Position numbers and translations under genes: made by a program
Shown here: positions 1-64,000 of the stretch, piece by piece
Position numbering within the stretch: position 1 is the stretch's first letter
Layout: the number at the start of each line of letters is the position of its first letter
The notes under the pieces: model-generated
Told to the model about the DNA's origin: nothing
The model's input: the letters and a program-made list of their open reading frames with translations, nothing else
Databases searched by the model: none
DNA from: an uncultured bacterium
GTDB taxonomy: Bacteria > Bacillota_I > Bacilli_A > RFN20 > CAG-826
NCBI GenBank assembly: GCA_949285665.1
Contig: CASDYC010000001.1
Location: forward strand, 5,376 to 69,375
Reading direction: 5' to 3'
DNA: 64,000 bases

Positions 1-14
1 ATGGCGACACGGCT

Positions 15-1949
15 ATGGGTACAATGTTAAAGTATGGTTCTGAATCAGCTAAAGCATTTTATGTAAATCAAGTTATTAATCCTAAATTTGCTCAAGCTCA
101 TATTAATGGTGATATTCATATCCATGATATGGATTTTTACACTTTAACAATGACTTGTTGTCAAATTGATTTATTAAAATTATTTGATGGTGGATTTTCA
201 ACTGGTAATGGTTTTATTAGAGAACCAGGAAGTATTAGATCATACGCATCTTTAGCTTGCATTGCTATTCAAGCAAACCAAAATGATCAACATGGTGGTC
301 AATCAATTCCTAATTTTGATTATTTTATGGCACCAGGTGTAAGAAAATCATATAGAAAAAATGTCATTTCTTATCTTTTAACTTTATTAAACTTTTTAGA
401 TGAAAACTTAAAAAGAGAAGATTGTAAACAAATCGTTCAAGATATTGAAGATAGTGGCGTTAAATGTCAAATGAATAGTGAGGAATTTAAAACTGCTCTT
501 GAAAAATATTTAGCTAAAAAATATACAGATATTAATATTAATAAAGTTGTAAGTAATGTTTTAACTGATGCTTATAATCAAACTCGGGATGATACTTATC
601 AAGCGATGGAAGCATTAATTCATAATTTAAATACAATGCATTCTAGAGCTGGTGCTCAAGTTCCATTTTCTTCTTTAAATTATGGTACTGATACAAGTGA
701 TGAAGGAAGAATGGTAATGGATTGTTTACTAGATGCAACTGAAGCTGGTTTAGGAAATGGTGAAACTCCAATTTTCCCAATTCAAATCTTTAAGCTAAAA
801 GAAGGTGTATCTTATAATAAAGAAGATAGAAACTACGATTTATTTAGAAAAGCTTGTAAAGTTAGTGGTAAAAGATTATTCCCTAACTTCTCATTTATAG
901 ATGCTCCATTTAATTTACAATACTATAAAAAAGGTGACTATCGTACAGAAGTTGCTTACATGGGTTGTAGAACAAGAGTTATTTCAAATGTTATAAAAGA
1001 TAAAGAAATTACAACTGGTAGAGGTAACCTATCATTTACATCAATTAATTTGCCAAGATTAGGTTTACTTGCAAATCATGATATTGATAAATTTTTCAAG
1101 ATGTTAGACGAAAAAATTGAATTAGTAAAAGATCAATTACTTGAAAGATATGAAATTCAAGGACATAGAAGAGTTTATAATTTCCCATTCTTAATGGGAC
1201 AACATGTCTGGCTTGATAGCGAAAAATTAAAAAGAGATGATGAAGTAAAACCAGTTTTAGTACATGGTACATTAACAGTTGGTTTTATTGGATTGGCTGA
1301 ATGTTTAAAGGCTTTAATTGGAAAACATCACGGTGAAAGTGAAGAAGCTCAAAAATTAGGTTTAAAAATTATCGGTCATATGAGAGATAAAACTGATGAA
1401 TACACTAAAAAATATAATCTTAATTTTTCATTAATTGCAACTCCAGCAGAAGGATTAAGTGGAAGATTTACAAAACTTGATAAAGAAAAATTTGGAATTA
1501 TTGAAGGAATTACAGATCGTGCATTTTATACAAATTCATTCCACATTCCAGTTTATTATAATATAAGTATTTTTGACAAAATTAGATTAGAAGCTCCATA
1601 TAATGCTTTAACAAATGGCGGACATATCACTTATGTTGAAGTTGATGGTGATGTTGCAAAAAATGTCGACGCTTTTGAAAGAATAATTCGTTGTATGCAT
1701 GACGAAGGTATTGGATATGGTAGTGTAAACCATCCAGTAGATAGAGATCCAGTTTGTGGATATAATGGAATTATTGATAATGTCTGTCCAAAATGTGGTA
1801 GACATGAAGAAGATGTTAAATTTGAAAGAATTAGAAGAATCACTGGTTATTTAGTTGGTACTCTTGATAGATTTAATGATGGAAAAAGAGCCGAAGAAGC
1901 CGCAAGAGTAAAACATTCTTATAAAGTAGAAGATGGAAAACAAGATTAG
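15..1949 (+). CDS. nrdD: anaerobic ribonucleoside-triphosphate reductase (class III RNR); ORF open to the window start, so the N-terminus may be incomplete
   Basis: 644-aa ORF. C-terminal zinc ribbon CGYNGIIDNVCPKCG and glycyl-radical motif RRITGYLVG. Immediately followed by a radical-SAM activase gene that overlaps it. Confidence 0.85.
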   Translation: MGTMLKYGSESAKAFYVNQVINPKFAQAHINGDIHIHDMDFYTLTMTCCQIDLLKLFDGGFSTGNGFIREPGSIRSYASLACIAIQANQNDQHGGQSIPNFDYFMAPGVRKSYRKNVISYLLTLLNFLDENLKREDCKQIVQDIEDSGVKCQMNSEEFKTALEKYLAKKYTDININKVVSNVLTDAYNQTRDDTYQAMEALIHNLNTMHSRAGAQVPFSSLNYGTDTSDEGRMVMDCLLDATEAGLGNGETPIFPIQIFKLKEGVSYNKEDRNYDLFRKACKVSGKRLFPNFSFIDAPFNLQYYKKGDYRTEVAYMGCRTRVISNVIKDKEITTGRGNLSFTSINLPRLGLLANHDIDKFFKMLDEKIELVKDQLLERYEIQGHRRVYNFPFLMGQHVWLDSEKLKRDDEVKPVLVHGTLTVGFIGLAECLKALIGKHHGESEEAQKLGLKIIGHMRDKTDEYTKKYNLNFSLIATPAEGLSGRFTKLDKEKFGIIEGITDRAFYTNSFHIPVYYNISIFDKIRLEAPYNALTNGGHITYVEVDGDVAKNVDAFERIIRCMHDEGIGYGSVNHPVDRDPVCGYNGIIDNVCPKCGRHEEDVKFERIRRITGYLVGTLDRFNDGKRAEEAARVKHSYKVEDGKQD

Positions 1950-2451
1950 AATTGCCGGATATATTGATGATTCTATTGTTGATGGTCCAGGAATAAGATT
2001 TACAATTTTTACTCAAGGCTGTTTACATCATTGTTTTAAATGTCATAATCCTGAAACTTGGCCAATGGATAAAGGATCTTTAGTTGATATTGATACATTA
2101 ATTGAAAAAATTAAAAAAAATCCATTATTACAAGGAGTTACTTTATCAGGCGGGGATCCGTTATATCAAATTAAACCATGTCTTGAATTAGTAAAAAAAA
2201 TAAAAGAATTTGAAAATAATTTAAACATAATTATTTATACTGGATTTGTTTTTGAAGACTTAGAAAAAAGATTTTCAAATGAATCAGAGCTTTTAGAACT
2301 TTTAAAGTTATCTGATTATTTAATTGACGGTCCATACATTGATTCTTTAAGAGATTTAACTCTTCTTTTTAGAGGATCAAAAAATCAAAGAATTATTGAT
2401 TTAAAAAAGACTTTTATTGAAAATAAAGTTATCGAAGCGGATTTTGAATAA
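1933..2451 (+). CDS. nrdG: anaerobic RNR activating enzyme (radical SAM)
   Basis: 172 aa. CX3CX2C radical-SAM cluster motif (CLHHCFKC) near the N-terminus. Overlaps the nrdD stop codon. Confidence 0.8.
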   Translation: MENKIRIAGYIDDSIVDGPGIRFTIFTQGCLHHCFKCHNPETWPMDKGSLVDIDTLIEKIKKNPLLQGVTLSGGDPLYQIKPCLELVKKIKEFENNLNIIIYTGFVFEDLEKRFSNESELLELLKLSDYLIDGPYIDSLRDLTLLFRGSKNQRIIDLKKTFIENKVIEADFE

Positions 2452-2519
2452 AAATTAGAAGTGTTGATTATTAAAGTTTTATGTTATAATTTTTCTAGTT
2501 TATTTAAAGGAGTTTTTTA

Positions 2520-3584
2520 ATGGGACCGAGTTTTCTTACTGATGCTACGGGGACAAGTTCAAATGCTGATCCCTATGGGTTGATTAATCTATGGTGGATT
2601 TTAATTCTTGTTCTAACAATTTTAACTGCATTCTTTAGTGGCGCTGAAACTGCTATTGAATCTTGTAATCAATTTAAGTTTAAAGTTAAAGCTGGCGAGG
2701 GAAGTCGTACTGCTAAATTGGTAATAAAGATAATTAATAAATTTGATGAACAGATTATTTCTGTTTTAGTTGGTTATAATATTGTTACAACTATAATTTC
2801 TACAGTTGCAACAATTGTTTTTTCAGCATATTTAAAAGCTGAATGGATTGTTAACTTAGTTTCAACTATTGTAATTACAATATTAATTTATATTTTTGGT
2901 GATACTTTACCAAAAATTGTTGCAAAACGTGCTCCAGATACATATTTAACATTATTTGCTTATCCATTAATGTTCTTTTATTATGTGTTTTACATAGTAA
3001 ATAAATTATTTTATTATTTATCTTTAGGCGTAAAAAAATTATTCAAAATTAAAAAAGACGTCACTTTAACAGAAGAAGATTTTTCAAATTTCGTTGATGA
3101 AGTTGAAGAAGATGGAAAATTAGATGAAGATGAAACTGATATTATTTTAAATTCACTAGATTTTCTTGAAACAGATGTCAAACAATGTTTTACACCTGCA
3201 AATAAAATGGAAATGATAGATATTGATAACATTACAAATGAAATGTTAAACGAAAAGCTTTTAAATTCAAACTTTTCAAGAATACCGGTGTATAAAAAAC
3301 ATAAAAATAATATTATTGGAATTTTAACAGTTAAAAAGTATTTTAATGAATACATGAAAGATAAACATGTTAGTATTTCTTCAATTTTATCTAAACCTTA
3401 TTTTGTTGATCCAAACACAAAATTAGATGATTTATTTGAAGGTTTTAATAAATTTCATACTCATATTGCAATTGTGAAAAATAAAAATATTGTCGTTGGT
3501 ATGGTCACAATGGATGATTTATTAGAAGAACTTGTTGGTCAAAATGAAAATGTTTCAAATGTTGAAAATAAGGAGGCTATTTAA
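2520..3584 (+). CDS. CNNM/CorC-HlyC family membrane protein (DUF21 TM domain plus CBS pair)
   Basis: N-terminal DUF21-like hydrophobic region with the FSGAETA motif, followed by CBS-like repeats. Tandem paralog of the next gene. Confidence 0.65.
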   Translation: MGPSFLTDATGTSSNADPYGLINLWWILILVLTILTAFFSGAETAIESCNQFKFKVKAGEGSRTAKLVIKIINKFDEQIISVLVGYNIVTTIISTVATIVFSAYLKAEWIVNLVSTIVITILIYIFGDTLPKIVAKRAPDTYLTLFAYPLMFFYYVFYIVNKLFYYLSLGVKKLFKIKKDVTLTEEDFSNFVDEVEEDGKLDEDETDIILNSLDFLETDVKQCFTPANKMEMIDIDNITNEMLNEKLLNSNFSRIPVYKKHKNNIIGILTVKKYFNEYMKDKHVSISSILSKPYFVDPNTKLDDLFEGFNKFHTHIAIVKNKNIVVGMVTMDDLLEELVGQNENVSNVENKEAI

Positions 3585-3586
3585 TT

Positions 3587-4885
3587 ATGCCTTATTACAT
3601 ATCGCTTCCAATAATCGCTGTTTTAATTGTATTATCAACAATGTTTTCAATGTCAGATATGGCTCTTTCAAGTGTCAATATTTTAAGAATTAAAAAAGAT
3701 GCCGAAAATAATAAAAGAAGTGCTAAAATTGCTTATAAATTAATTACTAATTATGAAGATACAATTTCTACAATTTTATTTTGTAACAATTTAACAAATA
3801 TTGGTATATCTTCAATAATGGTTTTTGTTGTTCAAAATTTAGCTGGTACAAACGAGACAATTGAAAATGTAATTTCAATTTTAATTTCTACATTTATTTT
3901 ACTTTTATGTGGAGAAGTTATTCCAAAGCAAATTGCAAAAATTTACAATTATAGACTTAGTTTATTCTTTTCTTATTTTGTTGTAACTTGTAAATACATT
4001 TTTTATCCATTTACATTTATATTTACAAAAATTGCTTATTTCTTTTCAAAATTATTCCTTAAAGGTACTAAAAAAGTTGAAGAAAATATTCAAACAGAAG
4101 TTGGTGATGAACTTCAAGAGATGGTTCAAACAATTGAAGATGAAGGAATTATAAATGAAGATAAAGCTGATTTAATTAGAAGCGCTATTGAATTTAACTC
4201 AACGGAAGCTTATGAAATAATGACTCCAAGAGTGGATGTTTTAATGTTTGATATTAATGATGATATTGAAAATTTAATTAATGATAGTGAATATTTTAGA
4301 TATTCAAGAATCCCAATTTATGAAGAAGATAAGGATAATATTGTTGGAATTTTACCAATAAAATTATTACAAAGAAAAATATTAACCAATTCTGACATTA
4401 ATTTAAAAGAATTAATTTATAAACCAACATTTGTCCCAAGAAGTATTAAAATAACAGATATTTTATCTTTATTTAAAAAGAACGGTCACCATATGGTTGT
4501 TGTTTTGGATGAATATGGTGGAGTAGAAGGTATTGTAACAATTGAAGATATTATAGAAGAATTAGTTGGTCCAATTTTTGATGAAACAGATAAAATTGAA
4601 AAAGAATATTCTGAAACAAAAGATGGTTATATTGTTTCTGGTAGCATGAATATTGATGATTTCTTTGAACTTGTTGAAATTGAACCAGAATTTGATGATC
4701 CAAGTTTTAATACTGTTTCTGGTTGGGTTATTGATAATCTTGAAAGATTCGCCAAAGAAAATGATGAATTTGATTTTGATAATTTACATATTAAAGTTTT
4801 AAGTGTTGATGAATACACTGTTGAGCGTATTCAAGTTACAATTAATAAAAAACAAGACGAAGAAGAAAATAAAAGTGAAGATTAG
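3587..4885 (+). CDS. CNNM/CorC-HlyC family membrane protein (DUF21, CBS pair and C-terminal CorC_HlyC domain)
   Basis: Same architecture as the upstream paralog, with an extra C-terminal CorC_HlyC-like transporter-associated domain (motif VVLDEYGG). Confidence 0.7.
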   Translation: MPYYISLPIIAVLIVLSTMFSMSDMALSSVNILRIKKDAENNKRSAKIAYKLITNYEDTISTILFCNNLTNIGISSIMVFVVQNLAGTNETIENVISILISTFILLLCGEVIPKQIAKIYNYRLSLFFSYFVVTCKYIFYPFTFIFTKIAYFFSKLFLKGTKKVEENIQTEVGDELQEMVQTIEDEGIINEDKADLIRSAIEFNSTEAYEIMTPRVDVLMFDINDDIENLINDSEYFRYSRIPIYEEDKDNIVGILPIKLLQRKILTNSDINLKELIYKPTFVPRSIKITDILSLFKKNGHHMVVVLDEYGGVEGIVTIEDIIEELVGPIFDETDKIEKEYSETKDGYIVSGSMNIDDFFELVEIEPEFDDPSFNTVSGWVIDNLERFAKENDEFDFDNLHIKVLSVDEYTVERIQVTINKKQDEEENKSED

Positions 4886-5418
4886 AACTTCACTTTACTA
4901 GAATATTTATAATAAATTTCTTGTGCCATCTCGGTAATTGTTTTGTTGTCGCCGTCAATAACAAAGTCAGTTTTACCAATATTTTTATATGCAAAATCTT
5001 TTTTATCGTTTTGAATTCTTTTTTCTATTTCTTCTTTAGAATCTCCGCGTTGTTCCATTCTTTTTCTTCTATTTTCTTCACTTCCAGTTATATAAAAAGT
5101 AATAATAGAAGGATTTTTTAATTTTTTAAAAATTTTTAGACCTTTTGGATCAACGATTAAAACTTTATTTACATCTATTTCATTTAATGGAGTCCCATAA
5201 TAATTACCATTGTATAAAGTTGTTTCTAAAAAGAAATTTTCTTCTTTTAATTTTAAGAATTTATTTTCGGTAATGAAGTGATAATCAATATTGTTGACTT
5301 CATTTTCACGTTTTTTTCTTGTTGTATAAGTTACAACTTTAACAAAACCGTAATTTTTTATTAATTTTTTAGCGACTTCAGTTTTTCCTGAAGCAGACGC
5401 CCCAACCAAAATAATCAT
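4882..5418 (-). CDS. gmk: guanylate kinase
   Basis: P-loop GASASGKT. TTRKKRENEVNNIDYHF and YNGNYYGT match the Gmk signatures TTRxPRxGExxGxxYxF and GNYYGT. Confidence 0.75.
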   Translation of the reverse strand: MIILVGASASGKTEVAKKLIKNYGFVKVVTYTTRKKRENEVNNIDYHFITENKFLKLKEENFFLETTLYNGNYYGTPLNEIDVNKVLIVDPKGLKIFKKLKNPSIITFYITGSEENRRKRMEQRGDSKEEIEKRIQNDKKDFAYKNIGKTDFVIDGDNKTITEMAQEIYYKYSSKVKF

Positions 5419-5524
5419 GTAAAATATTATATCACAATAATTAATAAAAAAATTTTCAAAAAATTTTAAAAATTTTGGAAAAAATTATTTTTTACTACGA
5501 CTTATTAAGTAGGGAGGTAAAAAA

Positions 5525-5830
5525 GTGGAAAAACAAAAATTAAAAGAAATTGAAAATTTAAAAAACGAATACCTAATATGCCAATACAAAATAATAAAAA
5601 GAATTGATACACAACAAGATCATAGAAAAATTATTAAATTTGAATTGGCATTAAATAAATTAAATACTGAAGAGAAAAAATTATTTAATAATATTTATTT
5701 TACTTTAGATAATACTTGGTGGAAAAAATATTATACAAACAAACAATATGGCAATTTTAAAAATATTACATTAAATAAATTTTATTATTTTTATTTAATA
5801 GGGAGTAAACATGAAAGTATCAAAGGGTAG
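5525..5830 (+). CDS. hypothetical protein
   Basis: 101-aa ORF with a GGAGG-like RBS (agggaggtaaaaaaGTG). No recognisable motif. Confidence 0.3.
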   Translation: MEKQKLKEIENLKNEYLICQYKIIKRIDTQQDHRKIIKFELALNKLNTEEKKLFNNIYFTLDNTWWKKYYTNKQYGNFKNITLNKFYYFYLIGSKHESIKG

Positions 5831-7022
5831 TTTAGTTTTATTTTCAGTTTTATCATTTTCATTTTTAACAAGTGCTGGTATAAATAATAATAAAATAGAA
5901 GATGGAACCTATATCTATCAAGATGAATACAAAATAGAAGATTTTGTAATGGAATATGATAGAACTGAAATTGTTTATCATGAGCATGGACAACCAAGTA
6001 GAGATCAGCCTCATTATTATTATAAAATAAAATTTAATTATACACCTTTAGTTAAAAATGCTATTAAAGCATCTTTTGAAGTTGAAACAAAAGGTGGAGT
6101 TTTTAAAGTTGATTTACCTTCAAGAATGTCTTCTATAAGTCGAAAATATCAAGCAACTTGCGAATTTTATTTTGATAAAAGTGAAGATTTCATTGATTTT
6201 AGATTTAATTATGGTGTTAATGATACATTTATAAGTTTATATAATTCTGAATTTAAAGCCTCAACAACAACACTAAATATTAATCAAGATGATTTATTAA
6301 CACAAAAAATATTTGAATTCGAACAAGGAGTCCCGGTAATTTTAAATGGAAGATTTACAAATTTAATTCAAGTATATGATTTTTCAACATTAAGGTATAA
6401 TGACATACATGATTTATATTATGGTAAAGTTGATTATAGTTGTTATAAGTATAGATACACAGACAACGATCCTGAAAATCCTATACTAGATTCAAATCTT
6501 AATTCAAAACGTGTGAGATGCTCACATTATAGAGATGTTAATACATCTTTAAAAATGTGCCTAAATATTAAATTTAACGAAGATACAATTAGTTGTCATT
6601 TTACTGGTTATGATGCTCAATGCGGTAGCACTGATAGAGGCGGACATTACGATTATAGCTATATTTATAAAGATGGATACATGGTTTTAGAAGATGTAGT
6701 CACTGATGGTAAAGTAAAAATGCATTATAGCGACAACCCATCTTATATGGTTAATGTATTAGAAAAAGATGTAAATAGATATTTAAAAACTGGATATAAA
6801 ATGTCAGATGCAATATATTTTGCAAATAATTTAGATTCTTACAAAGGGTTTAGATCGATGTATTGTAGACCAACTTTTTCTTTAGACAAACTTTATATAT
6901 CTTGCTCAAATGAAAAAATTGGTTTTAGAAAAGAATTATATTTTAATCACCAAAATGATTATTATCTAAATGGACAATTTAATACTGGTGATAATAAGTA
7001 TAATGAGGTGTTTATTGTTTAA
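5811..7022 (+). CDS. secreted hypothetical protein (signal peptide)
   Basis: N-terminal hydrophobic signal MKVSKGSLVLFSVLSFSFLTSAG. First gene of a pilus/secretion-like cluster. Confidence 0.4.
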   Translation: MKVSKGSLVLFSVLSFSFLTSAGINNNKIEDGTYIYQDEYKIEDFVMEYDRTEIVYHEHGQPSRDQPHYYYKIKFNYTPLVKNAIKASFEVETKGGVFKVDLPSRMSSISRKYQATCEFYFDKSEDFIDFRFNYGVNDTFISLYNSEFKASTTTLNINQDDLLTQKIFEFEQGVPVILNGRFTNLIQVYDFSTLRYNDIHDLYYGKVDYSCYKYRYTDNDPENPILDSNLNSKRVRCSHYRDVNTSLKMCLNIKFNEDTISCHFTGYDAQCGSTDRGGHYDYSYIYKDGYMVLEDVVTDGKVKMHYSDNPSYMVNVLEKDVNRYLKTGYKMSDAIYFANNLDSYKGFRSMYCRPTFSLDKLYISCSNEKIGFRKELYFNHQNDYYLNGQFNTGDNKYNEVFIV

Positions 7023-7024
7023 TT

Positions 7025-7399
7025 ATGTGGGGCGTTTTACTTGGTGGTTTATCATTAATTCTTGGAATTAATTTTTCAATTACTTCTGTATCTTTTGCAT
7101 CGTTAAATAATGCATTTAATGAAATAACAAGCAATTTTATTACTAATTCTTGTCATTATTCAATGAATGATGTTTATATTGATAAAGATTTATTAAAAGA
7201 AAATTTAAAAAATCATTTTCAAAGTAATGTTAATAATCTTGTTAAAACAATTAAGATATATTTAGAATATTACAACGAAAATAAAATAATGACATTTGAT
7301 GATAAGCCAAAAGGAGTAACAATTGTTGTTACATCAGATTTTGTTTATGGAAAATTTAAGAAAGGAATAACTTATTTTATAGAAGATGGAAATGATTGA
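7025..7399 (+). CDS. small N-terminally membrane-anchored protein, possibly a pseudopilin-like component
   Basis: Single N-terminal TM segment (GVLLGGLSLILGINFSI). Adjacent to the secretion ATPase gene. Confidence 0.3.
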   Translation: MWGVLLGGLSLILGINFSITSVSFASLNNAFNEITSNFITNSCHYSMNDVYIDKDLLKENLKNHFQSNVNNLVKTIKIYLEYYNENKIMTFDDKPKGVTIVVTSDFVYGKFKKGITYFIEDGND

Positions 7400-8396
7400 A
7401 AAAGTAATTGATCGATTAAATAATAGTTGTTTTGCAGAGCTTTTAAATGTTGATTCAATAACTGATATATCTTATAATGGCGAAAAAATTTATTATTTAG
7501 ATAACTTTAAAGGCAGACAATTATATGATAAAAAGATCGAATACGATGAAATAAGAAATTTAATTAAAGATATAACAAATTTTTTAGATATTAATTTTTC
7601 AATTTCAAATCCAATAGTTGATGTTTCCTTTTTAAATATTAGATTAAACGTTGTTCATGAATCAATTTCTAAAAAATATGGAAATAAAAGATTAATTTTC
7701 TCAATCCGTAAATTTTCAAAAAAAATTAGAATTACCAATAATAATGACTTTTTTGATGAAAAATTGTTTGAATTTTTTAAATTTATTTTAAAAAATAAAC
7801 TTTCAATTATTATTTATGGAGAGCCTTCAAGTGGAAAAACTGAATTTCAAAAATATTTATTAAAAATGTTTGAAAATAATGAGAGACTTGTGATTATTGA
7901 TACTATTAATGAACTTGATCTTGATTATAAGAATTCTGATATATCAATAATGATTCCAGAAAAATCACGATTTTGTAATGTTAATAACTTAATTAAAACA
8001 AGCTTAAGACTTAATCCAGATTATCTAATTTTAGCAGAAGCAAGAGGTGATGAATTTTTAGATGTTTATAATTCTCTTTTAACGGGTATTTCTACAATAA
8101 CTACCATGCATGCAAAAACTGGTTTAAGTTTAATATCAAGAATCAAATTTTTACTTCAAAAAAATGATATTAACATGAATATTTTTGAACAAGATATTTA
8201 CGAAAATATAAATGTTTTAATTGGTGTAAAAAAAGAATTTACAAATGGTAGAGTTAAAAGATATATAAATGAAATTTTAATATCAGATGGAAAAGATTAT
8301 AAAAAAATATACAAAGAAGAAAAAGGTGTAAGAAAATTTTTTAAACTTCCAGAGGCATATTCTGCGTTTAAAGGATTTCAATTACAGGTTAATTAG
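7386..8396 (+). CDS. type II/IV secretion-system ATPase (GspE/VirB11/TadA-CpaF superfamily)
   Basis: Walker A GEPSSGKTE. Aspartate-box/Walker B region DYLILAEARGDE (compare GEVRGxE of CpaF/VirB11). His-box TTMHA. Confidence 0.6.
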   Translation: MEMIEKVIDRLNNSCFAELLNVDSITDISYNGEKIYYLDNFKGRQLYDKKIEYDEIRNLIKDITNFLDINFSISNPIVDVSFLNIRLNVVHESISKKYGNKRLIFSIRKFSKKIRITNNNDFFDEKLFEFFKFILKNKLSIIIYGEPSSGKTEFQKYLLKMFENNERLVIIDTINELDLDYKNSDISIMIPEKSRFCNVNNLIKTSLRLNPDYLILAEARGDEFLDVYNSLLTGISTITTMHAKTGLSLISRIKFLLQKNDINMNIFEQDIYENINVLIGVKKEFTNGRVKRYINEILISDGKDYKKIYKEEKGVRKFFKLPEAYSAFKGFQLQVN

Positions 8397-8404
8397 GAGT
8401 TAAT

Positions 8405-9103
8405 ATGAGTAAAAATTTTATACTAAATTTAATGTCAATTTTAATATCGACATTAATTATGTGTTATATAATTCCAGATCTTATTTTTGTTATCTTGTTT
8501 TGTGTAATTAGTTTATCCTATCTAATATTTATTTACTTTATTGATAAAAAATACACATATAAAATAAGTAGATTTTCTGAATGCTGTAATTTTATTGAGA
8601 ATACAATAATTAGCTTTAATTTTGTTGATTCAACAACAGCAGCATTAGATAATGCAAAGAAAAAACTAAATAAAAAGACATTAGAAAATTTTGATGAAAA
8701 TAATAAAAATAGTGAAGATCTGCTGTACTTTTTAGATAAGCATTACACTTTTAATATATTTAATATTTTTAAACAATGCTTAAAAATATTTGAAGATGTT
8801 GGTGGAAATTTCTTAAATATTTCAAAAAATTTATTAAATGAAACAAAAAGACTTTCATATTTAAATATAAAAACTGAAAAAGAATCTGTGAGTTATTTAT
8901 TTTCGTTTATATCAATGTGGTTATTTGCGTTTTTAATTTTACTGGTTGCTAAATTATCATTAGGTAATTTTACAAGTGAGATTATTGAAAGCTTGTATTT
9001 TAAAATAGTTAGTTTTTGTGGATTTTTATTCTATATTGTCAGTTTGTATTTATATATGAAAAGACTTTATAAAACAGATTATATATTGGAGTATAAATTA
9101 TAA
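8405..9103 (+). CDS. polytopic membrane protein, TadB/GspF-like platform candidate
   Basis: Multiple TM segments at both ends, with a cytoplasmic middle domain. Lies directly after the secretion ATPase gene. Confidence 0.4.
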   Translation: MSKNFILNLMSILISTLIMCYIIPDLIFVILFCVISLSYLIFIYFIDKKYTYKISRFSECCNFIENTIISFNFVDSTTAALDNAKKKLNKKTLENFDENNKNSEDLLYFLDKHYTFNIFNIFKQCLKIFEDVGGNFLNISKNLLNETKRLSYLNIKTEKESVSYLFSFISMWLFAFLILLVAKLSLGNFTSEIIESLYFKIVSFCGFLFYIVSLYLYMKRLYKTDYILEYKL

Positions 9104-9771
9104 TGGAAAAAATTAAAGATTATTTTGAAGTGATAGGAAAAAATTATAAAAAAGAAATCATAAAAATATTACTTATTGAATTAATTCTTCTAATACCTGG
9201 AGTAGGATTATCTTTTCTATATAAAAAAATAATATATATAATTGTCAGTTTGGTTTTATTATTAATTACTCCAGTTATAATGTATTTTTTATATGAATCA
9301 TCTAAAAAAGCAAAAGAGAATCGATTATTTAATGATTTTATCAATTCTTTGATATATTTTAGAATTTATTTAGAAGCAGGATTTAATATATATCAAGCTT
9401 TTAATGAAATATTGAAATATTCTTCAAATGAATTATCTGAAAAAATAAAAATAATGTTATCACAAATTGATAATGATAAATCAGTTGTCCCATATTTAAA
9501 TTTTGCAAAAAATTTTAATAGAGAAATAATTGATCAATTAATGTTATCGATTTATGAAATGAATGATTCATTATCAGATACAAAACATATTAATTCTTTT
9601 ATCTATTTATTTGACAAAATTTTAGAAAACTCTCAAAAAGAGCAAGAAGAAAGAAAAAAACAAAATCTTTTATCAAAGGCAAATTATTCTTTAGTTGGCG
9701 GAGCTATTTTTATATTAGCAATTATAGTTGGTGTTATTAATTTAATGGGGAGTGTTATAAGTGGGTTCTAA
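9103..9771 (+). CDS. polytopic membrane protein, TadC/GspF-like platform candidate
   Basis: T2SSF-like cytoplasmic domain flanked by TM segments. Translationally coupled to its neighbours. Confidence 0.4.
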   Translation: MEKIKDYFEVIGKNYKKEIIKILLIELILLIPGVGLSFLYKKIIYIIVSLVLLLITPVIMYFLYESSKKAKENRLFNDFINSLIYFRIYLEAGFNIYQAFNEILKYSSNELSEKIKIMLSQIDNDKSVVPYLNFAKNFNREIIDQLMLSIYEMNDSLSDTKHINSFIYLFDKILENSQKEQEERKKQNLLSKANYSLVGGAIFILAIIVGVINLMGSVISGF

Positions 9772-10120
9772 ATTAGGTAGTTTACTTTCATTATTTATTT
9801 TCTTTATTTGTGCATTATTTTTTATAGATTTAATTGTTATACAAGCCGACTATGTTAATTTAGATGCAATTTCGTCAACAATTTGTAATATATTTTCAAT
9901 GAGAGGAGGGACAAGAGCGCTAGATGAAGTAAATCAATACATTGAAAAACAAAGTTCATTAATTCATATAAATATAATTAATGATACATCAATCGTAGGA
10001 GAAAAACTTGAGTTCGAATTGGTTAGTGAAATTAAACCATTATTTTTCTTAAATAATTTGAACTCACTGTCAATAAAAAGATCAGTAATTGTAGGTCTTT
10101 ATAATGGAGAATTTAAATAA
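9761..10120 (+). CDS. small TM protein (TadE/minor-pilin-like candidate)
   Basis: N-terminal TM helix LLSLFIFFICALFFIDLIVI. Sits between the platform genes and the pilin-like gene. Confidence 0.3.
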   Translation: MGSKLGSLLSLFIFFICALFFIDLIVIQADYVNLDAISSTICNIFSMRGGTRALDEVNQYIEKQSSLIHINIINDTSIVGEKLEFELVSEIKPLFFLNNLNSLSIKRSVIVGLYNGEFK

Positions 10121-10133
10121 AAAGGAGAAAAAA

Positions 10134-10322
10134 ATGTCAGAAATTAAAGGTCAAATTTTAGGAGTTTTATTAGTATTAGCTATTTTTGGTTCAGTTGCAG
10201 GTGTTATGATATCGATGTTTAATAACACAACAAATGAAATTGAAAATAAATTAAGTGAAGAAATTAGTAGTTTCAATGAAAGCACTACTCAAGCACTAGG
10301 TTTTGGTGAATTAGTATTTTAA
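10134..10322 (+). CDS. pilin-like small protein (class III/prepilin-like leader)
   Basis: AAAGGAG RBS 6 nt upstream of the ATG at 10134. MSEIKG-QILGVLLVLAIFGSVAGV: a short charged leader ending in G, followed by a hydrophobic helix. Last gene of the cluster. Confidence 0.35.
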   Translation: MSEIKGQILGVLLVLAIFGSVAGVMISMFNNTTNEIENKLSEEISSFNESTTQALGFGELVF

Positions 10323-10328
10323 TAAAAA

Positions 10329-10349
10329 AAGTGCGTAATTAACGCACTT
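10329..10349. terminator. bidirectional intrinsic terminator hairpin
   Basis: gtgcgtaattaacgcac is a perfect 6-bp stem, preceded by an A-run and followed by ttattaag. It separates convergent transcription units. Confidence 0.5.
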
Positions 10350-10365
10350 ATTAAGACAAAATCAA

Positions 10366-10439
10366 TGGCGGGGAATATAGGAATCGAACCCATATCAACG
10401 GTTTTGGAGACCGCTGCTCTACCATTAAACTAATTCCCC
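10366..10439 (-). tRNA. tRNA-Trp (anticodon CCA)
   Basis: 74-nt cloverleaf on the minus strand: GGGGAAT acceptor stem, anticodon loop CTCCAAA, T-arm ATGGG-TTCGATT-CCTAT, 3' GCCA. The CCA anticodon reads only UGG, consistent with the standard code. Confidence 0.85.
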
Positions 10440-10495
10440 AAAGAAAACAAGCCTAATAATTATACTACAATATTAGGCTTTTTTAATTAAAAAAA

Positions 10496-10921
10496 TTATT
10501 TTTTGATTAATTCAGAAACTTTTTTCATATCGACTCTTCCAGCATAATGAATTTTGAGATATTTCATCACAGAAGGTAGCGATTTATCTTCTAAAGAATC
10601 AATAATTTTTAAAATTTCACCATCTGTTAACATTTTTGGTAAAAAAGTTGAAATAATATTAATTTGATATTGAATGTCATCAACTTTTTGAGTGTTGTTA
10701 ACAGATAAATAACCTTGTTTTTCTTCTTCTAATTCTTTAATTGTTTTTTGAATTATTGATATAACTTCATTATCAGTAGGTTTATTTTCTACATGATTTT
10801 TATCAGAGGATAAAATCATGTATTTGTTTATGATAATACTCATTATACCTTTTTTTACATGATCTCTTTGTTTTATAGCATTTACATTTTCTCTTTTAAT
10901 TTCATCGATTAGCATAATCAA
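10496..10921 (-). CDS. GatB/YqeY domain protein
   Basis: 141 aa with an overall GatB_Yqey-like helical pattern. This call is from memory and has low specificity. Confidence 0.5.
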   Translation of the reverse strand: MIMLIDEIKRENVNAIKQRDHVKKGIMSIIINKYMILSSDKNHVENKPTDNEVISIIQKTIKELEEEKQGYLSVNNTQKVDDIQYQINIISTFLPKMLTDGEILKIIDSLEDKSLPSVMKYLKIHYAGRVDMKKVSELIKK

Positions 10922-10963
10922 TCCTCCGAAATAGTAAAGTTTTTTAATTTAATTTTTTAGTTA

Positions 10964-11317
10964 TTATAAAACTGTTTTCCAAAGTCCATGTAAATTACAA
11001 TATTCATAGACTTCAATAGCAACTTCACTTTCTGAAAGTTCAAAAACAGCTTTTGGTTCATCACCTGGATTTAATTCTTTTATATGAATTTCTTTATTTG
11101 TTTTTAATAAAATAAATTCAATATAGTGATTATCTAACATTGGATGTAATACTTCTCCAACATCAACAAGAATCTTATTTCCTTCTTTTTTAACAAATGG
11201 AACATGTTTTTCTAAAGCACCATCTGTTGTGTTTGCTGTGATTTCTTTTAAACAATCTAAATTTTGTTCGACAGAACTTAATACAATTTTATTGTCTTTT
11301 GTTTTATAAAATTTCAT
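10964..11317 (-). CDS. superoxide reductase (desulfoferrodoxin/neelaredoxin family, class III-like without an N-terminal Cys4 site)
   Basis: Centre-II ligand motifs EKHVP, HPM and NHYIE, and the highly diagnostic C-terminal CNLHGLW. Confidence 0.75.
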   Translation of the reverse strand: MKFYKTKDNKIVLSSVEQNLDCLKEITANTTDGALEKHVPFVKKEGNKILVDVGEVLHPMLDNHYIEFILLKTNKEIHIKELNPGDEPKAVFELSESEVAIEVYEYCNLHGLWKTVL

Positions 11318-11376
11318 AAATAACCTCCCATTACATTTATTATTACATAATTATTTTTTATTATTCAATAATATGC

Positions 11377-13293
11377 TTATTTATTTAATGATTTTAACAT
11401 TAATTCAGTTAATAATTTAGAAAAATTCTCTGGATCTTTAATTTGGAAACCTTGAATTAACATTGCTTGATCATATAACAAATTAGAATAGAAACTAATA
11501 TCTTCATCGTTCAATAATGTTGATAAATTTTTAAATAATTCATGATTTGGATTAATTTCTAATACTTTAATAGCTTTATGTTTTTCATCACTTCCAGGCA
11601 TGTTATTTAAAGTGTTTTCCATTTCAAGAGTTAAACCTTCTTTATTAGAAAGGCAAACAGGAGCAGTTGTTAATTTTGAAGAAATAACAACGTCATCGAC
11701 TTTATCTTTTAAAGAATTTTTAATTTTATCTAATAATTGTTTGTTTTGATTGTTTAAATCTTCGATTTTCTTTTTTTCTTCATCATTTAAAATGTCAATT
11801 TCTTCATTTGTAATAGATTTAAATTCTTTTCCATTATAATCTTTCATCATCATGAAACAGAATTCATCTACTGGTTGAGTTAAGAATAAAACATCATAAC
11901 CTTTTTTCTTAAATATATCGATCTGTGGCATTAAATTTATTGCTTCGTTTGTTGAGCCAGCAGCATAGTATATATATTTTTGATCCTTTTGCATTTTATC
12001 GATATATTCTTTTAAAGATATTGATTTTTCTTGATTATTTAATGATTTATAAATTAACAAATCTTGTAATTCATCTTTCTTAGAGCCATAACTTGTATAA
12101 ATACCGTATTTTAAGTGACTTCCATAAAGATCGAAGAATTTATTATATTTATCAAAGTTATTATCCTTTAATTTTTTCAATTCAGTAATAACTTTTGATT
12201 CAATACTATCTTTAATTCTTCTTAATTGAGCAGTTTGTTGTAAAATTTCTCTCGAGATATTTAAAGAAAGATCATCTGAATCTACTAAACCTTTAATAAA
12301 TTTTAAATAATCAGGAACCAATTCTTTAACTTTATCTTTAATAAATACACCTTTGACATATAAAGTTAATCCTTTTTCATAATTTTCGCTGTATAAATCA
12401 TAAGGAGCATGTGATGGAATAAAAATTAAAGATTTATAAGACATCATGCCTTCAACATTTATATTTAGTGATAAAAGAGGATCTTCAAAATCATAAAATT
12501 TATTCTTATAAAATTCATTTAATTCTTGTTCAGTGACTTCTTTTTTGTTTTTCTTCCAAAGAGGTATCATTGAATTTAATGTCTTGATTTCTTTTTCATC
12601 ATGATATTTATTTTCGATTGGTTTTCCATCTTTATCTAAATCTTGTTTGGATACAGTGACTTCCATTTTAATTGGATATCTGATGTAATCAGAGTATTTT
12701 TTAACTAAATCCTCAAGTTCGTATTGTTCTAAATATTGTGAATAATTTTCTTCTTTTGTATCATCTTTTAAATAAATGTTTACTTTAGTTCCAAAATTTT
12801 CTGTTTCAAATTCATCAATAGTGTATGAATCTTCGCCATCAGACTCAAAAGTATAACCTTTCTCATCTTTATATGATCTAGTTATAACTTGAATCTTTTT
12901 AGCAACCATAAAAGCACTATAAAAACCAACACCAAATTGACCAATAATATCAATATTATTTGAATCTTTCAATTGAGCTAATTTTTCTAAAAATTCCTTA
13001 GAACCAGATTTAGCAATAGTACCTAAATTTTCAATTAATTCATTTTTAGTCATACCAATTCCATTATCAGAAATTGTTAAGACTCTATTCTTTTTATCAA
13101 CTGAAATATCGATTTCATAATTTCTATCTTTAAGTTTTGAATTACTCATTAAGACATCATAGTGATATTTATCTATTGCATCGGATGCATTAGAGATAAT
13201 TTCTCTTAGAAATATATCTTTATTACTATAAATTGAGTTTATCATTAAATTTAATAATTGTTTTGATTCTGCTTGAAATTTCATTTTTTCCAT
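11377..13293 (-). CDS. htpG: molecular chaperone HtpG (Hsp90)
   Basis: 638 aa. GHKL ATPase N-terminus with NKDIFLREIISNASDAIDK and the IGQFGVGFYSAFMVA glycine-rich box. CIRCE element upstream. Confidence 0.9.
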   Translation of the reverse strand: MEKMKFQAESKQLLNLMINSIYSNKDIFLREIISNASDAIDKYHYDVLMSNSKLKDRNYEIDISVDKKNRVLTISDNGIGMTKNELIENLGTIAKSGSKEFLEKLAQLKDSNNIDIIGQFGVGFYSAFMVAKKIQVITRSYKDEKGYTFESDGEDSYTIDEFETENFGTKVNIYLKDDTKEENYSQYLEQYELEDLVKKYSDYIRYPIKMEVTVSKQDLDKDGKPIENKYHDEKEIKTLNSMIPLWKKNKKEVTEQELNEFYKNKFYDFEDPLLSLNINVEGMMSYKSLIFIPSHAPYDLYSENYEKGLTLYVKGVFIKDKVKELVPDYLKFIKGLVDSDDLSLNISREILQQTAQLRRIKDSIESKVITELKKLKDNNFDKYNKFFDLYGSHLKYGIYTSYGSKKDELQDLLIYKSLNNQEKSISLKEYIDKMQKDQKYIYYAAGSTNEAINLMPQIDIFKKKGYDVLFLTQPVDEFCFMMMKDYNGKEFKSITNEEIDILNDEEKKKIEDLNNQNKQLLDKIKNSLKDKVDDVVISSKLTTAPVCLSNKEGLTLEMENTLNNMPGSDEKHKAIKVLEINPNHELFKNLSTLLNDEDISFYSNLLYDQAMLIQGFQIKDPENFSKLLTELMLKSLNK

Positions 13294-13338
13294 AAAAATT
13301 TCCTCCTAAATAAATAACATAATTATTATAGTCCCTTT

Positions 13339-13365
13339 TTAGCACTTGTCAATAAAGAGTGCTAA
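13339..13365. promoter_or_regulatory. CIRCE (HrcA operator) upstream of htpG
   Basis: TTAGCACTT-N9-GAGTGCTAA matches the CIRCE consensus TTAGCACTC-N9-GAGTGCTAA. It lies about 45 bp upstream of the htpG start. Confidence 0.8.
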
Positions 13366-13453
13366 AAATAAAACTTTTTATTTCTTATTAAAAAAATGTT
13401 AATATATTTAAGATTAAATTTATGCGTTTAATTTGTTTTTAGGGAGAAAATTT

Positions 13454-13684
13454 ATGGAAAAAATTGATCAAATAGTTAATGAAATGAAAGAAAAATTTGA
13501 AATTAAAGATTTAAATTTAAATGCATCTTTAACTGATTTACAAATTGATTCATTAGATGTTGTAGAATTTTTATTAGGATTAGAAGAAAAATATAATATT
13601 AATTTAGATCTTTCTTCTGAAGAAATGAACAATCTCAAAACGGCAGGAGATTTAATTAATTTAATTAAAGAAAAAATCAAATAA
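13454..13684 (+). CDS. acyl carrier protein
   Basis: 76 aa. AGGGAGA RBS 7 nt before the ATG at 13454. Phosphopantetheine attachment motif QIDSLDVVEF. Confidence 0.7.
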   Translation: MEKIDQIVNEMKEKFEIKDLNLNASLTDLQIDSLDVVEFLLGLEEKYNINLDLSSEEMNNLKTAGDLINLIKEKIK

Positions 13685-13687
13685 TTC

Positions 13688-13716
13688 TTGCAATTAATGT
13701 GCTTGTAAAATATAAT
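13688..13716 (+). promoter_or_regulatory. sigma70-type promoter for the tRNA cluster
   Basis: TTGCAA, a 17-nt spacer, then TATAAT. It ends about 20 nt upstream of tRNA-Asn. Confidence 0.55.
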
Positions 13717-13734
13717 AATTAAGCACGTTTGGAT

Positions 13735-13810
13735 GCCTACTTAGCTCAGTCGGTAGAGCAATCGGCTGTTAACCGATCGGTCGTGGGTTCGAGTCCCTCA
13801 GTAGGCGCCA
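13735..13810 (+). tRNA. tRNA-Asn (anticodon GTT)
   Basis: 76 nt. Acceptor GCCTACT/AGTAGGC, anticodon stem ATCGG/CCGAT, loop CTGTTAA, T-loop TTCGAGT, 3' GCCA. Confidence 0.85.
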
Positions 13811-13818
13811 TTCTTTGC

Positions 13819-13895
13819 GGCCCGTTGGAGAAGTGACTTAACTCACATGCCTTTCACGCATGCATTCATGGGTTTGAATCCCGTACGGGTCACCA
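13819..13895 (+). tRNA. tRNA-Glu (anticodon TTC)
   Basis: 77 nt. Acceptor GGCCCGT/ACGGGTC and the T-arm/3' end (GGGTTTGAATCCCGTACGGGTCACCA) closely resemble Bacillus-type tRNA-Glu. Anticodon stem CATGC/GCATG, loop CTTTCAC. 3-bp D-stem with an A13-A22 mismatch. Confidence 0.75.
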
Positions 13896-13960
13896 ATTTA
13901 AAAATTACAACGCCATTATTGCAAAATAATGGCGTTTTATATTTATTAATGTAATAAAAT

Positions 13961-14036
13961 GCCTACTTAGCTCAGCTGGTAGAGCAACTCATTCGTAATG
14001 AGTAGGTCAATGGTTCGAAACCGTTAGTAGGCACCA
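13961..14036 (+). tRNA. tRNA-Thr (anticodon CGT)
   Basis: 76 nt. The same acceptor and D arm as the tRNA-Asn copy. Anticodon stem ACTCA/TGAGT, loop TTCGTAA, T-loop TTCGAAA, 3' ACCA. Confidence 0.8.
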
Positions 14037-14047
14037 TAAAATATATC

Positions 14048-14075
14048 AATATCGGTTTTAAATCGATATTTTTTA
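14048..14075 (+). terminator. intrinsic terminator after the tRNA cluster
   Basis: AATATCG / CGATATT 7-bp stem with a 9-nt loop, followed by a T-run. Confidence 0.6.
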
Positions 14076-14119
14076 ATTTAAAATATTCTATGTGAAAAAC
14101 TTAAGAAAGAAGAAGTAAT

Positions 14120-14878
14120 ATGGCGCGTTTAGATATTTGTTTTTATAGTTGTATTTTAAAAAGAGATGTTAATTTTATTCTTATTTATCCAAGTCTTGCA
14201 TGTGGTAATGCCGGTGATTATAGAGAAAATTTTTATCAAGACAATAAAGAAAATAAATTTCCTTTATTGTTATTATTTCATGGATATGGTGGCAATTATA
14301 TGGCATATGAAAGATTTAGTAAAATAGATATGTACGCCGAAGAAAATAATATTGCTGTATGTATGATATCTGGAGAAAATAAATCATATTTAAATAAAGG
14401 AAGTAGTGATAACTTTTATGATTTTATTGAAACAGAATTAAAAGATTATTTATATGGTAACTTTAATATATCACCAAAGAAAGAAGATAATTTTATTGCT
14501 GGTTTATCAATGGGAGGATTCGGAGCATTATATCATGGCCTTTCAAATCCAGATGCGTATGCAGAAATTGGTGCTTTTTCTCCAGGAATTACTATGAGAA
14601 GAATAAATAAAAATAAAGAATCTACTTTAAAATCTTTAGTAATTAAAAATAAAAACAACTTACCTAGAATTTATATTTCTTGTGGAGAAAAAGATAATAT
14701 TGTAAAAGATGAAGTAGAAGATTTTATTTTATTTTTAAAAAAGAAGTATATTCATTTTGATTATAAGTGGTATAAAAATTATGATCATGAATGGAGATTA
14801 TGGGATAAAGAAATCGAAAATTTCATTAAAAAAATAAAAAGAACCGATTATTATAAAAATTCAAAAAAGAATGTTTAA
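14120..14878 (+). CDS. alpha/beta-hydrolase esterase
   Basis: LLLLFHGYGG oxyanion-region motif and the nucleophile elbow GLSMGGFGA (GxSxG). Confidence 0.6.
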   Translation: MARLDICFYSCILKRDVNFILIYPSLACGNAGDYRENFYQDNKENKFPLLLLFHGYGGNYMAYERFSKIDMYAEENNIAVCMISGENKSYLNKGSSDNFYDFIETELKDYLYGNFNISPKKEDNFIAGLSMGGFGALYHGLSNPDAYAEIGAFSPGITMRRINKNKESTLKSLVIKNKNNLPRIYISCGEKDNIVKDEVEDFILFLKKKYIHFDYKWYKNYDHEWRLWDKEIENFIKKIKRTDYYKNSKKNV

Positions 14879-14901
14879 TTTAAAAAATATTGAGGTTTTG
14901 C

Positions 14902-15534
14902 TTAGTTTTTTGAACTTAAACTCACAATTTTATTATTAAAAATAATTAAATAAACTAAATTATAAATTATAAAAACTAAGTTTAAACACATTAAAACGAG
15001 TGTTAATAATTTATAATTGATTAATGAAAATAAACTAATTAATACAATATTTGAAATTAATAATAATGGTAATAGTATAAATGAGGTAATATTAAACTTT
15101 TTATTTGAAACCTTTTTTAAATCAAGAAATTTTCCACATACTAATATAATATTAAATAAGAAACATAATATTGGAACTTGATACAATAAATCATTATTAT
15201 TAAATGCATAAGTAGCTATTAAAGAATAAATAGATAATATAAAAATGAGTAACAAATATGATATGTTATAAAATTTTAAAAAATTATAAGATAATATAAC
15301 TAACAAACATGAAACAATAAATAAACACATACTTACTTTTACAAAATTATCTAAATAAATTGTGCCAATAGCTACACCTAGTAAAATTATAATTACAAAC
15401 ATTAAAATAAGAGAACCATTAGGGTGAACTTTATTTGCAAAACGTTGCTTCCTTGTTAATTCAATTCTATCATCAATTTCTTTATCGCTATTTTCAGTTT
15501 CTTTTAAAATTTTATCTTTATTATTTTCTTCCAT
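14902..15534 (-). CDS. polytopic membrane protein, hypothetical
   Basis: 210 aa. Acidic N-terminus followed by 5-6 hydrophobic helices. Confidence 0.4.
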   Translation of the reverse strand: MEENNKDKILKETENSDKEIDDRIELTRKQRFANKVHPNGSLILMFVIIILLGVAIGTIYLDNFVKVSMCLFIVSCLLVILSYNFLKFYNISYLLLIFILSIYSLIATYAFNNNDLLYQVPILCFLFNIILVCGKFLDLKKVSNKKFNITSFILLPLLLISNIVLISLFSLINYKLLTLVLMCLNLVFIIYNLVYLIIFNNKIVSLSSKN

Positions 15535-15614
15535 ATGTAAAATTATAGTTTAAAATTGTTATCTTATAAATAAAAACTTTTATGAATTAAAGTTATATAG
15601 TAAAATAGTTTCGT

Positions 15615-15688
15615 GCATCATTAGTTCAATGGTAGAACCTTGGCTTCCCAAGCCAATGATACGAGTTCGATTCTCGCATGGTGCTCCA
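15615..15688 (+). tRNA. tRNA-Gly (anticodon CCC), the prophage integration target
   Basis: 74 nt. Acceptor GCATCAT/ATGGTGC (one G-U pair), D-stem GTTC/GAAC, anticodon stem TTGGC/GCCAA, loop TTCCCAA, T-loop TTCGATT with an A49-C65 mismatch, discriminator U, CCA. The 3' 18 nt are duplicated at attR. Confidence 0.75.
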
Positions 15689-15780
15689 AATGATATAAAA
15701 TGCCGATTTTATCGGCTTTTTTTGTTGCTTGGGGGTTATTTGGGGGTTATTTTGGGGGTTATTTGTTTTTTACGTTGACA
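15671..15780. repeat. attL: 110-bp direct repeat (tRNA-Gly 3' end, terminator, 3x GGGGGTTATTT and ACGTTGACA)
   Basis: Near-identical (about 95%) to 61226-61334. The differences are one 5-6-nt block (gttgct versus attct) and one T indel. Confidence 0.85.
15698..15723 (+). terminator. intrinsic terminator after tRNA-Gly (inside the att repeat)
   Basis: GCCGAT ttt ATCGGC stem-loop followed by T7. A copy lies in attR at 61253-61278. Confidence 0.6.
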
Positions 15781-15810
15781 GTAGTGTCAACATTTAAAAT
15801 AATTTAAAAT

Positions 15811-16113
15811 ATGTCAACTTTAATTTATAATTATTACATGAATAATTATTTAACACTTGAAGAATTTGAAAAAGAATTGCTAAAAGATGATGATTTTAAA
15901 GTTGTTTATAAATCAAGTCAAATGGTCGCTAAAATAATTTATTCTTTATCAAATTTTAGAAAAAGTAATGGAATAAGCCAAGAACAATTATCTTCTAAAA
16001 TAGGCATTTCACAAAAAGTAATTAGTAATATCGAACGTTTAAAAGTATCTCCTAATCTTGATACATTATGCAAAATGAAGATTGGTTTAGAAATATTGGT
16101 AAAAGAAAAATAA
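15811..16113 (+). CDS. XRE-family HTH protein (prophage left-end cargo)
   Basis: C-terminal HTH_XRE-like region (ISQEQLSSKIGISQKVISNIERLKVSPNLDTL). Confidence 0.45.
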   Translation: MSTLIYNYYMNNYLTLEEFEKELLKDDDFKVVYKSSQMVAKIIYSLSNFRKSNGISQEQLSSKIGISQKVISNIERLKVSPNLDTLCKMKIGLEILVKEK

Positions 16114-16131
16114 TTATATTAAAATATTTAC

Positions 16132-17130
16132 ATGAAAAATGTGAATAAAACCATTAATTTAATGATTAATAAATCCAAAGCTAATTTTCTTTACGCTATC
16201 GAAACTTTTAATAAACCTAAATTAGAGACTAAATTAGAAATATTTTTATTTTTAATTTGTAATGCTTGGGAGCTGTTATTAAAATCAAAATTATTAAAAG
16301 AAAATAAAAGTATATTTTATAAAGATAAAAAACATAAAAGCAGAACCATTTCATTAAAAGAAGCGCTTTGTAAAGTAATTCCAGATGAAAGAGACAAAAT
16401 TAGAATAAATTTAGAAACAATAATTGGTTTTAGAAATTCTGCACAACATTTCATTATTCCAGAATATGCAAATTTTTTAAATGATATAATTATAGCCAAT
16501 GTTCTAAATTTTATTGATAAGTTTAAAGATTTTAATGGTGATAATTTAGTCGATTATTTTGACAATAATTTTATTAATATCTTTGTTCCTCATGAATATT
16601 CTAAAATTGAAATAGTTTCTAAATACGGGAAAGATGTTTACGACAATTTTATTAAAAAAGAAAAATATATAAATAACTTATTAGATAAAAGTTTAGATGT
16701 GGAAAATAACGTAGATAAAAGAATAGCTATTACTTACAATTTTAAAGCACAATTAGTTAAGCGAAATGCCGATTTAACAATTTCAAATAAATATGCAAAA
16801 GGGAAGAGCCTTTTCAATGCCGTTATGATTTCTAATGAAAACTATAAATCGGTATACCCTTATACTTGTAGTAAAATAATAAAATTGGTGAATGAACGAT
16901 GCCAAGAAGAAAATATTAGTTTTACTCCAGTGAGTGATAAAGCATCTAAAAATTTTAATAAACATACACTCCAAATTTATTTAAAAAAATATAACATTAA
17001 AAATAATAGAGAATTCAGTTTTGAATTATCGACTAATGATAAAAATAAAAGTTATTTATATTCAGTAAATCTTTTAGAGAAAATAATTTCTGATTTAAAA
17101 AGCGATCCAGATATTTTTATCAAAAAGTAG
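16132..17130 (+). CDS. hypothetical cargo protein (DUF3644-like N-terminal region; possible Abi/defence-type)
   Basis: 332 aa. N-terminal FLYAIETFNKPK...NAWELLLKSKLL...IIGFRNSAQH pattern, recalled as DUF3644-like. The gene sits between attL and int, the classic accessory-gene location. Confidence 0.35.
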   Translation: MKNVNKTINLMINKSKANFLYAIETFNKPKLETKLEIFLFLICNAWELLLKSKLLKENKSIFYKDKKHKSRTISLKEALCKVIPDERDKIRINLETIIGFRNSAQHFIIPEYANFLNDIIIANVLNFIDKFKDFNGDNLVDYFDNNFINIFVPHEYSKIEIVSKYGKDVYDNFIKKEKYINNLLDKSLDVENNVDKRIAITYNFKAQLVKRNADLTISNKYAKGKSLFNAVMISNENYKSVYPYTCSKIIKLVNERCQEENISFTPVSDKASKNFNKHTLQIYLKKYNIKNNREFSFELSTNDKNKSYLYSVNLLEKIISDLKSDPDIFIKK

Positions 17131-17253
17131 TTGAATAATCACAAATATATAGTATTATAATAATAGATTAACTTGTTGAAAGAGAATGCTGAAGTTGGCG
17201 GTGCCAGTAGTCGCAAGATTAGAATTCTTCTCGCACTTGGGGTTAATCTTTTT

Positions 17254-18360
17254 TTATACTAACTTATCAATTATGTCTTTATTTATATTTGGAAATAAAT
17301 GAGAATAAGTATCAAGAGTTTGTTGAGTTGAAGCATGTCTTAAGTGCTTTGATACAACTAAAATATTAACACCCTGGTTAATCATACGTGATGCCATTGA
17401 ATGCCGTAAACCGTGTTTTGTAATATGAGGAACTCCGGCAAGTTCAATATGAGCATCCATAACTCTTTTAATTGAAGTTCTTGAAGTGTGCTTAATAAAG
17501 AAAATATAATCATCTGGATTAGGGCAATTTTCTTCCTCATATATTTTTAACTCATCCATTAAGAAAGTTGGAAGTGTGACAGAGTTTGAAGAAGATGAGT
17601 TTTTAGTAGTTGCATCATGCCCATGCTTATCTAATTGGCGTTTAATAGAGATAGTTTTGTTTGCATAGTTTATATCTTTAAATTTAAGACCTAAAAGCTC
17701 TCCAATTCTTAAAGCGCCCCAGTAAGTAACTTCAAAAAGTAGTTTCCATTTTTTCTCATCTTCAGCAAAACTATTAATAAATTTGTTATATTCTTCCACA
17801 GTCCAAAATTGTAATTCTTTTTTAGGCTTTTTAGCTTCTTTAATTGGTTTTAAAAGAAGTTTGATTTTTCCACCCATTTCAAAAGAAAACATATCAAGAC
17901 TACAAGCATAGTCAATTACTGCTCTTAAAATAGCATAACCAAAATTAATCATTTTAGGGCATAAATCAACGCCTTGCATACTGACTTTATATTTATTTAC
18001 ACTTATTATAGATATCGCTTTATCAATAGGCTGTTTGATTTTAAAGTTAGGTTTTATATATTTGTTTATGAATAACTTTTGACTATATGCTGTTCCTTCT
18101 TTATTTGTTAGGTATTTTTCTTTAATATAGTCATTTAAGACATTATCAAGAGAATTTGCAACTCGACCATGGTAGTTTATTATTCTTTTCTTTTTATCTT
18201 CTTCAACAATTTCATCTTCAAGAAGTTTAAGTCTTTTTTTGCCAAACTCCGTAGTCCAGTTTTTATTTCTTATTTTAACTTTGGTAGTAGAACCATCGTA
18301 ATTATTAATATAGTATTGAATATAATATTGTTTTCTTTTTTTATCTAATATAATTGCCAT
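17254..18360 (-). CDS. int: tyrosine integrase (phage integrase family)
   Basis: 368 aa. C-terminal catalytic region HGLRHSMASRM...LRHASTQQTLDTYSHL with the R...HxxR...Y signature, plus ALRIGELLGL. Adjacent to attL. Confidence 0.85.
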   Translation of the reverse strand: MAIILDKKRKQYYIQYYINNYDGSTTKVKIRNKNWTTEFGKKRLKLLEDEIVEEDKKKRIINYHGRVANSLDNVLNDYIKEKYLTNKEGTAYSQKLFINKYIKPNFKIKQPIDKAISIISVNKYKVSMQGVDLCPKMINFGYAILRAVIDYACSLDMFSFEMGGKIKLLLKPIKEAKKPKKELQFWTVEEYNKFINSFAEDEKKWKLLFEVTYWGALRIGELLGLKFKDINYANKTISIKRQLDKHGHDATTKNSSSSNSVTLPTFLMDELKIYEEENCPNPDDYIFFIKHTSRTSIKRVMDAHIELAGVPHITKHGLRHSMASRMINQGVNILVVSKHLRHASTQQTLDTYSHLFPNINKDIIDKLV

Positions 18361-18508
18361 ATACCTTTTCTCCTAAAAATTTGATATAATGACAATGGAC
18401 ATTTAATTTCCATTGTCTTGTTGTGTATGAATTAAATTGTCTAATCCGCTTACTTGTTCAGGGTGTGGCGGATTTTTTATTTTTTAAATATATTTTGTTT
18501 TACCTCCT

Positions 18509-18853
18509 TTAACTATCATTAATTATAAAATCATTAATGAATTTACTAATTTTATTCAGTTCTTTTAAATCATCGATTTTTTCAATTAATTTATTAATTT
18601 CTTGTCTTTTTAAAATAACTTCTGAATCAATAATTCGTTCTCTTGTCTTAATACCTAAAATTGTTTCAATAGGCAAATGTAATGCTTGCGACAATAAGTA
18701 TATTGAGCCTCTTTTTATATTATCAATTTCTCCTGTTTCCCATCGTGAAACTGTGCTCTCACTTACATAACACATTTGAGCAACTTCTTTCATTGTTAAT
18801 TTTAATGAAATTCTTCGTTCTCTTAATATTTTTCCAACTTCGTTATTTTTCAT
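18509..18853 (-). CDS. CI-like repressor (HTH_XRE)
   Basis: 114 aa. N-terminal HTH (LTMKEVAQMCYVSESTVSRWETG). Divergent from a Cro-like gene, with operator repeats in between. Confidence 0.7.
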   Translation of the reverse strand: MKNNEVGKILRERRISLKLTMKEVAQMCYVSESTVSRWETGEIDNIKRGSIYLLSQALHLPIETILGIKTRERIIDSEVILKRQEINKLIEKIDDLKELNKISKFINDFIINDS

Positions 18854-18929
18854 TTTGCTTTTCCTTCATTTATATATTACTTAAATATTTGCGATTATGC
18901 AAGATATTTATATAAACTTTTTAAAAAAA

Positions 18930-18998
18930 CTTGCATTTTGATATTTACAACTAAAATTTAAAATGCTTTAATATTAGTAAGAACTTGCAAAATGCAAG
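18930..18998. promoter_or_regulatory. CI/Cro switch region: a half-site plus a full TTGCA-N3-TGCAA operator
   Basis: CTTGCATTTTG at 18930-18940 and the palindromic 15-mer CTTGCAAAATGCAAG at 18984-18998, in the divergent intergenic region. Confidence 0.55.
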
Positions 18999-19013
18999 AG
19001 TTGGGAGGTTAAA

Positions 19014-19235
19014 ATGAACTTTAACAAACAAAAATTTAATGCAACTTTAGCTGAAAATGGAATGACAAAAAAAGATTTATGTAAAATTTTAAATTTAAAT
19101 CAAGCAACTATTTATAGAAAAATAAATAGAAATGGTGATTTTAATAGAAAAGAAATTAATAAACTTGTAGAAATTTTTGGTTTAGAGAAAACAGAATCCT
19201 TTTTATTTGATGAAAACTTGCAAAATGCAAGATAA
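19014..19235 (+). CDS. Cro-like small HTH regulator
   Basis: 73 aa. HTH MTKKDLCKILNLNQATIYRKI. GGGAGG RBS. Confidence 0.55.
   Translation: MNFNKQKFNATLAENGMTKKDLCKILNLNQATIYRKINRNGDFNRKEINKLVEIFGLEKTESFLFDENLQNAR
19217..19231. promoter_or_regulatory. third operator copy (identical 15-mer) at the 3' end of the cro-like gene
   Basis: CTTGCAAAATGCAAG is identical to 18984-18998 and lies 233 bp downstream of it. Confidence 0.45.
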
Positions 19236-19240
19236 AACTT

Positions 19241-19516
19241 ATGACCATACACACACGCATAGAATTACTTCTTAAAAAATCTTATGAAACAAAAGACATC
19301 ATGATTTTAGAAGATTGCTCTTATTCAACAGCTAATCGTATTAAAAAAGTATGTAGGAAGTGTTTTGATGGATTAATTAAAGGTGAAGTAAATAGAAACA
19401 GAATTAAAGCAGAGAGTTATTGGAAGTATTTAGGAACAAGCTCTGAAGAAGAACTTATGAAAATTAAAAAGTTATTAAAGGAGAAAGATTATGAGGACTT
19501 ACTTGAAAGAAAATGA
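19241..19516 (+). CDS. hypothetical early protein
   Basis: 91-aa ORF in the co-directional early operon. Confidence 0.35.
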   Translation: MTIHTRIELLLKKSYETKDIMILEDCSYSTANRIKKVCRKCFDGLIKGEVNRNRIKAESYWKYLGTSSEEELMKIKKLLKEKDYEDLLERK

Positions 19517-19766
19517 AAAGGAGTTAATTGAAAGAGAATTATCAAATGAATGGGCTGAATTAGTTTGTAAAATAGTAGTTTTTTATAAAGAAAAACTTGA
19601 AAAAACAGATAAACGATTAAGCACTGATATGCTTGATGGTTGTCAGACTTTAATCGATATAGCGACTCTTTTATTAAGTAAGGAAAACTTAGAATACGTA
19701 TTTTCTTTGTATTCTAAAGAAAGGAAAACAATAAGATTTAGCCGAGCAAAATTGCCACCATTATAG
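19491..19766 (+). CDS. hypothetical early protein
   Basis: 91-aa ORF overlapping its neighbours. Confidence 0.35.
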   Translation: MRTYLKENEKELIERELSNEWAELVCKIVVFYKEKLEKTDKRLSTDMLDGCQTLIDIATLLLSKENLEYVFSLYSKERKTIRFSRAKLPPL

Positions 19767-19777
19767 AAAGGAGCATC

Positions 19778-20452
19778 ATGAAAAAACTTTATAAAAAAGA
19801 AACTTTCAATTCTAAAACTGAATGGCTTAATGCAAGAGGTATAGGCGGAAGTTCAGCATCTGTAATTCTGGGTTTAAATCCATATAAAAATAAACTTCAA
19901 CTCTATAACGAAATTAATTATCAAGGTGAATTCAAAGAGATAGAGCCAAACGAAAGTATGGAGTATGGAGTCAAGCTAGAGCCGTTAATTAGAAAAGAGT
20001 TTAAGTTAGATTTTCTAAACGATTATAAGGTTCATACACCTAAAAATAATGAGATGTATAGGCGAATTGATAAACCTTATCTAACTGCAACTTTGGATGG
20101 AATACTTACAAGAATTGAAGATAAGAAAAAAGGAGTTTTAGAAATTAAGACTCACGATATTAGAAATTATAAAGATGAAGAACTTTGGAAGAACGGACTT
20201 CCATATAACTACTATATTCAAGTTTGCCATTATTTATCAGTTATGAACGATTTTGAATTTGCAGTAGTAGTTGGGAGATTAAGATATATCAATTTTAAGA
20301 CTAATCAAGTTGAAAAAGTTGAATATGTATTTCACAAAATTTCAAGAAAGGAGCGTGAGAAAGATATAGAAACAGTAGAAAAATTAATTACAAATTTCTA
20401 TGAAAATAACATAGAAAAACACATCATTCCTAAAGTAGAAATTAAGTTTTAA
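19778..20452 (+). CDS. YqaJ-like viral recombinase exonuclease (PD-(D/E)XK)
   Basis: N-terminal WLNARGIGGSSASVILGLNPYKNKLQLYNE matches the YqaJ signature. Followed by RecT. Confidence 0.75.
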   Translation: MKKLYKKETFNSKTEWLNARGIGGSSASVILGLNPYKNKLQLYNEINYQGEFKEIEPNESMEYGVKLEPLIRKEFKLDFLNDYKVHTPKNNEMYRRIDKPYLTATLDGILTRIEDKKKGVLEIKTHDIRNYKDEELWKNGLPYNYYIQVCHYLSVMNDFEFAVVVGRLRYINFKTNQVEKVEYVFHKISRKEREKDIETVEKLITNFYENNIEKHIIPKVEIKF

Positions 20453-20471
20453 AGAAAGGAGAAAAATAAAA

Positions 20472-20888
20472 ATGATAGAAACTTATGATGTAGTTAATGG
20501 ACAATACAGTGTTCAAAAATTTGATGAACAATTAGAGCTTGCTAGAAACTTTATTAAAGAAAACGCAAAAACTAATTTAGTAATTCAGAGTGAAGATGAT
20601 TTAAAAAGCGTTAAGAAATCAAGAACAGTTATTAATGCAAAACTTAAAGAGATAGAAGATAAAAGAAAAGCATTAAATGAAGCTGTTATGGGTAGATATA
20701 ACGATGAATCTAAGATTATTGAAAAACTATTCAAAGAAACATCAGAAAATCTAACTAACAAAATTAACGAATATGAAGAGAAGCTAGGAAAACCAAAAAT
20801 ACTTACTCTAATTATTAAAAGCTATGACCTAAAAGTCATAGACAAAATTAGAAAGTATGCAAGCGGACTAGACTGTGAAATTAAATAA
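20472..20888 (+). CDS. hypothetical protein (possibly Gp157-like)
   Basis: 138 aa, helical. Positioned between the exonuclease and RecT as in siphovirus recombination modules. Confidence 0.3.
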   Translation: MIETYDVVNGQYSVQKFDEQLELARNFIKENAKTNLVIQSEDDLKSVKKSRTVINAKLKEIEDKRKALNEAVMGRYNDESKIIEKLFKETSENLTNKINEYEEKLGKPKILTLIIKSYDLKVIDKIRKYASGLDCEIK

Positions 20889-20897
20889 AACAAGACA

Positions 20898-21239
20898 ATG
20901 GAATACGAAGAAGTAAAACAAGAATACATTAAGTATTTAAACCAAAGAAATGCGTTCTCTGACAAAAGAAAAATAAATATCATCAACGAACTTGAGCCAT
21001 CGTGTGTAAATATCAATTTTGAAAAGGATGCAACTGGATTTGGAGCAGGGATGTTATTTGAAAGAAAGATTGATTTTAAAACATACAAAGCGTGGTGGAG
21101 CATGTGTCAAGGTTGGTTTTGTCAAAGAGCAACAAAAGAAGATAAAGAATTTATAAATCAAAATAGAGTTAAACATGGATTAAAACCATTAAAAATTAAA
21201 AATGAAAAGGAGAAAGAAGATGAACGAAACAACAATTAA
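20898..21239 (+). CDS. hypothetical protein
   Basis: 113-aa ORF with a Cys/Trp-rich middle region. Confidence 0.3.
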   Translation: MEYEEVKQEYIKYLNQRNAFSDKRKINIINELEPSCVNINFEKDATGFGAGMLFERKIDFKTYKAWWSMCQGWFCQRATKEDKEFINQNRVKHGLKPLKIKNEKEKEDERNNN

Positions 21240-22032
21240 AAACGAAGTAGCAACAGCAATTAGTAATTCAACAATTGCAGATAAGATTTTAGATAACTTT
21301 AATAAGTTAGTTTTGCAAAATCAAATTAAATTCCCAGAGAATTACAACGTTGGGAATCAATTAAAATTGGCCTATTTAAACATCATCCAAAAGCCAGATT
21401 TAAAATTATGCACTGCAAACTCAATTGGTCAAGCATTAACTGAAATGGCACTTCAAGGTTTAGAAATTGACCATAACCAATGCTATTTTATCAAGTTTGG
21501 AAATGAGCTTAAACTATTTAGATCATATTTTGGAGATATGGCTGTTGCTTTAAGAACTGGACTTGTAAAAGATATTAAAGCAGTCGTAATTCATAAAGAT
21601 GATGAGTTTGAAATGGATGTAATTAATGATGAAGAAGTCGTTACAAAACATAAAACCAGATTTGAAAATAAAGATAAAGAAATCATAGGTGCATATGCAG
21701 TAGCAACTCTTCCAGATGGAAACAAAAGATATTGCATTATGACAAAGGCAGAAATCAATAAAAACTGGTCTAAATCTAAAATGAAAGAAAATAGCGTTCA
21801 AGCAGATTTCCCTCAAGAAATGGCTAAAAGAACAGTTATTAGAAGGCTTGTAAAAACTTTATTCAATTCTGCAAATACAAAAGACAATTATGTATCAAGT
21901 GTTATCTCATCATATAACAGAACAACCGAAGATGAATACGATAATTCAATAGTTGAAAATACCGAAGAGACAACAGTTTCTAATTCCTTGGATGAAGTTT
22001 TAGAAGAAGAAAATACCAAGGAATTGCAGTAG
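21220..22032 (+). CDS. recT: RecT-family single-strand annealing protein
   Basis: AAAAGGAG RBS 7 nt before the ATG at 21220. RecT-like core (QALTEMALQGLEID...CYFIKFGNELKLFRSYFGDMAVALRTG). Confidence 0.75.
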   Translation: MNETTIKNEVATAISNSTIADKILDNFNKLVLQNQIKFPENYNVGNQLKLAYLNIIQKPDLKLCTANSIGQALTEMALQGLEIDHNQCYFIKFGNELKLFRSYFGDMAVALRTGLVKDIKAVVIHKDDEFEMDVINDEEVVTKHKTRFENKDKEIIGAYAVATLPDGNKRYCIMTKAEINKNWSKSKMKENSVQADFPQEMAKRTVIRRLVKTLFNSANTKDNYVSSVISSYNRTTEDEYDNSIVENTEETTVSNSLDEVLEEENTKELQ

Positions 22033-22317
22033 TTTTTTTAAAAAATATTAAGGTTTTGCAACATTAAAAATATTGAGGTTCTGATATGGTTTTAGGGAAA
22101 AAAGAAAGAAAGAAAAAGTTATTAGAGATAAAGGGATTTTCTTTTATTATTAATTTTCTTTTGGTATCAGAGTTAATTAAAAGAAAGTTAGTTAAAAGAG
22201 ACTATATTACTTTCTTGGATTACGGAAGATAAATCTTCCTTGAGCTATATTTAGAACTATAAATATCTAGCTCTCATGAGCTGATTATATTATCAAAGTA
22301 ACTAGGAGACATAAATA

Positions 22318-22755
22318 ATGCAAGAGTTGGATTTACTAGCAGAGATTGAAGAATTGCTAGAAACTTACACCAAAGAAAGCGTTAGAGCATTCTTAAAAGA
22401 ATACACAACAAAAGCCTATCGAGTTACTCAAAAGTCATTTACTACTTTTCTAAAAAATACAAGGCTGTTAGTAAAAACTGCCATTAACAATAAAAATTCT
22501 TCCTTAAACCTAGCAGTCTTGTATGAAGAAATAGTTCCTCAAATGGAAGTTAAAGGAGACAATCAAAAAATAAATCTACTAAATGTCTGGTTTAGGAAAA
22601 AAATTAGTGAAAATTTAACAAAAGAGGAAATTTTAAAAAAAGTAAAAGAAGCAAATAAAGACTTTAATAGGCTTATAAAAAACGATTTCGCACAAGATGA
22701 AATCAAAAAAATAAACGAAGATTATTTAAAATTTCAAAAGGAGATAAACGGATGA
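22318..22755 (+). CDS. hypothetical protein
   Basis: 145-aa ORF after a structured intergenic region. Confidence 0.35.
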   Translation: MQELDLLAEIEELLETYTKESVRAFLKEYTTKAYRVTQKSFTTFLKNTRLLVKTAINNKNSSLNLAVLYEEIVPQMEVKGDNQKINLLNVWFRKKISENLTKEEILKKVKEANKDFNRLIKNDFAQDEIKKINEDYLKFQKEING

Positions 22756-23162
22756 CAACAAGACAATGGAAATTATACAACTTACTAAAATCTGATCCAG
22801 ATAAATGGTTCAGTCAAAAAGAAATAGCAGATGCAATTGATGGCTATGAATACAAAGAAAGAGCTAATGACAGATGTTCAGCAATTCGAGAAGATAAAAA
22901 CGAAATCAATGCATCTTTAGAAGTCGATAAAATCATCGTTATGAAAAATTACAAGTTTAAAATTGGCACTAAAGAAGAGTATTTAGAAGAACGTAGAAAG
23001 CATGTATCAAGATTGAAAAAACAAGTCAAAATTATTCAAGATTTTGATTATAAAGTTAATCGAGATGGTTATGGGAAACTACTTTCAAACCAAGGAGAAG
23101 TAATCGATGAAAAATCAAAAGCAAGACGATTCTTTGAGACCTTCCTATCTTCAGAGTATTAA
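22752..23162 (+). CDS. hypothetical protein
   Basis: 136-aa ORF. Confidence 0.35.
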   Translation: MTTRQWKLYNLLKSDPDKWFSQKEIADAIDGYEYKERANDRCSAIREDKNEINASLEVDKIIVMKNYKFKIGTKEEYLEERRKHVSRLKKQVKIIQDFDYKVNRDGYGKLLSNQGEVIDEKSKARRFFETFLSSEY

Positions 23163-23475
23163 TTTAGTCGTAGTCACTGGAAAAGTTGTTCCAGTTGTAG
23201 ATTTTAAAAATATCGGCAAAAGGTTAATTCTAATAAGCAAAATCGAATTGCTAAACGCTAAAGGCAAATTTGCTTTAAAAGTCATAGCTTATGATGAAAT
23301 AGCAAAACAAGTAAATCTAGTTTGGAAAGATGGGAATTACGTTTACTTAATAGGCAAATTACTGCTTATAGACTATGAAATTCGCTTAATGATTACAAAA
23401 GTTGAATTATTAAGGGTGAGTAAAAAACAACAAGATTTAGGAATAGTTGGTGAATTAAATCCAGATAATTACTGA
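23107..23475 (+). CDS. hypothetical protein
   Basis: 122-aa ORF that overlaps the previous ORF out of frame. The start is uncertain. Confidence 0.25.
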   Translation: MKNQKQDDSLRPSYLQSINLVVVTGKVVPVVDFKNIGKRLILISKIELLNAKGKFALKVIAYDEIAKQVNLVWKDGNYVYLIGKLLLIDYEIRLMITKVELLRVSKKQQDLGIVGELNPDNY

Positions 23476-23488
23476 AAGGAGAATTTAT

Positions 23489-23803
23489 ATGGGAGTTTTT
23501 AATTTAAGAGGTAAAGTTATTCAAGATCCAAGATTAGTTAATTTTCAAAACGGATCTACTGCAACAATTGTAAGAATTGAGGAAGCAGTAAATACAAAAA
23601 ATCCAAGTTACATCGATGTTTATTTTAACGGTGATGCTCAAAATTGTATTCCAAAAGATATTGCGCTTTTTAAAAAGGATGTTGCAATTTCTGGGTATTT
23701 CTATGGAAGACTTAGTGAAAATGACAGTTGGAAAATGCCAATTGCAACTTTTAGAGGTTTTTCTCTTGTTATAACCGGGGGTTTAGATAATTACGATGAC
23801 TAA
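23489..23803 (+). CDS. SSB-like OB-fold protein (short, no acidic tail)
   Basis: MGVFNLRGKVIQDPRLVNFQNGSTATIVRIEEAVN...YIDVYFNG follows the SSB N-terminal pattern (N.V.L.G.L..DPEL....G.A...). Confidence 0.4.
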   Translation: MGVFNLRGKVIQDPRLVNFQNGSTATIVRIEEAVNTKNPSYIDVYFNGDAQNCIPKDIALFKKDVAISGYFYGRLSENDSWKMPIATFRGFSLVITGGLDNYDD

Positions 23804-24188
23804 TGCAAAAGAAACACTACTACTTCTTGATAGCGAGATTGCTTCTGCAAATGCAAAATATGAGTTTTATAAATCTAAGTTTGAATTATTATCAGCTCAA
23901 GATTCTAAGGCGATGCAAAGAAGAGCCTTAATGGCAAAAATCAAAATGGAAGAATATTTAAGTTATGTTGGTAATTTAATGGCAGTTAAAGGAGCGTTTA
24001 GAAAAAGAATTAATACTATACTTTCAAATTATAGCATTAAAGAACAAACAACGATTTTTGGTTATTACTTCCAAAATAAAACAATTAAAGAACTCTCAAA
24101 AGAATTAAACATCCCAGAGAATTTAATTTATCAAAGAATTAAGGAGTTAGAAGAGAATAATTTATGGCAAAAGAAAAATCACAAATAA
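23796..24188 (+). CDS. sigma-70 region-4-like/ArpU-like phage transcriptional regulator
   Basis: C-terminal HTH FGYYFQNKTIKELSKELNIPENLIYQRIKELEE. Confidence 0.4.
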   Translation: MTNAKETLLLLDSEIASANAKYEFYKSKFELLSAQDSKAMQRRALMAKIKMEEYLSYVGNLMAVKGAFRKRINTILSNYSIKEQTTIFGYYFQNKTIKELSKELNIPENLIYQRIKELEENNLWQKKNHK

Positions 24189-24466
24189 CAAGAAAGATAT
24201 TTAAAATCCAAGATAAAATCGCTTGGTTAAATCGTGAACTTAACATAATTGAGCGAGAAAAAACTGAATTTGTTAATAAGCTTAAAAAACAGCATGACCT
24301 TGATGATGTAAACATATGCAGAGTTTATAGATATGGAAGTCAAGAAGAATTAAAAAAATACAAATTTTTGATTAAAGAAGAAGATAACTTACTTAAAAAA
24401 ATCACAAAGCAAAACAAGAAAAAGAGATTATTGGAGGAGAAATATGGAAATAACTCAAAAAATTAA
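24164..24466 (+). CDS. hypothetical coiled-coil protein
   Basis: 100-aa ORF. Confidence 0.3.
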   Translation: MAKEKSQITRKIFKIQDKIAWLNRELNIIEREKTEFVNKLKKQHDLDDVNICRVYRYGSQEELKKYKFLIKEEDNLLKKITKQNKKKRLLEEKYGNNSKN

Positions 24467-24947
24467 TGAGCTTGGTTATGAATTTTTTCAAAAAGATATT
24501 TTTGTTAAAAAGATGTTTGATTTTATAAGAATTGAACTTTACTTAAACATACTAAACAAAGTCGCATTTGGAAATATTACAGTTTTTGGAAATATAGCTG
24601 ATGAATCAAGAATTAGTGAGATACAAACTGCATTTAACACATTAAAAAGCGATGTAAAGGAGATTAAAGATTTTATGAAAGTTAGCGCTTTATTAATAAC
24701 AACAGATAACAAAATAAAACAAATTGCACCTGAGAGTAAATATTTTACACTTGAAGAATTACAAGCGTGCGTAGACGGGTATATTGAAGAAGTTGAAAGT
24801 GAAATATATCAAAACTCACTTGAAATTGTAAATGAAGAAGGACTGATTAAAGGTTTGAAATTTAATAAACTTGCTAAACGATTACTTGGTCGAGATTATG
24901 TAGGTAATGTTCTTATCTGCCCAAAAGAATTATTGGAGTGTGAATAA
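24444..24947 (+). CDS. hypothetical protein
   Basis: 167-aa ORF. Confidence 0.3.
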   Translation: MEITQKINELGYEFFQKDIFVKKMFDFIRIELYLNILNKVAFGNITVFGNIADESRISEIQTAFNTLKSDVKEIKDFMKVSALLITTDNKIKQIAPESKYFTLEELQACVDGYIEEVESEIYQNSLEIVNEEGLIKGLKFNKLAKRLLGRDYVGNVLICPKELLECE

Positions 24948-24949
24948 TT

Positions 24950-25333
24950 ATGACTGCATTTTATTGTTCTAATTGCGGGTGCGTGTTTGATAATGACACC
25001 TTTGATTATTCAAAATCAGAGTTTAAAGATGATGGTGGATGTCCAATTTGTGGAGCAGATGAAATAAACGAAGTAAGTTTAATCTCTGACTTATATGAAT
25101 TATGTAATCTGTCAGATGAAGAATTTATACACGCATTATGGGAAATCTTAAACAAAAATAATAAAAAAGTAGAAGTCACATATCTTGGATGGATTGATAC
25201 AAGAAATCAAAAAGATTTAACAGTTGAAGGTAGATTAATTAAAGAAACCAAAAATGAGATTAAAGTTAAAGAAAATACTGGCGAAGTAATAACTATTAAC
25301 AAAAAGAAAATTAAAAAAATAAGGGAGTTTTAA
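24950..25333 (+). CDS. zinc-ribbon protein
   Basis: CSNCGC...GGCPICG, that is CxxC...CxxC. Confidence 0.4.
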   Translation: MTAFYCSNCGCVFDNDTFDYSKSEFKDDGGCPICGADEINEVSLISDLYELCNLSDEEFIHALWEILNKNNKKVEVTYLGWIDTRNQKDLTVEGRLIKETKNEIKVKENTGEVITINKKKIKKIREF

Positions 25334-25335
25334 AT

Positions 25336-25617
25336 ATGGAAGTTAGATTAAAAGACTTTAAGCCAAAATATAACATGATAGAACCAGTTCTTACCGATGT
25401 TAAATGTTCTCATATGTTACCTATTTGGAAAACACGATTTAGTGACTTAATTAAAAAATATGGTGAGTGTTATGTTTATTCTGTAAGAGATTATAAAGAT
25501 ACAAAAACAACAAGTATCTGTTTTGGAAAAGATAAACCAGAAAAAGATATGCCTTATTTAAGCCATACAGAACCATTTAAGGACGGAAGTGGTTATTCAA
25601 TAGTGAGTGATAATTAG
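25336..25617 (+). CDS. hypothetical protein
   Basis: 93-aa ORF. Confidence 0.3.
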   Translation: MEVRLKDFKPKYNMIEPVLTDVKCSHMLPIWKTRFSDLIKKYGECYVYSVRDYKDTKTTSICFGKDKPEKDMPYLSHTEPFKDGSGYSIVSDN

Positions 25618-25709
25618 ATATGAAAATACATGATTTAAAGATTAAATATGAGTATTTTATTGATATCTTATCGGGTAGAAAAAGTTAAATTATTTTAGAG
25701 GAAAAGTTA

Positions 25710-26414
25710 ATGGACAAAAGATTTAATTTTATTCATTCAAACGCTAGAAAGATTTGGTATATAAATGGCCAAAAATTTGAAAGTGATAAAGGAAGTAATA
25801 ATGGCAAACAAAAAGCCATTACATACGCACGTGAGCATTTACTGGATGAAAAAGACATTAAGAAATTTGATAGTCTTATGGAATTTAATCGTTATTTATT
25901 TTTAAAATCCAGGGAAGAAAAGGGAGAGATTAGTTATTTTAAAGATCATTTTGTTTTTCCGCTTTTAAAAGCATTTAAAAACGCAGATGGAATAGAGCAT
26001 GATGAATTACTTTATGAAGCTGATTTTTACTATTATGACAAAGTTTTAAAGAAGTTTATCGTAGAAGATGTTAAAGGTAATTTAGAGGATGTTTTTAGAG
26101 TTAAATGGAAGATATTTGATTTAATATACCTAAAAAGAAATTTAGCAATTAAATGCGTGCGCATGCGTGCACGTAAAGATCCATTAGATTCTGATAGTTG
26201 GTATTATTTTAATGAATTTGAAAAGCCTCAAAAAAATGTGGAAAAGTTAAGAGAAAAAAATAAGAAGTTAGAAAGTGAATTAAAGAAACTTGAAGCAGAG
26301 AAAAAGAAAGAAATGCGTGAGCGTGCACGCATGAAGGAACTTAAAAACAAAGAAAAACTAACAAGCTCTGAAAAGAAAAGATTAGAGGAATTAAAAAAGA
26401 AATATGAAAGTTAA
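25710..26414 (+). CDS. hypothetical protein with a C-terminal K/E-rich coiled coil
   Basis: 234-aa ORF. Contains the first alternating GC-rich tracts (KCVRMRARK, MRERARMKE). Confidence 0.35.
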   Translation: MDKRFNFIHSNARKIWYINGQKFESDKGSNNGKQKAITYAREHLLDEKDIKKFDSLMEFNRYLFLKSREEKGEISYFKDHFVFPLLKAFKNADGIEHDELLYEADFYYYDKVLKKFIVEDVKGNLEDVFRVKWKIFDLIYLKRNLAIKCVRMRARKDPLDSDSWYYFNEFEKPQKNVEKLREKNKKLESELKKLEAEKKKEMRERARMKELKNKEKLTSSEKKRLEELKKKYES

Positions 26415-27198
26415 AGAATATGTTGAAAAAAATAAACTAACAACTTTGTATTTAATTGAGGATGATTATTTAGATATATTATCATCAAAGGACATTTATG
26501 ATGCATATAAAGAGAGAGAAATTACACGTTTTAGGACATATGGAGATTGTGGAATTGCAATAAGTTGTTTAAAAACTTATGATAAAATTACTAATATGTC
26601 ATATGTTTTAATGTATAAAAATAAAGATGGAATTGTTGCAGTTGGAGATAAAGCAGTAGCTAGAGTATTAAATTATGAACCTTATAAATACGAAGTTTTA
26701 AATTTAGATGCTGTTAAAGTGATGAATAATAAAAAGTTTGTAATAGGAATACTAGGAACTGGTGTAATTGATTATAAAAATAAATGCGCCTATATATCAG
26801 AGTTAGTAAATAAATTAATTAAAAAATGTAAAAGTGTTAAGTTATTTATTAAATCTTTTAATGCAATTTATAAAAAAGCATGTCTTCCAAAATGTGTTGA
26901 AAGTGTGGAATATCGTTTTTTTATAGCAGATAAAAACTTGATGTATGATGTTAGATTTAAAGATTTAAAATGCACGATCTATACAAAAGAAGAAGGGCTT
27001 TTATGTAATGTTCCAAGTTGTTATCAAGATGTAGATGTTTTTGAATTTGATCCTCTTTATATTATTTCAAGAAAATTTCAATATGCAATCGCACGCACGC
27101 ATGAGAAACAAAAATTAGAATTTGATAATACATTTTGTGTTAGTAAAGAAAGTGACTGCATTATTTTGAGGTTTGAAGGTGAAAAGTATGAAAGTTAA
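26404..27198 (+). CDS. hypothetical protein, paralog A (internal HslV/Ntn-hydrolase-like segment)
   Basis: Shares MSY(V/I)L...KDGIVAVGDK, FV(I/V)G(I/F)(L/V)GT and ...THE(K/N)QK...NTF(C/S)VSKESD blocks with the next ORF. Confidence 0.4.
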   Translation: MKVKEYVEKNKLTTLYLIEDDYLDILSSKDIYDAYKEREITRFRTYGDCGIAISCLKTYDKITNMSYVLMYKNKDGIVAVGDKAVARVLNYEPYKYEVLNLDAVKVMNNKKFVIGILGTGVIDYKNKCAYISELVNKLIKKCKSVKLFIKSFNAIYKKACLPKCVESVEYRFFIADKNLMYDVRFKDLKCTIYTKEEGLLCNVPSCYQDVDVFEFDPLYIISRKFQYAIARTHEKQKLEFDNTFCVSKESDCIILRFEGEKYES

Positions 27199-28006
27199 AG
27201 AAATAGTTGAAGAATGTAAATCAATGAAGGCTGAAGTATTTTTAATAGAAGGCAATATTGACGTTTTAAAAAATAAAAAATTGTATGAAAGAATAAAAAA
27301 TAAAGAAATTTTATATATAGATGCCGATATTCTTTATGATAATAAATTTTACATAAGCATTTCTTATGACTATGGTAAAATGTATAAAATGTCTTATATT
27401 TTAATTAAAAGAACGAAAGATGGTATTGTTGCAGTTGGTGATAAGGTGATGTCTTGTGTATCAAGTTTTTACCCGTTAAGAAGATATAAAACACTTTCAT
27501 TAGATGCTACTAAGGTTTTTAAAAATGAATATTTTGTAGTTGGTTTTGTAGGAACTGCTTTTGTTGATATTGACAACAAAGATATAAGTATTGAAGACGT
27601 CATTAAAAAATTATTAAAAGAGATAATAACAATTAAAGATTTTGTTGAAGAATTTAAAAAAATTTATAACAATATGAAGAGGTTTATCTATTTCAAAAAT
27701 GTTGAATATTCATTTTATTTAGTTGACAAAAATAGTGCGTGTGTATATGAGTTTAAACAACAAAAAAGCGATGAAAACACAAAGGCTATTGAAGATGGTT
27801 TTTTATTTAATACACCACTTTATCGTGAAGAACCAAAAATTAATGATACTGACAATTTAGAAGAAGTTGCTGAAAAGTTTAAAAACGCAATCTCACATAC
27901 ACATGAAAACCAAAAAAGAGAATTAGGGAATACTTTTAGTGTAAGTAAAGAATCTGATGTTGTAATTTTAAAGTTTAAAGGAGAAAAAAATGATAAAACA
28001 AATTAA
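27173..28006 (+). CDS. hypothetical protein, paralog B (internal HslV/Ntn-hydrolase-like segment)
   Basis: Tandem paralog of 26404-27198 (MSYILIKRTKDGIVAVGDK, KVFKNEYFVVGFVGTAFVD). Confidence 0.4.
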   Translation: MKVKSMKVKEIVEECKSMKAEVFLIEGNIDVLKNKKLYERIKNKEILYIDADILYDNKFYISISYDYGKMYKMSYILIKRTKDGIVAVGDKVMSCVSSFYPLRRYKTLSLDATKVFKNEYFVVGFVGTAFVDIDNKDISIEDVIKKLLKEIITIKDFVEEFKKIYNNMKRFIYFKNVEYSFYLVDKNSACVYEFKQQKSDENTKAIEDGFLFNTPLYREEPKINDTDNLEEVAEKFKNAISHTHENQKRELGNTFSVSKESDVVILKFKGEKNDKTN

Positions 28007-28763
28007 AGATTTAAGTTTTAATGAAGATGAAGTTAAGGTCAATGATTATATTAACTTGATTTTAGATGGCGAAAATAAGGGCATTTATGAGCTTAAAAAC
28101 CTAATGAGAGAACGCCCTGGGTTATATGTCAAAGAAATAATAAATTATTACAATGAACTAACTAAATGTTATGTTTCAAGTCTCATACATGCGTGCGTAA
28201 GCACATGTGAGTTTAACGGTGTTAAAAAAGAAGTAATTGTTAAAGAAATTTATAAACAAGTTAAGGATTTAACAAAAGATGATGTTAGATCTGATTCAAT
28301 TTATGTTGTGGTTTTTGATAATTTAAAAAATAGACAAATAAAAGACTTGTATATGTTTAAAAGTATTGATGAATTAAAAGAGATTAACAAATTGTATGTT
28401 TATAGCATTATGAATTATCAATACGATGAAGAAAAAGTTATTTCTTCTAGTATTGTTGCTAGTATTGATAAAACGCCATATCATGAAATATCAAAAGAGG
28501 AAGCTTTTGTTTTAGAAGTTAAAGAGTTATTAAAAAAAGCTATTGGACAAGGCTATAAAGAAATAATTAAACCAGAGTATTCATATTACTTTAACGATTT
28601 AGGAATGTATTTTATAATATCTGACATGTTAAACTCAATTGTTGGTGGTATTAAAGATACCGATAGAAAACTTATTTTAAACGATTTTAAAAGTAAAGAG
28701 TTTTATGAAATTAGAACGTTTATAAATCAAGTTGTTGATGAAATATTCTCGCTTTATGCGTGA
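27990..28763 (+). CDS. hypothetical protein
   Basis: 257-aa ORF. Confidence 0.3.
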   Translation: MIKQIKDLSFNEDEVKVNDYINLILDGENKGIYELKNLMRERPGLYVKEIINYYNELTKCYVSSLIHACVSTCEFNGVKKEVIVKEIYKQVKDLTKDDVRSDSIYVVVFDNLKNRQIKDLYMFKSIDELKEINKLYVYSIMNYQYDEEKVISSSIVASIDKTPYHEISKEEAFVLEVKELLKKAIGQGYKEIIKPEYSYYFNDLGMYFIISDMLNSIVGGIKDTDRKLILNDFKSKEFYEIRTFINQVVDEIFSLYA

Positions 28764-28783
28764 GTAGGTAGGCACACACGTAT

Positions 28784-29053
28784 ATGCGTATGCACGTATG
28801 TAAGACTGTTAGTCTTGTTGTATTGTTAATAGTTGGCATTGTTGGTTTAGTATTAACTTTTGTCATACCTTACAAAGACTTAATTTATTTAACTTTTTCA
28901 TGTTCGTTTTTTGGATTTATAGTTTATCTTTCTACTTTAACTGATAAATTAAAATACAATGAAAAATTAATCGTTAGTTTATTTATATGCCACATAATTT
29001 TTGTAATTTTGTCTATTGTGTTAATCTTACTTTTAGAAAATGGCGTTATTTAA
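28784..29053 (+). CDS. small membrane protein
   Basis: 89 aa, 3 TM helices. The start lies within a 31-nt perfectly alternating Pu/Py tract. Confidence 0.35.
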   Translation: MRMHVCKTVSLVVLLIVGIVGLVLTFVIPYKDLIYLTFSCSFFGFIVYLSTLTDKLKYNEKLIVSLFICHIIFVILSIVLILLLENGVI

Positions 29054-29159
29054 AACAGAAACAGGCTAAAATTAAACAAAATAAAAAAAGTAGTATGATT
29101 TATCTACTTTTCTAAAACGCTTGAAATTACCCCGTTTATTTAATTATTTTCAATGTATT

Positions 29160-29190
29160 AAAAAAGCACTCAACTAAGAGTGCTTTTTCT
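29160..29190. terminator. bidirectional intrinsic terminator between convergent operons
   Basis: A-run, then GCACTC aactaa GAGTGC, then T5. A second hairpin lies at about 29090-29115. Confidence 0.6.
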
Positions 29191-29322
29191 AATTATTGTT
29201 TTTCATAATGCATTACTTGATTATTTATAATTACATATATTTCTTTTTGTTTTATAAATATTTTAAGTAAATACAAAGTATAAGTAATTGAATATTTATG
29301 ATGTAATAATTTTTTAAGTAAT

Positions 29323-29994
29323 TTATAAGTTGTCATATGCTTGATCCATTTCTTTAAAGTTAAATAATTTAGTATTTAACATAACTGGTTGTTGTAAGTA
29401 ATTTAAGTTTGAATAATAGCAACCGCCAACTTTATAAAACTTGTTAATTAGTGATACGTAACCATCTTTTGTCATAATTGCTAACTTGTTATATTCGCCA
29501 ATTAAGTTTTTTATTAGTTGCATTTTGTTATATCGTTTATCAAAGTATAAATCATTACCGATAATCAAAGACAAGTAATCTTTAATAAAAGTCATTGTAT
29601 CGTTATAATTTACTTTTTGATTATAGCTACTTGTTAAATGAATGATTCCATTATGAGCTATTCCAATATTAGCCGTTGTTTTTAACTCACGCATACGTGC
29701 GTAATCGCTACAAAGTGGGTATGGATGGCACAACTCTTTTTTTGTTCCGCCCTGGGTTGATATTCTAAAGTGTAAGACAAGTGGTATTTCTTTAATTTTT
29801 AAGTTGTTATCACTTAATAACTTTTTAATATCTTTAAGTAAATCATCTAGCTTATCAAATCCCTTGTGGATGATTACTTGATTATTTACTGGGGCCATAT
29901 AGCCGGCCCCATCCCCGTTTCTTTCAATACATTTTTTTAATGTTTCAATACTTGGTAAATCTTGGTTTACTGGTTTATAGATAATTACACACAT
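29323..29994 (-). CDS. class-II glutamine amidotransferase-like Ntn hydrolase (YafJ/GATase_4-like)
   Basis: Starts MCVIIY, the Cys2 N-terminal nucleophile typical of GAT-II. 223 aa. Translationally coupled to the upstream amidoligase-like gene (ATG/TAA overlap at 29994). Confidence 0.55.
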   Translation of the reverse strand: MCVIIYKPVNQDLPSIETLKKCIERNGDGAGYMAPVNNQVIIHKGFDKLDDLLKDIKKLLSDNNLKIKEIPLVLHFRISTQGGTKKELCHPYPLCSDYARMRELKTTANIGIAHNGIIHLTSSYNQKVNYNDTMTFIKDYLSLIIGNDLYFDKRYNKMQLIKNLIGEYNKLAIMTKDGYVSLINKFYKVGGCYYSNLNYLQQPVMLNTKLFNFKEMDQAYDNL

Positions 29995-31244
29995 TATAAT
30001 TGTTCCCCTTCCTTTTCGCTTGCGTATGTGCGCATGAATAAGCCTTGTTTTCTAAAATAATTAATTACTTTTAAATCTACATTTTTAAGCATTTTTGATA
30101 AGCAATAAATCTTGTTAAATGGCACATTTTTAAGATTTTCAGCAATACCAGCGAATAAAAGAAAGCAGTTTTTCATCCATTGAGCATCTGCAACGCTTCT
30201 AAATATTCTTATTTCAAAAGTTGCTTTTGAGTTAATTAAACAACGATTGTGGTCTGAGTTTAAATAATCGGTTGCATTACAAGATAAATCAAGTCTTTTT
30301 ATTGCTTCGTGGTAGTCTTTAATTTCATCGTATGTATAAAACTTACAATAACGCATTGAGTTTTCATCTCTTTTTGAAAGTTTTATAAAGTCTTCCTTGT
30401 ATATAGTCATAAAGTAAGCAAGTTTTAAAAAGTTTATCGCTTGTTCTTTTGAGTTATCACCAAAGACAAGTTTTGATATGTGTAAATGAATACCAGCGCT
30501 TTTAACGTTGTCATCATGACCGGTTTTTTTCATAAAATCAGCGATGATATTAAAATCTAATTGCTCTAAATATTTTCTTGAAAATACTTGACTAATCATC
30601 TCAAAGCCATAAGTTAAAGAGCCATCCATTTCAAATTTAAAATGTGTTTTTCTAGTTTTTCCATTTAAGTTATAAAAATCATCGGTTACTCTTGCATAAT
30701 AGCGGTTGTCTTTTCTAACTCTTAAACGGCTATTGTTAAAATTATCGATTTCAATTTCAAAGCCGTAGCCCTTAAAGTTGCTTTCATCCATTGTCTCGTT
30801 GTCTAGTTTAAAATATCTAACCTTGCTATCTCTTGCATCATTGCCCCAACCGTTATAATCAGAGTGATAACCGTTAATTACATACAAGTTTTTATATTCT
30901 TGTTCAAAGCAAGTATTGCAATATCTTGTGTCATTGCCCATGTAATGAGATTGAGTTTGTAAGTCTTGTGGTGCAATCCATTTTCCGCATTTATCACATT
31001 TTCTAAAACCAATATCACGCATTGCACGCTCAAGCGTGTCTATATTATCGCTTGCGTATATAAGCGTTTCAGTCTCTAATGTAAGTCTTTCATGTTGGTT
31101 TGTGTAAGTAGTAGTATCTAAATCAATAACTATTGTGTTGCTATTAACAAATAAGCTTATTAATGCTTCTTGGTCGCTTGTTACTAATTGAGCAACGTAT
31201 GATGCGTAAGTTTTTTTAATAGTAATAACATTGTATTTTTTCAT
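29994..31244 (-). CDS. amidoligase-like protein (PF12224-like GS-fold) with an N-terminal Cys4 zinc ribbon
   Basis: Motifs GYGFEIEI (E.E strand), DGSLTYGFE (DGS) and SAGIHLHIS (GxHxH), recalled from the putative-amidoligase family. CDKCGKW...CNTCF zinc ribbon. AAGGGGA RBS. Confidence 0.45.
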   Translation of the reverse strand: MKKYNVITIKKTYASYVAQLVTSDQEALISLFVNSNTIVIDLDTTTYTNQHERLTLETETLIYASDNIDTLERAMRDIGFRKCDKCGKWIAPQDLQTQSHYMGNDTRYCNTCFEQEYKNLYVINGYHSDYNGWGNDARDSKVRYFKLDNETMDESNFKGYGFEIEIDNFNNSRLRVRKDNRYYARVTDDFYNLNGKTRKTHFKFEMDGSLTYGFEMISQVFSRKYLEQLDFNIIADFMKKTGHDDNVKSAGIHLHISKLVFGDNSKEQAINFLKLAYFMTIYKEDFIKLSKRDENSMRYCKFYTYDEIKDYHEAIKRLDLSCNATDYLNSDHNRCLINSKATFEIRIFRSVADAQWMKNCFLLFAGIAENLKNVPFNKIYCLSKMLKNVDLKVINYFRKQGLFMRTYASEKEGEQL

Positions 31245-31371
31245 AGTATTTTATTTTCCCCTTAATTTTCTGCTCATTTTGCTTTATAATTAAGAGTGCA
31301 AAAGGGCTTAAAAACTCTTGTGTAATCGCTTGTTTTTTCTAGTTTGCCGACTTGTTAAACGGGCGATTTTT

Positions 31372-31554
31372 TTATTGCTTATTGACGTCACCTTCGATTA
31401 ATTTAGCCAAATAAGCACTTTTTGATGGTTGACTTTCAATTTTATCTATTAAGTGTTGTTGTGTATCTTTTCTAAGCATTAATCGATAATATTTATAAGT
31501 CTTTTTCTTGTATTTATAATTGCTTTTATTATCTTTTCTTGGCGTTGTTTTCAC
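31372..31554 (-). CDS. small basic ribbon-helix-helix-like protein (paralog 1 of 3), GTG start
   Basis: KTYKYYRLMLRKD (beta strand), TQQHLIDKIES (helix) and SKSAYLAKLIEGD (helix) follow the Arc/MetJ/CopG pattern. Preceded by GGAAGGGGG. Directly upstream of the amidoligase gene. Confidence 0.4.
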   Translation of the reverse strand: MKTTPRKDNKSNYKYKKKTYKYYRLMLRKDTQQHLIDKIESQPSKSAYLAKLIEGDVNKQ

Positions 31555-31584
31555 CCCCTTCCTTAAGTTGTAGGGCTTCCGCCC

Positions 31585-31680
31585 TTGACTTATACGTTTT
31601 AGTTTCTTATAATAATTGTGAACTTGGTAATCCAGAGATTAATTGTGATTCTAAACTCATAATTAACTCTGGTTTTTTTA
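31585..31680 (+). promoter_or_regulatory. promoter-like site plus intrinsic terminator mini transcription unit (unit 1), antisense to the minus-strand operon
   Basis: TTGACT, a 17-nt spacer and TATAAT at 31585-31613. CCAGAG...CTCTGG hairpin at 31632-31672 followed by T7. Confidence 0.4.
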
Positions 31681-31776
31681 TTTTTCTTTACCTTAAGTCT
31701 CACATTTATAATTAAACGCTTTCGTCAAGGGTTGCCCTATTAGTAAGTAAGTCATATTTAACAACCCCTTACACGT

Positions 31777-31822
31777 ATGTATGCAAGCGTGTTTCCTTGC
31801 TTGCAATAATAATTTAACATAG
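31777..31822. repeat. conserved hairpin block (copy 1): TGCAAGC gtgtttcctt GCTTGCA plus AATAATAATTTAACAT
   Basis: 33 nt identical to 32278-32310. A diverged third copy lies at about 32793-32835. Confidence 0.5.
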
Positions 31823-31856
31823 GCGTTCACCTAATGCAACATATATTTTTATTTTT

Positions 31857-32035
31857 TTATTGTTGCATGTCTTTTTTGATTAAGTTTACTAGATAATCAT
31901 TTTTGCTTTTTTGTTTTTCTATTTTCTCTATTAAGTCTTTTTGATTATCGATTCTTAATCTTAGAGTGTAAGATTTATAAGTCTTTTTGTTGTATCGATT
32001 TTGTCTTATCGTTGATTTTTTGGCGATATTTTCAC
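31857..32035 (-). pseudogene. RHH-like paralog 2; apparent frameshift at an A6 tract near the 5' end
   Basis: The GTG frame gives VKISPKNQR-stop. The +1 frame continues KKSTIRQNRYNKKTYKSYTLRLRIDNQKDLIEKIEKQKSKNDYLVNLIKKDMQQ, which is homologous to paralog 1. One extra A would restore the frame. Confidence 0.3.
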
Positions 32036-32045
32036 CCCCTTCCTA

Positions 32046-32119
32046 TTGATTTTTAAAACTCTCACTGCTATAATGATGCTGAGATATTTGAGATGACTAA
32101 TGTTTAGTCATCTTTTTTT
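32046..32119 (+). promoter_or_regulatory. promoter-like site plus intrinsic terminator mini transcription unit (unit 2)
   Basis: TTGATT, a 17-nt spacer and TATAAT at 32046-32074. 9-bp hairpin AGATGACTA/TAGTCATCT at 32091-32113 followed by T7. Confidence 0.4.
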
Positions 32120-32277
32120 ATCTCATGGATTAATAAAATTAACAAGATTAATGTAATAATTAAATCCATATAATTTATTAACCTTTCTACTATTAAGCAT
32201 TAAACCGGTGTAAGTTTTTTAAGTATGTTTAATAGCAGTGAGAGAAACTTTACACTTTATTAATGTAATAGTCTCAT

Positions 32278-32323
32278 GCGTATGCAAGCGTGTTTCCTTG
32301 CTTGCAATAATAGTTTAGCATAA
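32278..32323. repeat. conserved hairpin block (copy 2)
   Basis: GTATGCAAGCGTGTTTCCTTGCTTGCAATAATA is identical to copy 1. Confidence 0.5.
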
Positions 32324-32396
32324 TGAAACATTATTGCAATACCTTTTTTAAAAATATTTTAATTTTTATTTTTTATTACTGAAGTAATAAGATTTT

Positions 32397-32567
32397 TTAT
32401 TTTTTTAAATCGTTTTGAATTAGCGATAAAATATAAGCGTTTTTTGATTTAACACTTTCTAATTTTTCTATTATATCGCTCTGGGTATCTTTTCTAACTT
32501 GTAATAAATAACGCTTGTATGTCTTTTTTTTATATTTATTACTTGCGATTGTTTGCCTTGTTCCCAT
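32397..32567 (-). CDS. small basic RHH-like protein (paralog 3), ATG start with AAGGGGGA RBS
   Basis: 56 aa: MGTRQTIASNKYKKKTYKRYLLQVRKDTQSDIIEKLESVKSKNAYILSLIQNDLKK. Below the 60-aa cutoff of the ORF track. Same beta-alpha-alpha pattern as the other two. Confidence 0.4.
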   Translation of the reverse strand: MGTRQTIASNKYKKKTYKRYLLQVRKDTQSDIIEKLESVKSKNAYILSLIQNDLKK

Positions 32568-32583
32568 GATTTTATATTCCCCC

Positions 32584-32662
32584 TTGACAAAATAAAAACC
32601 CGTGCCATATAATATTAATGAAAGATTTAGATATTAGAGTTTAGTCATCTAATATCTTTTTT
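32584..32662 (+). promoter_or_regulatory. promoter-like site plus intrinsic terminator mini transcription unit (unit 3)
   Basis: TTGACA, an 18-nt spacer and TATAAT at 32584-32613. GATATTAG/CTAATATC hairpin at 32630-32656 followed by T6. The loop shares GTTTAGTCATCT with unit 2. Confidence 0.4.
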
Positions 32663-32935
32663 ATTTCAATTAATATCTTACGTATTAGAATTAAAAGTAA
32701 AATCTTTTTCATTCTAACGCATCCCCCTTTCTAGTTTTAATCCTAGCTCAAGATTACTAACTAGCGGTTGCCTTATGATGCTATGACACGGGTGCAAGTA
32801 AGCTTTTTCCTTACATGCATTAATAGTATGACATAAGTATATACACATTACAATATATTTTTAATTATTTTTTTATTTTTTTATGCGTGTTTGCGTATGC
32901 TTTCGCGTGCGTGTGTGCGTATGCGTGATTATGTA

Positions 32936-33020
32936 TATATTCTTTTAGATTTATATTATTCTTTCAGATTTATATTATTCTTTGAGATTTATATATATTC
33001 TTTCATATTTATATTTTTAT
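32936..33020. repeat. four tandem ~20-bp iterons (tattctttNagatttata-like)
   Basis: attcttttagatttat / attctttcagatttat / attctttgagatttat / attctttcatatttat in a non-coding stretch. Confidence 0.5.
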
Positions 33021-33316
33021 ATTGTATTTTCTATATCTATTTTTCTTTTTATTTATATGGCAATTTCAAAAATCTTAATTTTTAAAGATGAAAAAGATTA
33101 GAATAAAAAAAGATAATTTGATTAGATTATAAAAGAGGCGATTATTAATTTTTCTATATCATATATCACAATCAAGGTGTTTGATTTTCTTATTTCTTTT
33201 CATCCATCCAGAGCGTTAAAAATTGGCTTAAAATCTTATATTTTTATGTGGTGTCTTTTTCTTGTATTGCTCACATATCTATAAAACACCGATAAAACCG
33301 ATATTTTATAAAGTTT

Positions 33317-33340
33317 GGGGGTTAATTTGGGGGTTAATTT
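33317..33340. repeat. 2x GGGGGTTAATTT, related to the att-site GGGGGTTATTT triplets
   Basis: gggggttaatttgggggttaattt. The same G5TTA(A)TTT motif occurs 3 times in attL, 3 times in attR and once at 61089-61100. Confidence 0.5.
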
Positions 33341-33416
33341 TAGATGATTTATTGGATGTTGCTTCCTCTGGAAGCAAAACAACAACAAAAAAATTTTTAA
33401 ATTTTCTATATATTGG

Positions 33417-33453
33417 AACCCCCACCCGGAAGGCAAATTCACCCCGGGGCGGC
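33417..33453. other. GC-rich palindromic island upstream of the terminase genes (candidate cos/pac region)
   Basis: aacccccacccggaaggcaaattcaccccggggcggc in otherwise about 20%-GC DNA, including the CCCCGGGG palindrome. Preceded by the GCTTCC tct GGAAGC hairpin at 33361-33375. Confidence 0.3.
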
Positions 33454-33658
33454 TAAAATGCAATTATTGTTCTTTTTAAAATTTTCCTTATTTTTTCCTA
33501 TTTTTTTAAATTTTATTATTTTTTTTATATTTTTTTAATGTAAACTTTTCTTGCATTTTTGTCAATAAATGTTGATATTTGTAAACTTTTATGTTTAAAA
33601 TGCAACATTTTATTTACTTTTTGCAAGTCATAATAAAAACTTGCTATTTTTAGTATAC

Positions 33659-33688
33659 TTGACATTAAGTTAGTTAATGATTATATTG
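33659..33688 (+). promoter_or_regulatory. late-operon promoter candidate
   Basis: TTGACA, an 18-nt spacer, then TATATT. The -10 element overlaps the first ATG of the ORF at 33677, so the transcript may be leaderless or start at the ATG at 33695. Confidence 0.35.
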
Positions 33689-33694
33689 TATTTA

Positions 33695-34039
33695 ATGAAA
33701 GATATTGGCGTAGTTATTTTATCAACTTACGAAAAAAACATCCTTAATAAAAAACAAAATTCTAAGGCTGATTTAATTGTCCGTGATGAGAAGACTTTAA
33801 CTGTTCTTCAAAATATGCTTAATCAAAAAGTAACTCAAAAATTAGAAGATGGCACAAGTCTTAATGCAACTGCCAAAGAGTTAATTATCGCTTCAGCAAT
33901 TCGAGATGCGATAAACAAAGGAAGTTTTGAAAAGTTAAAAGTTTTATTAGAAATAACCGGTGAGTTTAAAAAAGAAGAAACCCATAATCTTAATATTTCA
34001 CTTGTTGACCAATCTTTAAGAGAAAGGGCCCTAGATTAA
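33695..34039 (+). CDS. small terminase subunit candidate (by position)
   Basis: About 115 aa, immediately upstream of TerL. The ORF track starts it at 33677. Confidence 0.3.
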   Translation: MKDIGVVILSTYEKNILNKKQNSKADLIVRDEKTLTVLQNMLNQKVTQKLEDGTSLNATAKELIIASAIRDAINKGSFEKLKVLLEITGEFKKEETHNLNISLVDQSLRERALD

Positions 34040-34040
34040 T

Positions 34041-35843
34041 ATGTCGCTTGCAGATGAAAGACTTAAAGAATACGATAATGTCTTAACAGTTAATTTTCTA
34101 GGCAAAAAATACCCAGTTTATGTTTTAATGGAACATCTTTTAAAAGTGACTGATAAGGATGCTAGATGTGTTAAGTTTGTTTTATGGGATGAACAAATCG
34201 AACTATATAAAGAGATATGTAAGCAAAGACTAGAACATAAACCAGTTAGAATAAATATTTTAAAAGCTCGACAAATTGGCTATTCGACTTTTATTGCTGG
34301 TCTTTTATTTATTATTACTCTTTTCACTCCAAATATAAGAACTGGTGTTATTGCCGATACTGAAGCCCATGCTAAGAATTTATTTTCAAAGTATGAATAT
34401 TTTTATAGACACCTAGATGATAATAACCCAAATATTCAAAATAAGGACATTCCAGAAAACGACTTACTTACATATAAGCCAAAACTTGATTATGCAAGAA
34501 ATCAAACTTATATGAAAACAAAATATTCAAACTCTGAAATAGAAGTCTTAACAGCCGGAGATAATGCTGGTAGATCTAATAACTTCCATCTTCTTCATTG
34601 TAGTGAATGTGCATTTTATCAAAATCTAAAACTAACACTTAATTCACTTTTAGAGACAGTTTCAAATAACAATCTAAATTCTATGATATTTTTAGAAACT
34701 ACGGGCAATGGTTTTAACGAATATAAAGAGCGTTGGGACAAGGATTTAAGTGGTAAGACTTCATATAAGGCGTTCTTTTCTCCTTGGTGGAAGCATAAAG
34801 AATATAAAACAAAAGGACAACTTCCAAGATTAGAAGAATGGCTTTATCAAAAACAAAGCGAGTTAAATTTATCTGATGAACAGATGAATTGGATTTGGAA
34901 TAAATATTTAGATAAGGGTGATAAAGCACTCACTTTACAAGAATACCCATTTACTCCAGTTGATGCGTTCTTATCTACTGGTAATTGTCTATTTAATGCA
35001 GAAATAGTAGCAAAAAGAAAAGAAGAAATAATTAAAGAGATAGAAAATGTTAAAACTGGACAATTTATATATGAACCACATTATTCTCAAAACGGAGATA
35101 GAATTGAACTTTTAAATACAGAATTTGTAGAAAGTAGAAATGGACTTATTAAGATTTATAAAGAACCAATAGATGATCATCCTTATGTTGGAGTATGCGA
35201 TCCAAATGACGAAGGAAGTGATTATAACGCAGTTGTAATTATTGATAACTTTACCGGAGAACAAGTAGCAAGTTTTATAACTCGTGAATTAACTCATGAT
35301 AAAATTGCTTATCAGTTTTATTTACTTGGAAAAAAATATAACGATGCACTTTTATCTAATGAAATGAATAGAGGTGGTGCGATTATGGATTATTTAATTA
35401 AACTCGGCTACCCAAGACTTTATGTTAGACAAGACCAAAGTTATGAAAATTATAAACAATCCGTTAAATCAGAATTTGGTCATAAAATCACAAAGACAAA
35501 TAGAAATCCAGCAATTGAAAGTTTTAAAATCGCATTTAAAGAAAATCCAAAAATGATAAATGACTTTGATACGATTTGTCAAATGGAAACTTTTTCAAAT
35601 GTAGAACACGTTTCAAAAGATGGCCGTGTTACTTATAAAATTGAAGCAAGTGGCGGAAATCACGATGACTTAGTTATGGCTATGGCTGGTTATTACATTG
35701 TAAGAAATCAACAAAGTTTCTTGCCAAAAAGAGACGCAAGTAGAATTAAAGAAGCTTCAAAATTAGCGATGTTTGAAGATAACAAACATAAAAAAAGTCA
35801 AAAGAATATTTTATTTACAACATTTTCAGGGATTAGGTTTTAA
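34041..35843 (+). CDS. terL: terminase large subunit
   Basis: 600 aa. N-terminal ATPase with KARQIGYSTFIAG (Walker A-like) and a C-terminal nuclease region. Followed by the portal gene. Confidence 0.75.
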   Translation: MSLADERLKEYDNVLTVNFLGKKYPVYVLMEHLLKVTDKDARCVKFVLWDEQIELYKEICKQRLEHKPVRINILKARQIGYSTFIAGLLFIITLFTPNIRTGVIADTEAHAKNLFSKYEYFYRHLDDNNPNIQNKDIPENDLLTYKPKLDYARNQTYMKTKYSNSEIEVLTAGDNAGRSNNFHLLHCSECAFYQNLKLTLNSLLETVSNNNLNSMIFLETTGNGFNEYKERWDKDLSGKTSYKAFFSPWWKHKEYKTKGQLPRLEEWLYQKQSELNLSDEQMNWIWNKYLDKGDKALTLQEYPFTPVDAFLSTGNCLFNAEIVAKRKEEIIKEIENVKTGQFIYEPHYSQNGDRIELLNTEFVESRNGLIKIYKEPIDDHPYVGVCDPNDEGSDYNAVVIIDNFTGEQVASFITRELTHDKIAYQFYLLGKKYNDALLSNEMNRGGAIMDYLIKLGYPRLYVRQDQSYENYKQSVKSEFGHKITKTNRNPAIESFKIAFKENPKMINDFDTICQMETFSNVEHVSKDGRVTYKIEASGGNHDDLVMAMAGYYIVRNQQSFLPKRDASRIKEASKLAMFEDNKHKKSQKNILFTTFSGIRF

Positions 35844-35845
35844 AT

Positions 35846-36199
35846 ATGGTTAAAGAAATTGCAAGTTTATCACGAAGAAAACAAAAATTAGCACTAGATA
35901 TAGTAAATGTTTTAACTTATGCAAATATCGAAATGGATGTTTTAGAAATTATATCAAAAATTAATCCTAAAACACTTAAAACTCTTTGTGATTTTATCTC
36001 TTCAAAATCTAGTAAAGAGATTGAAGAGTTAATTATTAACTTAAATCACTTATCAAAATTAATTGATGTAGTTAATGCTCATAGTCAAGATCTAATTGAT
36101 ATCAAAACAAAAATAAGTGAAGCACCTTATAAAGAAGATAGCGCAGAAAAAATGATTAAAAGTTTAAGTAAAGGAGTTGAAACTCTAAATGTCAGATAA
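35846..36199 (+). CDS. hypothetical protein
   Basis: 117-aa ORF between terL and the portal gene. Confidence 0.3.
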   Translation: MVKEIASLSRRKQKLALDIVNVLTYANIEMDVLEIISKINPKTLKTLCDFISSKSSKEIEELIINLNHLSKLIDVVNAHSQDLIDIKTKISEAPYKEDSAEKMIKSLSKGVETLNVR

Positions 36200-38288
36200 G
36201 AAAACTACAAAAAGTTATGAAGCATATCGCTTTTATAGAGATAATTATTTTCTAAATTCAAACCTAGAAAATGTTTTAAAACAAGCACGAGATTTTTATT
36301 TAGGAAAACACTATGAAGGTAATGAAGAAGTAATTAACATGCCAAAACCAGTCTTTAATCTTTGTAGAGAAGCGGCTGAAAAAGTAACAAGTAAGTTATT
36401 ATCTAGCAATCCTTATTTCGCTTTTGTTGCAGATACCACAGAAGAAAATTGTAATTCAATAAGTCACTACTATGATTATTTACTTTCAAAAATGGGCAAT
36501 AAGAAAATAAGAGCTCAAATAGTAAGAAGAGCCTTAATAGATGGAGTTGGCGTATCAGTAACAAGTTTTGATAGTGATGAAATTGGAAGAGCAAAATTAA
36601 AAGGTTTCTTAAAAAGAAAAGTAATTTTAATTGAAGACTGTTTCTTTGCAAATCCATACTGTGAAGATATACAAGAGCAAGAATATGTTGGTTTTGTTGT
36701 TCCAATGCAAATTAAAGCCGCAAAAGAAATATTAGAAGAAACTAATAAGAAAAAAAGAAAAGAGAAATTAGATCTCATAGTTCCAGAAGATTATTTTGAA
36801 AATGAAAGTGCATATAAAGACTACGATGCAAATAAAATTAATGCTCAAACTATTAATGTTTATTTTAGATTTATGAGATTTAATGGTGATGTATTTTATG
36901 ATATTGAAACAAAATATGTAAGTCTTTTAAATAATCCACATTCGCTACAACCTTATGTAAATGAAGAAATTGCAAAATCTAAACTAAAAGATTTAGAAGA
37001 ACGTGAAAAAGATAATGACACTCTTAATAAACAATTTATCGATTATGATATGGACACTCAATCTTATTTAGTTCCAAGTAAAATCAAACAAGAAGAAGTT
37101 GATAAAGATTTTAATACTAAGAAAAAGAAGTTCAATTTATACCCAATTTCAATGTTTAAACCATTTCCAATTGAAGGAAGTATTTTAGGTCAAAGTTATG
37201 TATCTTTACTTGTTGCGAATAATAAAATAATTGACTATACAGCCTTATTAGTAATCTTAATCATGCAAAGTTCTGCATCTCCAAAATTAGTTGTTAAACC
37301 AGATGCTTTAAGAGGACAAATTATTACTAATGAACCAGGGCAAGTATTAATCGATTATACACTTGCTGGAAATGGTATTCAAAGAATGGAAGGAAGTGCA
37401 ATTAATAATTCTGTCTTCCAAGTTTTAAATTCTTTTATTGCTTTAACAAAAGATAATTATGGTTTTGCAAATATTGAAAATAATAGTGGTGCTAAATCAG
37501 GTTATGCTTATGAACAAGAAGTAAAACAAGGGAATTTAATGTGGGAACAACCACTTCAAGCACTTTATGAATATGACAAAGATGTTGCTTATATTGATTT
37601 ACTTTATATGCAATTCTATATCGATAATGCTTACTATATTGAGACTCATACGAGCGGTGAACTTCAAATGAACGAAGCATATAGACTTCAATATCAAGAT
37701 ATGGTTGATAGTGGAAATGCAAGTTTACCACAAGGGACAATACTTCCAAAAATGCATAAATCCGAAAGAAAAGAAGTTGATAAAGAAGTTTTCACTTTTG
37801 ATTATGACATTGTAATTGAAGTTGAAAATGGAATTAACGATAGTCAAGTCAGCGAAGCACAATATTTTGGTGAAGTATTTAGTCAAATTATGAGTGGTAA
37901 TATGGCAGCCGATAAAATTAGAGCTTTTGTTGATAATGATCCTAGATTTTCAAATAAGTTAAGACAAAGTATTAGCGATAGCTTAAAAGCTCTTGAAGTT
38001 AGCCAATTATCTTATAAAGATAAACAAATTCAAGCACTTCAAGCACAACTTCAAAATATCGTATCTCAAAGTTCTCAAGCAATGGAAGTTTATAAGAAAA
38101 CAAATCAACTTATGAAAGATAGATATGATGCTTTAACTAAATCTTATCAAGAAAACGTAAAGATGAATGAAGCAATTGCAAAATCTGCTCAAAATTCAAA
38201 GAATGCGGGACAAAAATTATCAGAAAGTGAAGTTAAAAGCATGAATGCAAAAGGGATTAGCGGTTATTCATTTGATACGACTACTTAA
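36189..38288 (+). CDS. portal protein candidate with a C-terminal coiled coil
   Basis: 699 aa. Lies between TerL and the scaffold/capsid genes. Confidence 0.5.
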   Translation: MSDKKTTKSYEAYRFYRDNYFLNSNLENVLKQARDFYLGKHYEGNEEVINMPKPVFNLCREAAEKVTSKLLSSNPYFAFVADTTEENCNSISHYYDYLLSKMGNKKIRAQIVRRALIDGVGVSVTSFDSDEIGRAKLKGFLKRKVILIEDCFFANPYCEDIQEQEYVGFVVPMQIKAAKEILEETNKKKRKEKLDLIVPEDYFENESAYKDYDANKINAQTINVYFRFMRFNGDVFYDIETKYVSLLNNPHSLQPYVNEEIAKSKLKDLEEREKDNDTLNKQFIDYDMDTQSYLVPSKIKQEEVDKDFNTKKKKFNLYPISMFKPFPIEGSILGQSYVSLLVANNKIIDYTALLVILIMQSSASPKLVVKPDALRGQIITNEPGQVLIDYTLAGNGIQRMEGSAINNSVFQVLNSFIALTKDNYGFANIENNSGAKSGYAYEQEVKQGNLMWEQPLQALYEYDKDVAYIDLLYMQFYIDNAYYIETHTSGELQMNEAYRLQYQDMVDSGNASLPQGTILPKMHKSERKEVDKEVFTFDYDIVIEVENGINDSQVSEAQYFGEVFSQIMSGNMAADKIRAFVDNDPRFSNKLRQSISDSLKALEVSQLSYKDKQIQALQAQLQNIVSQSSQAMEVYKKTNQLMKDRYDALTKSYQENVKMNEAIAKSAQNSKNAGQKLSESEVKSMNAKGISGYSFDTTT

Positions 38289-38390
38289 TTAGTTCAATTA
38301 TCTCATTTGAGATTTTGATATATATTCGCATGTAAATAGCGTAAAAATTACAATTCGGGTAATTCTAGACCTGTGCAAAGGAGCAAAAAC

Positions 38391-39098
38391 ATGGATGAAG
38401 AAAATAAATTAAACGAGCAACAAGAAGAAACTTCTCAAGAAAATGAAGTTCAAAATAAAGAACAACAAACTCGAGAAGAAAACAAAAAATTCGCTGCTCT
38501 TCGCCGACAACACGAAGAGGATGTGAAAAAAGTTAAATATGAGACTTTAACAAAAGCAACTGATGAAAATGTATTCAAAGAATTAGGTATTGATAGTATT
38601 TCTGATGAATATAGCGAAAAGTTAGTTAACTTTTATAAAGAAGGTCAAAAAAAGGAAGTGGAAAATCCACAAACTTATGCTTATAAGAAAGCAAACGAAT
38701 GGAAAAAAGAAGAAGAAAATAAGCAAAAAAGTTTAAAAGAAGAAGAAGCTAAAGACAAAGAGAAAATTGCTGAAGAAGTTAAAAGTGTTAAATCTAAATA
38801 TAAAAAAGATTTAGAAACAATCTTAAAAGAAGAACCTTTATATGAAAAATACTTCGGTAATTTTGTAGATAGTAAAAAGCATAATCTTTTAAATACACTT
38901 GATACTTATTACTCGCTTAAAGATGCCATAATTGCTGAATATAAAGCAAAATTGGAACAAGATAAGCAAAAAGAAATGGCTAAAAAACAAGGCGATTTCT
39001 TAAAAGGCGAACCAAGTAAGTTTGAAGATAAACCATATACCTCTTTAAGTAAAGAAGAAAGAATCTCATATTTAAGAAGTAAAGGACTTATAGATTAA
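38391..39098 (+). CDS. scaffold protein candidate (K/E-rich)
   Basis: AAAGGAG RBS before the ATG at 38391. The ORF track starts at a GTG at 38373. Highly charged and helical. Immediately upstream of the capsid gene. Confidence 0.45.
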   Translation: MDEENKLNEQQEETSQENEVQNKEQQTREENKKFAALRRQHEEDVKKVKYETLTKATDENVFKELGIDSISDEYSEKLVNFYKEGQKKEVENPQTYAYKKANEWKKEEENKQKSLKEEEAKDKEKIAEEVKSVKSKYKKDLETILKEEPLYEKYFGNFVDSKKHNLLNTLDTYYSLKDAIIAEYKAKLEQDKQKEMAKKQGDFLKGEPSKFEDKPYTSLSKEERISYLRSKGLID

Positions 39099-39118
39099 AT
39101 AAAAAGGAGATTTTAAAA

Positions 39119-40384
39119 ATGGCTGATACATTACTTTCAAATTTAGTTAAATTAGGCGATATGCCTGTCGAACAACAAGCAGAATTCTGGGATGCAATCT
39201 TATATTCTGCTGAACATCAAAGTGAAATGAATAATTTCGTTAATAAAAAAGCAATTGACGCAAATAAAACTTCGATTACTTATTTTAGAACAATTTTACC
39301 TGTTATTGATAAATCAAGTGATAGATATAAAAACGGTTTAATTGAAGGTGTTACACCAGCACCAGAGAAAATGGAAATCATGGAATTAACTGCTGATTTA
39401 ATTCAAAATGGTTGGTTCTATGGATTTACTGATAAAGCGTTGCAACATTCTTATCATGATTTAACAAAAGTTGCAAAAGATTCATTAGCAAACACAATGA
39501 GAAGTTATAACGATGAAAAAATCGCTGATACTTACTTCTCAAGTTTAAATGTCGCTGATGGTATCGATATTACAACTTATGAAGGACTTTTAAAATTAAA
39601 AGGCTATTTATTCACTGCAAGAGCCCAAACAATTAATGGAAATTATATCTTAATGGCACCTCTTGAAGTATTAGATTTATTACTTGCTAAATATAGTGAT
39701 AGATTAACTCATACTACTGAAAAGAACGCTTTAATTCAAGGTGAATTAGGTGAACTTGCTGGATTTAGATTAGTTCCTTCAAGACTTCAAGCATTCCATA
39801 CTTCTGATAATAAATTAAGATATTTAGCATTTGGTAAAAATACAAGAGGAGAATACCCAGTAACTATTGCTGCTTATAAACTTAATGAAAATGGTCAAAT
39901 TATCGTTAAAGGTTTAGGTGAATTAGGCAATGGTGATGCTTTAAATCAACGTGGTTCTATCGGTTTAAAAATCGATGGTGAAGCATTCATTATGTCCGAT
40001 GATAGTTGTGCAATTCACGGTGTCATTGATGCTGCTAGAGTTTATAACGAATATGATTATGACAATAAGACAAGCAATAAAGTAAGAACTAGTGTAAGCG
40101 GTGTTGGTTTTACTGCTAATGCTTCATATATTGAACTTGAAGTTGGCAAAACATTTACACTTGCTGTAACAAGTGCTGATGGCACAGATATTACTACAAC
40201 CGCAACAATTGCTGTTGATAATACTGCAATTGCAACATATGCAACAAAAGTTGTAACTGCTGTTAAAGCTGGTATGACAATGTTGACAATTAAGAGTGGT
40301 GATGTAACAACTTACATTCCTGTAAAAGTTACTCCAAAAACTCCAACTGCTGTAACACCAGCAACTGAAACTATTGGTTCATAA
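39119..40384 (+). CDS. major capsid protein candidate with a C-terminal Ig-like (Big_2-type) domain
   Basis: 421 aa. C-terminal TLAVTSADGTDITTTATIAVDNTAIATYATKVVTAVKAGMTMLTIKSG. AAAGGAG RBS. Confidence 0.5.
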   Translation: MADTLLSNLVKLGDMPVEQQAEFWDAILYSAEHQSEMNNFVNKKAIDANKTSITYFRTILPVIDKSSDRYKNGLIEGVTPAPEKMEIMELTADLIQNGWFYGFTDKALQHSYHDLTKVAKDSLANTMRSYNDEKIADTYFSSLNVADGIDITTYEGLLKLKGYLFTARAQTINGNYILMAPLEVLDLLLAKYSDRLTHTTEKNALIQGELGELAGFRLVPSRLQAFHTSDNKLRYLAFGKNTRGEYPVTIAAYKLNENGQIIVKGLGELGNGDALNQRGSIGLKIDGEAFIMSDDSCAIHGVIDAARVYNEYDYDNKTSNKVRTSVSGVGFTANASYIELEVGKTFTLAVTSADGTDITTTATIAVDNTAIATYATKVVTAVKAGMTMLTIKSGDVTTYIPVKVTPKTPTAVTPATETIGS

Positions 40385-40468
40385 TTTGATGATTCTGATA
40401 GTGGTAAATAATTAGTTTTAAAAAATGACTAGGAGCCTAAAAACTCCTAGTCGGAAGGAGAAAAGAGA

Positions 40469-40678
40469 ATGATACAAGATGAAAAAGTTAGAAATCCAAA
40501 AGCCTATTTAGATAAACAAAAAAAGGTTGAAATTAAGATTTTAAAAGTTGGTGAAGCTAAAAAATTAAATACAGTTGGTGTAACTTATAATGGCTATACA
40601 ATTCAAATTCCAGTTGGCGATACTGTAAAAGTTCCAGAACCAATTGCTGAAATTTTAAGAAATAGAGGATTAATTTAG
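40469..40678 (+). CDS. small structural-module protein
   Basis: 69-aa ORF. Confidence 0.3.
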   Translation: MIQDEKVRNPKAYLDKQKKVEIKILKVGEAKKLNTVGVTYNGYTIQIPVGDTVKVPEPIAEILRNRGLI

Positions 40679-40683
40679 TTTGT

Positions 40684-41421
40684 ATGAAATTGAGTGAAGT
40701 TAAGTTAATTAGTTTAAAGAATTTTGCTAATTTTGATGATAATTATTCATTAACGCAAGACCAAGTAAGACAATCAAGAAGTGATAAAGTATTAGATAGC
40801 AAATACAATATCGCTGATAGTAACTTTTGGACTGCTTTTAATACATTTATCTCTCAAATATCATCAAGAGACAAACTTCACCCAATTCTTGCATACTTTA
40901 TCGTAAGTGAGGTTTCCTCCAATAAATATGATATGCATTTCTTCACTTATGATAGAGAATATAAAAAAGGTATTCAAGTTGGGCGTATATATACAGTTTT
41001 TATTAAACGAGATAATAAAACATTGTTCCCTTCTTTTAGACAAGTTAGTAATGAAAAGTTTGTTTTATATAATTTTCAAGTTAAAGTTGGCGATATTATA
41101 TACGTTCAATTTAGACCTATTTTACCATTATTTAATCAAGAAGATATTTTGCTTGTTAAAAATGATATGACTGATGATAGTTCAAATCTTGTAGATAATG
41201 ACATTGATTTATATTTAGATTATGGAATTGATGACAATATTTTAGATATTGGAATTAACTACTATATACCAGCTCTTTTAAATAAAGATACTGATAGAGA
41301 TAGATATACAAATGACTTATCTATTGCTCAATCTTTAATCAATAATTTAGAAGCATATAGTGGTGATGCTTTAATTAAAGAAAACAAAATTGAAAGAAGT
41401 AATTTAGGTTTCAGGTGGTAA
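40684..41421 (+). CDS. structural-module protein, hypothetical
   Basis: 245-aa ORF. Confidence 0.35.
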   Translation: MKLSEVKLISLKNFANFDDNYSLTQDQVRQSRSDKVLDSKYNIADSNFWTAFNTFISQISSRDKLHPILAYFIVSEVSSNKYDMHFFTYDREYKKGIQVGRIYTVFIKRDNKTLFPSFRQVSNEKFVLYNFQVKVGDIIYVQFRPILPLFNQEDILLVKNDMTDDSSNLVDNDIDLYLDYGIDDNILDIGINYYIPALLNKDTDRDRYTNDLSIAQSLINNLEAYSGDALIKENKIERSNLGFRW

Positions 41422-43121
41422 AAATGGGATTTATTAATAGAAATTATCAACCTCCATTATTAAGTAATGAAGAAGAAAAAAGATTAAAAGTTAATCAATT
41501 TAAAGGTGTTGATTATACAACATCTCCTTTAGATATGTCTGATAATCGTTCTATTGATATGCTAAATTATGTAAGAAAAAATAACGTATTAGAAAAAAGA
41601 AACGGTATAAATGGTATCTTGAATTTTGAAAACCCAATATACGATCTATGGCGTTTTTTAGATTGTTTAATAATTCATACTGGAAGTGATATATACGTTT
41701 ATAAATTGGAAACTTTTGAGTTTTTAAAGTCATTTAAAGATTGCGTATTACCTAAAAAAATAATGGCTTTTGTAAGTGGTGAAAGACTTTATATATTAGG
41801 TGGTGTTAATTATTTAGTTTTACAAAAGAAAAAAAATAAAATAAGTTTAATTGGTCAAGATAGTGAGTTTGAATTATTAAAAGCATCTGATATTGCTTAT
41901 ATTCCAACTACAACTATTGGAATTAATCAAGAAAATTATGAAGGAATAACTTCAAGAACCACATTAGATGACCAAAATTTATTAGTTGATAGAGTTGTTA
42001 ACGAATTAATCGGTGGAAGTAGTATTAAAACTTACTATTTAAAAGATAACACTCCAAGTCAAGAAGTAGTAGAAGATAGCGATAAATTTGAAACACCAAA
42101 TATCATAACTACTTATAAACTTGATAGAACAATTGAAATTAATGATGAAACCTTGTCTTATAAACAACTTCCAAAAATTAATATTCGTTATAACTGGGAA
42201 GATATTATTAAAATTATGCTCAAATATAACGGAAGTGATAAAGATTTATATGAATTTGAAGAAGGTGCTACAATTTACCCAGTTACTACAATTTCTTTTG
42301 CAATTATATGTTATTTTGTAAATAACTATAAAAATTATAATCCAGAGCAAATTAAATTAATTGTTAATAAAAATGGAGTTAGTAATACATATACGCCTTT
42401 TATTAATTCAATGAATTATATAGTTCCAATTGACTTATTAACTGAATTAGGAACAGATAGAAAAAAGACATTAAGTTATACATTTAAAGCACGATATTTA
42501 AAAGAAGATGCAACTGCCGGTGATGAACCATTATCTGAAAGTAATACAATTACAAAAGATATAACACTAAGAAAATATAAACAAAGATATTATTTGAATT
42601 ATGGGGACACAGTGTTTTATTACCCAAGTAATGAATCTTTATTTTTAAATGGTTCCATTATTTTTTTAAATCTTGCTACGTCAAAATATAATGATTTTGA
42701 ATTAAAAAATATTGAGATTTATTACAAAGGAAAACAAATAAAGAATATTTCAGAAACTGGTTTAAATGCTAATGATTTTATATGGTCCAATGGAATTAAA
42801 AATGACGACCTTGAAAATGAAAGACATTTCCCATCAAATAATGTTTTTTGGATTTTTAATAAAAAAGAAAACTACGATATTGGTTATAAAAAAACTACGA
42901 TATTGCTCAAAATTTTTATTTCTTTTGCTGAAAACGATCCAAGACCTTACACAAATTTTTTTGACCAGTCAAATCCAAATACTTATATAAAAGTTAATGG
43001 TAAAAGAATTACATTTAAAACAAACTATCTTGGGAAAGATTTTGAGGAAAATTTAGATAATAAAAACTTTGAATGGTTAGTAAACGCCAATAAAGGCATA
43101 GGAGTTGAATACGATGACTAG
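41415..43121 (+). CDS. structural-module protein, hypothetical
   Basis: 568-aa ORF. Confidence 0.4.
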   Translation: MVKMGFINRNYQPPLLSNEEEKRLKVNQFKGVDYTTSPLDMSDNRSIDMLNYVRKNNVLEKRNGINGILNFENPIYDLWRFLDCLIIHTGSDIYVYKLETFEFLKSFKDCVLPKKIMAFVSGERLYILGGVNYLVLQKKKNKISLIGQDSEFELLKASDIAYIPTTTIGINQENYEGITSRTTLDDQNLLVDRVVNELIGGSSIKTYYLKDNTPSQEVVEDSDKFETPNIITTYKLDRTIEINDETLSYKQLPKINIRYNWEDIIKIMLKYNGSDKDLYEFEEGATIYPVTTISFAIICYFVNNYKNYNPEQIKLIVNKNGVSNTYTPFINSMNYIVPIDLLTELGTDRKKTLSYTFKARYLKEDATAGDEPLSESNTITKDITLRKYKQRYYLNYGDTVFYYPSNESLFLNGSIIFLNLATSKYNDFELKNIEIYYKGKQIKNISETGLNANDFIWSNGIKNDDLENERHFPSNNVFWIFNKKENYDIGYKKTTILLKIFISFAENDPRPYTNFFDQSNPNTYIKVNGKRITFKTNYLGKDFEENLDNKNFEWLVNANKGIGVEYDD

Positions 43122-45276
43122 TTTAAATTTAGATCTTGTTGGTATTCGACTTGATAGTCTTGATATTTCAATAATTTCTAATGGAATTAAACTTTTTAAT
43201 GTATTTGTTTTTATTAAAAAAGAAGATGCAATTAAAATAACTGGTGATAGTGAAAATTTACAAATAAAAACTCATGAATTAACTAGTAGTAATTTAATTT
43301 TAAAGAAAAAAACAACTAGTGAAATTGATAATATCTTTAATGATGTAAGAGATTTATATAACACATACGATTATTTTTATATTGAAGAAATGATAAGACC
43401 TATAAATTCAAGTTCATCCGTTAAAGGAACCGATATTGATGTTTATGGCTATATAATTAATGGAACTAATCAACTTGTTTTATTTAATGATTATAGAAGT
43501 GATGATATAAGTGATAAAGGAAATATAGAAATAGAATTTCCATTTATTCAATATGATGAAAATAACAACAAATTAGATAATCAAGGAAGAATTAATAATT
43601 GTTATTTTGGTGCATTATACGGCATTAGTAATTTAAAAAATAGACTATTTATTGGTGGAGATAATAATATTATTTATCACACAGATACAATAAATATGAG
43701 TGCATTAAGCGATAATAAAACAAACCTTAACGAAGATGATTTATTATATTTCCCAGCACTTTCATATCAATATGTTGGAAGAAATGAAAATAAGATTGTT
43801 GGTTTTGATGTATCAAGCAACAATAAATTAATAGTCTTTAAAGATAAATCATTCCAAGAAAGCACTATTTACTATATAGAAGGTCAATTAAGCGAAATTG
43901 ATGATTTAGGTGTTTCAAGAGAAGTTTATACAATTAAACAAGGAAATAATGGTTTAACTGCTTATAATCATTCAAATATAGTTAATTACAATGGTTATAC
44001 ATTGTTCTTATCAACGAATAAAACAATTCAAAGATTACTAAACCAAGAAAATTTAATTGGTGATACAAAATATTCAACCGAAATATCTTATTATATTGAT
44101 AATTATTTACTTAATTTAGAAAACGAAAATTATAAAAATGGAAGACTTATTATAACTAGTAAATATTTATTTACTTGTTTTGATGATGTTTGTTTTGTTT
44201 CATCAATTGAAGAAGTAAATAATGGTAATTTTGAATATTACCCTCTTAATATTAAGGGTGTTAATGACATTATTGAAATTGATAATGATAATTATTTACT
44301 TGGATTAAGCGATGGAAAATTAGTCTCATATAGTTCTAGAAATGAATATCAAGATGTTTATTTTGATTTAATTAACGATACTACAATTGAAGATGATTAC
44401 AACATTGTTTTAAGTGAAAGTGACATATCTAATTATAAAGTTGGACAAGAAGTTATTTTAGATGGAGTTGGTTATATTTCTTTTGGAACATTTGATAATT
44501 TAGTAGGAACAAGTCAAGGAAGTATAAAGAGTGAATATGAGTTTTTAATTAGTGAAAATAGAACAATTTATACATATATGACAAGAATTAGCACTGAGAC
44601 TAAAAAAGAAGAAATTGTCATAAGCGAATATAAATTAGAAAGAATTGATGATGTTGTTTATCTTAAAGGTAAAGTGTTAGGAAATGAAACAAACGAAATT
44701 TTAGGAAGTGATACAAACATAACTTCAAAAATATACATTAAATACTACAACGATAATTTAACAATCAATTCAATTGATAATGAAAATTCAACAATTACTT
44801 TATCATTTAAAGGCGTTAATATTTTAGATTATGAAGGAATTAATTTAGGTGATATAAATATAGATCTTTCAATTAGAAAATATACTAATACACCGGTTAA
44901 TGCGTTTTTCATTACAAAACCATTTTCAATGGGAACAACAACATATTACAAAAATATAATTTCTTTTACAGTGTCAAATCCTACTTTAAAAAATAGTAAT
45001 TTAAACGTTGGTATGATTGGAAATAAAACAACAAGTAGAGAGAGTAAATATGTATCAAGTGTTTCAACTTCTAGACTTGGTTTAGATTTAGCAAAGATTT
45101 ATTTTGGCGCTGTTGATTTCGAAGAAACTAATATTCCATTAAGGGTTTATACAAAGTTTCAACCATTCTTAAATCAAGTATTTACTAATTTTATTTTATA
45201 TAGTGAAACAAATGAAAATAGTATTTTAAACGATTTAGAAGTCGTTTATCGTATAGGACAAAAAGTAAGGGGGTAA
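43114..45276 (+). CDS. structural-module protein, hypothetical
   Basis: About 720 aa. AGGAG RBS before the ATG at 43114. The ORF track starts at a TTG at 43105. Confidence 0.4.
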   Translation: MTSLNLDLVGIRLDSLDISIISNGIKLFNVFVFIKKEDAIKITGDSENLQIKTHELTSSNLILKKKTTSEIDNIFNDVRDLYNTYDYFYIEEMIRPINSSSSVKGTDIDVYGYIINGTNQLVLFNDYRSDDISDKGNIEIEFPFIQYDENNNKLDNQGRINNCYFGALYGISNLKNRLFIGGDNNIIYHTDTINMSALSDNKTNLNEDDLLYFPALSYQYVGRNENKIVGFDVSSNNKLIVFKDKSFQESTIYYIEGQLSEIDDLGVSREVYTIKQGNNGLTAYNHSNIVNYNGYTLFLSTNKTIQRLLNQENLIGDTKYSTEISYYIDNYLLNLENENYKNGRLIITSKYLFTCFDDVCFVSSIEEVNNGNFEYYPLNIKGVNDIIEIDNDNYLLGLSDGKLVSYSSRNEYQDVYFDLINDTTIEDDYNIVLSESDISNYKVGQEVILDGVGYISFGTFDNLVGTSQGSIKSEYEFLISENRTIYTYMTRISTETKKEEIVISEYKLERIDDVVYLKGKVLGNETNEILGSDTNITSKIYIKYYNDNLTINSIDNENSTITLSFKGVNILDYEGINLGDINIDLSIRKYTNTPVNAFFITKPFSMGTTTYYKNIISFTVSNPTLKNSNLNVGMIGNKTTSRESKYVSSVSTSRLGLDLAKIYFGAVDFEETNIPLRVYTKFQPFLNQVFTNFILYSETNENSILNDLEVVYRIGQKVRG

Positions 45277-45279
45277 TTT

Positions 45280-45894
45280 ATGAAGATTAAAAAGTTATTA
45301 TTTGTTCCAATTCTAGCAAGTTCAATTTTGTTTTGTTCTAGTTTTAATTATGCCGACAATCAAGTCTTAAAAGCAGAAGAAACTACAACAAGTCAAGAAG
45401 TAGTTTATGAAGATAAAAACAACAATGGACTACCAGATGAATGGGAAGACTATTGGAGTGAAAATATATCAAAATCTTTCACGCTTGGAATGGTTATTAC
45501 TCTTGCTGTTAATATTTTATATGTTGCAGTTTCAAGTGCTTTAATGTTTTCAAAAACTAATAAATTCTCAAAAGGAACTAAATTATTTTCAAGCGAAACT
45601 CAAAAATTGCAAGATATAGCAAATAGTCAAAAAGAAGTAATTGAAAGTCAAAAATTACTCATTGAAAAACAATTAGAAACTATTAAAACATCACAAGAAA
45701 AATATGAAAAGCAATTAAAAAGTCAAACCGCCGAAAATGAAAGACTTAATCAACGTTTACAAATGATTACAAGTCAACTTAATTCTTATTCGACAACGAT
45801 GAAATCAATTGAAAAAATCGCTGAAAACCAACAAATAATCGCTAATAATTTGCCTTCTATGATTAGAAATGGAAGTTCCAAGGAGATTAAATAA
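45280..45894 (+). CDS. secreted/membrane-anchored coiled-coil protein
   Basis: Signal peptide, one TM segment and a Q/E-rich coiled coil. Confidence 0.35.
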   Translation: MKIKKLLFVPILASSILFCSSFNYADNQVLKAEETTTSQEVVYEDKNNNGLPDEWEDYWSENISKSFTLGMVITLAVNILYVAVSSALMFSKTNKFSKGTKLFSSETQKLQDIANSQKEVIESQKLLIEKQLETIKTSQEKYEKQLKSQTAENERLNQRLQMITSQLNSYSTTMKSIEKIAENQQIIANNLPSMIRNGSSKEIK

Positions 45895-46418
45895 TGACGA
45901 AAGAAGAAAAGAAAGAATATAAAAAGACTAATGAATATAAATTTAAACGTTCAAAAGTAATGAAGATTCTTTCAATATGCGAAGAATGGATTTCCATTTT
46001 ATCTCCATTTTGTGTAATGCTTGGCATCAATTGGAATAATTGGATTAAGACAAATGAAGATAAATATTCAATTGCGTTAGGTTTAGTATTAGCTCTTATT
46101 ATGACTGCTTTTGCAATTTATAAGAAGTTCAAATCCGAAATGAAACTTGGTTATTTATTTTGGATTGTTGGTTGGTGGGTTGCAACTTTATGTTTGTTAT
46201 TTTTGAACAAATTAATTCAAGATTTAGTTTATATCATGATTTACACGGGAATTGGCTTATTAGTTAGTTTAATTGGTAAATATGGAGAAAATTATTACAC
46301 GGCGTTAATGAAGCAATACGCACCAGAGGCTAAAAACAAAAATACAAATTCAAAATTAAGAAGTGAAGCATTTAAAGACTTATTAAGAAAGAAAGGAAAA
46401 GATGATGAAGAAATTTAA
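45894..46418 (+). CDS. polytopic membrane protein
   Basis: 174 aa with 3-4 TM helices. Confidence 0.35.
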   Translation: MTKEEKKEYKKTNEYKFKRSKVMKILSICEEWISILSPFCVMLGINWNNWIKTNEDKYSIALGLVLALIMTAFAIYKKFKSEMKLGYLFWIVGWWVATLCLLFLNKLIQDLVYIMIYTGIGLLVSLIGKYGENYYTALMKQYAPEAKNKNTNSKLRSEAFKDLLRKKGKDDEEI

Positions 46419-46620
46419 TAAAAAAGGACTAGCAATAGGAATTGGAACAATTTTATTTATCATAGTTGCTTTGATTTCTTTTGTAGTTGGAAGTTATTTA
46501 GTTGGCTGGGACATATTTTCTTGGTTTATTTCTCCAACTGCATATTTTGTGTATGGATTATTAGCAATAATCTTAATTGTTCTTATATATTTTTATGTAA
46601 TTAAAAGGAATAACGAATAA
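46402..46620 (+). CDS. holin-like small 2-TM protein
   Basis: 72 aa. Two hydrophobic helices and a charged C-terminus. Confidence 0.3.
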   Translation: MMKKFNKKGLAIGIGTILFIIVALISFVVGSYLVGWDIFSWFISPTAYFVYGLLAIILIVLIYFYVIKRNNE

Positions 46621-47717
46621 TGGCATTTAGTAAGTTAAAACAGTGGTTATTTAAACTAAATCTTAAAGTAGTCATAAATATGGCTGTCTTTGGTTTTGTC
46701 GTTATTTTAATTGTTATTTGCACGATTATTCAAGTAGGTTTAGACTTCACTAAAATCAATTGGGCTACTTGGGCTGCTAATTCACTTTTATTAATTGGAA
46801 TTACGATGATTGGACAAATTTCTTTTGAAGGAATTTTTACAAGTTATTTATATCAAAAAGATGGTTGGAAATATCAAAGGGCTAAAGATAAATATAAAGA
46901 AGTATTAGAAAGAGTAGGGGATTTTAGAATTTATTTATGGCAATATTTAGAATATTTTCAAAAACAAGAATTAAGAAAAGCAAGAATTGATATTTTATCT
47001 CGTTGTGGAATCGATAATCCTACTTTATTTGTTGATAATTTCAAACTTAATGAAATTAAAGAATTAGCAGAACATCCTATTTATAAAAAAGAAATAGATT
47101 ATACTTGGGACAAATTAACTGACTATCAAAAAGAAAGAGTTTATTATGCTTATTCAATTGAAACCGAAACAAAGAAAATAACTCACAGAGAAATGGGATT
47201 AATTATTGATAACCCAGGTGCTGATTATTATTTAAGTTTAGACAGTGAAATTGTAATGACTTCAATATTAAATGAACCAAAAATATTAAATAAAAAGATT
47301 AAATCAAATCAATTTTTTGGAAGAACTTTGAAAATTATAAGTTATGTAATTGTTTCAATTATCTGGTCTAGTTTTACAATCAGTGAAATAGCAAGTGGGA
47401 ATGATCCTGTTGTCTATATGAACTTATTTGCTCGTTTATTTGCCTTATTTGGGGGAGCATTAGGGGGAATTATGACTTCAATGGGGACTGTTAGTATTAT
47501 TGCAAGAAAGATTAATTCCAAAACTGAAGTTCTTAAAAACTTCCTTACTGCAATGGACTTAGAAGAATTCACACCTCAAAGTCAAAGTGATATAGCAAAA
47601 AGGCACTATGAAGATTATGTTAAAAAACAAAAAGAAGCAGTTGATAGCGTTGTTGATATAAAAGAAGAAGATAAACATAAATATTTAGAAGGAGGTGTAA
47701 TTAATGGCAGAAATTAA
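46620..47717 (+). CDS. polytopic membrane protein
   Basis: 365 aa with several TM helices. Confidence 0.35.
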   Translation: MAFSKLKQWLFKLNLKVVINMAVFGFVVILIVICTIIQVGLDFTKINWATWAANSLLLIGITMIGQISFEGIFTSYLYQKDGWKYQRAKDKYKEVLERVGDFRIYLWQYLEYFQKQELRKARIDILSRCGIDNPTLFVDNFKLNEIKELAEHPIYKKEIDYTWDKLTDYQKERVYYAYSIETETKKITHREMGLIIDNPGADYYLSLDSEIVMTSILNEPKILNKKIKSNQFFGRTLKIISYVIVSIIWSSFTISEIASGNDPVVYMNLFARLFALFGGALGGIMTSMGTVSIIARKINSKTEVLKNFLTAMDLEEFTPQSQSDIAKRHYEDYVKKQKEAVDSVVDIKEEDKHKYLEGGVINGRN

Positions 47718-48429
47718 CGAATTAATCCAAGAAATTAAAGGTTATTTTACTGGTGGAACTCAAAGAGAAACATTTGTTAATAATACATTTCTTGGATTGA
47801 GCGATAGACCTAGTGCTGAAGGTATTTCGCCTAGACAAATTAAGTTATATGGTTCTCAAACTCAAATTCAGTTATATGATTGGATGAATAAATATAACTT
47901 ATCACTCGCTGCTTTATTAGATTTAATAAAACAACAAATTGATTTTGTAGTAAGTGGTGCTGTTTATAGACTATATATCGCATTTAACTTTACTTTTAAT
48001 AGAGATGAATATGGAAGCACGACATTAAATGGAAATGCTACTCCATCACAATTAAGTCAAATTGAAAAATTTATTAATTATCAAAATCCAAAATTACTCT
48101 ATGTAATGATTAATGGAGATAACTATTTAGCAAACGATATTCAATATCTTGAAGATACAAACGAATATTTAATCTCTTGTCTTGGAATTACAAGCAATGC
48201 AAGAGTTCAAAGTGCAAGTATAAGAATTGATGCTGACATTAATTCAAGCACTTATTCATTAATTACTGGTTATCATTTCAAAGAAATATATAAAAGTCAA
48301 ATTGTAGCAATAAAAAGCGAAATTGACACTATAAACGAAAGAATTGATAACGAATGTCTTAAATATTATGACGTTAAAGAAAACAACAGCCAAGGAATTG
48401 TAACAATTACATTGAAAGGAGAAAAATAA
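47704..48429 (+). CDS. tail-module protein, hypothetical
   Basis: 241-aa ORF. Confidence 0.35.
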   Translation: MAEINELIQEIKGYFTGGTQRETFVNNTFLGLSDRPSAEGISPRQIKLYGSQTQIQLYDWMNKYNLSLAALLDLIKQQIDFVVSGAVYRLYIAFNFTFNRDEYGSTTLNGNATPSQLSQIEKFINYQNPKLLYVMINGDNYLANDIQYLEDTNEYLISCLGITSNARVQSASIRIDADINSSTYSLITGYHFKEIYKSQIVAIKSEIDTINERIDNECLKYYDVKENNSQGIVTITLKGEK

Positions 48430-49202
48430 TGGCGACAAAAGAAATTCAATTTTATACTGTATCACAAGTTGATACCTTATTAGCAGCAATTAAGGGAAAT
48501 GGAAGTGGAGATACTATCTCTGGTTTAAAGGCTCTTATAACAACAAACACAAACAATATAACAGCAATTAATAATTCAAAAGGAAAAGCAAATGGTATTG
48601 CTACTCTTGATAGTGGCGGCAAAGTCCCATGTTCACAGCTTCCAAGTTATGTTGATGATGTTATAGAATATGACAATAAATCATCATTCCCAGCATCTGG
48701 AGAAAGTGGAAAGATCTATATTGCAAAAGATACAAACTTACAATATAGATGGAGTGGTAGTGATTATGTTGAAATCTCATCATCTCTTGCATTAGGTGAA
48801 ACTTCTTCAACTGCATTTGCTGGGAATAGAGGTAAAGCATTAGAAGATAAAGTCGCAAGTATTGAAGCAACTATTGGTAGTGAAGATGAAAGCGGAGATA
48901 CTTTATTAAATAGAGTTAGCGAATTAGAAGTTGATGTAAATACTCTTAATACTACATTAACAAGTTTACAAAACACTGTGTCTTCTAATAAAACAGAATT
49001 AGATGGAAAAATTAATACAATTACAACGAATTATAATGCTATTCTAACTCGATTAACAAATATTGAAAGTAAAAATACAACACAAGATACAACTCTTGGA
49101 GAACATACTAATTCAATTCAAATGCTAGAAGCAAGAGCAATTGCAATGTCAGTTAATGAGCAAACTGGTGTTGTTACGTTTACTTATGATGATGGTAATT
49201 AA
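48429..49202 (+). CDS. fibre-like protein with a coiled coil
   Basis: 257 aa. T/N/S-rich heptad segment TLNTTLTSLQNTVSSNKTELDGKINTITTNYNAILTRLTNIESKNT. Confidence 0.4.
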   Translation: MATKEIQFYTVSQVDTLLAAIKGNGSGDTISGLKALITTNTNNITAINNSKGKANGIATLDSGGKVPCSQLPSYVDDVIEYDNKSSFPASGESGKIYIAKDTNLQYRWSGSDYVEISSSLALGETSSTAFAGNRGKALEDKVASIEATIGSEDESGDTLLNRVSELEVDVNTLNTTLTSLQNTVSSNKTELDGKINTITTNYNAILTRLTNIESKNTTQDTTLGEHTNSIQMLEARAIAMSVNEQTGVVTFTYDDGN

Positions 49203-49204
49203 TT

Positions 49205-49714
49205 ATGGCAATAAGCGGAGATAAAGTTTTTATGGTCTATCGACCTGCAAATTTAAATATCAATAATGTTACTCTTTCAAATTATAACAACCCAATTGGT
49301 GATAATAAGATTAAATATTCTTATCAAGGAAGTTACATAAATATCGCAATAGGTGATATTTATATTGATGTATCAAAGTATACGCAATTCACTGATGCAA
49401 ATCTTAAGAAAATTAAATTATATGATAGAGGAAGTAATCATATGATTGTTGATAGAGATTCAAGCGATATTGATGTAACTGTAATAAGTAATCCTTTAGA
49501 AGCACCAACTATGAAAGCAGGGACTGTTATAGCAACATTATCGGCTGATGCTCTAGGCTATGATTTAGAACAAAATTATAGAGTTTTAGATTTAGTTTTA
49601 GAGTTTAATTTAGATGATGGAAAAGCACATATTGGTGAACTTCCTAAATATATTCAAGTTTTTAGAGTGAAATTAGGAGCAATGACACTAGATCCTAGTG
49701 TTCCAATTAACTAA
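49205..49714 (+). CDS. tail-module protein, hypothetical
   Basis: 169-aa ORF. Confidence 0.3.
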   Translation: MAISGDKVFMVYRPANLNINNVTLSNYNNPIGDNKIKYSYQGSYINIAIGDIYIDVSKYTQFTDANLKKIKLYDRGSNHMIVDRDSSDIDVTVISNPLEAPTMKAGTVIATLSADALGYDLEQNYRVLDLVLEFNLDDGKAHIGELPKYIQVFRVKLGAMTLDPSVPIN

Positions 49715-49725
49715 AAGGAGAATTT

Positions 49726-50607
49726 ATGGCAACAAAGACAGTGGAAATACCAACTAAATTTAAAACTATAAATAATCAAGAAATTACTGGAGAAGGTAAT
49801 ATTACAATTGAAGCAACTGGCGGAATGACACAAGGTGCATCTTTTTGGGGTGGTAGTTTTTATCAAACAAGTGCTAGTTATAGAATTTATACAATTACTT
49901 GTAGTGAAGAAAAAAGACCTTTAATTAATGATTTAGTGTTAGATCAATCAAGTGGTAATGTTTATAAAATAACTTCCAGTTCCTATTATGCTACTGCTAC
50001 AACTTATGTAAGAGTTAGATGTTCAACAACTTCTTCATTTTCTTTAAAAGGAGCAACTGGAAGCACGCCTACAATTAGTGCAACTGCAACTGTTAGTAAT
50101 ACTACCGGGACTCCAAGTGTTACAGTTACAAAATCAGGGACAACTACAAATCCAAGTTTTAAATTTGCATTTAGCGGATTAAAAGGAGAACCAGGAGAAG
50201 GGGGTAGTTCAGAAGATATAATTACAATTAAGAAAACTAATTTTTCTATATATGGAGGAGAAACAACTTATGTCGCTCTTCCTGATGACTTTTCAGTTTG
50301 TAAGATTTATTCAGACTATAATTTTAACTTAACTTATGAAGGAGAACAATTTCAAGGTTCTGTAAGACTTGCTTCTTCGACTACTAGTGGGACTGTTAGT
50401 AATCTCATTGACTTAAGTGGTGCAATATATTTTGAAATAACGATTATCGAAAATGGTGGTGTAAGACTTACCATTGGTAAAAAAGTAAATAATCAAATAA
50501 GTGTTTATGAAGAAATCATTGCAAATTCAAGAGGTTTTAAATATTTAGAATTTAATTTTACTTTTACATCCAGTAATCAATGTGGAGGTTATATGTTTTA
50601 TGTATAA
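49726..50607 (+). CDS. fibre/receptor-binding-like protein with a short collagen-like GxY stretch
   Basis: S/T-rich, with GLKGEPGEGG. AAAGGAG RBS. Confidence 0.4.
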   Translation: MATKTVEIPTKFKTINNQEITGEGNITIEATGGMTQGASFWGGSFYQTSASYRIYTITCSEEKRPLINDLVLDQSSGNVYKITSSSYYATATTYVRVRCSTTSSFSLKGATGSTPTISATATVSNTTGTPSVTVTKSGTTTNPSFKFAFSGLKGEPGEGGSSEDIITIKKTNFSIYGGETTYVALPDDFSVCKIYSDYNFNLTYEGEQFQGSVRLASSTTSGTVSNLIDLSGAIYFEITIIENGGVRLTIGKKVNNQISVYEEIIANSRGFKYLEFNFTFTSSNQCGGYMFYV

Positions 50608-51127
50608 GTTTTTAGTAGGTTCACAATTATTAGGTTTAACAAATTCAAAAGATATTGATTATTATGTAATTTTAGAAGAAGGCGAAACATTAAATAAAGA
50701 AACCGGGGTTGATTATCACGTTGTTGATTGGGAAAAGAGATTAAAAGTTTTAACTTTTCAAGACACTAATCCTAATTATTGTATTTTTTGTTATCAACAT
50801 GATAAACAAATTAATCCAAGTTTCGCAGAGTTTTTCGAATATAATTTATTAGATTATAAAAAAGAATTAATAGATTTAATTGATAATATTATTAAAAATA
50901 AATTACTTAATTTTAATAATAAAATCACAACAACAAATAACTGTTGTTGCAAGATTATTTATCATATTGCTTACAATATTTTCATTTTAGAAAATAATTC
51001 TCCAATAATTACAGCTGAACAAAAAGAAATAATTCAACAAATTCATGACAGAGTTATGCCAATTGAATATTTAGATACACTTAAAAATAAATTTTATCAA
51101 ATAAAGGAGGCGTATTATGGCAATTGA
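50600..51127 (+). CDS. minimal nucleotidyltransferase-fold protein (pol-beta superfamily motif)
   Basis: VGSQLLGLTNSKDIDYYV matches GS, 10 residues, then DID. The probable start is the ATG at 50600 after GGAGG. The ORF track starts at 50582. Confidence 0.4.
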   Translation: MYKFLVGSQLLGLTNSKDIDYYVILEEGETLNKETGVDYHVVDWEKRLKVLTFQDTNPNYCIFCYQHDKQINPSFAEFFEYNLLDYKKELIDLIDNIIKNKLLNFNNKITTTNNCCCKIIYHIAYNIFILENNSPIITAEQKEIIQQIHDRVMPIEYLDTLKNKFYQIKEAYYGN

Positions 51128-52073
51128 TGAATACAAAAATACTAACAATAAATCAACTTCAAATCCTTATGATGATCAACTTGAAGAATTATTAAAAAAT
51201 AAGGATTATGCTGGTGCTTTAAATCTTGAAAAATATAACTATAGATTGAAGCAAGGTGAAGCAAATAATTTATCTTCTATGAGCGAAGAAAGTCAAATGG
51301 CTTTAAGTGAAAATAAACAAAATTATCAAGATACAACTAATCAAAATTATGTAAATAATGAAATTAGAAATAAATATCTTGGTGATAATTTAAAATACCA
51401 GGGAATTACGCAAGGTGGAGAAGAAGCGTATTTAAAAGCAAATCAAACCAACGCTTATGAAACTGCTCAAAATAATGCTTATTTAGATTATTTAAATAGC
51501 GAAAAAGAAATTAGACAAGGTGAGATAGATGCTCAAAACGAACAATTAACTTCTTTAATTGGCGCTGCAACTTCAATGGATGAAGTTTATAGTTATTTAA
51601 AAAATTATGGTTATGTTGATGAAAATAATAACTATACTGCAAAATGGCTTAATATGAGTGAAGCAGATAAGGCTTATTTTTCAAGTATTGTAACTAATGC
51701 TGAAGCAAGAATTAATAGTGCTGCAACTCCATACGCTGATTTAGTGGATGGCAAACAACAATTTAATTCTGAAGCAGTTGGAAATCTTGGTTATATGCTC
51801 AAAAATGGAAATTATTCAAGCGAATCAATATCTGTAGGTATGGCTTCTGAATATCAAGCAATGGTTAGATATCAAGGTAATTTTAGAAATGGAACTGCTA
51901 TTAAATTATCAAGTGGCGGTGCTAATGCTGGAACTGCTTATTTAATTTATATTGATGGAGCATACTATCAAATAAGTGAAGATGAATATAACCAATTTGG
52001 AGGCGATAGATATAGTTTCTCATATGGTAGTGGTAGCGGAGATACATCTAGTGTAAGAATACAAAAACAATAA
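51117..52073 (+). CDS. N/Q/Y-rich tail-module protein, hypothetical
   Basis: 318-aa ORF. Confidence 0.35.
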   Translation: MAIDEYKNTNNKSTSNPYDDQLEELLKNKDYAGALNLEKYNYRLKQGEANNLSSMSEESQMALSENKQNYQDTTNQNYVNNEIRNKYLGDNLKYQGITQGGEEAYLKANQTNAYETAQNNAYLDYLNSEKEIRQGEIDAQNEQLTSLIGAATSMDEVYSYLKNYGYVDENNNYTAKWLNMSEADKAYFSSIVTNAEARINSAATPYADLVDGKQQFNSEAVGNLGYMLKNGNYSSESISVGMASEYQAMVRYQGNFRNGTAIKLSSGGANAGTAYLIYIDGAYYQISEDEYNQFGGDRYSFSYGSGSGDTSSVRIQKQ

Positions 52074-52093
52074 TAAAAAAAGGAGTTGTTGTA

Positions 52094-55000
52094 ATGGCTG
52101 ATAGAAATACTTATTTAAAAATGATGCTTAATAATGGAAAAACTCAAAATTCGAGCATTCCATATGTTAAGGATTATGTTGCAAATTTGGGCTTAAACGA
52201 TGAAGATATCGCTGATTTTCTTATTAAAAATAATGAAATAAACGCAAAACAAATATTAACTGAAAGTCAACAACAACTCCAAACACAAGATCAATCATTT
52301 AATCAAGAAAAAGAAGAAGATAAAAACTGGTGGCAAAATATCGTTGATGGTATGGCTTCAATTGGTAATTCTGTTATTGATGGCATTATGAACTTTGCAG
52401 ATGATATTGGAGACTTCTTTATATCAGTTGGCGATTGGATGATGGGTGGCAATAATGAATGGGCTGATGAAGCAATAAATTATGATTGGCAAGCACAAGT
52501 GACAAATGCTTTAAATTTTATGCAACCATTACTTCAAGTAGTAGATGTTGTTCAAAACTATAATGATTGGGCACAAAGTATTTGGCAAGGTGGAGATACT
52601 TCAAGAGATTATTTAAATGGTATTGTAGAAGGAACTTGGACAGATAATGATTTTGGTAAATTTTTAAGAGATGCTGCAAATTCAATTGGTTATATGCTTC
52701 CTACAATTGCAGTTGGTGTATTAACTGGTGGATCTAGTGCCGCAGCACTTTCAACTATGGGAGTAGTTGCTGGTATGGGACAAACTTCTGATGCTTATCA
52801 AGAAAATAATAATATGGGACTTGCTTTATTAAGTGGTATTGTAGCAGGTGGAATTGAAGCTGGAACTGAAGCAATAGGTGGCTTTATTCCAGGCAGTAAA
52901 ACAATAACAAAAACAACAATTAAAGCTCTTGGAAAACAAATGTTAGAAGAAGGTGCTGAAGAAGTTGTAAGTGGATTTTTACAACCAGTTGTCGATAGTA
53001 TTGCAAAAGGAAATGCAGAACCTTGGTTTGATGAAAATGGACAATTTGTATATTTTTCTCCAGAATTTTGGTTTACTGGGGAAGATAGCGTTGCGAGACA
53101 AGGAGCGTTAGGTGCTTTTACTGGTGGAGTTTTTGGTGGTGCAAATATTGTTCAAAATAGAATTAAATATGGGAAAGCTGGACAACAATTTGGTCAAGCA
53201 TATCAAGAATTTATCGAAACTAGAAATGAAGCCAGAGAATTAAAAAGTAAAAACAAAAGCACAGAAGCAATAGAACAAAAATTAGGAGAAGCAAGTGTTT
53301 ATTTAGCAGAAAAAGCAAATGAGTTAAAAACAGCAATTGAAAACGGAACTATTAGCAATAGACAAGTTAAAAACCTTGGAGAAATGTTACATAATCCAAC
53401 TTCTAATAGAAATTTATTAGCAGAAAATTTAAACGAAAATATAAATAAATTAAATAATATTACAAATTTAAATGAACATATATTAAGAGATTTAGTAAGT
53501 GATTTTAATATTTCAAATAATTCAAACTTTAAATTAGATGTAGTTGATGATTTAAAAGATGTAAATGGTAATAGTGTAAATGCTCAATTTAATGAAAATA
53601 CAAATACTATAAGTCTTAATTCATCTATTTTAGATAATAATGCATATTCAGTATTAGGTCACGAATTATTAGCTCATGGTGTTTTAGATAATATATTAAC
53701 TAACTCAAATACAAGAAGTATAGTTTTTAATTTGGTTAATAATGACACTGAATGGGTTAATCAAAATAAACAAACAATTTTAAAAGAATATAACACAACT
53801 GAAAACTCTGAAATATATAAAAGTGAATTAGTTGCTAATTATTTACAAGAAAAATTAATTAATAATAATTCTTTAAGTGATTTAGAGCTATTAGCAAGCA
53901 ATAAAGGTGTTTTTAAAGAATTTATAAATTCTGCTAAATTAATTATGGAAAACACTAATTCTAGTAAATTAAAACAACAAATTAGAAAAGCAGTTAGACA
54001 ATTTGGAAAAAGCAATTATAGAGTTAATTCGATTGTTTTAAAAATGCTTAATGATAAAAAATTAAACAACAAAGAACAAGAATATTACGACCAAAATAAA
54101 ACATTATTTGATACATATTTTAGCATTATTAATGGTGGATTACTTCAAGAAACAAATGGTGAACTAAAAATTGCTTATAGTAAAGATTTAAACGATGTAG
54201 TAGATGAATTAATTGAAAATAGCGATAAAATTGAAACACGTATCGAAAGTGATAATCAAGGTGAATATGTTGTTTATCAAAATCTAGATTTAAACAACTT
54301 TAATAGAAACGAAAGAAGAATAATATTAAGAAATTATTTAAAACAAAAATTCACAAGTGATTATATTTTCCATATTTCAAGCGATAATACAGAAGCAACC
54401 TTAACAAGTGATGGTCGAGGTAAAATGTCAGATCATGGTTCAAGTGCAGCTGCAAGCGCTAAAATTGAGTTAGAAAATATTTTAAAAATCGCTAAAAAAA
54501 TAAAAGTAGAAGATAGTTATAAATCTAATGAAGATTATACTTATACAACATATAATTCAAGAATATTAATTGGCGAAACAATGTATTCTTTTGATATTGA
54601 TTTAAAAAATTTAAAAGATGGTAATAGAATATATGATATTAAAAATGAAAAAAGCACTCCTGTCAATGGCAGTCTTACAAATGCAGACCTACACCCATCA
54701 GGCAGTGCTTTTCTTAATGATAGTATCTCACAAGAAAATAATTCTGTCAATAGTATTGATAATTTAAACGAAAGGGGTAATAATAATTTATATGAAAGAA
54801 CAGATGAGTTTAGAAGATTACAAGAAGAAAGTAGAAAATTACTTGAAAAATTCCAAAGTGGAGAACAAACTTATAAACAATTGGATGAAAGTATACGAGA
54901 AAGATATACAAGATGCATTCAACAAGCACTGGAAAGCGGAAGAAATAGCAATTCCTATGATTTTAGGTTATTAAAATCTTCTAAAAATACCAAATTTAAC

Positions 55001-58000
55001 ATAACAAATAATATAAATAATAATTTATTTCATGATGCATTTGAAACTATAAAACCTTATATACAACAAAATGAATTAGTTGATTTACACGATGATTATA
55101 CTAATTGTCAATGTTTTTTAAGTTCCGATGGATTACAAGGTTTTGCTATTGAACCAAATGGAAATTTAATTAGTGTTTTTAATGCTGATACAAATAAGAG
55201 AGGATTTGTTGAAGCAATAAGTAATTATGTAAAAGAACATGGTGCTACACATTTAGATTGTTATGGCTATTTAGCAAATTATTATAATAAAGTTTTAGGT
55301 TTTAAAACTGCATCTATAATGGATTATAACATGGAGTATGACCATCACAATATTGCAAGTAATTATAACAATCCACAAGTTGCATTTATGGTTAATACAA
55401 ATGAAAATGTTGAAACAAAACACTTTAATAAAGACCAATATGATGAAGCAGTAGAGTATCAACAATCATTTATTAATAAAGAAAAAATTAAATATTCTAG
55501 GAAATTGAATAATTCACAATTATCTAATGAAGAAAAAGAAAATTTAGCAAAAAAATCATATAATAATTTAAAGAAATTTTCAGTAAACGAAAAGAGAATA
55601 TTGAATAATAATTATAATACAACGTTGAATTCTTTTGACGAAGTAAAACAATATATTAAAGACGCAATTAATGGGAAAGATATTTCAAGGTATGGATTAT
55701 TAGGCAAAATAAGTAAAAATTTGAGCGATAAAATCTTTGAATATACAAATTTAAATTTAAAAGATTATAATTTAGCATTTAATAAAGATAATTTAAAACA
55801 TATATATAAAAGACATGTCGAAAATTTAGCTAATCAAATAAAAATTAATATAGATGACATATATTTATTACCATACTTATTAGAAAATTCAAATGATATA
55901 ACAATTGAAAAAATGAAAAATGGTGATAAATATATTAAATTTATTACAAATTTTAGTGATGAATATATAATTTTTACTTTAAGTTCTAATAAGAATAAAA
56001 GATTAACATTAAAAACTATTTATATAAGAAAAAAAGGAGCTGGCTTCCCAACGGGCAATGCTGATTACCTTAGTAATCCCCCAGCCCTTACGTCCAAAAC
56101 GGATGATGGGGCTTCGTCTCCTTTTACTACTATTAGTTTTACACAAAAAAGTTTTGGTGTCAATAATTTAGATAAAAATACTGCAGTTCAAAAACACAAT
56201 AATAAGTCAAATAATAATACTAAAAACGAAGTTGACATTAATGTTTTAGAAACCAATAAAGCAAATAAAGTTAAAGAAAATGCTAATAAACAATTATGGC
56301 AAAAAGTTATTAGTTTTAAAGATGCAAAAATTGCTTATAATTCTTTAATTGATTTTATTAATAATTCACTTAACATAGATTTAACAGTTAAAAATAAAGA
56401 AACAAAAATTAGAGCCTTATTTGATAGTTATAATGTAAATGAAATAAATAATACTTTAAACGATTTTTCAAAAGACTTATTAAATTCAAAAGTTTATCAA
56501 GGCGTTGAAACGACTTTAAGAGATGTTTTTGAAGCAAACGATTTTGACACTGTCAAACTTGAAAATGCTATGACTAAATCTCTTAAACATGTTTTAGATA
56601 ATAAAGCAAAAACAAGTGAAACAACAAAAATATTTGATAATTTACAATCTCAATTACTTAAAGCAGTTGATTTAATTAATAGATATAAAAATAGAGCAAG
56701 ACAATTTGCTAGTCTTTATAAAAAAGTTGAAAACATTAAAAAGCAATTAAAAATAGAAAATAATAACACCAAATTAACAGATATTAAACTTGATGAAGTT
56801 AACTTACTTAAATATTTAGTAAGCGGAAGAGTATTTACAAAAGATGGTGGAATATCTGGAACTTGGAGAACTAGATTTAATGATCTAATGAAAGAAGATG
56901 TTAATTATTTTTCATCTTTAAGAAATAGTGTTTTTAATGAAAATGGTGAACTTAATAAAGCAATTGAAACTTTTGAATATTTAGGAAATTCATTTGATTT
57001 AAGAAGAAAACAACAAAGAACTTTAAATATAGAAGAAGCTGATGCTTTAATTCAAGCATTTAATAGTGTTTTAAGTGCAATGAACGACTATAAAAACGGC
57101 TATTATGAAAAAGTAGAAAAATTATCAAATGATTTATATTCAGAGCAAAGCGAAATTATAGAAGCAAATAAAAATAAAAGTTTTACATTGTCAAAAATTA
57201 ATCAAATAATATCAAGAGTATCAAGCCCACTTACTAATTTAGCTCTTTATTTTGGTGGTGAAAACACGCACATGTATAAAGAATTAATTGGTAATATTGA
57301 AAATAATTATGAAAGATATTTATTTGACCAATCCGCTTTAAATACTTCGTTAATTAAGAAATTAGAAGGTATTTCTAAAAAAGGTATATTAACTAATCAA
57401 ACTAAGGTTATAAAGAATTTTAAGGGTTTAAAACGCTTAAATAAATGGCATTTATATTCGATGTGGTTAAACTTAAAGGCTGAAAGTAATTTAGCAAGAG
57501 TTAGCGAAAAAGGATTTACACTAAAAGATAAAGTTGGCCAAGTTCAACATATTAATTATGATACAGATTTATTAAGCGATATTGAAAGTCATTTAGATGG
57601 AGTAGAAATTGAGCAACTTCAAGCTTTACTTGATTTTTATAATGTTGAAATTAAAGACTATATTAAAAAGGCTCAAACTAAAATTGATGGATTTAGTAAT
57701 GTTTTAAGTTCAACATATTACCCACAAATTACAAGTAAGAGTGAACTTAAAGGAAATTTAACTGGTGATGAACCATTATTTTTAAGAGATAATGGACAAT
57801 TTAAAAACTTAAAAGCTAGAACAGGAGTTATTACAAGTTTAGATTTAGTAAATCCTCTTGAGCTAGTGAGAAGTTATATTGATAGTGCATCAAGATATTC
57901 AAATCTTACACAAGCTGAAAGATTACTTAATAGAACATTAAATAAAAATATTATTGTAAATAAAGAAACTACATCACTAAGAAAATTATTTAAAGAAAGA

Positions 58001-59851
58001 TATGGAAATGAATTTGAAAAGCAACTTACTTCTTTCTTTAATAAATTAACTGGGAACTTGAATATAGTCAGTGATTCATTAATTGCAAAAATTGGTGGTA
58101 TGAGTTCTGTTGCAATGCTTGGTTTTAATGTCTCAACTGTCTTTAAACAACTTGGTTCTTTACCAATGGCTGGAAATGTTATTGGTTTTAGAAATTTAAT
58201 AAGTGGTTTAAGAGGCAATTTGAGAATTAAAAAACTTCATAATCAATTATATGAAAGTAATGGTTATTATCGTAATAGAGTTGATGAAAATGGCTACGTT
58301 TTTGCAAATACAATGGCTAGTGATGTTGTTTCAAAAGCATCAAATATTAAGAAAAAAATAATTGATTTTTCACTTAAAGGCATGCAAGTCATGGACCAAT
58401 ATGTTGTTCTTCTTTCATATCAAGGAGCGCAAGATTATGTCTATAGACTTCATAATAAAGATATTAATTATAAGCCTGGTAGTGAACTTAATATTAAAGA
58501 AGCAAGCAAAGTTATGAATAAGATTTTACTACAAACTCAATCTAATGCTTATGCCATTTCAACTTCAATGTTAAGAAGTGGCGAAATGGGAGATTTGATG
58601 CGTTATACTTTTGGTGTTTTTGGAAGTGATAATCAAAATAAAATTAGTGAATTATATCAACAATTTGGAACAATAATTAAACAAAGTAATTATATAAAAG
58701 CATTAAAAAAGAAACTTGCAAGTGAATTATCTCAAAGTGATAAAACGCTTTATGGAGCAAGATTAAAAGAAGCTCAATCTAATTATAGGAATGCTGTTAA
58801 AAGATTAACAATGCATAGTATTCCTAATCTTGCAATAGGTGGAGTTATTACATCACTTGTAGCAGTAGTAATGAAATACTTACTTGGTAGAGATAAAGGC
58901 GAAGAATGGGATGATTATTTAATGGAATTTAGTATGGATGCTTTTGTTGATTGGATTCCATTTGTTGGAACTATTTATAATGCATTCCAATATGATGATG
59001 GTAATTTCTCTCCAATTCCATTTGAGCAATTTATTACTTTATTTGAAGTAATTTCTAATTGTTTAACTAAACTATCAAGTGGTAATTTAACTCAAAGAGA
59101 AATAATAACTCAAATTACAAAACTATTTACAGCATTGAGTATGACAGCTGGTATTCCAACTAAAAATGTAACTAACTTAATAATTGGTATTACTGATAAA
59201 TTTTCTGCTCAAACTGCTTTAAATATGCAAAGTTTATTATATGGGTATTCTCAATCTTATTACACTAGACTTATGAAAGAAAGTTTAGAAAGAAAAGATT
59301 ATACAAATTATGCTATATATTACAAAACTAATGCTGAATTATTCAAAGTTAACAAATTAAGTGACAAAGTTTTAAATAAGATAATTAATTTAAAAAAGAT
59401 TGGCTATGATGTAACCTTAAAAAATGTTCCAGATACATTAAAAGATGAAAATGGTGAAGAATTTGTGCTAACTGACAAACAAATTACTGAATTTAGAGAA
59501 GTATATTCACTTGCAAATCAAAGTGCTGTAAATGTTTTAGAAGGTGTTAGATTTAATAAGTTATCAAGTCAAGACCAAGCAGCAGTTTTAAGAAAAGTTT
59601 TTGATGCATATTATGATTATGCAAAAAGTGTAGTTAGTAAAACGGATCCAACAAGTAGAACAGCAAAAGTAATTGCTATGACTGATGGAAAAATTAATAT
59701 ATCTAAATACATTTCTTATGCTCAGGATTTATTAAATATCGATGGCAAAGACAAAAAAGAACAAATAATGAAAAAAATGAAACAATATTATTTAAGTGAT
59801 TTTGAAAAAGATATTGTCTTATATTTAGTTGGTTATGATGTAGAATTGTAA
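52094..59851 (+). CDS. giant virion-associated multidomain protein (polyvalent-protein or tape-measure-like), 2585 aa
   Basis: AAGGAG RBS. Glycine-zipper hydrophobic segment near residues 200-270. A mid-protein segment NLKHIYKRHVENLANQI...YIIFTLSSNKNKRLTLKTIYIRK resembles PBECR/LPD-type toxin modules. C-terminal TM-like helices. Confidence 0.45.
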   Translation: MADRNTYLKMMLNNGKTQNSSIPYVKDYVANLGLNDEDIADFLIKNNEINAKQILTESQQQLQTQDQSFNQEKEEDKNWWQNIVDGMASIGNSVIDGIMNFADDIGDFFISVGDWMMGGNNEWADEAINYDWQAQVTNALNFMQPLLQVVDVVQNYNDWAQSIWQGGDTSRDYLNGIVEGTWTDNDFGKFLRDAANSIGYMLPTIAVGVLTGGSSAAALSTMGVVAGMGQTSDAYQENNNMGLALLSGIVAGGIEAGTEAIGGFIPGSKTITKTTIKALGKQMLEEGAEEVVSGFLQPVVDSIAKGNAEPWFDENGQFVYFSPEFWFTGEDSVARQGALGAFTGGVFGGANIVQNRIKYGKAGQQFGQAYQEFIETRNEARELKSKNKSTEAIEQKLGEASVYLAEKANELKTAIENGTISNRQVKNLGEMLHNPTSNRNLLAENLNENINKLNNITNLNEHILRDLVSDFNISNNSNFKLDVVDDLKDVNGNSVNAQFNENTNTISLNSSILDNNAYSVLGHELLAHGVLDNILTNSNTRSIVFNLVNNDTEWVNQNKQTILKEYNTTENSEIYKSELVANYLQEKLINNNSLSDLELLASNKGVFKEFINSAKLIMENTNSSKLKQQIRKAVRQFGKSNYRVNSIVLKMLNDKKLNNKEQEYYDQNKTLFDTYFSIINGGLLQETNGELKIAYSKDLNDVVDELIENSDKIETRIESDNQGEYVVYQNLDLNNFNRNERRIILRNYLKQKFTSDYIFHISSDNTEATLTSDGRGKMSDHGSSAAASAKIELENILKIAKKIKVEDSYKSNEDYTYTTYNSRILIGETMYSFDIDLKNLKDGNRIYDIKNEKSTPVNGSLTNADLHPSGSAFLNDSISQENNSVNSIDNLNERGNNNLYERTDEFRRLQEESRKLLEKFQSGEQTYKQLDESIRERYTRCIQQALESGRNSNSYDFRLLKSSKNTKFNITNNINNNLFHDAFETIKPYIQQNELVDLHDDYTNCQCFLSSDGLQGFAIEPNGNLISVFNADTNKRGFVEAISNYVKEHGATHLDCYGYLANYYNKVLGFKTASIMDYNMEYDHHNIASNYNNPQVAFMVNTNENVETKHFNKDQYDEAVEYQQSFINKEKIKYSRKLNNSQLSNEEKENLAKKSYNNLKKFSVNEKRILNNNYNTTLNSFDEVKQYIKDAINGKDISRYGLLGKISKNLSDKIFEYTNLNLKDYNLAFNKDNLKHIYKRHVENLANQIKINIDDIYLLPYLLENSNDITIEKMKNGDKYIKFITNFSDEYIIFTLSSNKNKRLTLKTIYIRKKGAGFPTGNADYLSNPPALTSKTDDGASSPFTTISFTQKSFGVNNLDKNTAVQKHNNKSNNNTKNEVDINVLETNKANKVKENANKQLWQKVISFKDAKIAYNSLIDFINNSLNIDLTVKNKETKIRALFDSYNVNEINNTLNDFSKDLLNSKVYQGVETTLRDVFEANDFDTVKLENAMTKSLKHVLDNKAKTSETTKIFDNLQSQLLKAVDLINRYKNRARQFASLYKKVENIKKQLKIENNNTKLTDIKLDEVNLLKYLVSGRVFTKDGGISGTWRTRFNDLMKEDVNYFSSLRNSVFNENGELNKAIETFEYLGNSFDLRRKQQRTLNIEEADALIQAFNSVLSAMNDYKNGYYEKVEKLSNDLYSEQSEIIEANKNKSFTLSKINQIISRVSSPLTNLALYFGGENTHMYKELIGNIENNYERYLFDQSALNTSLIKKLEGISKKGILTNQTKVIKNFKGLKRLNKWHLYSMWLNLKAESNLARVSEKGFTLKDKVGQVQHINYDTDLLSDIESHLDGVEIEQLQALLDFYNVEIKDYIKKAQTKIDGFSNVLSSTYYPQITSKSELKGNLTGDEPLFLRDNGQFKNLKARTGVITSLDLVNPLELVRSYIDSASRYSNLTQAERLLNRTLNKNIIVNKETTSLRKLFKERYGNEFEKQLTSFFNKLTGNLNIVSDSLIAKIGGMSSVAMLGFNVSTVFKQLGSLPMAGNVIGFRNLISGLRGNLRIKKLHNQLYESNGYYRNRVDENGYVFANTMASDVVSKASNIKKKIIDFSLKGMQVMDQYVVLLSYQGAQDYVYRLHNKDINYKPGSELNIKEASKVMNKILLQTQSNAYAISTSMLRSGEMGDLMRYTFGVFGSDNQNKISELYQQFGTIIKQSNYIKALKKKLASELSQSDKTLYGARLKEAQSNYRNAVKRLTMHSIPNLAIGGVITSLVAVVMKYLLGRDKGEEWDDYLMEFSMDAFVDWIPFVGTIYNAFQYDDGNFSPIPFEQFITLFEVISNCLTKLSSGNLTQREIITQITKLFTALSMTAGIPTKNVTNLIIGITDKFSAQTALNMQSLLYGYSQSYYTRLMKESLERKDYTNYAIYYKTNAELFKVNKLSDKVLNKIINLKKIGYDVTLKNVPDTLKDENGEEFVLTDKQITEFREVYSLANQSAVNVLEGVRFNKLSSQDQAAVLRKVFDAYYDYAKSVVSKTDPTSRTAKVIAMTDGKINISKYISYAQDLLNIDGKDKKEQIMKKMKQYYLSDFEKDIVLYLVGYDVEL
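54647..54716. repeat. 70-nt palindromic element inside the giant ORF, about 92% identical to 61649-61718
   Basis: GAAAAAAGCACTCCTGTCAATGGCAGTCTTACAA is identical in both copies. Terminal inverted repeats AAAAGCACTCCTG / CAGGCAGTGCTTTT. Confidence 0.6.
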
Positions 59852-59920
59852 ATTTTTAGGAAAAATAAATTTTTTGATACGACTTATTTAATGTATGATA
59901 AAATAAAACAGTAGGAGAAA

Positions 59921-60475
59921 ATGATGTTAGATAAAATTACAAGAGATAAAGTCGATTATTTAGTTAGTAACATTTATCAATTATATAATTTAAATATTAA
60001 CGAGCCTTTAAATATCTATTCTTTTGCACAACAACTTGATTTTGTTTTTGCAAATTTAAAAGAAGAGGTATTAAAAGATGTTAAAGGTATTATTTTAATT
60101 GTTCCTGGAGATAAAAAAATAAAAAAAGAATTCGGCTCAGACAAATTAATAGGTTTAAATACTAATTTATCTATGGAAGATAATAACTTAATTATCGCTC
60201 ATGAATTAGGACATTATTTTTTAGATTCAAAAAGAGGGAATGTTTATTTTGCTCATAAATTTACAGATAATAGTGTAGAAGTAAGTAAAAGAAGCGAATT
60301 AGTTGCCAATTACTTTGCTGCCGCATTGTTATTACCTAAAGAAACTTTCATTAATTTATACAATAGTTCAATTGATAAAAAGAATTTTGTTTCCGTTATT
60401 TCAAATAAATATATTGTTCCAAAAAAATGTGTAGAAAGAAGAATTGAAGAATTAATAACAGATGAAACAAAATAA
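59921..60475 (+). CDS. ImmA/IrrE-family zinc metallopeptidase
   Basis: HEXXH motif in IIAHELGHYFLD. 184 aa. At the prophage right end, so it would be adjacent to int/cI in the circular form. Confidence 0.65.
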   Translation: MMLDKITRDKVDYLVSNIYQLYNLNINEPLNIYSFAQQLDFVFANLKEEVLKDVKGIILIVPGDKKIKKEFGSDKLIGLNTNLSMEDNNLIIAHELGHYFLDSKRGNVYFAHKFTDNSVEVSKRSELVANYFAAALLLPKETFINLYNSSIDKKNFVSVISNKYIVPKKCVERRIEELITDETK

Positions 60476-60935
60476 TTTAGATAATTACCTTAATCTTTTT
60501 GTTGAACCAGAAGAAAAAGATTTTGATAAGAAATTGGAAGATTATATAGAGGTCTTTTATAATTATTACAATAAAACATCTAAGTCAAAGATATTTTTCC
60601 AAATGGCTTTTGGTATTTTTATTCCATTATTAATGATATTATTAACGATTTGTTTAATCGTTTTAATGTATTTTCTTTTTGTTAGCGAATTAGATTATGC
60701 TGAAACTATTACAATTTGTATCTCGTCAATTACTGGCTATGTGGTCTCAATAGTTAGTTTATTTAAAATTATTGTTAATTATATTTTTAATAAAAATGAT
60801 TTGAAAGATTCAAATAAAATTTTGAACAATATTATTAAACATAAAGAACGAGATAAAGTGATTGACGATAATATTTCGCAAATCTTAAATTCTATAAATT
60901 TAAAAGATAGCGAAGAAAATAACATTAAAAAATAA
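60462..60935 (+). CDS. small membrane protein, hypothetical
   Basis: 157 aa with 2 TM helices. Confidence 0.3.
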   Translation: MKQNNLDNYLNLFVEPEEKDFDKKLEDYIEVFYNYYNKTSKSKIFFQMAFGIFIPLLMILLTICLIVLMYFLFVSELDYAETITICISSITGYVVSIVSLFKIIVNYIFNKNDLKDSNKILNNIIKHKERDKVIDDNISQILNSINLKDSEENNIKK

Positions 60936-61112
60936 CTTTTTTATTCAATTTTTGCAAAATTTGTGTAAAAAACATAAAAATATGATAAAAACATACCATA
61001 TTTAACAAATTTAAGTTATATAAAAAAGCAAAATAAATTTCTTTTGTTAATGATTTTTTATGAGATTTAAATTTTAGATTAAAAAATTTGGGGGTTATTT
61101 TTTGATAAAACC

Positions 61113-61142
61113 TGACAAAATATGACAAAATATGACAAAAAT
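61113..61142. repeat. 3 tandem TGACAAAATA repeats (candidate integrase/Xis arm-type sites)
   Basis: tgacaaaatatgacaaaatatgacaaaaat lies about 85 bp inside attR. A G5TTATTT copy lies at 61089-61100. Confidence 0.5.
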
Positions 61143-61225
61143 AGTAAAAGTTATGTATTTATAAAAGTGCGTATTTATCGTAGTTTTAGATAAAATTAAA
61201 TATTTTGTGAATATTAAATCGGGGC

Positions 61226-61334
61226 TTCTCGCATGGTGCTCCAAATGATATAAAATGCCGATTTTATCGGCTTTTTTTATTCTTTGGGGGTTATTTGGGG
61301 GTTATTTGGGGGTTATTTGTTTTTTACGTTGACA
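61226..61334. repeat. attR: 109-bp direct repeat containing the 3' 18 nt of tRNA-Gly
   Basis: See attL. ttctcgcatggtgctcca, then the terminator, 3x GGGGGTTATTT and gttttttacgttgaca. Confidence 0.85.
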
Positions 61335-61648
61335 TATGTGTAATATAACTTAGTCGAATAAAACTGTCAATATTAATCATTTTAAGAAAGACAATTTAAG
61401 ATACTCTAATATTAAAGCGTTACCTATAACATATTTAATATTAGGTTATGAACAATTAAATGCATCAAACATAGACTAATTTAATGTATATATAATGTTT
61501 AGGAGCAATTATAAATGCAAAATTAAAATAATTAACTAAGGGTGTTAAATAATAATAGAATTTTTGTAATAAAAAATTAATATCAAATATTGTAATTATA
61601 AAGAGTTAATTAAAATAATTTTATTATTATAATGAGTTAATGAGCATA

Positions 61649-61718
61649 GAAAAAAGCACTCCTGTCAATGGCAGTCTTACAATTGCAAACCCACACCCAT
61701 CAGGTAGTGCTTTTCTTA
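61649..61718. repeat. second copy of the 70-nt palindromic element, in the non-coding region right of attR
   Basis: About 92% identical to 54647-54716. Flanked by an A-run and a T-run, so it could act as a terminator. Confidence 0.6.
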
Positions 61719-62165
61719 GTTTCAGTATTGCATACGTAAATAGTGCCGTCAATATAAAAGATTGAAATATAGATAAAAAAATATAAAAAAACTTATCTTT
61801 AGAAATGATTTTATATAAATTATTATTATCAAAAAAATATAAAATGATAAAAAATTAGTTTTGAATATGTTTAAAACATAAGAATTGTTAAATAAAAATT
61901 TTGGATAAATTTAATAAATAGTAACGTTTACACAAAATTATAATTTATTATAAATTTTTTATATTTTATTCCCTAAATTTTTAAAAAATGAATTAATGAT
62001 TGATTTTAAAAAAGTAAAGAAAGAAAAAAATATAGTTAAAAATCTCATTGTTTTTAGATTAATTGTTATTTTTTTGTAAGCGTTTACATTTTTTTCTTTA
62101 CTTAATTTTTAAAAAAATATAAACTATTAATGAAAGTTATGACAACGTTATCATAAGGAGGACTT

Positions 62166-64000
62166 ATGTTTAAAAAATATTTAAAAAAATTATTTATCCT
62201 TATTGTTGGATTTTTGACGTTAACATCTTGTAATGGAGTTCAAGAAGGTTATGAAGGATATTTAACAAATAGTGGCAAAAATGCAGATAAAGTACTAAGA
62301 ACCTTTGGTTCTTGGACAAGAACTGGGATTGGAACACATTATCATGCAGGTCCGGATGCTGGTCCATTAGTTATTTTTGGACTTGAAGGATTAGCACAAT
62401 ACGTTAGAACAACAGATGAAATTGTAATGCTTTTAGCAGAAAAGTTTGAACATAATGGAAATAAAACAACTGTTACTTTAAGAGAAGATGCATATTGGCA
62501 AGATGGTTATCCTGTTATTTCCATGGACTTTTTATCATATTATTATTTAAATCATAACGAAACTGCTGGTTACATGGAAAAAATTGAAGAAATAGATGAT
62601 AAGCATTTTGTTATTACATGGAAAGATTTTTTAACTCCAAGTGATGAAGCAAAAACTTTATTATTAGCACAAGACACAAAAAGTGCATCTGTTCCTTATC
62701 ATATTTTTAAAGATTTTGCAGACCAAGCTATTGAATTAACTAATTCATTAGAAGAATGTCCTGTTACCAATCCATCAAGGAATGCAATGTATTTTAATAA
62801 AAATTGGAACGGAGAAGCTTCTGATAAATATGGGCAAATTTATACTGCATTTAGAGCATATGAGGTTGATGGAACATATCCTTGTACAGGACCATATAAA
62901 TTAGAAGATTATAATGAAACAGTAATGACTTTAGTTAAAAATGAAGATTATTATTTTGCTGATACAATTGGCTTTGATAAGATTGAAGTAACAATGAATC
63001 CAACAGAATCTGTAACACTACAAATGCTCTCAAGTGGTCAAATAGATTATATGGATGGTACACCAATGAAAAGCAAACTAGAAACTGTTTTAGCTCAAAA
63101 TGGTTCTATGGTACATTATAAAATTTTAGATCAAGGAACAATTGGTTTATTATTCAATTTAGAAAAAGAAGTTTGGGAAGATGATAAAGTTAGAGAAGCA
63201 TTCCAATATATTTTTGATAGAGATATGATTAAAAATGTAGCTAATCCTTATGCAGAAACTTCATTTTATTCTATGAGTGGAATGGCTGATTATGAAGCAG
63301 AAAAATACTTAAATCCTGATGATTTTAATAAAATGACCCTTTATGAATATAATCAAAATACTGCTTCAACATTATTACAAGATGCTGGATGGGAAAAGAA
63401 ATCAGACGGATGGTATGATTCAAATAATGAAAAAGTTTCATTAACCTTAGGTTATATTGGTGGTGATCCACATATCGCAATTGCAACAACAGTTCAAGCT
63501 CAATTACAAGATTTTGGAATTGAATTAACGTTAAAATCAACAGAATCTCCAACATCATTACTTGCAAACGCAAGAGTTACTGATAGTGAATATGATTTTA
63601 TGATTTATTTTACTGCATTAAATCCTTGGGGATCTCATCCAGGAGGTGCTATGAAACACTTATGGGCACAAATGGATGCTGCAATGATGCATATTCCAAC
63701 AAATCAAGACACTGGAAGATATCAATTAATATTAGATAAAGCAAATGGTGAAGGGACAATTAACGCTTTTGATACTTATGAAATTATTTATACATTAGAA
63801 GGTAATGAATTAAGAGAAGCAACAGCTGACTTAATTGTTGGATTTTCAAAGAAGAATTATGGAATTAATTTTTATAATAACGTAACAGGTTCATTCTTTA
63901 ATTTAGATACTGTTGGTAACTTACCATTAGTTGATATGTTTAGCGAAAATAGAAATATTACCAAAATATTCTATTATGATGATGCAGAATTTAATTCATT
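62166..64000 (+). CDS. lipoprotein, ABC-transporter substrate-binding-protein-like (OppA/family-5-like); 3' end beyond the window
   Basis: AAGGAGG RBS. Signal peptide with lipobox LTLTSC. The reading frame stays open to the window end in a manual translation. Not in the ORF track because it has no stop codon inside the window. Confidence 0.5.
   Translation, partial: MFKKYLKKLFILIVGFLTLTSCNGVQEGYEGYLTNSGKNADKVLRTFGSWTRTGIGTHYHAGPDAGPLVIFGLEGLAQYVRTTDEIVMLLAEKFEHNGNKTTVTLREDAYWQDGYPVISMDFLSYYYLNHNETAGYMEKIEEIDDKHFVITWKDFLTPSDEAKTLLLAQDTKSASVPYHIFKDFADQAIELTNSLEECPVTNPSRNAMYFNKNWNGEASDKYGQIYTAFRAYEVDGTYPCTGPYKLEDYNETVMTLVKNEDYYFADTIGFDKIEVTMNPTESVTLQMLSSGQIDYMDGTPMKSKLETVLAQNGSMVHYKILDQGTIGLLFNLEKEVWEDDKVREAFQYIFDRDMIKNVANPYAETSFYSMSGMADYEAEKYLNPDDFNKMTLYEYNQNTASTLLQDAGWEKKSDGWYDSNNEKVSLTLGYIGGDPHIAIATTVQAQLQDFGIELTLKSTESPTSLLANARVTDSEYDFMIYFTALNPWGSHPGGAMKHLWAQMDAAMMHIPTNQDTGRYQLILDKANGEGTINAFDTYEIIYTLEGNELREATADLIVGFSKKNYGINFYNNVTGSFFNLDTVGNLPLVDMFSENRNITKIFYYDDAEFNS

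Follow-up and report, generated by a model that had tools for sequence, protein, structure and literature searches.

The window, by which we mean the whole 64,000-nucleotide stretch analysed, carries a minus-strand cassette at 29161-32853 with three diverged small basic ORFs, followed by 416-aa, 223-aa and 47-aa ORFs and a terminator. The cassette is a self-contained accessory unit of a temperate phage, built around two strictly coupled enzymes, an amidoligase and a glutaminase-like protein. This amidoligase-glutaminase pair is a common, previously predicted phage pairing, of which the cassette is a further member. The arrangement suggests a prophage-borne, self-regulated element, inverted relative to the early and late operons, in which each small-ORF copy has its own sense promoter, an opposing antisense promoter and an immediate terminator:

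32825..32853, minus: sense promoter of unit 1, weaker, TTGTAA-17-TGnCATACT (unit alignment, direct reading)
32584..32664, plus: antisense unit 1, promoter TTGACA-18-TATAAT (32584-32613), hairpin (32629-32657) and U-run (promoter scan)
32397..32567, minus: small basic ORF copy 1, 56 aa (ORF list; ATG start, good Shine-Dalgarno sequence)
32284..32339, minus: sense promoter of unit 2, TTGCAA-16-TGnTAAACT (32312-32339), and palindrome (unit alignment, repeat family)
32046..32121, plus: antisense unit 2, promoter TTGATT-17-TATAAT with TG (32046-32074), hairpin and U-run (32090-32121) (promoter and terminator scan)
31857..32027, minus: small basic ORF copy 2, 56 aa (six-frame reading)
31783..31839, minus: sense promoter of unit 3, TTGCAT-17-TGnTAAATT (31811-31839), and palindrome (three units aligned with locus L006)
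31585..31690, plus: antisense unit 3, promoter TTGACT-17-TATAAT (31585-31613), hairpin and U-run (promoter scan)
31372..31554, minus: small basic ORF copy 3, 60 aa, directly upstream of the amidoligase gene (ORF list)
29994..31244, minus: 416-aa Amidoligase_2 protein (PF12224 score, AlphaFold2 model, family invariants)
29323..29994, minus: 223-aa stand-alone Ntn class-II glutamine-amidotransferase-type amidohydrolase (fold match, family invariants)
29193..29336, minus: 47-aa conserved ORF, function unassigned, with a 14-nt overlap with the 3' end of the glutaminase gene (ORF list)
29161..29188, both strands: bidirectional intrinsic terminator, hairpin with U/A runs on both sides (terminator scan, direct reading)

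An earlier note on this DNA had bounded the island at 29323 and 32567. The ORFs lie where it placed them, all on the minus strand and with copy 2 as the third paralogue, but the real unit is larger, running from the terminator through the 47-aa ORF and as far as the first sense promoter, near 32853. The island is indeed opposite to the early and late operons; it does not, as had been claimed, run against all other phage genes, because two other prophage genes, for the integrase (17254-18360) and the cI-like repressor (18509-18853), share its minus strand. The terminator has an 11-bp stem, AAAAAGCACTC...GAGTGCTTTTT, in the terminator scan and is predicted to end both the cassette and the converging early operon. 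Homologues of the 47-aa ORF occupy the equivalent position in related loci, with 91% identity in L006 and L007 and 51% in L001-L003, and Pfam and PADLOC searches with it gave no match; nor did the PADLOC defence-system search match the cassette, for which the earlier note conjectured a part in lysogenic conversion or anti-defence. A scan of ten window proteins identified the integrase, an HTH repressor, YqaJ, RecT, a DUF3644 protein and two host enzymes, while three packaging/portal proteins among the ten went unmatched. A separate domain search found a DUF1064 protein in the window.

The 416-aa protein exceeds the Pfam gathering cutoff for PF12224 (29.2 bits against 22), and its AlphaFold2 model (pLDDT 85) shows an N-terminal alpha/beta domain of about 80 residues, a Cys4 zinc ribbon (residues 83-112) and a glutamine-synthetase-fold carboxylate-amine ligase core at about residues 160-400. 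It carries the motifs YGFEIEID, FEMDGS and AGIHLHIS, with core invariants E163, E165, E205, D207, E215, H253, H255, R292, E344 and R346, and the ribbon cysteines C83, C86, C109 and C112 are invariant in 21 of 21 family members compared. It is thus predicted to be an ATP-dependent carboxylate-amine ligase with a zinc ribbon, in the amidoligase family to which the earlier note assigned it; the ribbon described there as N-terminal is present, but sits behind the first domain. Its fold relatives share less than 20% identity, and at the sequence level solved structures include no relative of either the ligase or the glutaminase family. Matches to the amidoligase model number at least 50 among viral proteins, roughly half of which bear an amidoligase annotation, and CxxC...CxxC fingers occur in 62 of 84 distinct amidoligases. 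Judged by these sequences, fusion to a zinc finger is the norm among related amidoligases; some relatives have Pfam LIM matches (one above the Pfam cutoff), and one of the BFVD structural matches carries the annotation "LIM domain containing protein."

The 223-aa protein, which begins MCVIIY, scores only 12.8 bits to GATase_4, below the cutoff of 23, and no precomputed domain appears in any of 120 listed homologues (of 287 found). Its AlphaFold2 model (pLDDT 91.2) finds the glutaminase domains of GlmS, GFAT and PurF as best Foldseek matches (probability 1.0, TM about 0.55). Family invariants include H75-F76-R77, T80-Q81, H114-N115-G116 and D132-T133, the motifs HFRISTQ and HNG align with HTRWATH and HNG of GlmS, and Cys2 is retained in at least 90% of the family. 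The protein is therefore assigned, as proposed, to the Ntn class-II glutamine-amidotransferase type, with Cys2 the predicted nucleophile. It has no synthase domain of its own.

The stop codon of the ligase gene and the start codon of the glutaminase gene overlap by one base (TAATG), after a AAGGAAGGGG Shine-Dalgarno sequence, and the two genes, as the earlier note held, are to all appearances translationally coupled. Of 98 fetched loci, 97 have an amidoligase homologue ahead of the glutaminase-like gene and on its strand. Relatives of the glutaminase are encoded on 162 IMG/VR stretches, and among the 80 loci retained from these, only one lacks the amidoligase homologue upstream; no third conserved partner gene emerges among 81 non-redundant loci. 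Of the 61 loci whose flank is long enough, 48 have a large terminase subunit upstream in divergent orientation; these subunits belong to four different PHROG families, and the usual orientation of the pair is away from the terminase genes. Many phages have conserved the pair, and its usual site is between the replication and packaging modules. Because the enzyme homologues are intact together in those 97 loci, and because dN is below dS in the small ORF, the cassette ORFs are real genes rather than chance ORFs. The pairing is the computationally predicted one, for which the searchable literature yielded no experimental characterisation. The suggestion of an unusual and possibly undescribed variant fails because the pair is so widespread, fingers so frequent in the amidoligases, and the pairing already reported in LUZ24-like and OM43 phages.

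The small basic ORFs are paralogues by tblastn and HMM comparison, copy 1 being 48-50% identical to copies 2 and 3 and matching phrog_13890 at 2e-5. They had been called tandem; three copies do exist, but they are separated by about 300-370 nt. The triplication is seen in this window only, with one copy in close relatives, and only copy 3 has a positional counterpart there; its GTG start falls within a Shine-Dalgarno sequence. Copy 2 has no in-frame ATG, GTG or TTG, and the only start at proper Shine-Dalgarno spacing is an ATC 7 nt after GGGGGTG, a context that recurs in the L006 orthologue. Comparison with that orthologue gives dN 0.10 and dS 0.55 (dN/dS about 0.19), which places the small ORF under apparent purifying selection. 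The product is probably DNA-binding, and the ribbon-helix-helix label given to it earlier finds no significant support from Pfam, PDB or hhalign.

The antisense units reported by the earlier note are real and conserved: the sense/antisense promoter pair, with a terminator directly behind, is found again in L001, L004 and L006 although the sequences have diverged, and unit 3 has its counterpart in L006. Antisense promoter 1 is a perfect consensus (12/12 in the promoter scan) and promoter 3 scores 11/12; the predicted folds reach -13.1 kcal/mol (z -2.66) for unit 1, -20.6 (z -5.58) for unit 2 and -19.4 (z -4.95) for unit 3 (31619-31695). On the sense side, units 2 and 3 (95% identical, repeat family D3) carry the palindrome GCAAGC-N10-GCTTGC at 32284-32305 and 31783-31804, a pattern found 3 times against 0.15 expected, and the promoter of unit 1 is followed by a degenerate GTAAG...CTTAC hairpin. 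These promoter, terminator and protein-conservation patterns suggest control of the enzyme pair by a regulator protein and an antisense RNA: a small basic, putatively DNA-binding protein encoded just upstream of the pair, and a short RNA that would issue from a near-consensus promoter opposing the sense promoter. The predicted RNA starts about 35-40 nt upstream of the ribosome-binding site, which it does not cover, and a search of Rfam gave no match. Another possible reading of the antisense elements is a late promoter, with a terminator, directed at terS about 1 kb away.

Characterised enzymes of the ligase's fold (GS, GshA/GCL, PuuA, GmaS and PafA) activate the gamma-carboxyl of glutamate, and EgtA/EgtC and PuuA/PuuD are precedents for pairing such a ligase with a gamma-glutamyl hydrolase. 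The explanation we favour, while giving it slightly under an even chance, is a gamma-glutamyl-amide ligase/hydrolase pair acting on an unnamed target, its chemistry extrapolated from these fold relatives at under 20% identity, and joined to a regulatory unit. The ligase would activate glutamate at its gamma-carboxyl, through an acyl phosphate, and link that carboxyl to an amine of the target, which the zinc finger may recruit. The partner appears to retain the residues that grip the free alpha-amino and alpha-carboxyl groups of glutamine or a gamma-glutamyl moiety, and its Cys nucleophile would hydrolyse or transfer the gamma-glutamyl amide, so that the two enzymes would jointly write, then erase or trim, a gamma-glutamyl mark. 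These retained residues would suit plain glutamine hydrolysis, that is ammonia supply, equally well. The pair might then be a two-subunit glutamine-dependent amidotransferase in which the 223-aa subunit frees ammonia and the ligase makes a carboxamide from an ATP-activated carboxylate on a metabolite, a precursor of the cell wall, a protein side chain or a modified base. The class-II catalytic and glutamine-binding motifs are kept (Arg, Asn-Gly and Asp-Thr invariant, besides Cys2), the glutaminase lacks its own synthase domain, and the one-base overlap of two genes that almost always occur together suggests a stoichiometric complex. We nevertheless consider this rather unlikely, as we know of no characterised glutamine-synthetase-fold enzyme that takes ammonia from a glutaminase subunit. 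In prophages of Clostridium clostridioforme, moreover, amidoligase genes are listed at a distance of two genes from one for a gamma-glutamyl cyclotransferase (PMC11318856); a cyclotransferase cannot supply ammonia, and shares with class-II amidohydrolases gamma-glutamyl amides as substrate. This closeness to an enzyme that likewise acts on such amides is counted as support for the gamma-glutamyl reading.

Alternatively, the pair could modify the host envelope (peptidoglycan stem peptide or a surface polymer) and block superinfection, a form of lysogenic conversion. This idea, for phiEco32, is repeated in papers citing Iyer et al. 2009 (PMC10580990, PMC11318856), and the cassette has its own sigma-70-type promoters and is oriented against the early and late operons, a layout frequent in morons. 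It is improbable all the same: signal peptides, membrane segments and cell-wall-binding domains are absent from both enzymes, zinc-finger arrays suggest that the partner is an intracellular macromolecule, and strictly lytic phages, in which lysogenic conversion would be meaningless, carry the pair among their early genes (MEP402 gp06-gp07, UFV-P2). Amidation or glutamylation of a base substituent, a phage DNA or nucleotide hypermodification for restriction evasion, would fit a zinc ribbon that could bind nucleic acid, and Lee et al. report amidoligase/amidotransferase Pfam matches, function unassigned, beside thymidine-hypermodification genes in viral contigs (PMC8989533). This seems more doubtful still, since 5-hmdU kinase, aGPT-pyrophosphorylase, dUMP hydroxymethylase and DpdA-like genes are not conserved neighbours in the 81 non-redundant loci, nor is any among the ten scanned window proteins, which take in a minority of the prophage's early genes. 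Hardly credible is Pup-like tagging, in which the ligase would attach a small protein or glutamate to target lysines and two adjacent paralogues, of 264 and 277 aa, would be proteasome-like Ntn hydrolases working on the tagged proteins. Two neighbour proteins in L004 have weak Proteasome Pfam matches (E 0.001 and 0.016), one of them distantly similar to the 277-aa protein (E 7e-5), and a small ORF, of 47 aa, comes after the glutaminase gene. These matches are below the cutoff, however, the window's own two proteins have no Pfam or PDB match, and their genes occur in the closest relatives only, being absent from L001 and all IMG/VR loci. The C-terminus of the 47-aa ORF varies (HYEKQ against YYELRK), and YbdK and glutamate-cysteine ligases outrank PafA as matches to the 416-aa protein.

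Among the known systems close to the cassette are the PF12224 Amidoligase_2 neighbourhoods reportedly predicted by computation by Iyer, Abhiman, Burroughs & Aravind in 2009 (Mol Biosyst 5:1636). The ligase family, the class-II glutamine-amidotransferase-like thiol amidohydrolase partner, the mobile-element or phage setting and the computational basis are alike; the partner here is from a glutaminase-like family without a Pfam model, and the ligase has an additional N-terminal domain besides its conserved Cys4 ribbon. Genes for a COOH-NH2 ligase, an amidoligase, a GATase and an ATP-grasp enzyme form an early cluster in LUZ24-like Pseudomonas phages (UFV-P2, tf, PaP3 and TC6), with an Amidoligase_2 protein near a class-II glutamine amidotransferase as here (PMC3890496), and the structural matches include the amidoligase of phage tf. 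Those phages are lytic, whereas this cassette is in a prophage; their GATase is a 486-aa GATase_6 protein, with an HNH gene between it and the ligase, and their cluster has two further ligases (PF14395 and an ATP-grasp enzyme), whereas the cassette has just two enzymes, whose genes overlap directly, and a regulatory unit of its own. In the OM43 phages MEP401 and MEP402 (Zobellviridae), where the pair is gp06 plus gp07, a glutaminase homologue 30-32% identical by tblastn directly follows and overlaps a 548-aa gene, and PF12224 plus GATase is reported from more than 30 related genomes, with a function the authors term unexplored (PMC10580990). These are lytic marine podoviruses whose pair opens the early region and runs in the same direction as the replication genes, and no small-ORF and antisense unit is known in them.

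The mechanistic analogy is to EgtA/EgtC (ergothioneine) and PuuA/PuuD (putrescine catabolism), in which a GS-fold ligase makes a gamma-glutamyl amide and a Cys amidohydrolase of the glutamine-amidotransferase type later removes the glutamyl group, EgtC being class II like the 223-aa protein. There is no detectable sequence relationship, and those pathways belong to chromosomally encoded metabolism, act on known small molecules and have no zinc finger. In pupylation (PafA/Dop and Pup) the deamidase is a paralogue of the ligase, unlike the Ntn glutaminase here, and the cassette has neither a Pup-like protein with conserved C-terminal Gln or Glu nor a supported proteasome. For the regulatory unit the models are pMV158 CopG/RNAII and P22 sar/ant, control modules of antisense RNA and small repressor. 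The cassette resembles them in combining a small, probably dimeric, putatively DNA-binding protein with a short hairpin-terminated RNA, predicted to be strong and antisense to the leader of the regulated operon; it differs in that no homology was found (by Rfam included), the RNA leaves the ribosome-binding site uncovered, and the unit is triplicated.

The coding strand of the prophage flips between positions 28763 and 33677, and all of the ORFs that the earlier note described in this inverted island are present. The principal features of the prophage and of the DNA just before it are these:

Before the prophage: NrdD, HtpG and five tRNAs, host genes
17254-18360, minus strand: tyrosine integrase, start of the prophage
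18509-18853, minus strand: cI-like HTH repressor
After the integrase and repressor, plus strand: early operon encoding YqaJ, RecT and a DUF1064 protein
29161-29188: strong bidirectional terminator, after the 47-aa ORF of the cassette
29994-31244, minus strand: 416-aa ORF (the ligase), with motifs YGFEIEID, FEMDGS and AGIHLHIS
From 33677, plus strand: packaging and morphogenesis module, with terS-like (120 aa), terL-like (600 aa) and portal-like (699 aa) proteins

The G+C content of the window (about 26%), taken with NrdD and HtpG, suggests an anaerobic host. Between tRNA-Gly (15615-15688) and the integrase lies a DUF3644 protein with an EC042_2821 restriction-endonuclease-like domain (16132-17130, plus strand), whose match in PADLOC is PDC-S19, a candidate defence family (E 2.5e-70). 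The early operon ends in two adjacent paralogues of 264 and 277 aa (26404-27198 and 27173-28006, plus strand; 40% identical). These have a distant likeness to two proteins of the close relative L004 (10857-11456 and 11456-12070, minus strand), whose Pfam Proteasome matches are sub-threshold (E 0.001 and 0.016), and judging by such similarities they may be Ntn hydrolases. A proteasome-like character for these neighbours was rejected, as the matches stay below threshold and the genes are restricted to the closest relatives.

Both enzymes of the island had been assigned correctly, as shown by the profile match of the ligase and by the fold and motifs of its partner. The whole 416-aa protein scores 29.2 bits against PF12224 (Amidoligase_2), for which the gathering cutoff is 22, with residues 161-358 aligned to profile positions 6-235 of 245; its relatives score 26-44 bits. 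It belongs to the glutamine-synthetase/glutamate-cysteine-ligase-type catalytic fold. Core residues E163, E165, E205, D207, E215, H253, H255, R292, E344 and R346 are invariant in 21 sequences, as are C83, C86, C109 and C112 in the family alignment. N-terminal CxxC...CxxC modules occur in 62 of 84 distinct ligases, often as arrays, and some of them score in Pfam as LIM or double zinc ribbon domains. Solved structures were searched for sequence relatives of the ligase family, and none was found.

The 223-aa ORF, whose product starts MCVIIY, is coupled to the ligase gene, its ATG overlapping the ligase stop codon as TAATG; M1 and C2 have at least 90% conservation among 50 family members. With Pfam GATase_4 the 223-aa protein reaches 12.8 bits (E 0.057), short of the cutoff of 23, so the Pfam comparison proposed in the earlier note succeeds for the ligase and fails for its partner. 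NCBIfam and PDB sequence searches also return no match to the partner, and its class-II membership therefore rests on fold and motifs. A model built from 50 homologues (pLDDT 91.2) has the four-layer alpha-beta-beta-alpha Ntn fold of the GlmS/PurF type. Foldseek pairs it, at probability 1.0, with the glutaminase domains of GlmS, GFAT and PurF (1xff, 3ooj, 6svq and 1ecf; E 5e-6 to 1e-3, TM 0.5-0.59); proteasome and asparaginase Ntn proteins appear in the same search only at E above 0.07. Cys2, HFR(77)ISTQ, HN(115)G(116) and D(132)T are retained across the family, with R77, N115-G116 and D132 invariant. When the family is aligned to GlmS by hhalign, HFRISTQGG falls opposite HTRWATHGE and AHNGII opposite VHNGII; R77 is equivalent to R73 and N115-G116 to N98-G99, while D132 corresponds to D123 by position only. 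Because of the Foldseek matches and the Cys2, Arg, Asn-Gly and Asp motifs, the protein is predicted to be a bona fide class-II glutaminase-type amidohydrolase, one that should still recognise free glutamine or a gamma-glutamyl head group. Its homologues (alignment A1) are mostly 240-350 aa long and carry a Cys-rich C-terminal tail (consensus YxF...C...YCxxC.....C), which the window's protein lacks. The last 14 nt of the 223-aa gene are shared with the conserved 47-aa ORF.

Searching relatives for the same neighbourhood, as had been suggested, bears out the pairing well beyond this prophage. A scan of IMG/VR with the glutaminase profile yields 162 relatives, and 80 of these loci were taken with others to give 98 for comparison, the window included. 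In 97 of them the glutaminase gene is immediately preceded, on its own strand, by a ligase homologue recognised with a ligase-family HMM. Four of the 98 have two ligase homologues. In L025 and L032, both related loci, two amidoligase paralogues flank the glutaminase gene, in L096 both are upstream of it, and in L046 the whole ligase-glutaminase pair occurs twice in tandem. Across the loci compared, no further gene is a conserved companion of the pair. In 48 of the 61 loci whose flanks are long enough, the large terminase gene terL, from four different PHROG families, lies upstream in divergent orientation, so that placement as an inverted island between the replication and packaging genes characterises the module and not this prophage. 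In a word-indexed search the ligase finds only 8, then 20 clusters and the glutaminase 287, and no Pfam domain is present in any of the 120 glutaminase clusters listed. BFVD holds at least 50 viral structural matches to the ligase; about half of them carry the annotation amidoligase, and one is named "LIM domain containing protein." Among 50,697 phage records, blastn and tblastn find no match to the island or to the 416-aa protein; the glutaminase is the only query with matches there, to six distant records (tblastn). In a scan of genome contigs the matches come from two "Bacilli bacterium" MAGs of the rumen and from a doubtful bin that bears the label E. coli. No island protein has a match in PADLOC or NCBIfam. 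The idea that the pair is part of the first DNA to enter the cell was rejected, there being no enrichment near contig ends (11 of 42 contigs have the pair within 10% of an end vs 20% expected, p = 0.2).

Upstream of the ligase are three small basic ORFs (copy 1, 32397-32567; copy 2, 31857-32027; copy 3, 31372-31554; all minus strand) with 48-50% mutual identity. Copy 2 has no in-frame ATG, GTG or TTG, and ATC is the sole start properly spaced from its Shine-Dalgarno sequence, GGGGGTG. The ATC context is shared by copy 2 (32025-32027) and by the close relatives L006 (about 7221) and L001 (about 7695); the L004 ORF starts at ATA, or at a GTG that lies within its Shine-Dalgarno sequence. Despite the missing canonical start, copy 2 is a real gene, since comparison with L006 gives dN 0.10 against dS 0.55 (dN/dS about 0.19). 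A -1 frameshift at an A-run (A AAA AAT), which would join a GTG frame to the main one, was considered for copy 2 and rejected, since in L006 frame and ATC context are unchanged although there is no A-run. Gene callers passed over copy 2 and the small ORFs of L006, L001 and L004, which seem to start at ATC in all but L004. With an HMM built from six copies, L001, L004 and L006 each show exactly one copy, which directly precedes the ligase; the copies in loci further removed lie 3-5 kb downstream. Between the three copies of the window, synonymous sites have reached saturation or come close to it, so the triplication is probably old, or else assembled by recombination. The single unit of L006 combines a leader like that of unit 3 with an ORF like copy 2.

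A profile search of 1.84 billion representatives places the small proteins in a family of 699 clusters, most of 55-70 aa and some being two- or three-copy fusions. One cluster is fused to a Walker-A protein that by eye resembles an FtsK-type ATPase. The ribbon-helix-helix (RHH) fold proposed in the earlier note is a reasonable guess, with the family pattern YKxYxLxLR / D..IIEKLE / SKN / YL..LI fitting by eye a strand, helix, turn, helix layout of about 45 residues and the C-terminal end of the fused form P0245 looking, also by eye, like a classical CopG-type RHH. It stays a guess because neither RHH families nor solved RHH proteins give a significant profile match: Pfam finds nothing in the window copies and only single weak matches among 115 family members (RHH_7, 0.0095; RepB-RCR_reg, 0.0078), profile searches of the PDB return nothing relevant, and hhalign against CopG and Arc gives probabilities below 1%.

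Each small ORF has its own regulatory unit, numbered as its copy. The sense promoter has an extended -10 (TTGCAA or TTGCAT, 16-17 nt, TGnTAAAnT), and the transcript starts with a palindrome, GCAAGC-N10-GCTTGC, followed by a leader of about 230-270 nt. Facing it, just 5' of the small-ORF Shine-Dalgarno sequence, the opposite strand carries a promoter close to consensus (12, 11 and 10 of 12 positions matching in the three units) with a conserved GTCAAG as its -35 box, and a hairpin with a U-run follows 10-20 nt later (z -2.7, -5.6 and -5.0).

31585-31690, 32046-32121 and 32584-32664, plus strand: antisense sigma-70 promoter and intrinsic terminator
L001 7680-7616 and L004 7643-7577, minus strand: antisense promoter and terminator in relatives
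31783-31804 and 32284-32305: GCAAG-N12-CTTGC, just after small-ORF sense promoters
33623-33644: third GCAAG-N12-CTTGC, just upstream of terS and downstream of a promoter-like site

Facing promoters and terminator recur in L001, L004 and L006, with unrelated hairpin sequences. As read from these signals, antisense RNAs of 35-75 nt would be made from the units. Another possibility, given that terS is about 1.0-1.2 kb downstream in every relative, is that the opposite-strand elements are a late promoter and a terminator that needs antitermination, aimed at terS. The palindrome GCAAG-N12-CTTGC occurs three times in 64 kb vs 0.15 expected, and L004 has AGCAAG-N19-CTTGCT after its sense promoter; these palindromes may serve as a common operator, or form a hairpin at the 5' end of the RNA. 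A riboswitch or other known RNA in the leaders was discounted, as Rfam returns tRNAs alone at the gathering threshold, plus two chance miRNA matches (E up to 5).

Other elements lie around the units. A G/C-run element, CCCCCACCC...CCCCGGGGCGG (33400-33460), is conserved about 100-280 nt upstream of terS in relatives (L001 about 6790-6880, L004 about 6600-6700 and the related locus L012 about 2730-2800), with 54-62% G+C vs about 26% for the genome. It folds no better than shuffled sequence (z +0.5 to +0.9), and for want of a stable fold it may be a cos or pac feature. Between the first unit and terS (32884-33030) are low-complexity direct repeats, TGCGTGTTTGCGTATGC twice and TATTCTTTCAGATTTATAT three times, 87% identical in L006. 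L004 has an N run with a flanking direct repeat between terS and its small ORF (about 6960-7060), a scaffolding gap inside a tandem repeat. L017, a Logan contig (ERR10610538) with an identical amidoligase and a small-ORF copy at 171-434, ends 565 nt upstream of the amidoligase gene; that its end falls just beyond the proximal small-ORF unit suggests that tandem units break short-read assemblies.

Characterised glutamine-synthetase-fold ligases activate the gamma-carboxyl of glutamate, and EgtA/EgtC and PuuA/PuuD are ligase-hydrolase pairs of the same logic. The partner types found near phage amidoligases, class-II glutaminase and gamma-glutamyl cyclotransferase, have gamma-glutamyl amides as their common substrate class. 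For these reasons, and by analogy, we favour a reading in which the ligase would be a gamma-glutamyl ligase acting on an amine-bearing target, the 223-aa partner a gamma-glutamyl amidohydrolase acting on the same target, and the zinc finger a recruiting module; we put it at somewhat less than an even chance. The tight coupling of the genes and the intact glutaminase residues would be explained equally well by the main rival, a two-subunit glutamine-dependent amidotransferase, but no precedent for that is known in the glutamine-synthetase fold, and we regard it as rather unlikely. Below these two we place cell-envelope modification, DNA hypermodification and a Pup-like system.

The gamma-glutamyl ligase and amidohydrolase reading could be extended to reversible gamma-glutamylation, a "writer/eraser" pair whose zinc fingers would guide it to one particular macromolecule of the host or the phage, in the service of host takeover or counter-defence, and which would be switched by the conserved facing promoters, the antisense RNA and a new family of small DNA-binding proteins (about 700 clusters, often with ATC starts). 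We regard this scheme as improbable. If true, gamma-glutamylation of a macromolecule would be a new phage strategy, which for now we only infer.

The founding analysis of the amidoligase module is reportedly that of Iyer et al. in 2009. Published work describes the amidoligase-glutaminase pairing for LUZ24-like phages (PMC3890496) and for OM43 phages together with more than 30 genomes related to them, where the functions "remain to be explored" (PMC10580990). An amidoligase/amidotransferase pairing stands beside thymidine-hypermodification genes, as Pfam matches of unknown function (PMC8989533), and in Clostridium clostridioforme prophages amidoligase genes are listed near a gamma-glutamyl cyclotransferase gene (PMC11318856). 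A search for experimental characterisation of the pair in the searchable literature found none. The pair is among the more widespread phage enzyme modules without a tested function, occurring in Pseudomonas, marine and gut or rumen phages, and the interest lies in this open biochemical question rather than in the particular locus. The window adds evidence that the pair is fixed in position beside packaging genes whatever the terminase family, and its recognisable regulatory unit would tell an experimenter when the cassette is expressed.

The comparison with PafA/Dop/Pup is one of contrasts. That system needs a pair of paralogous ligases, whereas the window has a single ligase with an Ntn glutaminase as partner; a Pup tag ends in Gln or Glu, whereas the C-terminus of the 47-aa ORF is not conserved; and PafA resembles the 416-aa ligase at the level of the fold only, so the cassette falls outside the Pup ligase/deamidase group. 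Compared with phage modules, the locus had been taken for an unusual and possibly undescribed variant, a view overturned by how common the pair and its zinc modules are and by the published pairings. It is instead a new member of a phage module that is widespread, was predicted computationally and is still uncharacterised, and it is somewhat embellished in that its regulator unit is triplicated. It is no new kind of system, and what it supplies is a compact two-enzyme version of the module, with clear invariant residues to mutate.

Follow-up and report, generated by a model that had tools for sequence, protein, structure and literature searches.

The window, by which we mean the whole 64,000-nucleotide stretch of DNA analysed here, carries three small RHH-like genes on the minus strand: gene 1 (31372-31554, 60 aa, GTG start), gene 2 (31857-32027, 56 aa) and gene 3 (32397-32567, 56 aa, ATG start). 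Genes 1 and 2 were detected by HMM, the family being defined by profile search, and gene 2 has no canonical start codon; it begins with ATC after the SD sequence GGGGGTG, with an in-frame TAG at 32045-32043. An AlphaFold2 model of gene product 3 (pLDDT 82) has an extended stretch at residues 12-29 followed by helices at 30-38 and 42-55, i.e. the N-terminal strand and two helices expected of an RHH protein of about 45-60 aa, in a monomer model that cannot show the dimeric sheet. Predicted topology is the only support for the RHH label given to these genes in the preliminary description. No similarity to Arc or CopG was detectable: hhalign comparison of the family profile gave a probability of 0.1 against Arc and 0.2 against CopG, where the SKNAYI/SKSAMI motif alone was matched. 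A PADLOC search with the RHH genes and their cargo returned no known defence family.

On the plus strand, a short distance upstream of the start of each RHH-like gene, lies one of the three near-consensus promoters that had been described there, and we recovered their hexamers and spacers exactly: TTGACT-17-TATAAT in module 1 (31585-31613, 11/12), TTGATT-17-TATAAT with a TG extended -10 in module 2 (32046-32074, 10/12) and TTGACA-18-TATAAT in module 3 (32584-32613, 12/12). These antisense promoters are probably strong, constitutive and of the sigma-70 type. They had been said to abut the complement of the RHH ribosome binding sites; more precisely, 16-18 nt separate the start of the -35 hexamer from the RHH start in modules 2 and 3, and about 30 nt in module 1. 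A hairpin and then a T-run follow each promoter, again as described, with the T-run beginning 60, 40 and 44 nt past the -10 hexamer in modules 1, 2 and 3, respectively. The predicted transcripts are accordingly short: about 61 nt in module 1 (31620-31680, hairpin 31632-31672, T7 run 31674-31680), about 40 nt in module 2 (32081-32120, hairpin 32090-32114, T7 run) and about 43 nt in module 3 (32620-32662, hairpin 32629-32657, T6 run). The terminator hairpins have a dG of -17.9 kcal/mol in module 1 (z -4.8 versus shuffles) and -12.0 kcal/mol in module 2 (z -4.1). All three had been called strong, but that of module 3 is AU-rich and weak (-9.5 kcal/mol, z -2.1). As for the two loop motifs thought to be shared, GTTTAGTCATCT is truly common to modules 2 and 3. 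We rejected GAGTTTAG as a common motif; modules 1 and 3 carry it on opposite strands, and it occurs at chance-level frequency.

Promoter-like hexamers alone are not significant in DNA of about 25-28% GC (24 found versus 22 expected). Both strands of the entire 64 kb were scanned for complete units, consisting of a promoter of at least 10/12, a hairpin with a dG of -8 kcal/mol or lower and a T5 within 75 nt. Exactly these three units passed, where 20 simulated Markov-2 windows gave a mean of 0.4, an excess of about 7-fold; it is the combination of promoter, hairpin and T-run that is significant. The orientation of the T-runs also bears on the earlier suggestion that the units could be attenuator-like. 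Attenuators or riboswitch-like leaders acting on the RHH mRNA would fit with the length and pronounced structure of the leaders in which the units lie, but the T-runs are on the plus strand only; on the mRNA strand an A-run precedes each hairpin and no U-run comes after it, and there is no Rfam match. We consider this explanation exceedingly unlikely. A bidirectional terminator of the par type was rejected on the same grounds, the sense strand having no U-run. The Rfam scan of positions 30500-34500 produced nothing relevant, and a permissive E-value added spurious miRNA and snoRNA matches only.

Relatives of the locus came solely from ENA/Logan contigs and IMG/VR; a search of INPHARED phage DNA gave no match, and neither RHH patterns nor TerL nor an exact 33-mer from the leader retrieved useful relatives from GTDB genomes or JGI metagenomes. 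More than 30 further loci, from phages or metagenomes, show the same architecture at the same position 5' of homologous RHH-like genes. They represent about 16 leader types unrelated in sequence, with antisense promoters of 9-12/12 that start 14-40 nt upstream of the RHH start. Conservation of the promoter-like hexamers had been proposed as a check on the units, and it held: all close relatives retain the hexamers along with their spacing and position, as do sequence-unrelated versions in other phages. The antisense promoter of module 1 is invariant in the copies of the leader in relatives L004, L005 and L008, that of module 2 in L048 and L050, and that of module 3 in L004, L005 and L008 by alignment and in L048-L050 by direct reading. 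The stems are likewise invariant in close relatives and the sRNA loop and 5' tail vary, as is seen in the sRNA of module 3.

One could imagine that the plus-strand terminators are insulators, protecting the minus-strand cassette against transcription that runs on from the phage early operon, with the hexamers being incidental in AT-rich DNA. Plus-strand operons do lie on either flank of the cassette, a further weak plus-strand hairpin with a T-run is present at 32373-32406, and hexamers of this kind are at chance level in this region. Such a reading is nonetheless very unlikely, given that hexamers of 10-12/12 stand at a fixed 15-18 nt 5' of every hairpin, that about 14 of the 16 unrelated leader types have kept them, equally far from the RHH start, and that promoter and terminator occur jointly far more often than expected. 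The recurrence of the architecture at so many loci, in so many unrelated versions, argues instead that the cis-antisense sRNA genes are genuine. The three units look like real genes for cis-antisense RNAs of 40-60 nt, and each is very probably a mini transcription unit in its own right, from which a short hairpin RNA antisense to the strand of the RHH genes would be made.

The opposite strand was overlooked in the preliminary description. Each unit is embedded in a structured minus-strand leader of about 250-280 nt, made up of a sense promoter whose spacer is palindromic, a 5' hairpin, a long-range 5'-3' helix and a tiny ORF with an SD sequence, and leading into the RHH-like gene. The sense promoters, all with a TG extended -10, are TTGCAT-17-TAAATT in module 1 (31811-31839, imperfect spacer palindrome TAGGTGAACGCCTA), TTGCAA-16-TAAACT in module 2 (32312-32339, palindrome ATAATG-TTT-CATTAT) and TTGTAA-17-CATACT in module 3 (32825-32853, palindrome GTATATAC). 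The palindromic spacers co-vary with the type of the RHH beta-strand, which speaks for their being operators, to which the RHH-like proteins would bind. The spacer of the module 2 promoter accompanies the same RHH gene in L008, where the leader between them differs.

The 5'-terminal hairpins of modules 1 (31783-31804) and 2 (32284-32305, GCAAGCaaggaaacacGCTTGC) are identical in sequence (repeat D3), and that of module 3 (32794-32818) is swapped for another hairpin at the same site in L008 and L048. The long-range helix of module 2 (32059-32244) has arms at 32232-32244 and 32059-32071 that are complementary at 13/13 positions (inverted repeat I14); it encloses the tiny ORF, and its 3' arm is within the antisense promoter spacer. 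Long-range helices are also predicted in module 1 (31573-31737, arms at about 31724-31737 and 31573-31589) and module 3 (32599-32792, arms at about 32782-32792 and 32599-32609). RNAalifold, run on 20 mixed-type leaders of the P0011 subfamily, recovered the 5' hairpin alone; MAFFT had set the 3' arm one column off between types, and the long-range helix was therefore assessed by direct reading and by comparing duplex energies between cognate and non-cognate arms. The arms proved specific to the leader type: cognate 5'/3' duplexes averaged -25.7 kcal/mol versus -15.5 kcal/mol for non-cognate pairs, and the cognate pair ranked first in 10 of 15 cases. The leaders as a whole fold with z-scores of -5.7, -7.2 and -7.0 (modules 1, 2 and 3), and these predicted folds mostly hold the tiny ORF's SD or AUG in base pairs and leave the RHH SD more open.

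The tiny ORFs themselves, which had also escaped notice, are found at 31693-31755 in module 1 (MTYLLIGQPLTKAFNYKCET, 20 aa), 32104-32169 in module 2 (MDLIITLILLILLIHEIKKDD, 21 aa, SD GAAAGG) and 32641-32712 in module 3 (MKKILLLILIRKILIEIKKILDD, 23 aa, SD AAAGGGGGA), all on the minus strand. The 21-23 aa peptides of modules 2 and 3 are hydrophobic and Lys/Asp-tailed, in keeping with type I toxins, which are small (<60 aa) and usually hydrophobic, and the maximal 12-residue Kyte-Doolittle value of the module 2 peptide (3.72) places it in the top 1% or so of the window's small ORFs. The predicted sRNA of these two modules is a perfect complement of the last 16-22 nt of the ORF (16-17 nt in module 2, 22 nt in module 3), its stop codon and about 25 nt 3' of it, and GTTTAGTCATCT is the complement of the final codons of these ORFs, GAT GAC TAA. 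An sRNA with its own promoter, complementary to a candidate toxin mRNA, is present in silico, together with predicted folds that sequester the RBS or bring 5' and 3' ends into long-range contact. Module 1 departs from this picture; its ORF is of doubtful coding status, its peptide is non-hydrophobic (hydropathy 0.76), unlike a small hydrophobic toxin, and its sRNA does not overlap the ORF. In the L008 copy, two amino acids are changed and the stop codon is gone. Module 1 looks like a variant that lacks a toxin or whose toxin has decayed.

Relatives provide signs of coding constraint on the other two ORFs. In L048-L050, the module 3 peptide ORF shows nothing but synonymous changes, and changes among its relatives are mostly synonymous with the stop codon kept in frame; the module 2 homologue in L048-L050, MKFILKLILLIVLIHEIKKDD, has the same length of 21 aa and keeps its frame despite upstream indels. 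In the type C ORF of a related subfamily, 14 variable codons are synonymous-only versus 3 that change the amino acid. ORFs with an SD that encode hydrophobic peptides occur in eight independent leader types (e.g. MDLIITLILLILLIHEIKKDD, MSETIITLVLFLLIVMTIKKR, MQELIIILILIVLILNKKKWQ, MEYLLVLVIILLLIERLIEKSGENKKKK and MKKPLKKAIIILLIIAIITALVVISK), with maximal hydropathies of 3.4-4.2, where values of 3.0-3.4 are reached by 0.5-2.5% of small ORFs in the window. The peptides had no match in Pfam or NCBIfam. Those of the P0011 subfamily are 32-43 aa long, amphipathic and not transmembrane-like, and a toxin may therefore not be the common denominator of these modules.

Taken together, the layout of this prophage operon, with a tiny peptide gene ahead of an RHH-like gene, most resembles a type I TA cassette combined with its own repressor. 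We put at roughly one in two the probability that the modules are type I TA-like cassettes co-transcribed with an autoregulatory RHH-like repressor, in a tandem array whose modules are shuffled, and that the peptides of modules 2 and 3 are putative membrane-active type I toxins. Counting for this reading are the uniqueness of the three units in the scan, the invariance of hexamers, spacers and stems alongside variable sRNA loops and tails, the leader fold z-scores and the nature of modules 1-3 as tandem, diverged paralogues in a prophage, which is typical of type I loci. Counting against it are module 1 and one module of L001, whose ORFs are non-hydrophobic, poorly constrained and free of sRNA overlap, the weak terminator hairpin of module 3, and a peptide length of 21-23 aa, towards the lower limit of what membrane toxins measure. 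AT-rich genomes, moreover, favour ORFs rich in Ile, Leu and Lys.

If the modules are TA-like cassettes, the minus-strand transcript would start at the palindromic-operator promoter and would carry a protective 5' hairpin, the 5'-3' helix and the tiny ORF before reading through into the RHH-like gene, whose product would repress its own promoter, and with it that of the toxin. The fold of the mRNA would hold the toxin SD and AUG paired, and an abundant sRNA, transcribed from the predicted antisense promoter, would pair with the leader through its loop and 5' tail, leading to cleavage by RNase III and/or to a locked inert fold, so that no peptide would be made. Convergent transcription may add interference. 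Upon loss of the prophage or shut-off of transcription, sRNA and repressor would decay and the peptide would be made, resulting in addiction or abortive infection. A toxin candidate co-transcribed with a regulator and downstream cargo is unusual for a type I system, and a regulatory-leader reading fits this feature equally.

The main rival reading, a role purely in expression control, in which the sRNAs regulate the RHH-like gene and the cargo operon and the product of the tiny ORF is a leader peptide or a harmless small protein, seems to us possible but less likely. Duplex formation on the leader, RNase III processing and interference between convergent promoters would then set the levels of repressor and cargo, in a manner comparable to R1 CopA/tap/CopB, pMV158 CopG/RNAII and P22 sar. 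In its favour, all modules have the sense promoter with its 5' hairpin, the long-range helix, the sRNA unit and the RHH gene in common, and it is the tiny ORF that varies in kind (hydrophobic, amphipathic, doubtful in module 1). No terminator separates the tiny ORF from the RHH gene on the sense strand, the antisense promoter overlaps the RHH SD region in a way that favours interference, and L004, where the start of the peptide is deleted, has retained the sRNA unit and the RHH gene. On the other hand, the 3' boundary of the sRNA's target lies about 35 nt upstream of the RHH SD, leaving the RHH SD and start uncovered, and repeated strong selection for hydrophobicity, with purifying selection on the ORFs, would be unexpected for mere leader peptides. 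The 54-144 nt from the tiny-ORF stop to the RHH start are beyond classical coupling, and translational coupling of the two was set aside on this account.

The TA-like cassettes have their closest counterpart in the SPβ prophage of B. subtilis, where yonT/yoyJ/SR6 comprises a polycistronic toxin mRNA with an antisense RNA over the toxin 3' end and RNase III-dependent decay (PMC5848175). As with yonT/yoyJ/SR6, bsrG/SR4, bsrE/SR5 and txpA/RatA, the modules lie in a prophage of a low-GC Gram-positive host (PMC5848175). They share with yonT/yoyJ/SR6 a small putative toxin ORF on a polycistronic mRNA, a convergent cis-antisense RNA that overlaps the toxin 3' end between the toxin and the next gene, and an expected mode of action that involves RNase III, a change of structure at the SD, or both. 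In contrast to yonT/yoyJ/SR6, the next gene encodes an RHH-like regulator rather than a second toxin, and the sRNA stops before the SD of this gene. The predicted modules also differ from SPβ-type systems in their shorter peptides (21-28 aa versus 38-59 aa) of unrelated sequence, in their shorter sRNAs (about 40-60 nt versus 100-220 nt) and in that the whole module forms an exchangeable leader, placed between an operator-promoter and the gene of the matching repressor. Comparisons with Rfam, Pfam and NCBIfam gave no similarity to the known type I families (Fst/Ldr, TxpA/BsrG, Ibs, Hok and others).

Convergent promoters are also a feature of the par locus (fst RNA I/RNA II) of E. faecalis plasmid pAD1, whose antitoxin of about 65 nt is mostly terminator hairpin; in par, hok/sok and aapA/IsoA, a 5' stabilizing stem and long-range pairing sequester the toxin RBS, and paralogues occur in tandem. 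The modules described here resemble these systems in their convergent promoters, short hairpin RNA, 5' stem with long-range mRNA pairing and tandem paralogues. Unlike par, they have no shared bidirectional terminator, the sense RNA running on into the RHH gene, no direct-repeat interaction sites and no similarity to Fst in Pfam or NCBIfam.

The analogy with P22 immI that had been drawn for the antisense promoters is only a loose one, in that a short antisense RNA promoter lies within the operon of a small RHH-type repressor of a temperate phage, with an interplay of convergent promoters. It fails with respect to sRNA position, target and protein similarity: Sar covers the RBS of ant, which is downstream of arc, whereas the sRNAs here are upstream of the RHH gene, over the 3' end of the tiny ORF, with no antirepressor gene and with proteins not detectably related to Arc or Mnt. 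Plasmid copy control by pMV158 CopG (RHH)/RNAII and R1 CopB/CopA/CopT/tap likewise combines a small autorepressor with an antisense RNA on a structured leader, and the likeness extends to a hairpin antisense RNA of about 50-90 nt, a short leader ORF and diversification of the specificity-determining loops. The target here is, however, not a replication gene, and the sRNA is upstream of the repressor rather than between it and the regulated gene; the order of tiny ORF, sRNA target and RHH gene differs from that of CopG/RNAII, where the regulated gene follows the RHH repressor gene and has its translation start covered by the antisense RNA, the leader ORF lies too distant from the following start codon to permit coupling, and the peptides are under selection for hydrophobicity.

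If the TA-like reading is true, the modules represent a new family of type I TA-like systems with new peptides, sRNAs and a new family of small DNA-binding proteins, hosted by uncultured Bacilli of about 25% GC, Erysipelotrichaceae-like gut bacteria, and their phages. In their hybrid design, one transcript would be subject both to autorepression by an RHH-like protein at the level of transcription and to antisense control after transcription, with parts that recombine as cassettes. On a more speculative and frankly tentative view, they may be an unrecognised and widespread phage cassette of low-GC Bacilli, in which a membrane-peptide toxin, a very short antisense RNA and an RHH-like autorepressor often started by AUC, AUU or AUA are encoded on or against one structured transcript, and the toxin and sRNA leader is exchangeable between the operator-promoter and its cognate repressor; tandem orthogonal cassettes could then bring about addiction or abortive infection and, at the same time, provide expression heads for the variable cargo of prophages. 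Were the peptides to prove non-toxic, the modules would still be a clear, conserved case of antisense-controlled leaders in phage accessory operons. With more than 30 natural variants, the presumably orthogonal pairs of operator and repressor and of sRNA and target are potential regulatory parts. Annotation pipelines miss many such small genes, both those encoding 21-28 aa peptides and the RHH genes that start with a codon other than AUG.

The three short promoter-plus-terminator units on the plus strand lie within a minus-strand layout that the preliminary description missed. Between 31260 and 32880, three diverged modules of ~480-540 bp each (repeat D1) stand in tandem, and on the minus strand each runs from an extended -10 promoter with a palindromic spacer, through a stable hairpin at the predicted 5' end, to a tiny ORF with its own Shine-Dalgarno (SD) sequence; next come the complements of the small RNA (sRNA) hairpin and of its promoter, and then the SD and start of an RHH-like gene. 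No sense-strand terminator was found between these parts in any of the three modules of the window. The sense leaders are unusually structured (folding z-scores of -7.2, -7.0 and -5.7). The tiny-ORF mRNA is predicted to be folded, with its SD or AUG mostly paired, and a long-range helix closes each leader, its 3' arm falling on the antisense-promoter spacer or -35 region (inverted repeat I14).

The plus-strand promoters themselves agree exactly with the first description; their scores are 11/12, 10/12 (plus an extended -10 TG) and 12/12. In all three units a hairpin lies 15-18 nt past the -10 hexamer and is followed by a T-run, giving predicted RNAs of ~61, 40 and 43 nt for modules 1, 2 and 3, with hairpin energies of -17.9, -12.0 and -9.5 kcal/mol (z-scores -4.8, -4.1 and -2.1). 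Promoter-like hexamers by themselves occur at chance level in this AT-rich DNA, whereas a scan of both strands of the 64 kb for promoter and terminator together returned these three units and no others, and simulated sequence gave 0.4 on average; chance is thus a weak explanation for the combination. The attenuator role raised earlier as an alternative is weak, since it fails on strand, and a role as insulators is also a weak explanation. Of the two motifs said to be shared by the loops, GTTTAGTCATCT is truly common to modules 2 and 3; GAGTTTAG was rejected as a chance match that modules 1 and 3 carry on opposite strands. A weak, AU-rich plus-strand hairpin (32373-32406; TTATTAC-TGAA-GTAATAA) with a long T-rich run after it adjoins the stop codon of RHH-like gene 3, and might halt antisense read-through between modules.

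The tiny ORFs of modules 2 and 3 (MDLIITLILLILLIHEIKKDD, 32169..32104, and MKKILLLILIRKILIEIKKILDD, 32712..32641, both on the minus strand) have their stop codons within the hairpins, so that the two sRNAs are complementary to the final 16-22 nt of the ORFs. The 12-mer common to the two sRNAs is the complement of ...GAT GAC TAA. This 12-nt stretch, AGATGACTAAAC (32102-32113 and 32639-32650 on the plus strand), is complementary to both peptide mRNAs, and cross-talk between modules 2 and 3 is therefore possible. Module 1 has only MTYLLIGQPLTKAFNYKCET, which is non-hydrophobic, lies outside the sRNA overlap and has a poorly conserved coding sequence. Eight independent leader types encode peptides of 21-28 aa with a 12-16 residue Ile/Leu/Val core and a Lys-rich tail, whose hydropathy falls in the top 0.5-2.5% among the small ORFs of this genome; none matches a known toxin family in Pfam or NCBIfam.

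Comparison with more than 30 loci, drawn from ENA/Logan contigs and IMG/VR phage contigs, indicates that these ORFs are real. Relative to the window copy, the module 3 peptide has only synonymous changes in L048-L050, and its stop codon stays in frame though the loop around it varies; module 2 homologues retain frame and 21-aa length despite indels immediately upstream. In the P0011 subfamily of distant relatives (L027-L047, L010-L014) the tiny ORFs are 32-43 aa long and, instead of being hydrophobic, are amphipathic: hydrophobic residues alternate with charged ones, and the motif [IL]DIKKG or FE[IM]xI is present. One well-sampled type among them has 14 variable codons with synonymous changes only and 3 with amino-acid changes. 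They are a second, different small-protein family at the equivalent leader position, under purifying selection. Two loci are decay variants: in L004 (3760-4010) the sense promoter, the 5' hairpin and the beginning of the module 3 peptide ORF are gone, with the sRNA unit and RHH gene retained, and L043 has a frameshift in the tiny ORF's A-run, the complement of the sRNA terminator T-run.

The preliminary description had made its claim depend on conservation of the promoter hexamers in related elements, and they are indeed conserved in the close relatives (L004-L008, L048-L050). These hold the window's three leader types and a fourth; the antisense hexamers, their spacers and the hairpin stems do not change among them, and the variation lies in the sRNA loop and 5' tail. 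The same architecture recurs, with completely different sequences, in the distant relatives (L001, L020/L022, L024 and, from the P0011 subfamily, 21 IMG/VR phages): the sense promoter lies ~255-290 nt and the antisense promoter (9-12/12) begins 14-40 nt upstream of where the RHH gene starts, and the leaders also have a hairpin at the 5' end, a long-range helix and a tiny ORF. Duplex energies of the 5' and 3' arms average -25.7 kcal/mol for cognate and -15.5 for non-cognate pairs, which amounts to family-level covariation; in P0011 the helix keeps its place in the leader and its sequence changes from AAAGACACGG/CCGTGTCTTT to AAACAAACGGCGC/GCGCCGTTTGTTT to AAGGGAGA..CGATG/CATCG..TCTCCCTT.

In its anatomy the array agrees with the type I toxin-antitoxin loci found in Gram-positive prophages. 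These likewise occur as tandem diverged copies, have a folded mRNA whose tiny hydrophobic ORF has its SD or AUG paired, and use a strong convergent promoter to produce a short hairpin RNA complementary to the ORF 3' end. Among documented layouts, yonT/yoyJ/SR6 of SPbeta comes closest: there a polycistronic mRNA carries the toxin and the antisense RNA overlaps the toxin 3' end and promotes RNase III-dependent decay; in bsrG, SD sequestration is additionally tightened by SR4 (PMC5848175). These likenesses led us to propose, with a probability of roughly 0.5, that the sRNA would act as antitoxin, and the RHH-like protein as an autorepressor made from the same transcript as the peptide. The main rival, which we consider rather unlikely, is that the ORFs are not toxins and that the sRNA only tunes expression of the RHH gene and cargo, via leader processing and promoter interference; the variable ORF type, module 1, and the L004 deletion variant, in which sRNA and RHH persist though the peptide ORF is not intact, speak for it. 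The P22 immI/sar region, invoked earlier as a parallel, does share a short antisense RNA adjoining an RHH-type repressor in a temperate phage, but target, gene order and proteins all differ. Rfam, Pfam, NCBIfam and PADLOC have no entry for the system, and no account of a type I-like module sharing its transcript with a dedicated repressor turned up in a non-exhaustive literature search.

The RHH-like proteins form an unannotated family, for which an iterated profile search finds 191 members. It has no Pfam match, the PHROGs that it matches all lack an assigned function, and NCBI contributes a single record (an Erysipelotrichaceae MAG). The AlphaFold2 model, an extended segment followed by two helices (pLDDT 82), fits an RHH protomer, and sequence and fold searches gave no confirmation of the assignment. 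Gene 2 (31857-32045, minus strand) has no canonical start: ATC stands 5 nt past a strong SD, GGGGGTG, with TAG in frame six codons upstream and the 56-codon ORF otherwise intact. The same pattern, with ATC, ATT or ATA, recurs in 7/15 leader types of relatives, so starting at a codon other than AUG may be characteristic of the family. Such genes are missed by gene callers or given a wrong start. The palindromes in the sense-promoter spacers (32831-32847, 32318-32333 and 31817-31833, minus strand; also in L004 and L027-L047), such as GTATATAC, ATAATG-TTT-CATTAT, TGATATTAATATCA and ACATATACATGTATATGT, change jointly with predicted beta-strand residues of the downstream protein, which suggests orthogonal operator-repressor pairs. 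One spacer-protein pair can accompany different leaders (module 2 of the window and of L008 share spacer and RHH-2), and one leader up to four different pairs. The simplest reading is that autorepression would act at the sense promoter, the peptide-plus-sRNA leader being an exchangeable insert.

The window is chromosome of an uncultured member of the Bacilli (~25% GC), whose HtpG is identical to a protein encoded on an NCBI/ENA contig and has its nearest named relatives in Bacilli and Erysipelotrichaceae MAGs (~60% identity). Its prophage (integrase, 17254-18360; TerL, 34041-35843) carries, between plus-strand early genes and plus-strand terS/terL, a minus-strand accessory block of three small RHH-like genes, then an Amidoligase_2 and a GATase-like gene. 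Related prophages have 1 to 4 modules per array, and the cargo 3' of the array (29323-31244, minus strand) differs among them (L004, L005, L009, L010, L048, L050): Amidoligase_2 plus GATase-like in the window, L004, L048 and L050, DUF7659 and others in L005, and a row of ~80-aa genes plus ParE in L009. The site beside terS thus acts as a hot spot for accessory genes. The stretch from module 3 to terS contains three repeat elements (32882-33015, 33314-33340), namely a CGTG-rich repeat (32882-32927), 4.3 copies of the 19-bp tandem repeat TATATTATTCTTTCAGATT (32934-33015), and two copies of TTTGGGGGTTAA. They are conserved in L004, L005 and L008, and could be a packaging site, a late promoter or a protein-binding array.

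Follow-up and report, generated by a model that had tools for sequence, protein, structure and literature searches.

A giant polyvalent protein with exchangeable cargo modules closes the late operon of a tRNA-Gly prophage in an uncultured bacterium

What is the function of a 2585-aa protein whose gene lies at the very end of the structural module of a prophage? The gene was found in the window, by which we mean the whole 64,000-nucleotide stretch of DNA analysed here, and the first-pass annotation had proposed a polyvalent, possibly injected protein rather than a plain tape measure. Polyvalent proteins are single polypeptides composed of biochemically disparate domains, and a 2017 study predicted that they act as injected 'Swiss-army-knife' effectors (Iyer, Burroughs, Anand, de Souza and Aravind 2017, J Bacteriol; PMC5512222). 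In this study, we found that the 2585-aa protein is a new member of this already known kind. The elements of the locus to which we refer are as follows.

15671..15770, no strand: attL, direct repeat overlapping the 3' end of tRNA-Gly(ccc) (15615-15688)
17254-18360, minus strand: integrase
45894..47717, plus strand: membrane-protein genes of 174, 72 and 365 aa in the structural module, hydrophobic sequences
51117..52073, plus strand: 318-aa gene directly 5' of the giant gene, co-conserved with it
52094..59851, plus strand: giant polyvalent-protein gene, 2585 aa, ATG ORF closing the late operon
61226..61325, no strand: attR, right prophage boundary, 1.4 kb 3' of the giant gene

The prophage is ~45.5 kb long and is integrated at tRNA-Gly(ccc), with an attL/attR repeat of 100 nt (91% identity). 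Both the giant virion-module gene and its place as the last gene of that module, beyond the fibre-like genes, had been noted from the letters alone, and both are borne out. The ATG ORF is preceded by an AAAGGAG ribosome-binding site 8 nt upstream, the N-terminus MADRN.YLK is kept family-wide, and the gene order of the late operon (starts: TerL 34041, portal 36189, MCP 39119, fibre-like 48429 and 49726) ends with the giant gene, which has the same orientation as the late gene before it, with 20 nt between the two. The same position after fibre-like genes was found in five independent contexts (this window and four related loci, L001-L004), where accessory genes, attR, integrase or host genes lie 3' of the giant gene. 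The accessory neighbours at the prophage end are an ImmA/IrrE peptidase gene and a membrane-protein gene in the window, and DUF3800 in L001. The end-of-operon place and the same upstream partner genes are kept even in relatives at 23-30% identity. Among these partners, the 318-aa product, for which the family search gave no match, is 30% identical (E 1e-7) to the product of the gene directly 5' of the L002 giant gene, and the 174-aa and 365-aa membrane-protein genes are co-conserved with the giant gene, with matches in L002 and L004 at E down to 9e-24. The three membrane proteins (174, 72 and 365 aa) are candidate co-ejected partners of the giant protein.

The virion is probably short-tailed, judging from its head genes. 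The head genes match phrog_2, phrog_156 and phrog_1357, as in podoviruses AP-20-A, SV21 and API480, and the MCP and the next small gene are related to their SV21 counterparts. No BLAST relative of the portal was found in deposited phages, and no adaptor or nozzle was identified among the neighbour proteins. A 568-aa neighbour was considered as an Hc3/nozzle protein and rejected (hhalign probability <1%, no PDB match), and a 723-aa neighbour has just a weak match to a 'possible adhesin' (4wa0, E 1.6e-4).

Like the other members of its family, the giant protein begins and ends with conserved regions, which we call the N and C scaffolds. The N scaffold contains the following features.

52094..54193, plus strand: N scaffold, aa 1-700, present in all family members and always N-terminal
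52646..53143, plus strand: Gly/Ala-rich hydrophobic 'glycine-zipper' region, aa 185-350, where conservation within the N scaffold is highest
53516..54013, plus strand: zincin-like metallopeptidase (MPTase) candidate, aa ~475-640
53660-53677, plus strand: HELLAH, aa 523-528
53825-53827, plus strand: E578 of the peptidase candidate

Its identity is 55-97% in close and mid-distance relatives and 27-32% in distant ones. The N-terminal glycine-zipper hydrophobic segment suspected on first reading is real, spanning aa 198-261 with hydropathy peaks at aa 198-225 and 243-261 and a G+A fraction of 0.29 in aa 201-300. Across the family, at ~20% identity, P203, G213, G248 and P298 are invariant and G262 is nearly so; the region, which also carries an EEGAEE motif, retains 33% identity even to the remotest relatives. 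Further downstream, H523, E524, H528 and E578 are nearly invariant across relatives of ~20% identity; close relatives have the motif as HExxxH, distant ones as HExxH. The AF2 model places three strands at aa 480-509, the HExxxH helix at 517-535 and a Glu-bearing helix at 573-590 (pLDDT ~60-79, within an N/middle model of low confidence, pLDDT 54.8). Model and alignment together give the layout of the MPTase clade, that is, an HExx(x)H helix, a Glu on a later helix and a three-stranded sheet before them, and an HEXXXH MPTase clade has been described for polyvalent proteins (PMC5512222). Pfam MPTase-PolyVal did not match the candidate even at E<=10, and the Foldseek comparison with anthrax lethal factor was not significant (E 0.92). 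Using hhalign, the segment aligned with those bearing HEILAH and HEIIHH in other giant proteins at E 0.0017 and 0.019, respectively, albeit with low probability.

The other end of the protein is of a different make.

56168..59848, plus strand: C scaffold, aa 1359-2585 (1227 aa), all-alpha; conservation begins at aa 1359
58064-58132, plus strand: hydrophobic segment, aa 1991-2013
58829-58885, plus strand: hydrophobic segment, aa 2246-2264, KD hydropathy 2.05

The C scaffold is 70-99% identical in close and mid-distance relatives and 25-31% in distant ones. In the AF2 model of the C half (pLDDT 68.5, pTM 0.55) it consists of ~55 separate helices, mostly of 10-30 residues, and hairpins; the two AF2 models lie on either side of aa 1141-1399. 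No PDB relative was found for it; when searched against BFVD with Foldseek, its matches were C-terminal pieces of giant proteins of uncultured viruses, at E to 3e-32. The family is a large, essentially metagenome-only lineage: 445 representative clusters (at 50% identity) of proteins of 1800-3900 aa share the C scaffold, and the match is always C-terminal. Public data contain a protein identical to the giant protein (P0001) and 50 homologues, and the deposited phages searched contain no match to the giant protein, the portal or the 723-aa protein. Of two genome scans for loci, the first gave none and the second just 3 distant loci.

Between the scaffolds lie three cargo modules and two linkers, and a related piece of DNA was found beyond the prophage.

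54323..54634, plus strand: LPD3 domain (PF18798), aa ~744-847, cargo slot 1
54644..54793, plus strand: inter-module linker, aa 851-900, junction motif SISQENNSVN; holds 54647-54752, the '70-nt palindromic element'
54794..55489, plus strand: module B, aa 901-1132, uncharacterised alpha/beta domain, cargo slot 2
55490..56035, plus strand: PBECR3 module (PF18812), aa 1133-1314 (Pfam match aa 1205-1314), cargo slot 3
56036..56167, plus strand: second linker, aa 1315-1358, degenerate junction motif ISFTQKSFGVNN, aligned with the linkers of P0007/9/10/16/24
61649..61852, plus strand: outside attR, decayed remnant of the linker region of a homologous giant gene

PBECR3 was identified at 35.1 bits with the whole protein and 40.5 bits with the segment (GA 30), over profile positions 2-110 of 115. 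The residues of KHxYxRH (H1236, H1241) and LK(T/S)xY (T1308) are invariant in 7 homologous modules and agree with the published His and Ser/Thr active site, and the module is predicted from its sequence to be a metal-independent endoRNase. LPD3 was found by a scan of segment aa 691-900 (33.9 bits, GA 27, profile positions 9-114 of 114) and is not listed in the whole-protein Pfam scan; the orthologous block of P0004 scores 24.3 bits, under GA, and the region is beta-rich in the AF2 model (pLDDT 70-81). A mid-protein stretch had been likened to both PBECR and LPD domains. The first likeness is correct, as aa 1225-1313 fall inside the PBECR3 match, and the second is not, as LPD3 is a separate domain at aa ~744-847. 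Module B has no Pfam or PDB relative at the profile level (25-sequence profile). It matches phrog_2563 (unknown function) over aa 979-1072, is modelled with pLDDT 73-85 at aa 930-1050, and has 72 homologues, mostly solo proteins of 290-400 aa. A GNAT acetyltransferase, suggested by eye from GFAIE..GNLVSVF...GF, was not supported, with no match in Pfam or PDB and no GNAT in Foldseek.

The relatives differ block-wise in their centres between shared N and C scaffolds. Zeta toxin, ART-PolyVal, MuF_C, PBECR5, LPD3 or PBECR3 can be found between the same scaffolds, and six of the relatives (P0007/8/10/14/16/24) contain a PBECR3-type module in place of LPD3. When compared with L001 at the DNA level, the scaffolds are 93-100% identical and the PBECR3 block 100%, whereas the region of aa 750-1100 is only 42-79% identical. 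Module B is 84% identical in P0011/12, though the scaffolds there are 57-71% identical. Relatives whose scaffolds are 70-97% identical are between 2383 and 2705 aa long, a difference due purely to cargo content, and the family as a whole spans 1800 to 3900 aa. Since zeta toxin, ART-PolyVal, MuF_C and PBECR5 occupy the same slot in relatives, the protein fits the definition of polyvalent proteins (PMC5512222). With PBECR3, LPD3 and the HExxxH...E segment it contains at least two disparate domains in the sense of Iyer et al. 2017, and its gene is the last of a TerL-portal-MCP-fibre operon in a tRNA-Gly prophage, as is the case in L001-L004.

The linkers deserve attention, as one of them had been described as a 70-nt palindromic element carried in frame. 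The in-frame location and a second DNA copy were confirmed: 54647-54752 and 61649-61754 are 85% identical, and their ~70-nt core is nearly identical. The notion of a mobile element was not confirmed, the DNA being linker-coding and palindromic at its ends only. A miniature, MITE-like element inserted in the giant gene would account for the two copies, the 13-nt inverted repeats AAAAGCACTCCTG/CAGGCAGTGCTTTT at the core ends, the GC content above that of the surroundings, and the folding of the in-gene copy, which is better than that of shuffled sequences (z = -3.07). However, folding of the second copy is unexceptional (z = -1.12), and no further copy was found in the window, in L001 or, by exact 21-mers, in metagenome contigs. 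All close relatives aligned have a linker of near-equal length at the same site, followed by ISQNExxVN, so this linker is not an insertion; its peptide is common only to P0004-6. Linker and motif occur in most close relatives behind either LPD3 or PBECR3 modules, and the linker is modelled with pLDDT <50 at aa 856-901. In addition, the second copy translates to EKSTPVNGSLTIANPHPSGSAFLS... and matches aa 852-918 of the giant protein over 68 aa (blastx E 1e-8), which runs past the 'element', and it is therefore a gene relic. We regard the MITE-like explanation as scarcely credible and have rejected it.

It could also be argued that the giant protein is the tape measure of a siphovirus-like phage with a long tail, lying inside the tail tube, setting tail length and ejected first, with effector domains only incidentally attached. 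Among the structural-module proteins it alone is very long and largely alpha-helical, its hydrophobic Gly-rich segments are such as occur in many tape measure proteins, and the latter enter the host by ejection and may bear enzymatic domains. Moreover, the tail genes are unrecognisable, so a siphovirus-like virion is conceivable. However, no tape measure family (such as PhageMin_Tail, TP901 tape measure or PHROG TMP) was found in Pfam or PHROGs with the whole protein or with eight segments. The gene does not lie between tail-chaperone and Dit/Tal/baseplate genes but is last in the operon past the fibre-like genes, with no Dit/Tal after it in any of the five contexts; no family of tail tube, sheath, Dit or Tal is among those recognised in the operon, and the two ORFs that precede the giant gene have ordinary ATG/GTG starts and match no G/GT chaperone family. 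Its length follows the cargo, the C-half model with its short helices is not one extended coiled coil, and the head genes belong to PHROG families shared with podoviruses. The 65 structural relatives in BFVD are giant viral proteins that bear cargo and take their names from it, and none is called a tape measure. At ~1.5 Å per residue, 2585 aa would give a tail of ~390 nm, which we also count against a tape measure. This reading is thus improbable, and we rejected it on family, position and structure evidence. The preference of the first-pass annotation for a polyvalent protein over a plain tape measure is upheld by the Pfam matches to PBECR3 and LPD3, the swapped cargo and the missing tape-measure features. 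Instead of the coiled coil free of enzymatic domains that it had named as the contrary outcome, we found PBECR3 and LPD3 above their thresholds and the HExxxH...E segment.

Alternatively, the giant protein may not be a virion component at all, being instead a late- or lysogen-expressed accessory ('moron') toxin, e.g. for superinfection exclusion or for release at lysis. The gene lies at the extreme prophage end, where accessory genes such as those for ImmA/IrrE and the membrane protein here, or DUF3800 in L001, gather, and its cargo domains are toxin-like. This is even less probable than a tape measure, considering that the gene, with its own ribosome-binding site, follows the preceding late gene in the same direction after 20 nt, that its place at the end of the late operon and its upstream partners are kept at 23-30% identity, and that the analogous protein gp47 of phage phi24B is physically present in virions. 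Furthermore, a simple toxin role would leave the 1900 aa of conserved scaffold unaccounted for.

Thus, the product of the giant gene is likely to be a polyvalent protein of the phage type that forms a delivery chassis and is packaged in the head and ejected. Packaging, ejection, processing and target are what we infer here, and injection is proposed because of the genome context and the phi24B gp47 precedent. In this scenario, the protein would be made late and packaged within the capsid of a probably short-tailed virion, with the N scaffold (Gly-rich hydrophobic helices and the zincin-like HExxxH peptidase domain) at one end, the C scaffold at the other, and between them a 'bay' whose cargo modules, each exchangeable on its own, are connected by polar, disordered linkers. 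The cargo in this phage would comprise LPD3, module B and the predicted endoRNase PBECR3, whose His/Thr active site is intact. The protein would be expelled via the tail, ahead of or with the DNA, and the hydrophobic scaffold segments, possibly together with the co-conserved small membrane proteins, would engage the host membrane. The built-in peptidase might then cut the linkers, freeing cargo that would attack RNA of the host or of its defences within the first minutes after infection.

A broader speculation, which we consider doubtful albeit worth stating, is that the family represents a standardised effector-delivery chassis of short-tailed temperate phages of Bacillota (and others). In this case, a plug-in bay may be flanked by two uncatalogued parts, an N scaffold that acts on membranes and bears the peptidase, and a C scaffold of 1200 aa capable of channel formation or packaging. 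The linker with ISQNExxVN may be both the joint at which phages recombine to exchange cassettes and the place where the HExxxH peptidase cuts, and a Gram-positive 'ejectosome' may be completed by the membrane proteins of 174 and 365 aa and the 318-aa product of the upstream gene.

In this lineage, the parts for delivery can be told apart cleanly from the payload, which is all that differs between near-identical phages. The lineage is a natural experiment on effectors exchanged under host-defence pressure, and the defined scaffold boundaries can serve tests of what packaging and ejection need. Module B, with >70 solo homologues, is a candidate new anti-defence or toxin domain. For annotation, the locus is a warning that the longest virion gene should not be called a tape measure by default.

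Tape measure proteins are ejected early, sometimes with enzymatic domains. Like them, the giant protein is very long and helix-rich with hydrophobic Gly-rich segments; unlike them, it has a different gene position, no tape measure family match, no accompanying tail-tube/Dit/Tal genes, a cargo-driven length and a multi-helix model. The ejection proteins of podoviruses (T7 gp14-16, P22 gp7/gp16/gp20, N4 vRNAP with gp51/gp52) are packaged in the head, expelled and form a conduit, and some carry an enzyme, as do N4 vRNAP and the transglycosylase T7 gp16. The giant protein resembles them in being large, mostly helical and late, with hydrophobic segments and small membrane-active partners encoded nearby. 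In contrast, it has no sequence or fold match to any solved one, it carries exchangeable conflict effectors rather than one fixed enzyme, and its host belongs to Bacillota, without an outer membrane.

Like previously described polyvalent proteins, it carries PBECR3, LPD3 and an HEXXXH zincin-like MPTase candidate, is encoded among prophage virion genes, and has mosaic orthologues as described for Helicobacter jhp1044 proteins (PMC5512222). Unlike those proteins, it has a ~380-aa Gly-rich N-terminal region and a ~1230-aa C scaffold which match no Pfam LPD or other family. That paper makes no mention of transmembrane segments, of a fixed scaffold-bay-scaffold layout or of a last-gene position.

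A close parallel is gp47 (vb_24B_48, 2807-2811 aa) of Stx phage phi24B, likewise a giant polyvalent protein, with LPD38, LPD5, LPD1 and MuF_C. It differs in its cargo set and in its Gram-negative host with a periplasm to span, and its scaffold has no significant homology to ours (hhalign probability 2.5%; BLASTP of the N-terminus marginal, E 0.001). Scaffold homology to phi24B gp47, Vibrio phage 1.205.O NVP1205O_20 and the 1630-aa protein of Paenibacillus phage SV21 was not demonstrable; in gp47 and the Vibrio phage giant protein, the peptidase-like segment alone matches, in addition to a marginal N-terminal match. The phi24B TerL is related to the window TerL (24% identity, E 6e-24). Like the giant gene, the gp47 gene is last in its late operon, at the prophage end opposite the integrase, and its product also contains a peptidase-like HExx(x)H segment. 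Direct virion evidence for polyvalent proteins is recent and comes from phi24B gp47: in this podovirus, gp47 is abundant in virion proteomics and absent from the cryo-EM density, and it has been proposed to be an encapsidated ejection protein (bioRxiv 10.64898/2026.04.10.717836).

The window holds a prophage of about 45.5 kb, a span that follows from a 100-nt direct repeat at tRNA-Gly(ccc), with copies 91% identical and the left one beginning within the tRNA 3' end, and from a tyrosine integrase. The tRNA-Gly(ccc) gene is the integration target, and host tRNA genes clustered at 10366-15688 (Trp, Asn, Glu, Thr, Gly) border the prophage directly on its left. AT-rich DNA makes up the window, whose G+C content is ~21-30% per 2-kb block. 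The giant gene, which takes up 17% of the prophage length, encodes 2585 aa from an ATG with an AAAGGAG ribosome-binding site 8 nt upstream, and this start is correct because the N-terminus MADRN.YLK is conserved even in relatives at only ~20% identity. It is the final gene of the late operon, and between it and attR lie just two genes, for an ImmA/IrrE-type peptidase and for a small membrane protein.

Features of the prophage and its left boundary
15615-15688, tRNA-Gly(ccc)
15671-15770 and 61226-61325, 100-nt direct repeat
15811-17130, accessory genes at the left end: HTH protein and DUF3644/EC042_2821 restriction-endonuclease-like protein
17254-18360, minus strand, tyrosine integrase
from 34041, TerL, first of the late-operon genes listed here
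from 36189, portal
from 39119, major head protein (MCP)
between MCP and fibre-like genes, unrecognisable proteins, including beta-rich 568-aa and 723-aa proteins and, at 45280-47717 inside the structural module, four predicted membrane proteins (204, 174, 72 and 365 aa)
from 48429 and from 49726, two fibre-like proteins
between fibre-like genes and giant gene, 181-aa gene and 318-aa gene
52094-59851, plus strand, giant gene
59921-60935, accessory genes at the right end: ImmA/IrrE (Peptidase_M78) protein and small membrane protein

Just 5' of the packaging genes, a stretch of ~2.4 kb (31244-33677) has no ORF of at least 80 aa and no match in Rfam, and carries three 107-nt repeats at ~500 nt spacing (31411, 31893, 32433) and a 43-nt repeat with an internal hairpin (31779-31821, 32280-32322). 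Tandem TTGGGGGTTA(T/A)TT motifs, found in both att-side repeats (15718-15767, 61272-61321) and just before the packaging genes (33304-33353), might serve the phage in regulation or packaging.

The giant protein is a polyprotein in which a predicted RNase, LPD3, an uncharacterised domain and a conserved peptidase-type motif share one chain, as expected from the first-pass annotation, which had proposed a polyvalent protein. The segment which that annotation called PBECR-like falls within a Pfam PBECR3 match at aa 1205-1314, scoring 35.1 bits in the whole protein and 40.5 bits as a segment, above the gathering score of 30. In an alignment of seven homologous modules, H1236 and H1241 of KHxYxRH and T1308 (Thr/Ser) of LK(T/S)xY are invariant, and by sequence the module appears to be an intact predicted RNase. 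LPD3 occupies aa ~744-847 (33.9 bits, cut-off 27). Further upstream, H523, E524, H528 and E578 are nearly invariant throughout the family; relatives at close or middle distance have the motif as HExxxH, and the remotest ones have it as the canonical HExxH. In the AlphaFold2 (AF2) model, three strands (aa 480-509) precede the motif-bearing helix and E578 lies on a later helix, a modelled layout that is a zincin topology. Iyer et al. (PMC5512222) explicitly described the HEXXXH variant among polyvalent-protein metallopeptidases, which they proposed to cut the polyprotein into units. Because the Pfam MPTase-PolyVal model does not match the H523-E578 segment and none of the fold matches was significant, we grade this candidate metallopeptidase domain as probable.

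Between LPD3 and PBECR3 lies module B (aa 901-1132), an uncharacterised alpha/beta domain that matches a PHROG of unknown function and has more than 70 homologues, mostly solo proteins of 290-400 aa. It has no relatives in Pfam or PDB, even at profile level, which leaves an initial impression of a GNAT unsupported. Two solo homologues (333 aa, 51% identity) sit in a mobile-element context: in loci L011 (5317-6318) and L012 (5586-6587) they adjoin a ParB_N/N6_N4 methyltransferase gene, with a resolvase gene also near in L011.

BLAST mapping of 50 homologues divides the protein into conserved aa 1-700 (N scaffold), conserved aa 1359-2585 (C scaffold) and a block-swapped centre. In this centre, slot 1 is filled by LPD3 or by a PBECR3-type module, module B may be present in slot 2, and slot 3 contains PBECR3 or unrelated modules of 320-380 aa. 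Among 18 diverse family members, Pfam detected ART-PolyVal in five, MuF_C, Zeta toxin and LPD3 in three each, and PBECR5 and PBECR3 in two each. Cargo and scaffold similarity are discordant: homologue P0002 has scaffolds 97-99% identical but module B only 62% identical, whereas in P0011 and P0012 the scaffolds are 57-71% and module B 84% identical. The DNA of L001, the locus of a relative, repeats this block pattern, with nucleotide identities of 93-100% in the scaffolds, 42-79% across LPD3 and module B (aa 750-1100) and 100% in the PBECR3 block (aa 1101-1350). AF2-disordered separators lie at aa 682-712, 856-901 and 1051-1140, the last broken by short better-scored stretches, and at the end of the slot-1 module, be it LPD3 or PBECR3, comes a polar linker and then a conserved motif of the ISQNExxVN type. 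Cargo modules lie between conserved scaffolds and are exchanged by recombination. Elsewhere in the late operon, blocks 50094-51093 and 42094-43093 are only 69-73% identical to L001, against 94-98% in the remainder, and form further variable cassettes; the former covers the 181-aa gene, where a DIDYYV nucleotidyltransferase-like motif was seen by eye only, and the latter the larger part of the 568-aa protein, about 60% of it from the C-terminal side.

The in-frame 70-nt palindromic element noted earlier is indeed an in-frame repeat with inverted ends, but it codes for a linker and is not a mobile element. The two copies, at 54647-54752 and 61649-61754, agree at 85% of positions; they share a 70-nt core with hardly any differences and have inverted ends of 13 nt. 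Within the gene, the copy codes for the linker KSTPVNGSLTNADLHPSGSAFLN, to which a linker of similar length corresponds in position in close relatives, and homologues P0004-6 have this very peptide. The downstream copy, outside attR, still encodes a related peptide over 68 aa (blastx E 1e-8), and no further copy turned up in the window, in L001 or, by exact 21-mer, in metagenome contigs. A mobile element was rejected on these grounds. The downstream region (61649-61852) is what remains, in decayed form, of the linker region of a homologous giant gene. An earlier prophage that used this tRNA-Gly site perhaps left it behind, or it may be a recombination leftover there. One possibility for the better conservation of the core than of its flanks is a recombination joint.

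Neither scaffold has Pfam, PHROG or PDB-sequence relatives. The C scaffold model (pLDDT 68.5, pTM 0.55) consists of about 55 helices, mostly of 10-30 residues and a few of ~50, plus small hairpins, with hydrophobic segments at aa 1991-2013 and 2246-2264 (Kyte-Doolittle 2.05 for the latter). Foldseek found nothing in PDB (best E 0.22) and 65 matches at E <= 0.001 among BFVD predicted viral structures (best E 3e-32, TM 0.53). Except for one unsplit entry, each of the listed matches is the second or third piece of a giant uncultured-virus protein. This agrees with an exhaustive HMMER search, where 445 representative clusters matched the C scaffold at E <= 1e-3 and 336 still did so at E <= 1e-10; in nearly all cases the proteins are 1800-3900 aa long and match at their C-terminus. 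Named BFVD matches mostly bear cargo-type labels (nuclease, PolyVal ADP-ribosyltransferase, MuF-C, LPD, N-acetyltransferase, UDP-GlcNAc kinase, type I restriction enzyme), and no match carries the name tape measure. Three things add some interest to this protein: its scaffolds, which are uncatalogued, its clean scaffold-bay-scaffold architecture, and module B, which can also stand alone.

A long protein encoded among virion genes could be a tape measure, yet we consider this improbable here, and the earlier doubt that it is a plain one is supported. The gene position does not fit; tail tube, sheath, tape measure, Dit and Tal families are undetectable among the prophage genes; length follows cargo, at 2383-2705 aa among relatives with 70-97% identical scaffolds; and the AF2 model is multi-helix. 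At ~1.5 Å of tail per tape-measure residue, 2585 aa would imply a ~390-nm tail. The head genes match phrog_2, phrog_156 and phrog_1357, three families that a published table also gives for AP-20-A, a podovirus with the podoviruses SV21 and API480 among its relatives. MCP (E 4e-9) and the next, small gene (E 3e-4) have related counterparts in SV21 that stand in the same order, and TerL shares ~24% identity with its counterparts in phi24B and Vibrio phage 1.205.O. Together these point to a short-tailed virion, which we regard as likely, not proven, because the 568-aa protein gave no match when compared directly with Hc3/nozzle proteins.

The giant protein is polyvalent and probably injected. It would be made late, packaged inside the head and expelled with the DNA; the hydrophobic scaffold segments might engage the membrane, possibly with co-conserved membrane proteins, and the peptidase might release the cargo, which would cleave RNA and favour the phage early in infection.

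The giant gene keeps its place at the end of virion operons: it is again the final late gene in four further contexts, among them relatives at 23-27% identity. Its neighbour is the integrase in L002, whereas in L001, L003 and L004 it adjoins host genes. Genes for four proteins repeatedly accompany it: the one of 723 aa, the membrane proteins of 174 and 365 aa, and the 318-aa protein encoded upstream; the two membrane-protein genes do so even in the distant relatives L002 and L004. RVT_1 reverse transcriptase genes lie among the fibre-like genes 5' of the giant gene in L003 (4852-5937) and L004 (4820-5872), an arrangement resembling diversity-generating retroelements that target receptor-binding proteins.

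Three cultured phages show the same layout. They include Vibrio phage 1.205.O, whose last late gene encodes 3130 aa with LPD38, and in Stx phage phi24B, whose 2807-aa giant gene (LPD38, LPD5, LPD1, MuF_C) is last and opposite the integrase. In Paenibacillus podovirus SV21 (L013), a 1630-aa ORF of unknown function (2723-7615, minus strand), not detectably related to the family, is the last structural gene, directly before the holin/amidase genes. Outside the peptidase-like segment, no homology of these giants to our protein can be demonstrated. They belong to one class with it as analogues and are not orthologues. In phi24B, a podovirus, gp47 is abundant in the virions by proteomics and invisible in the reconstruction, and its encapsidation and ejection have been proposed (2026 preprint, bioRxiv 10.64898/2026.04.10.717836).
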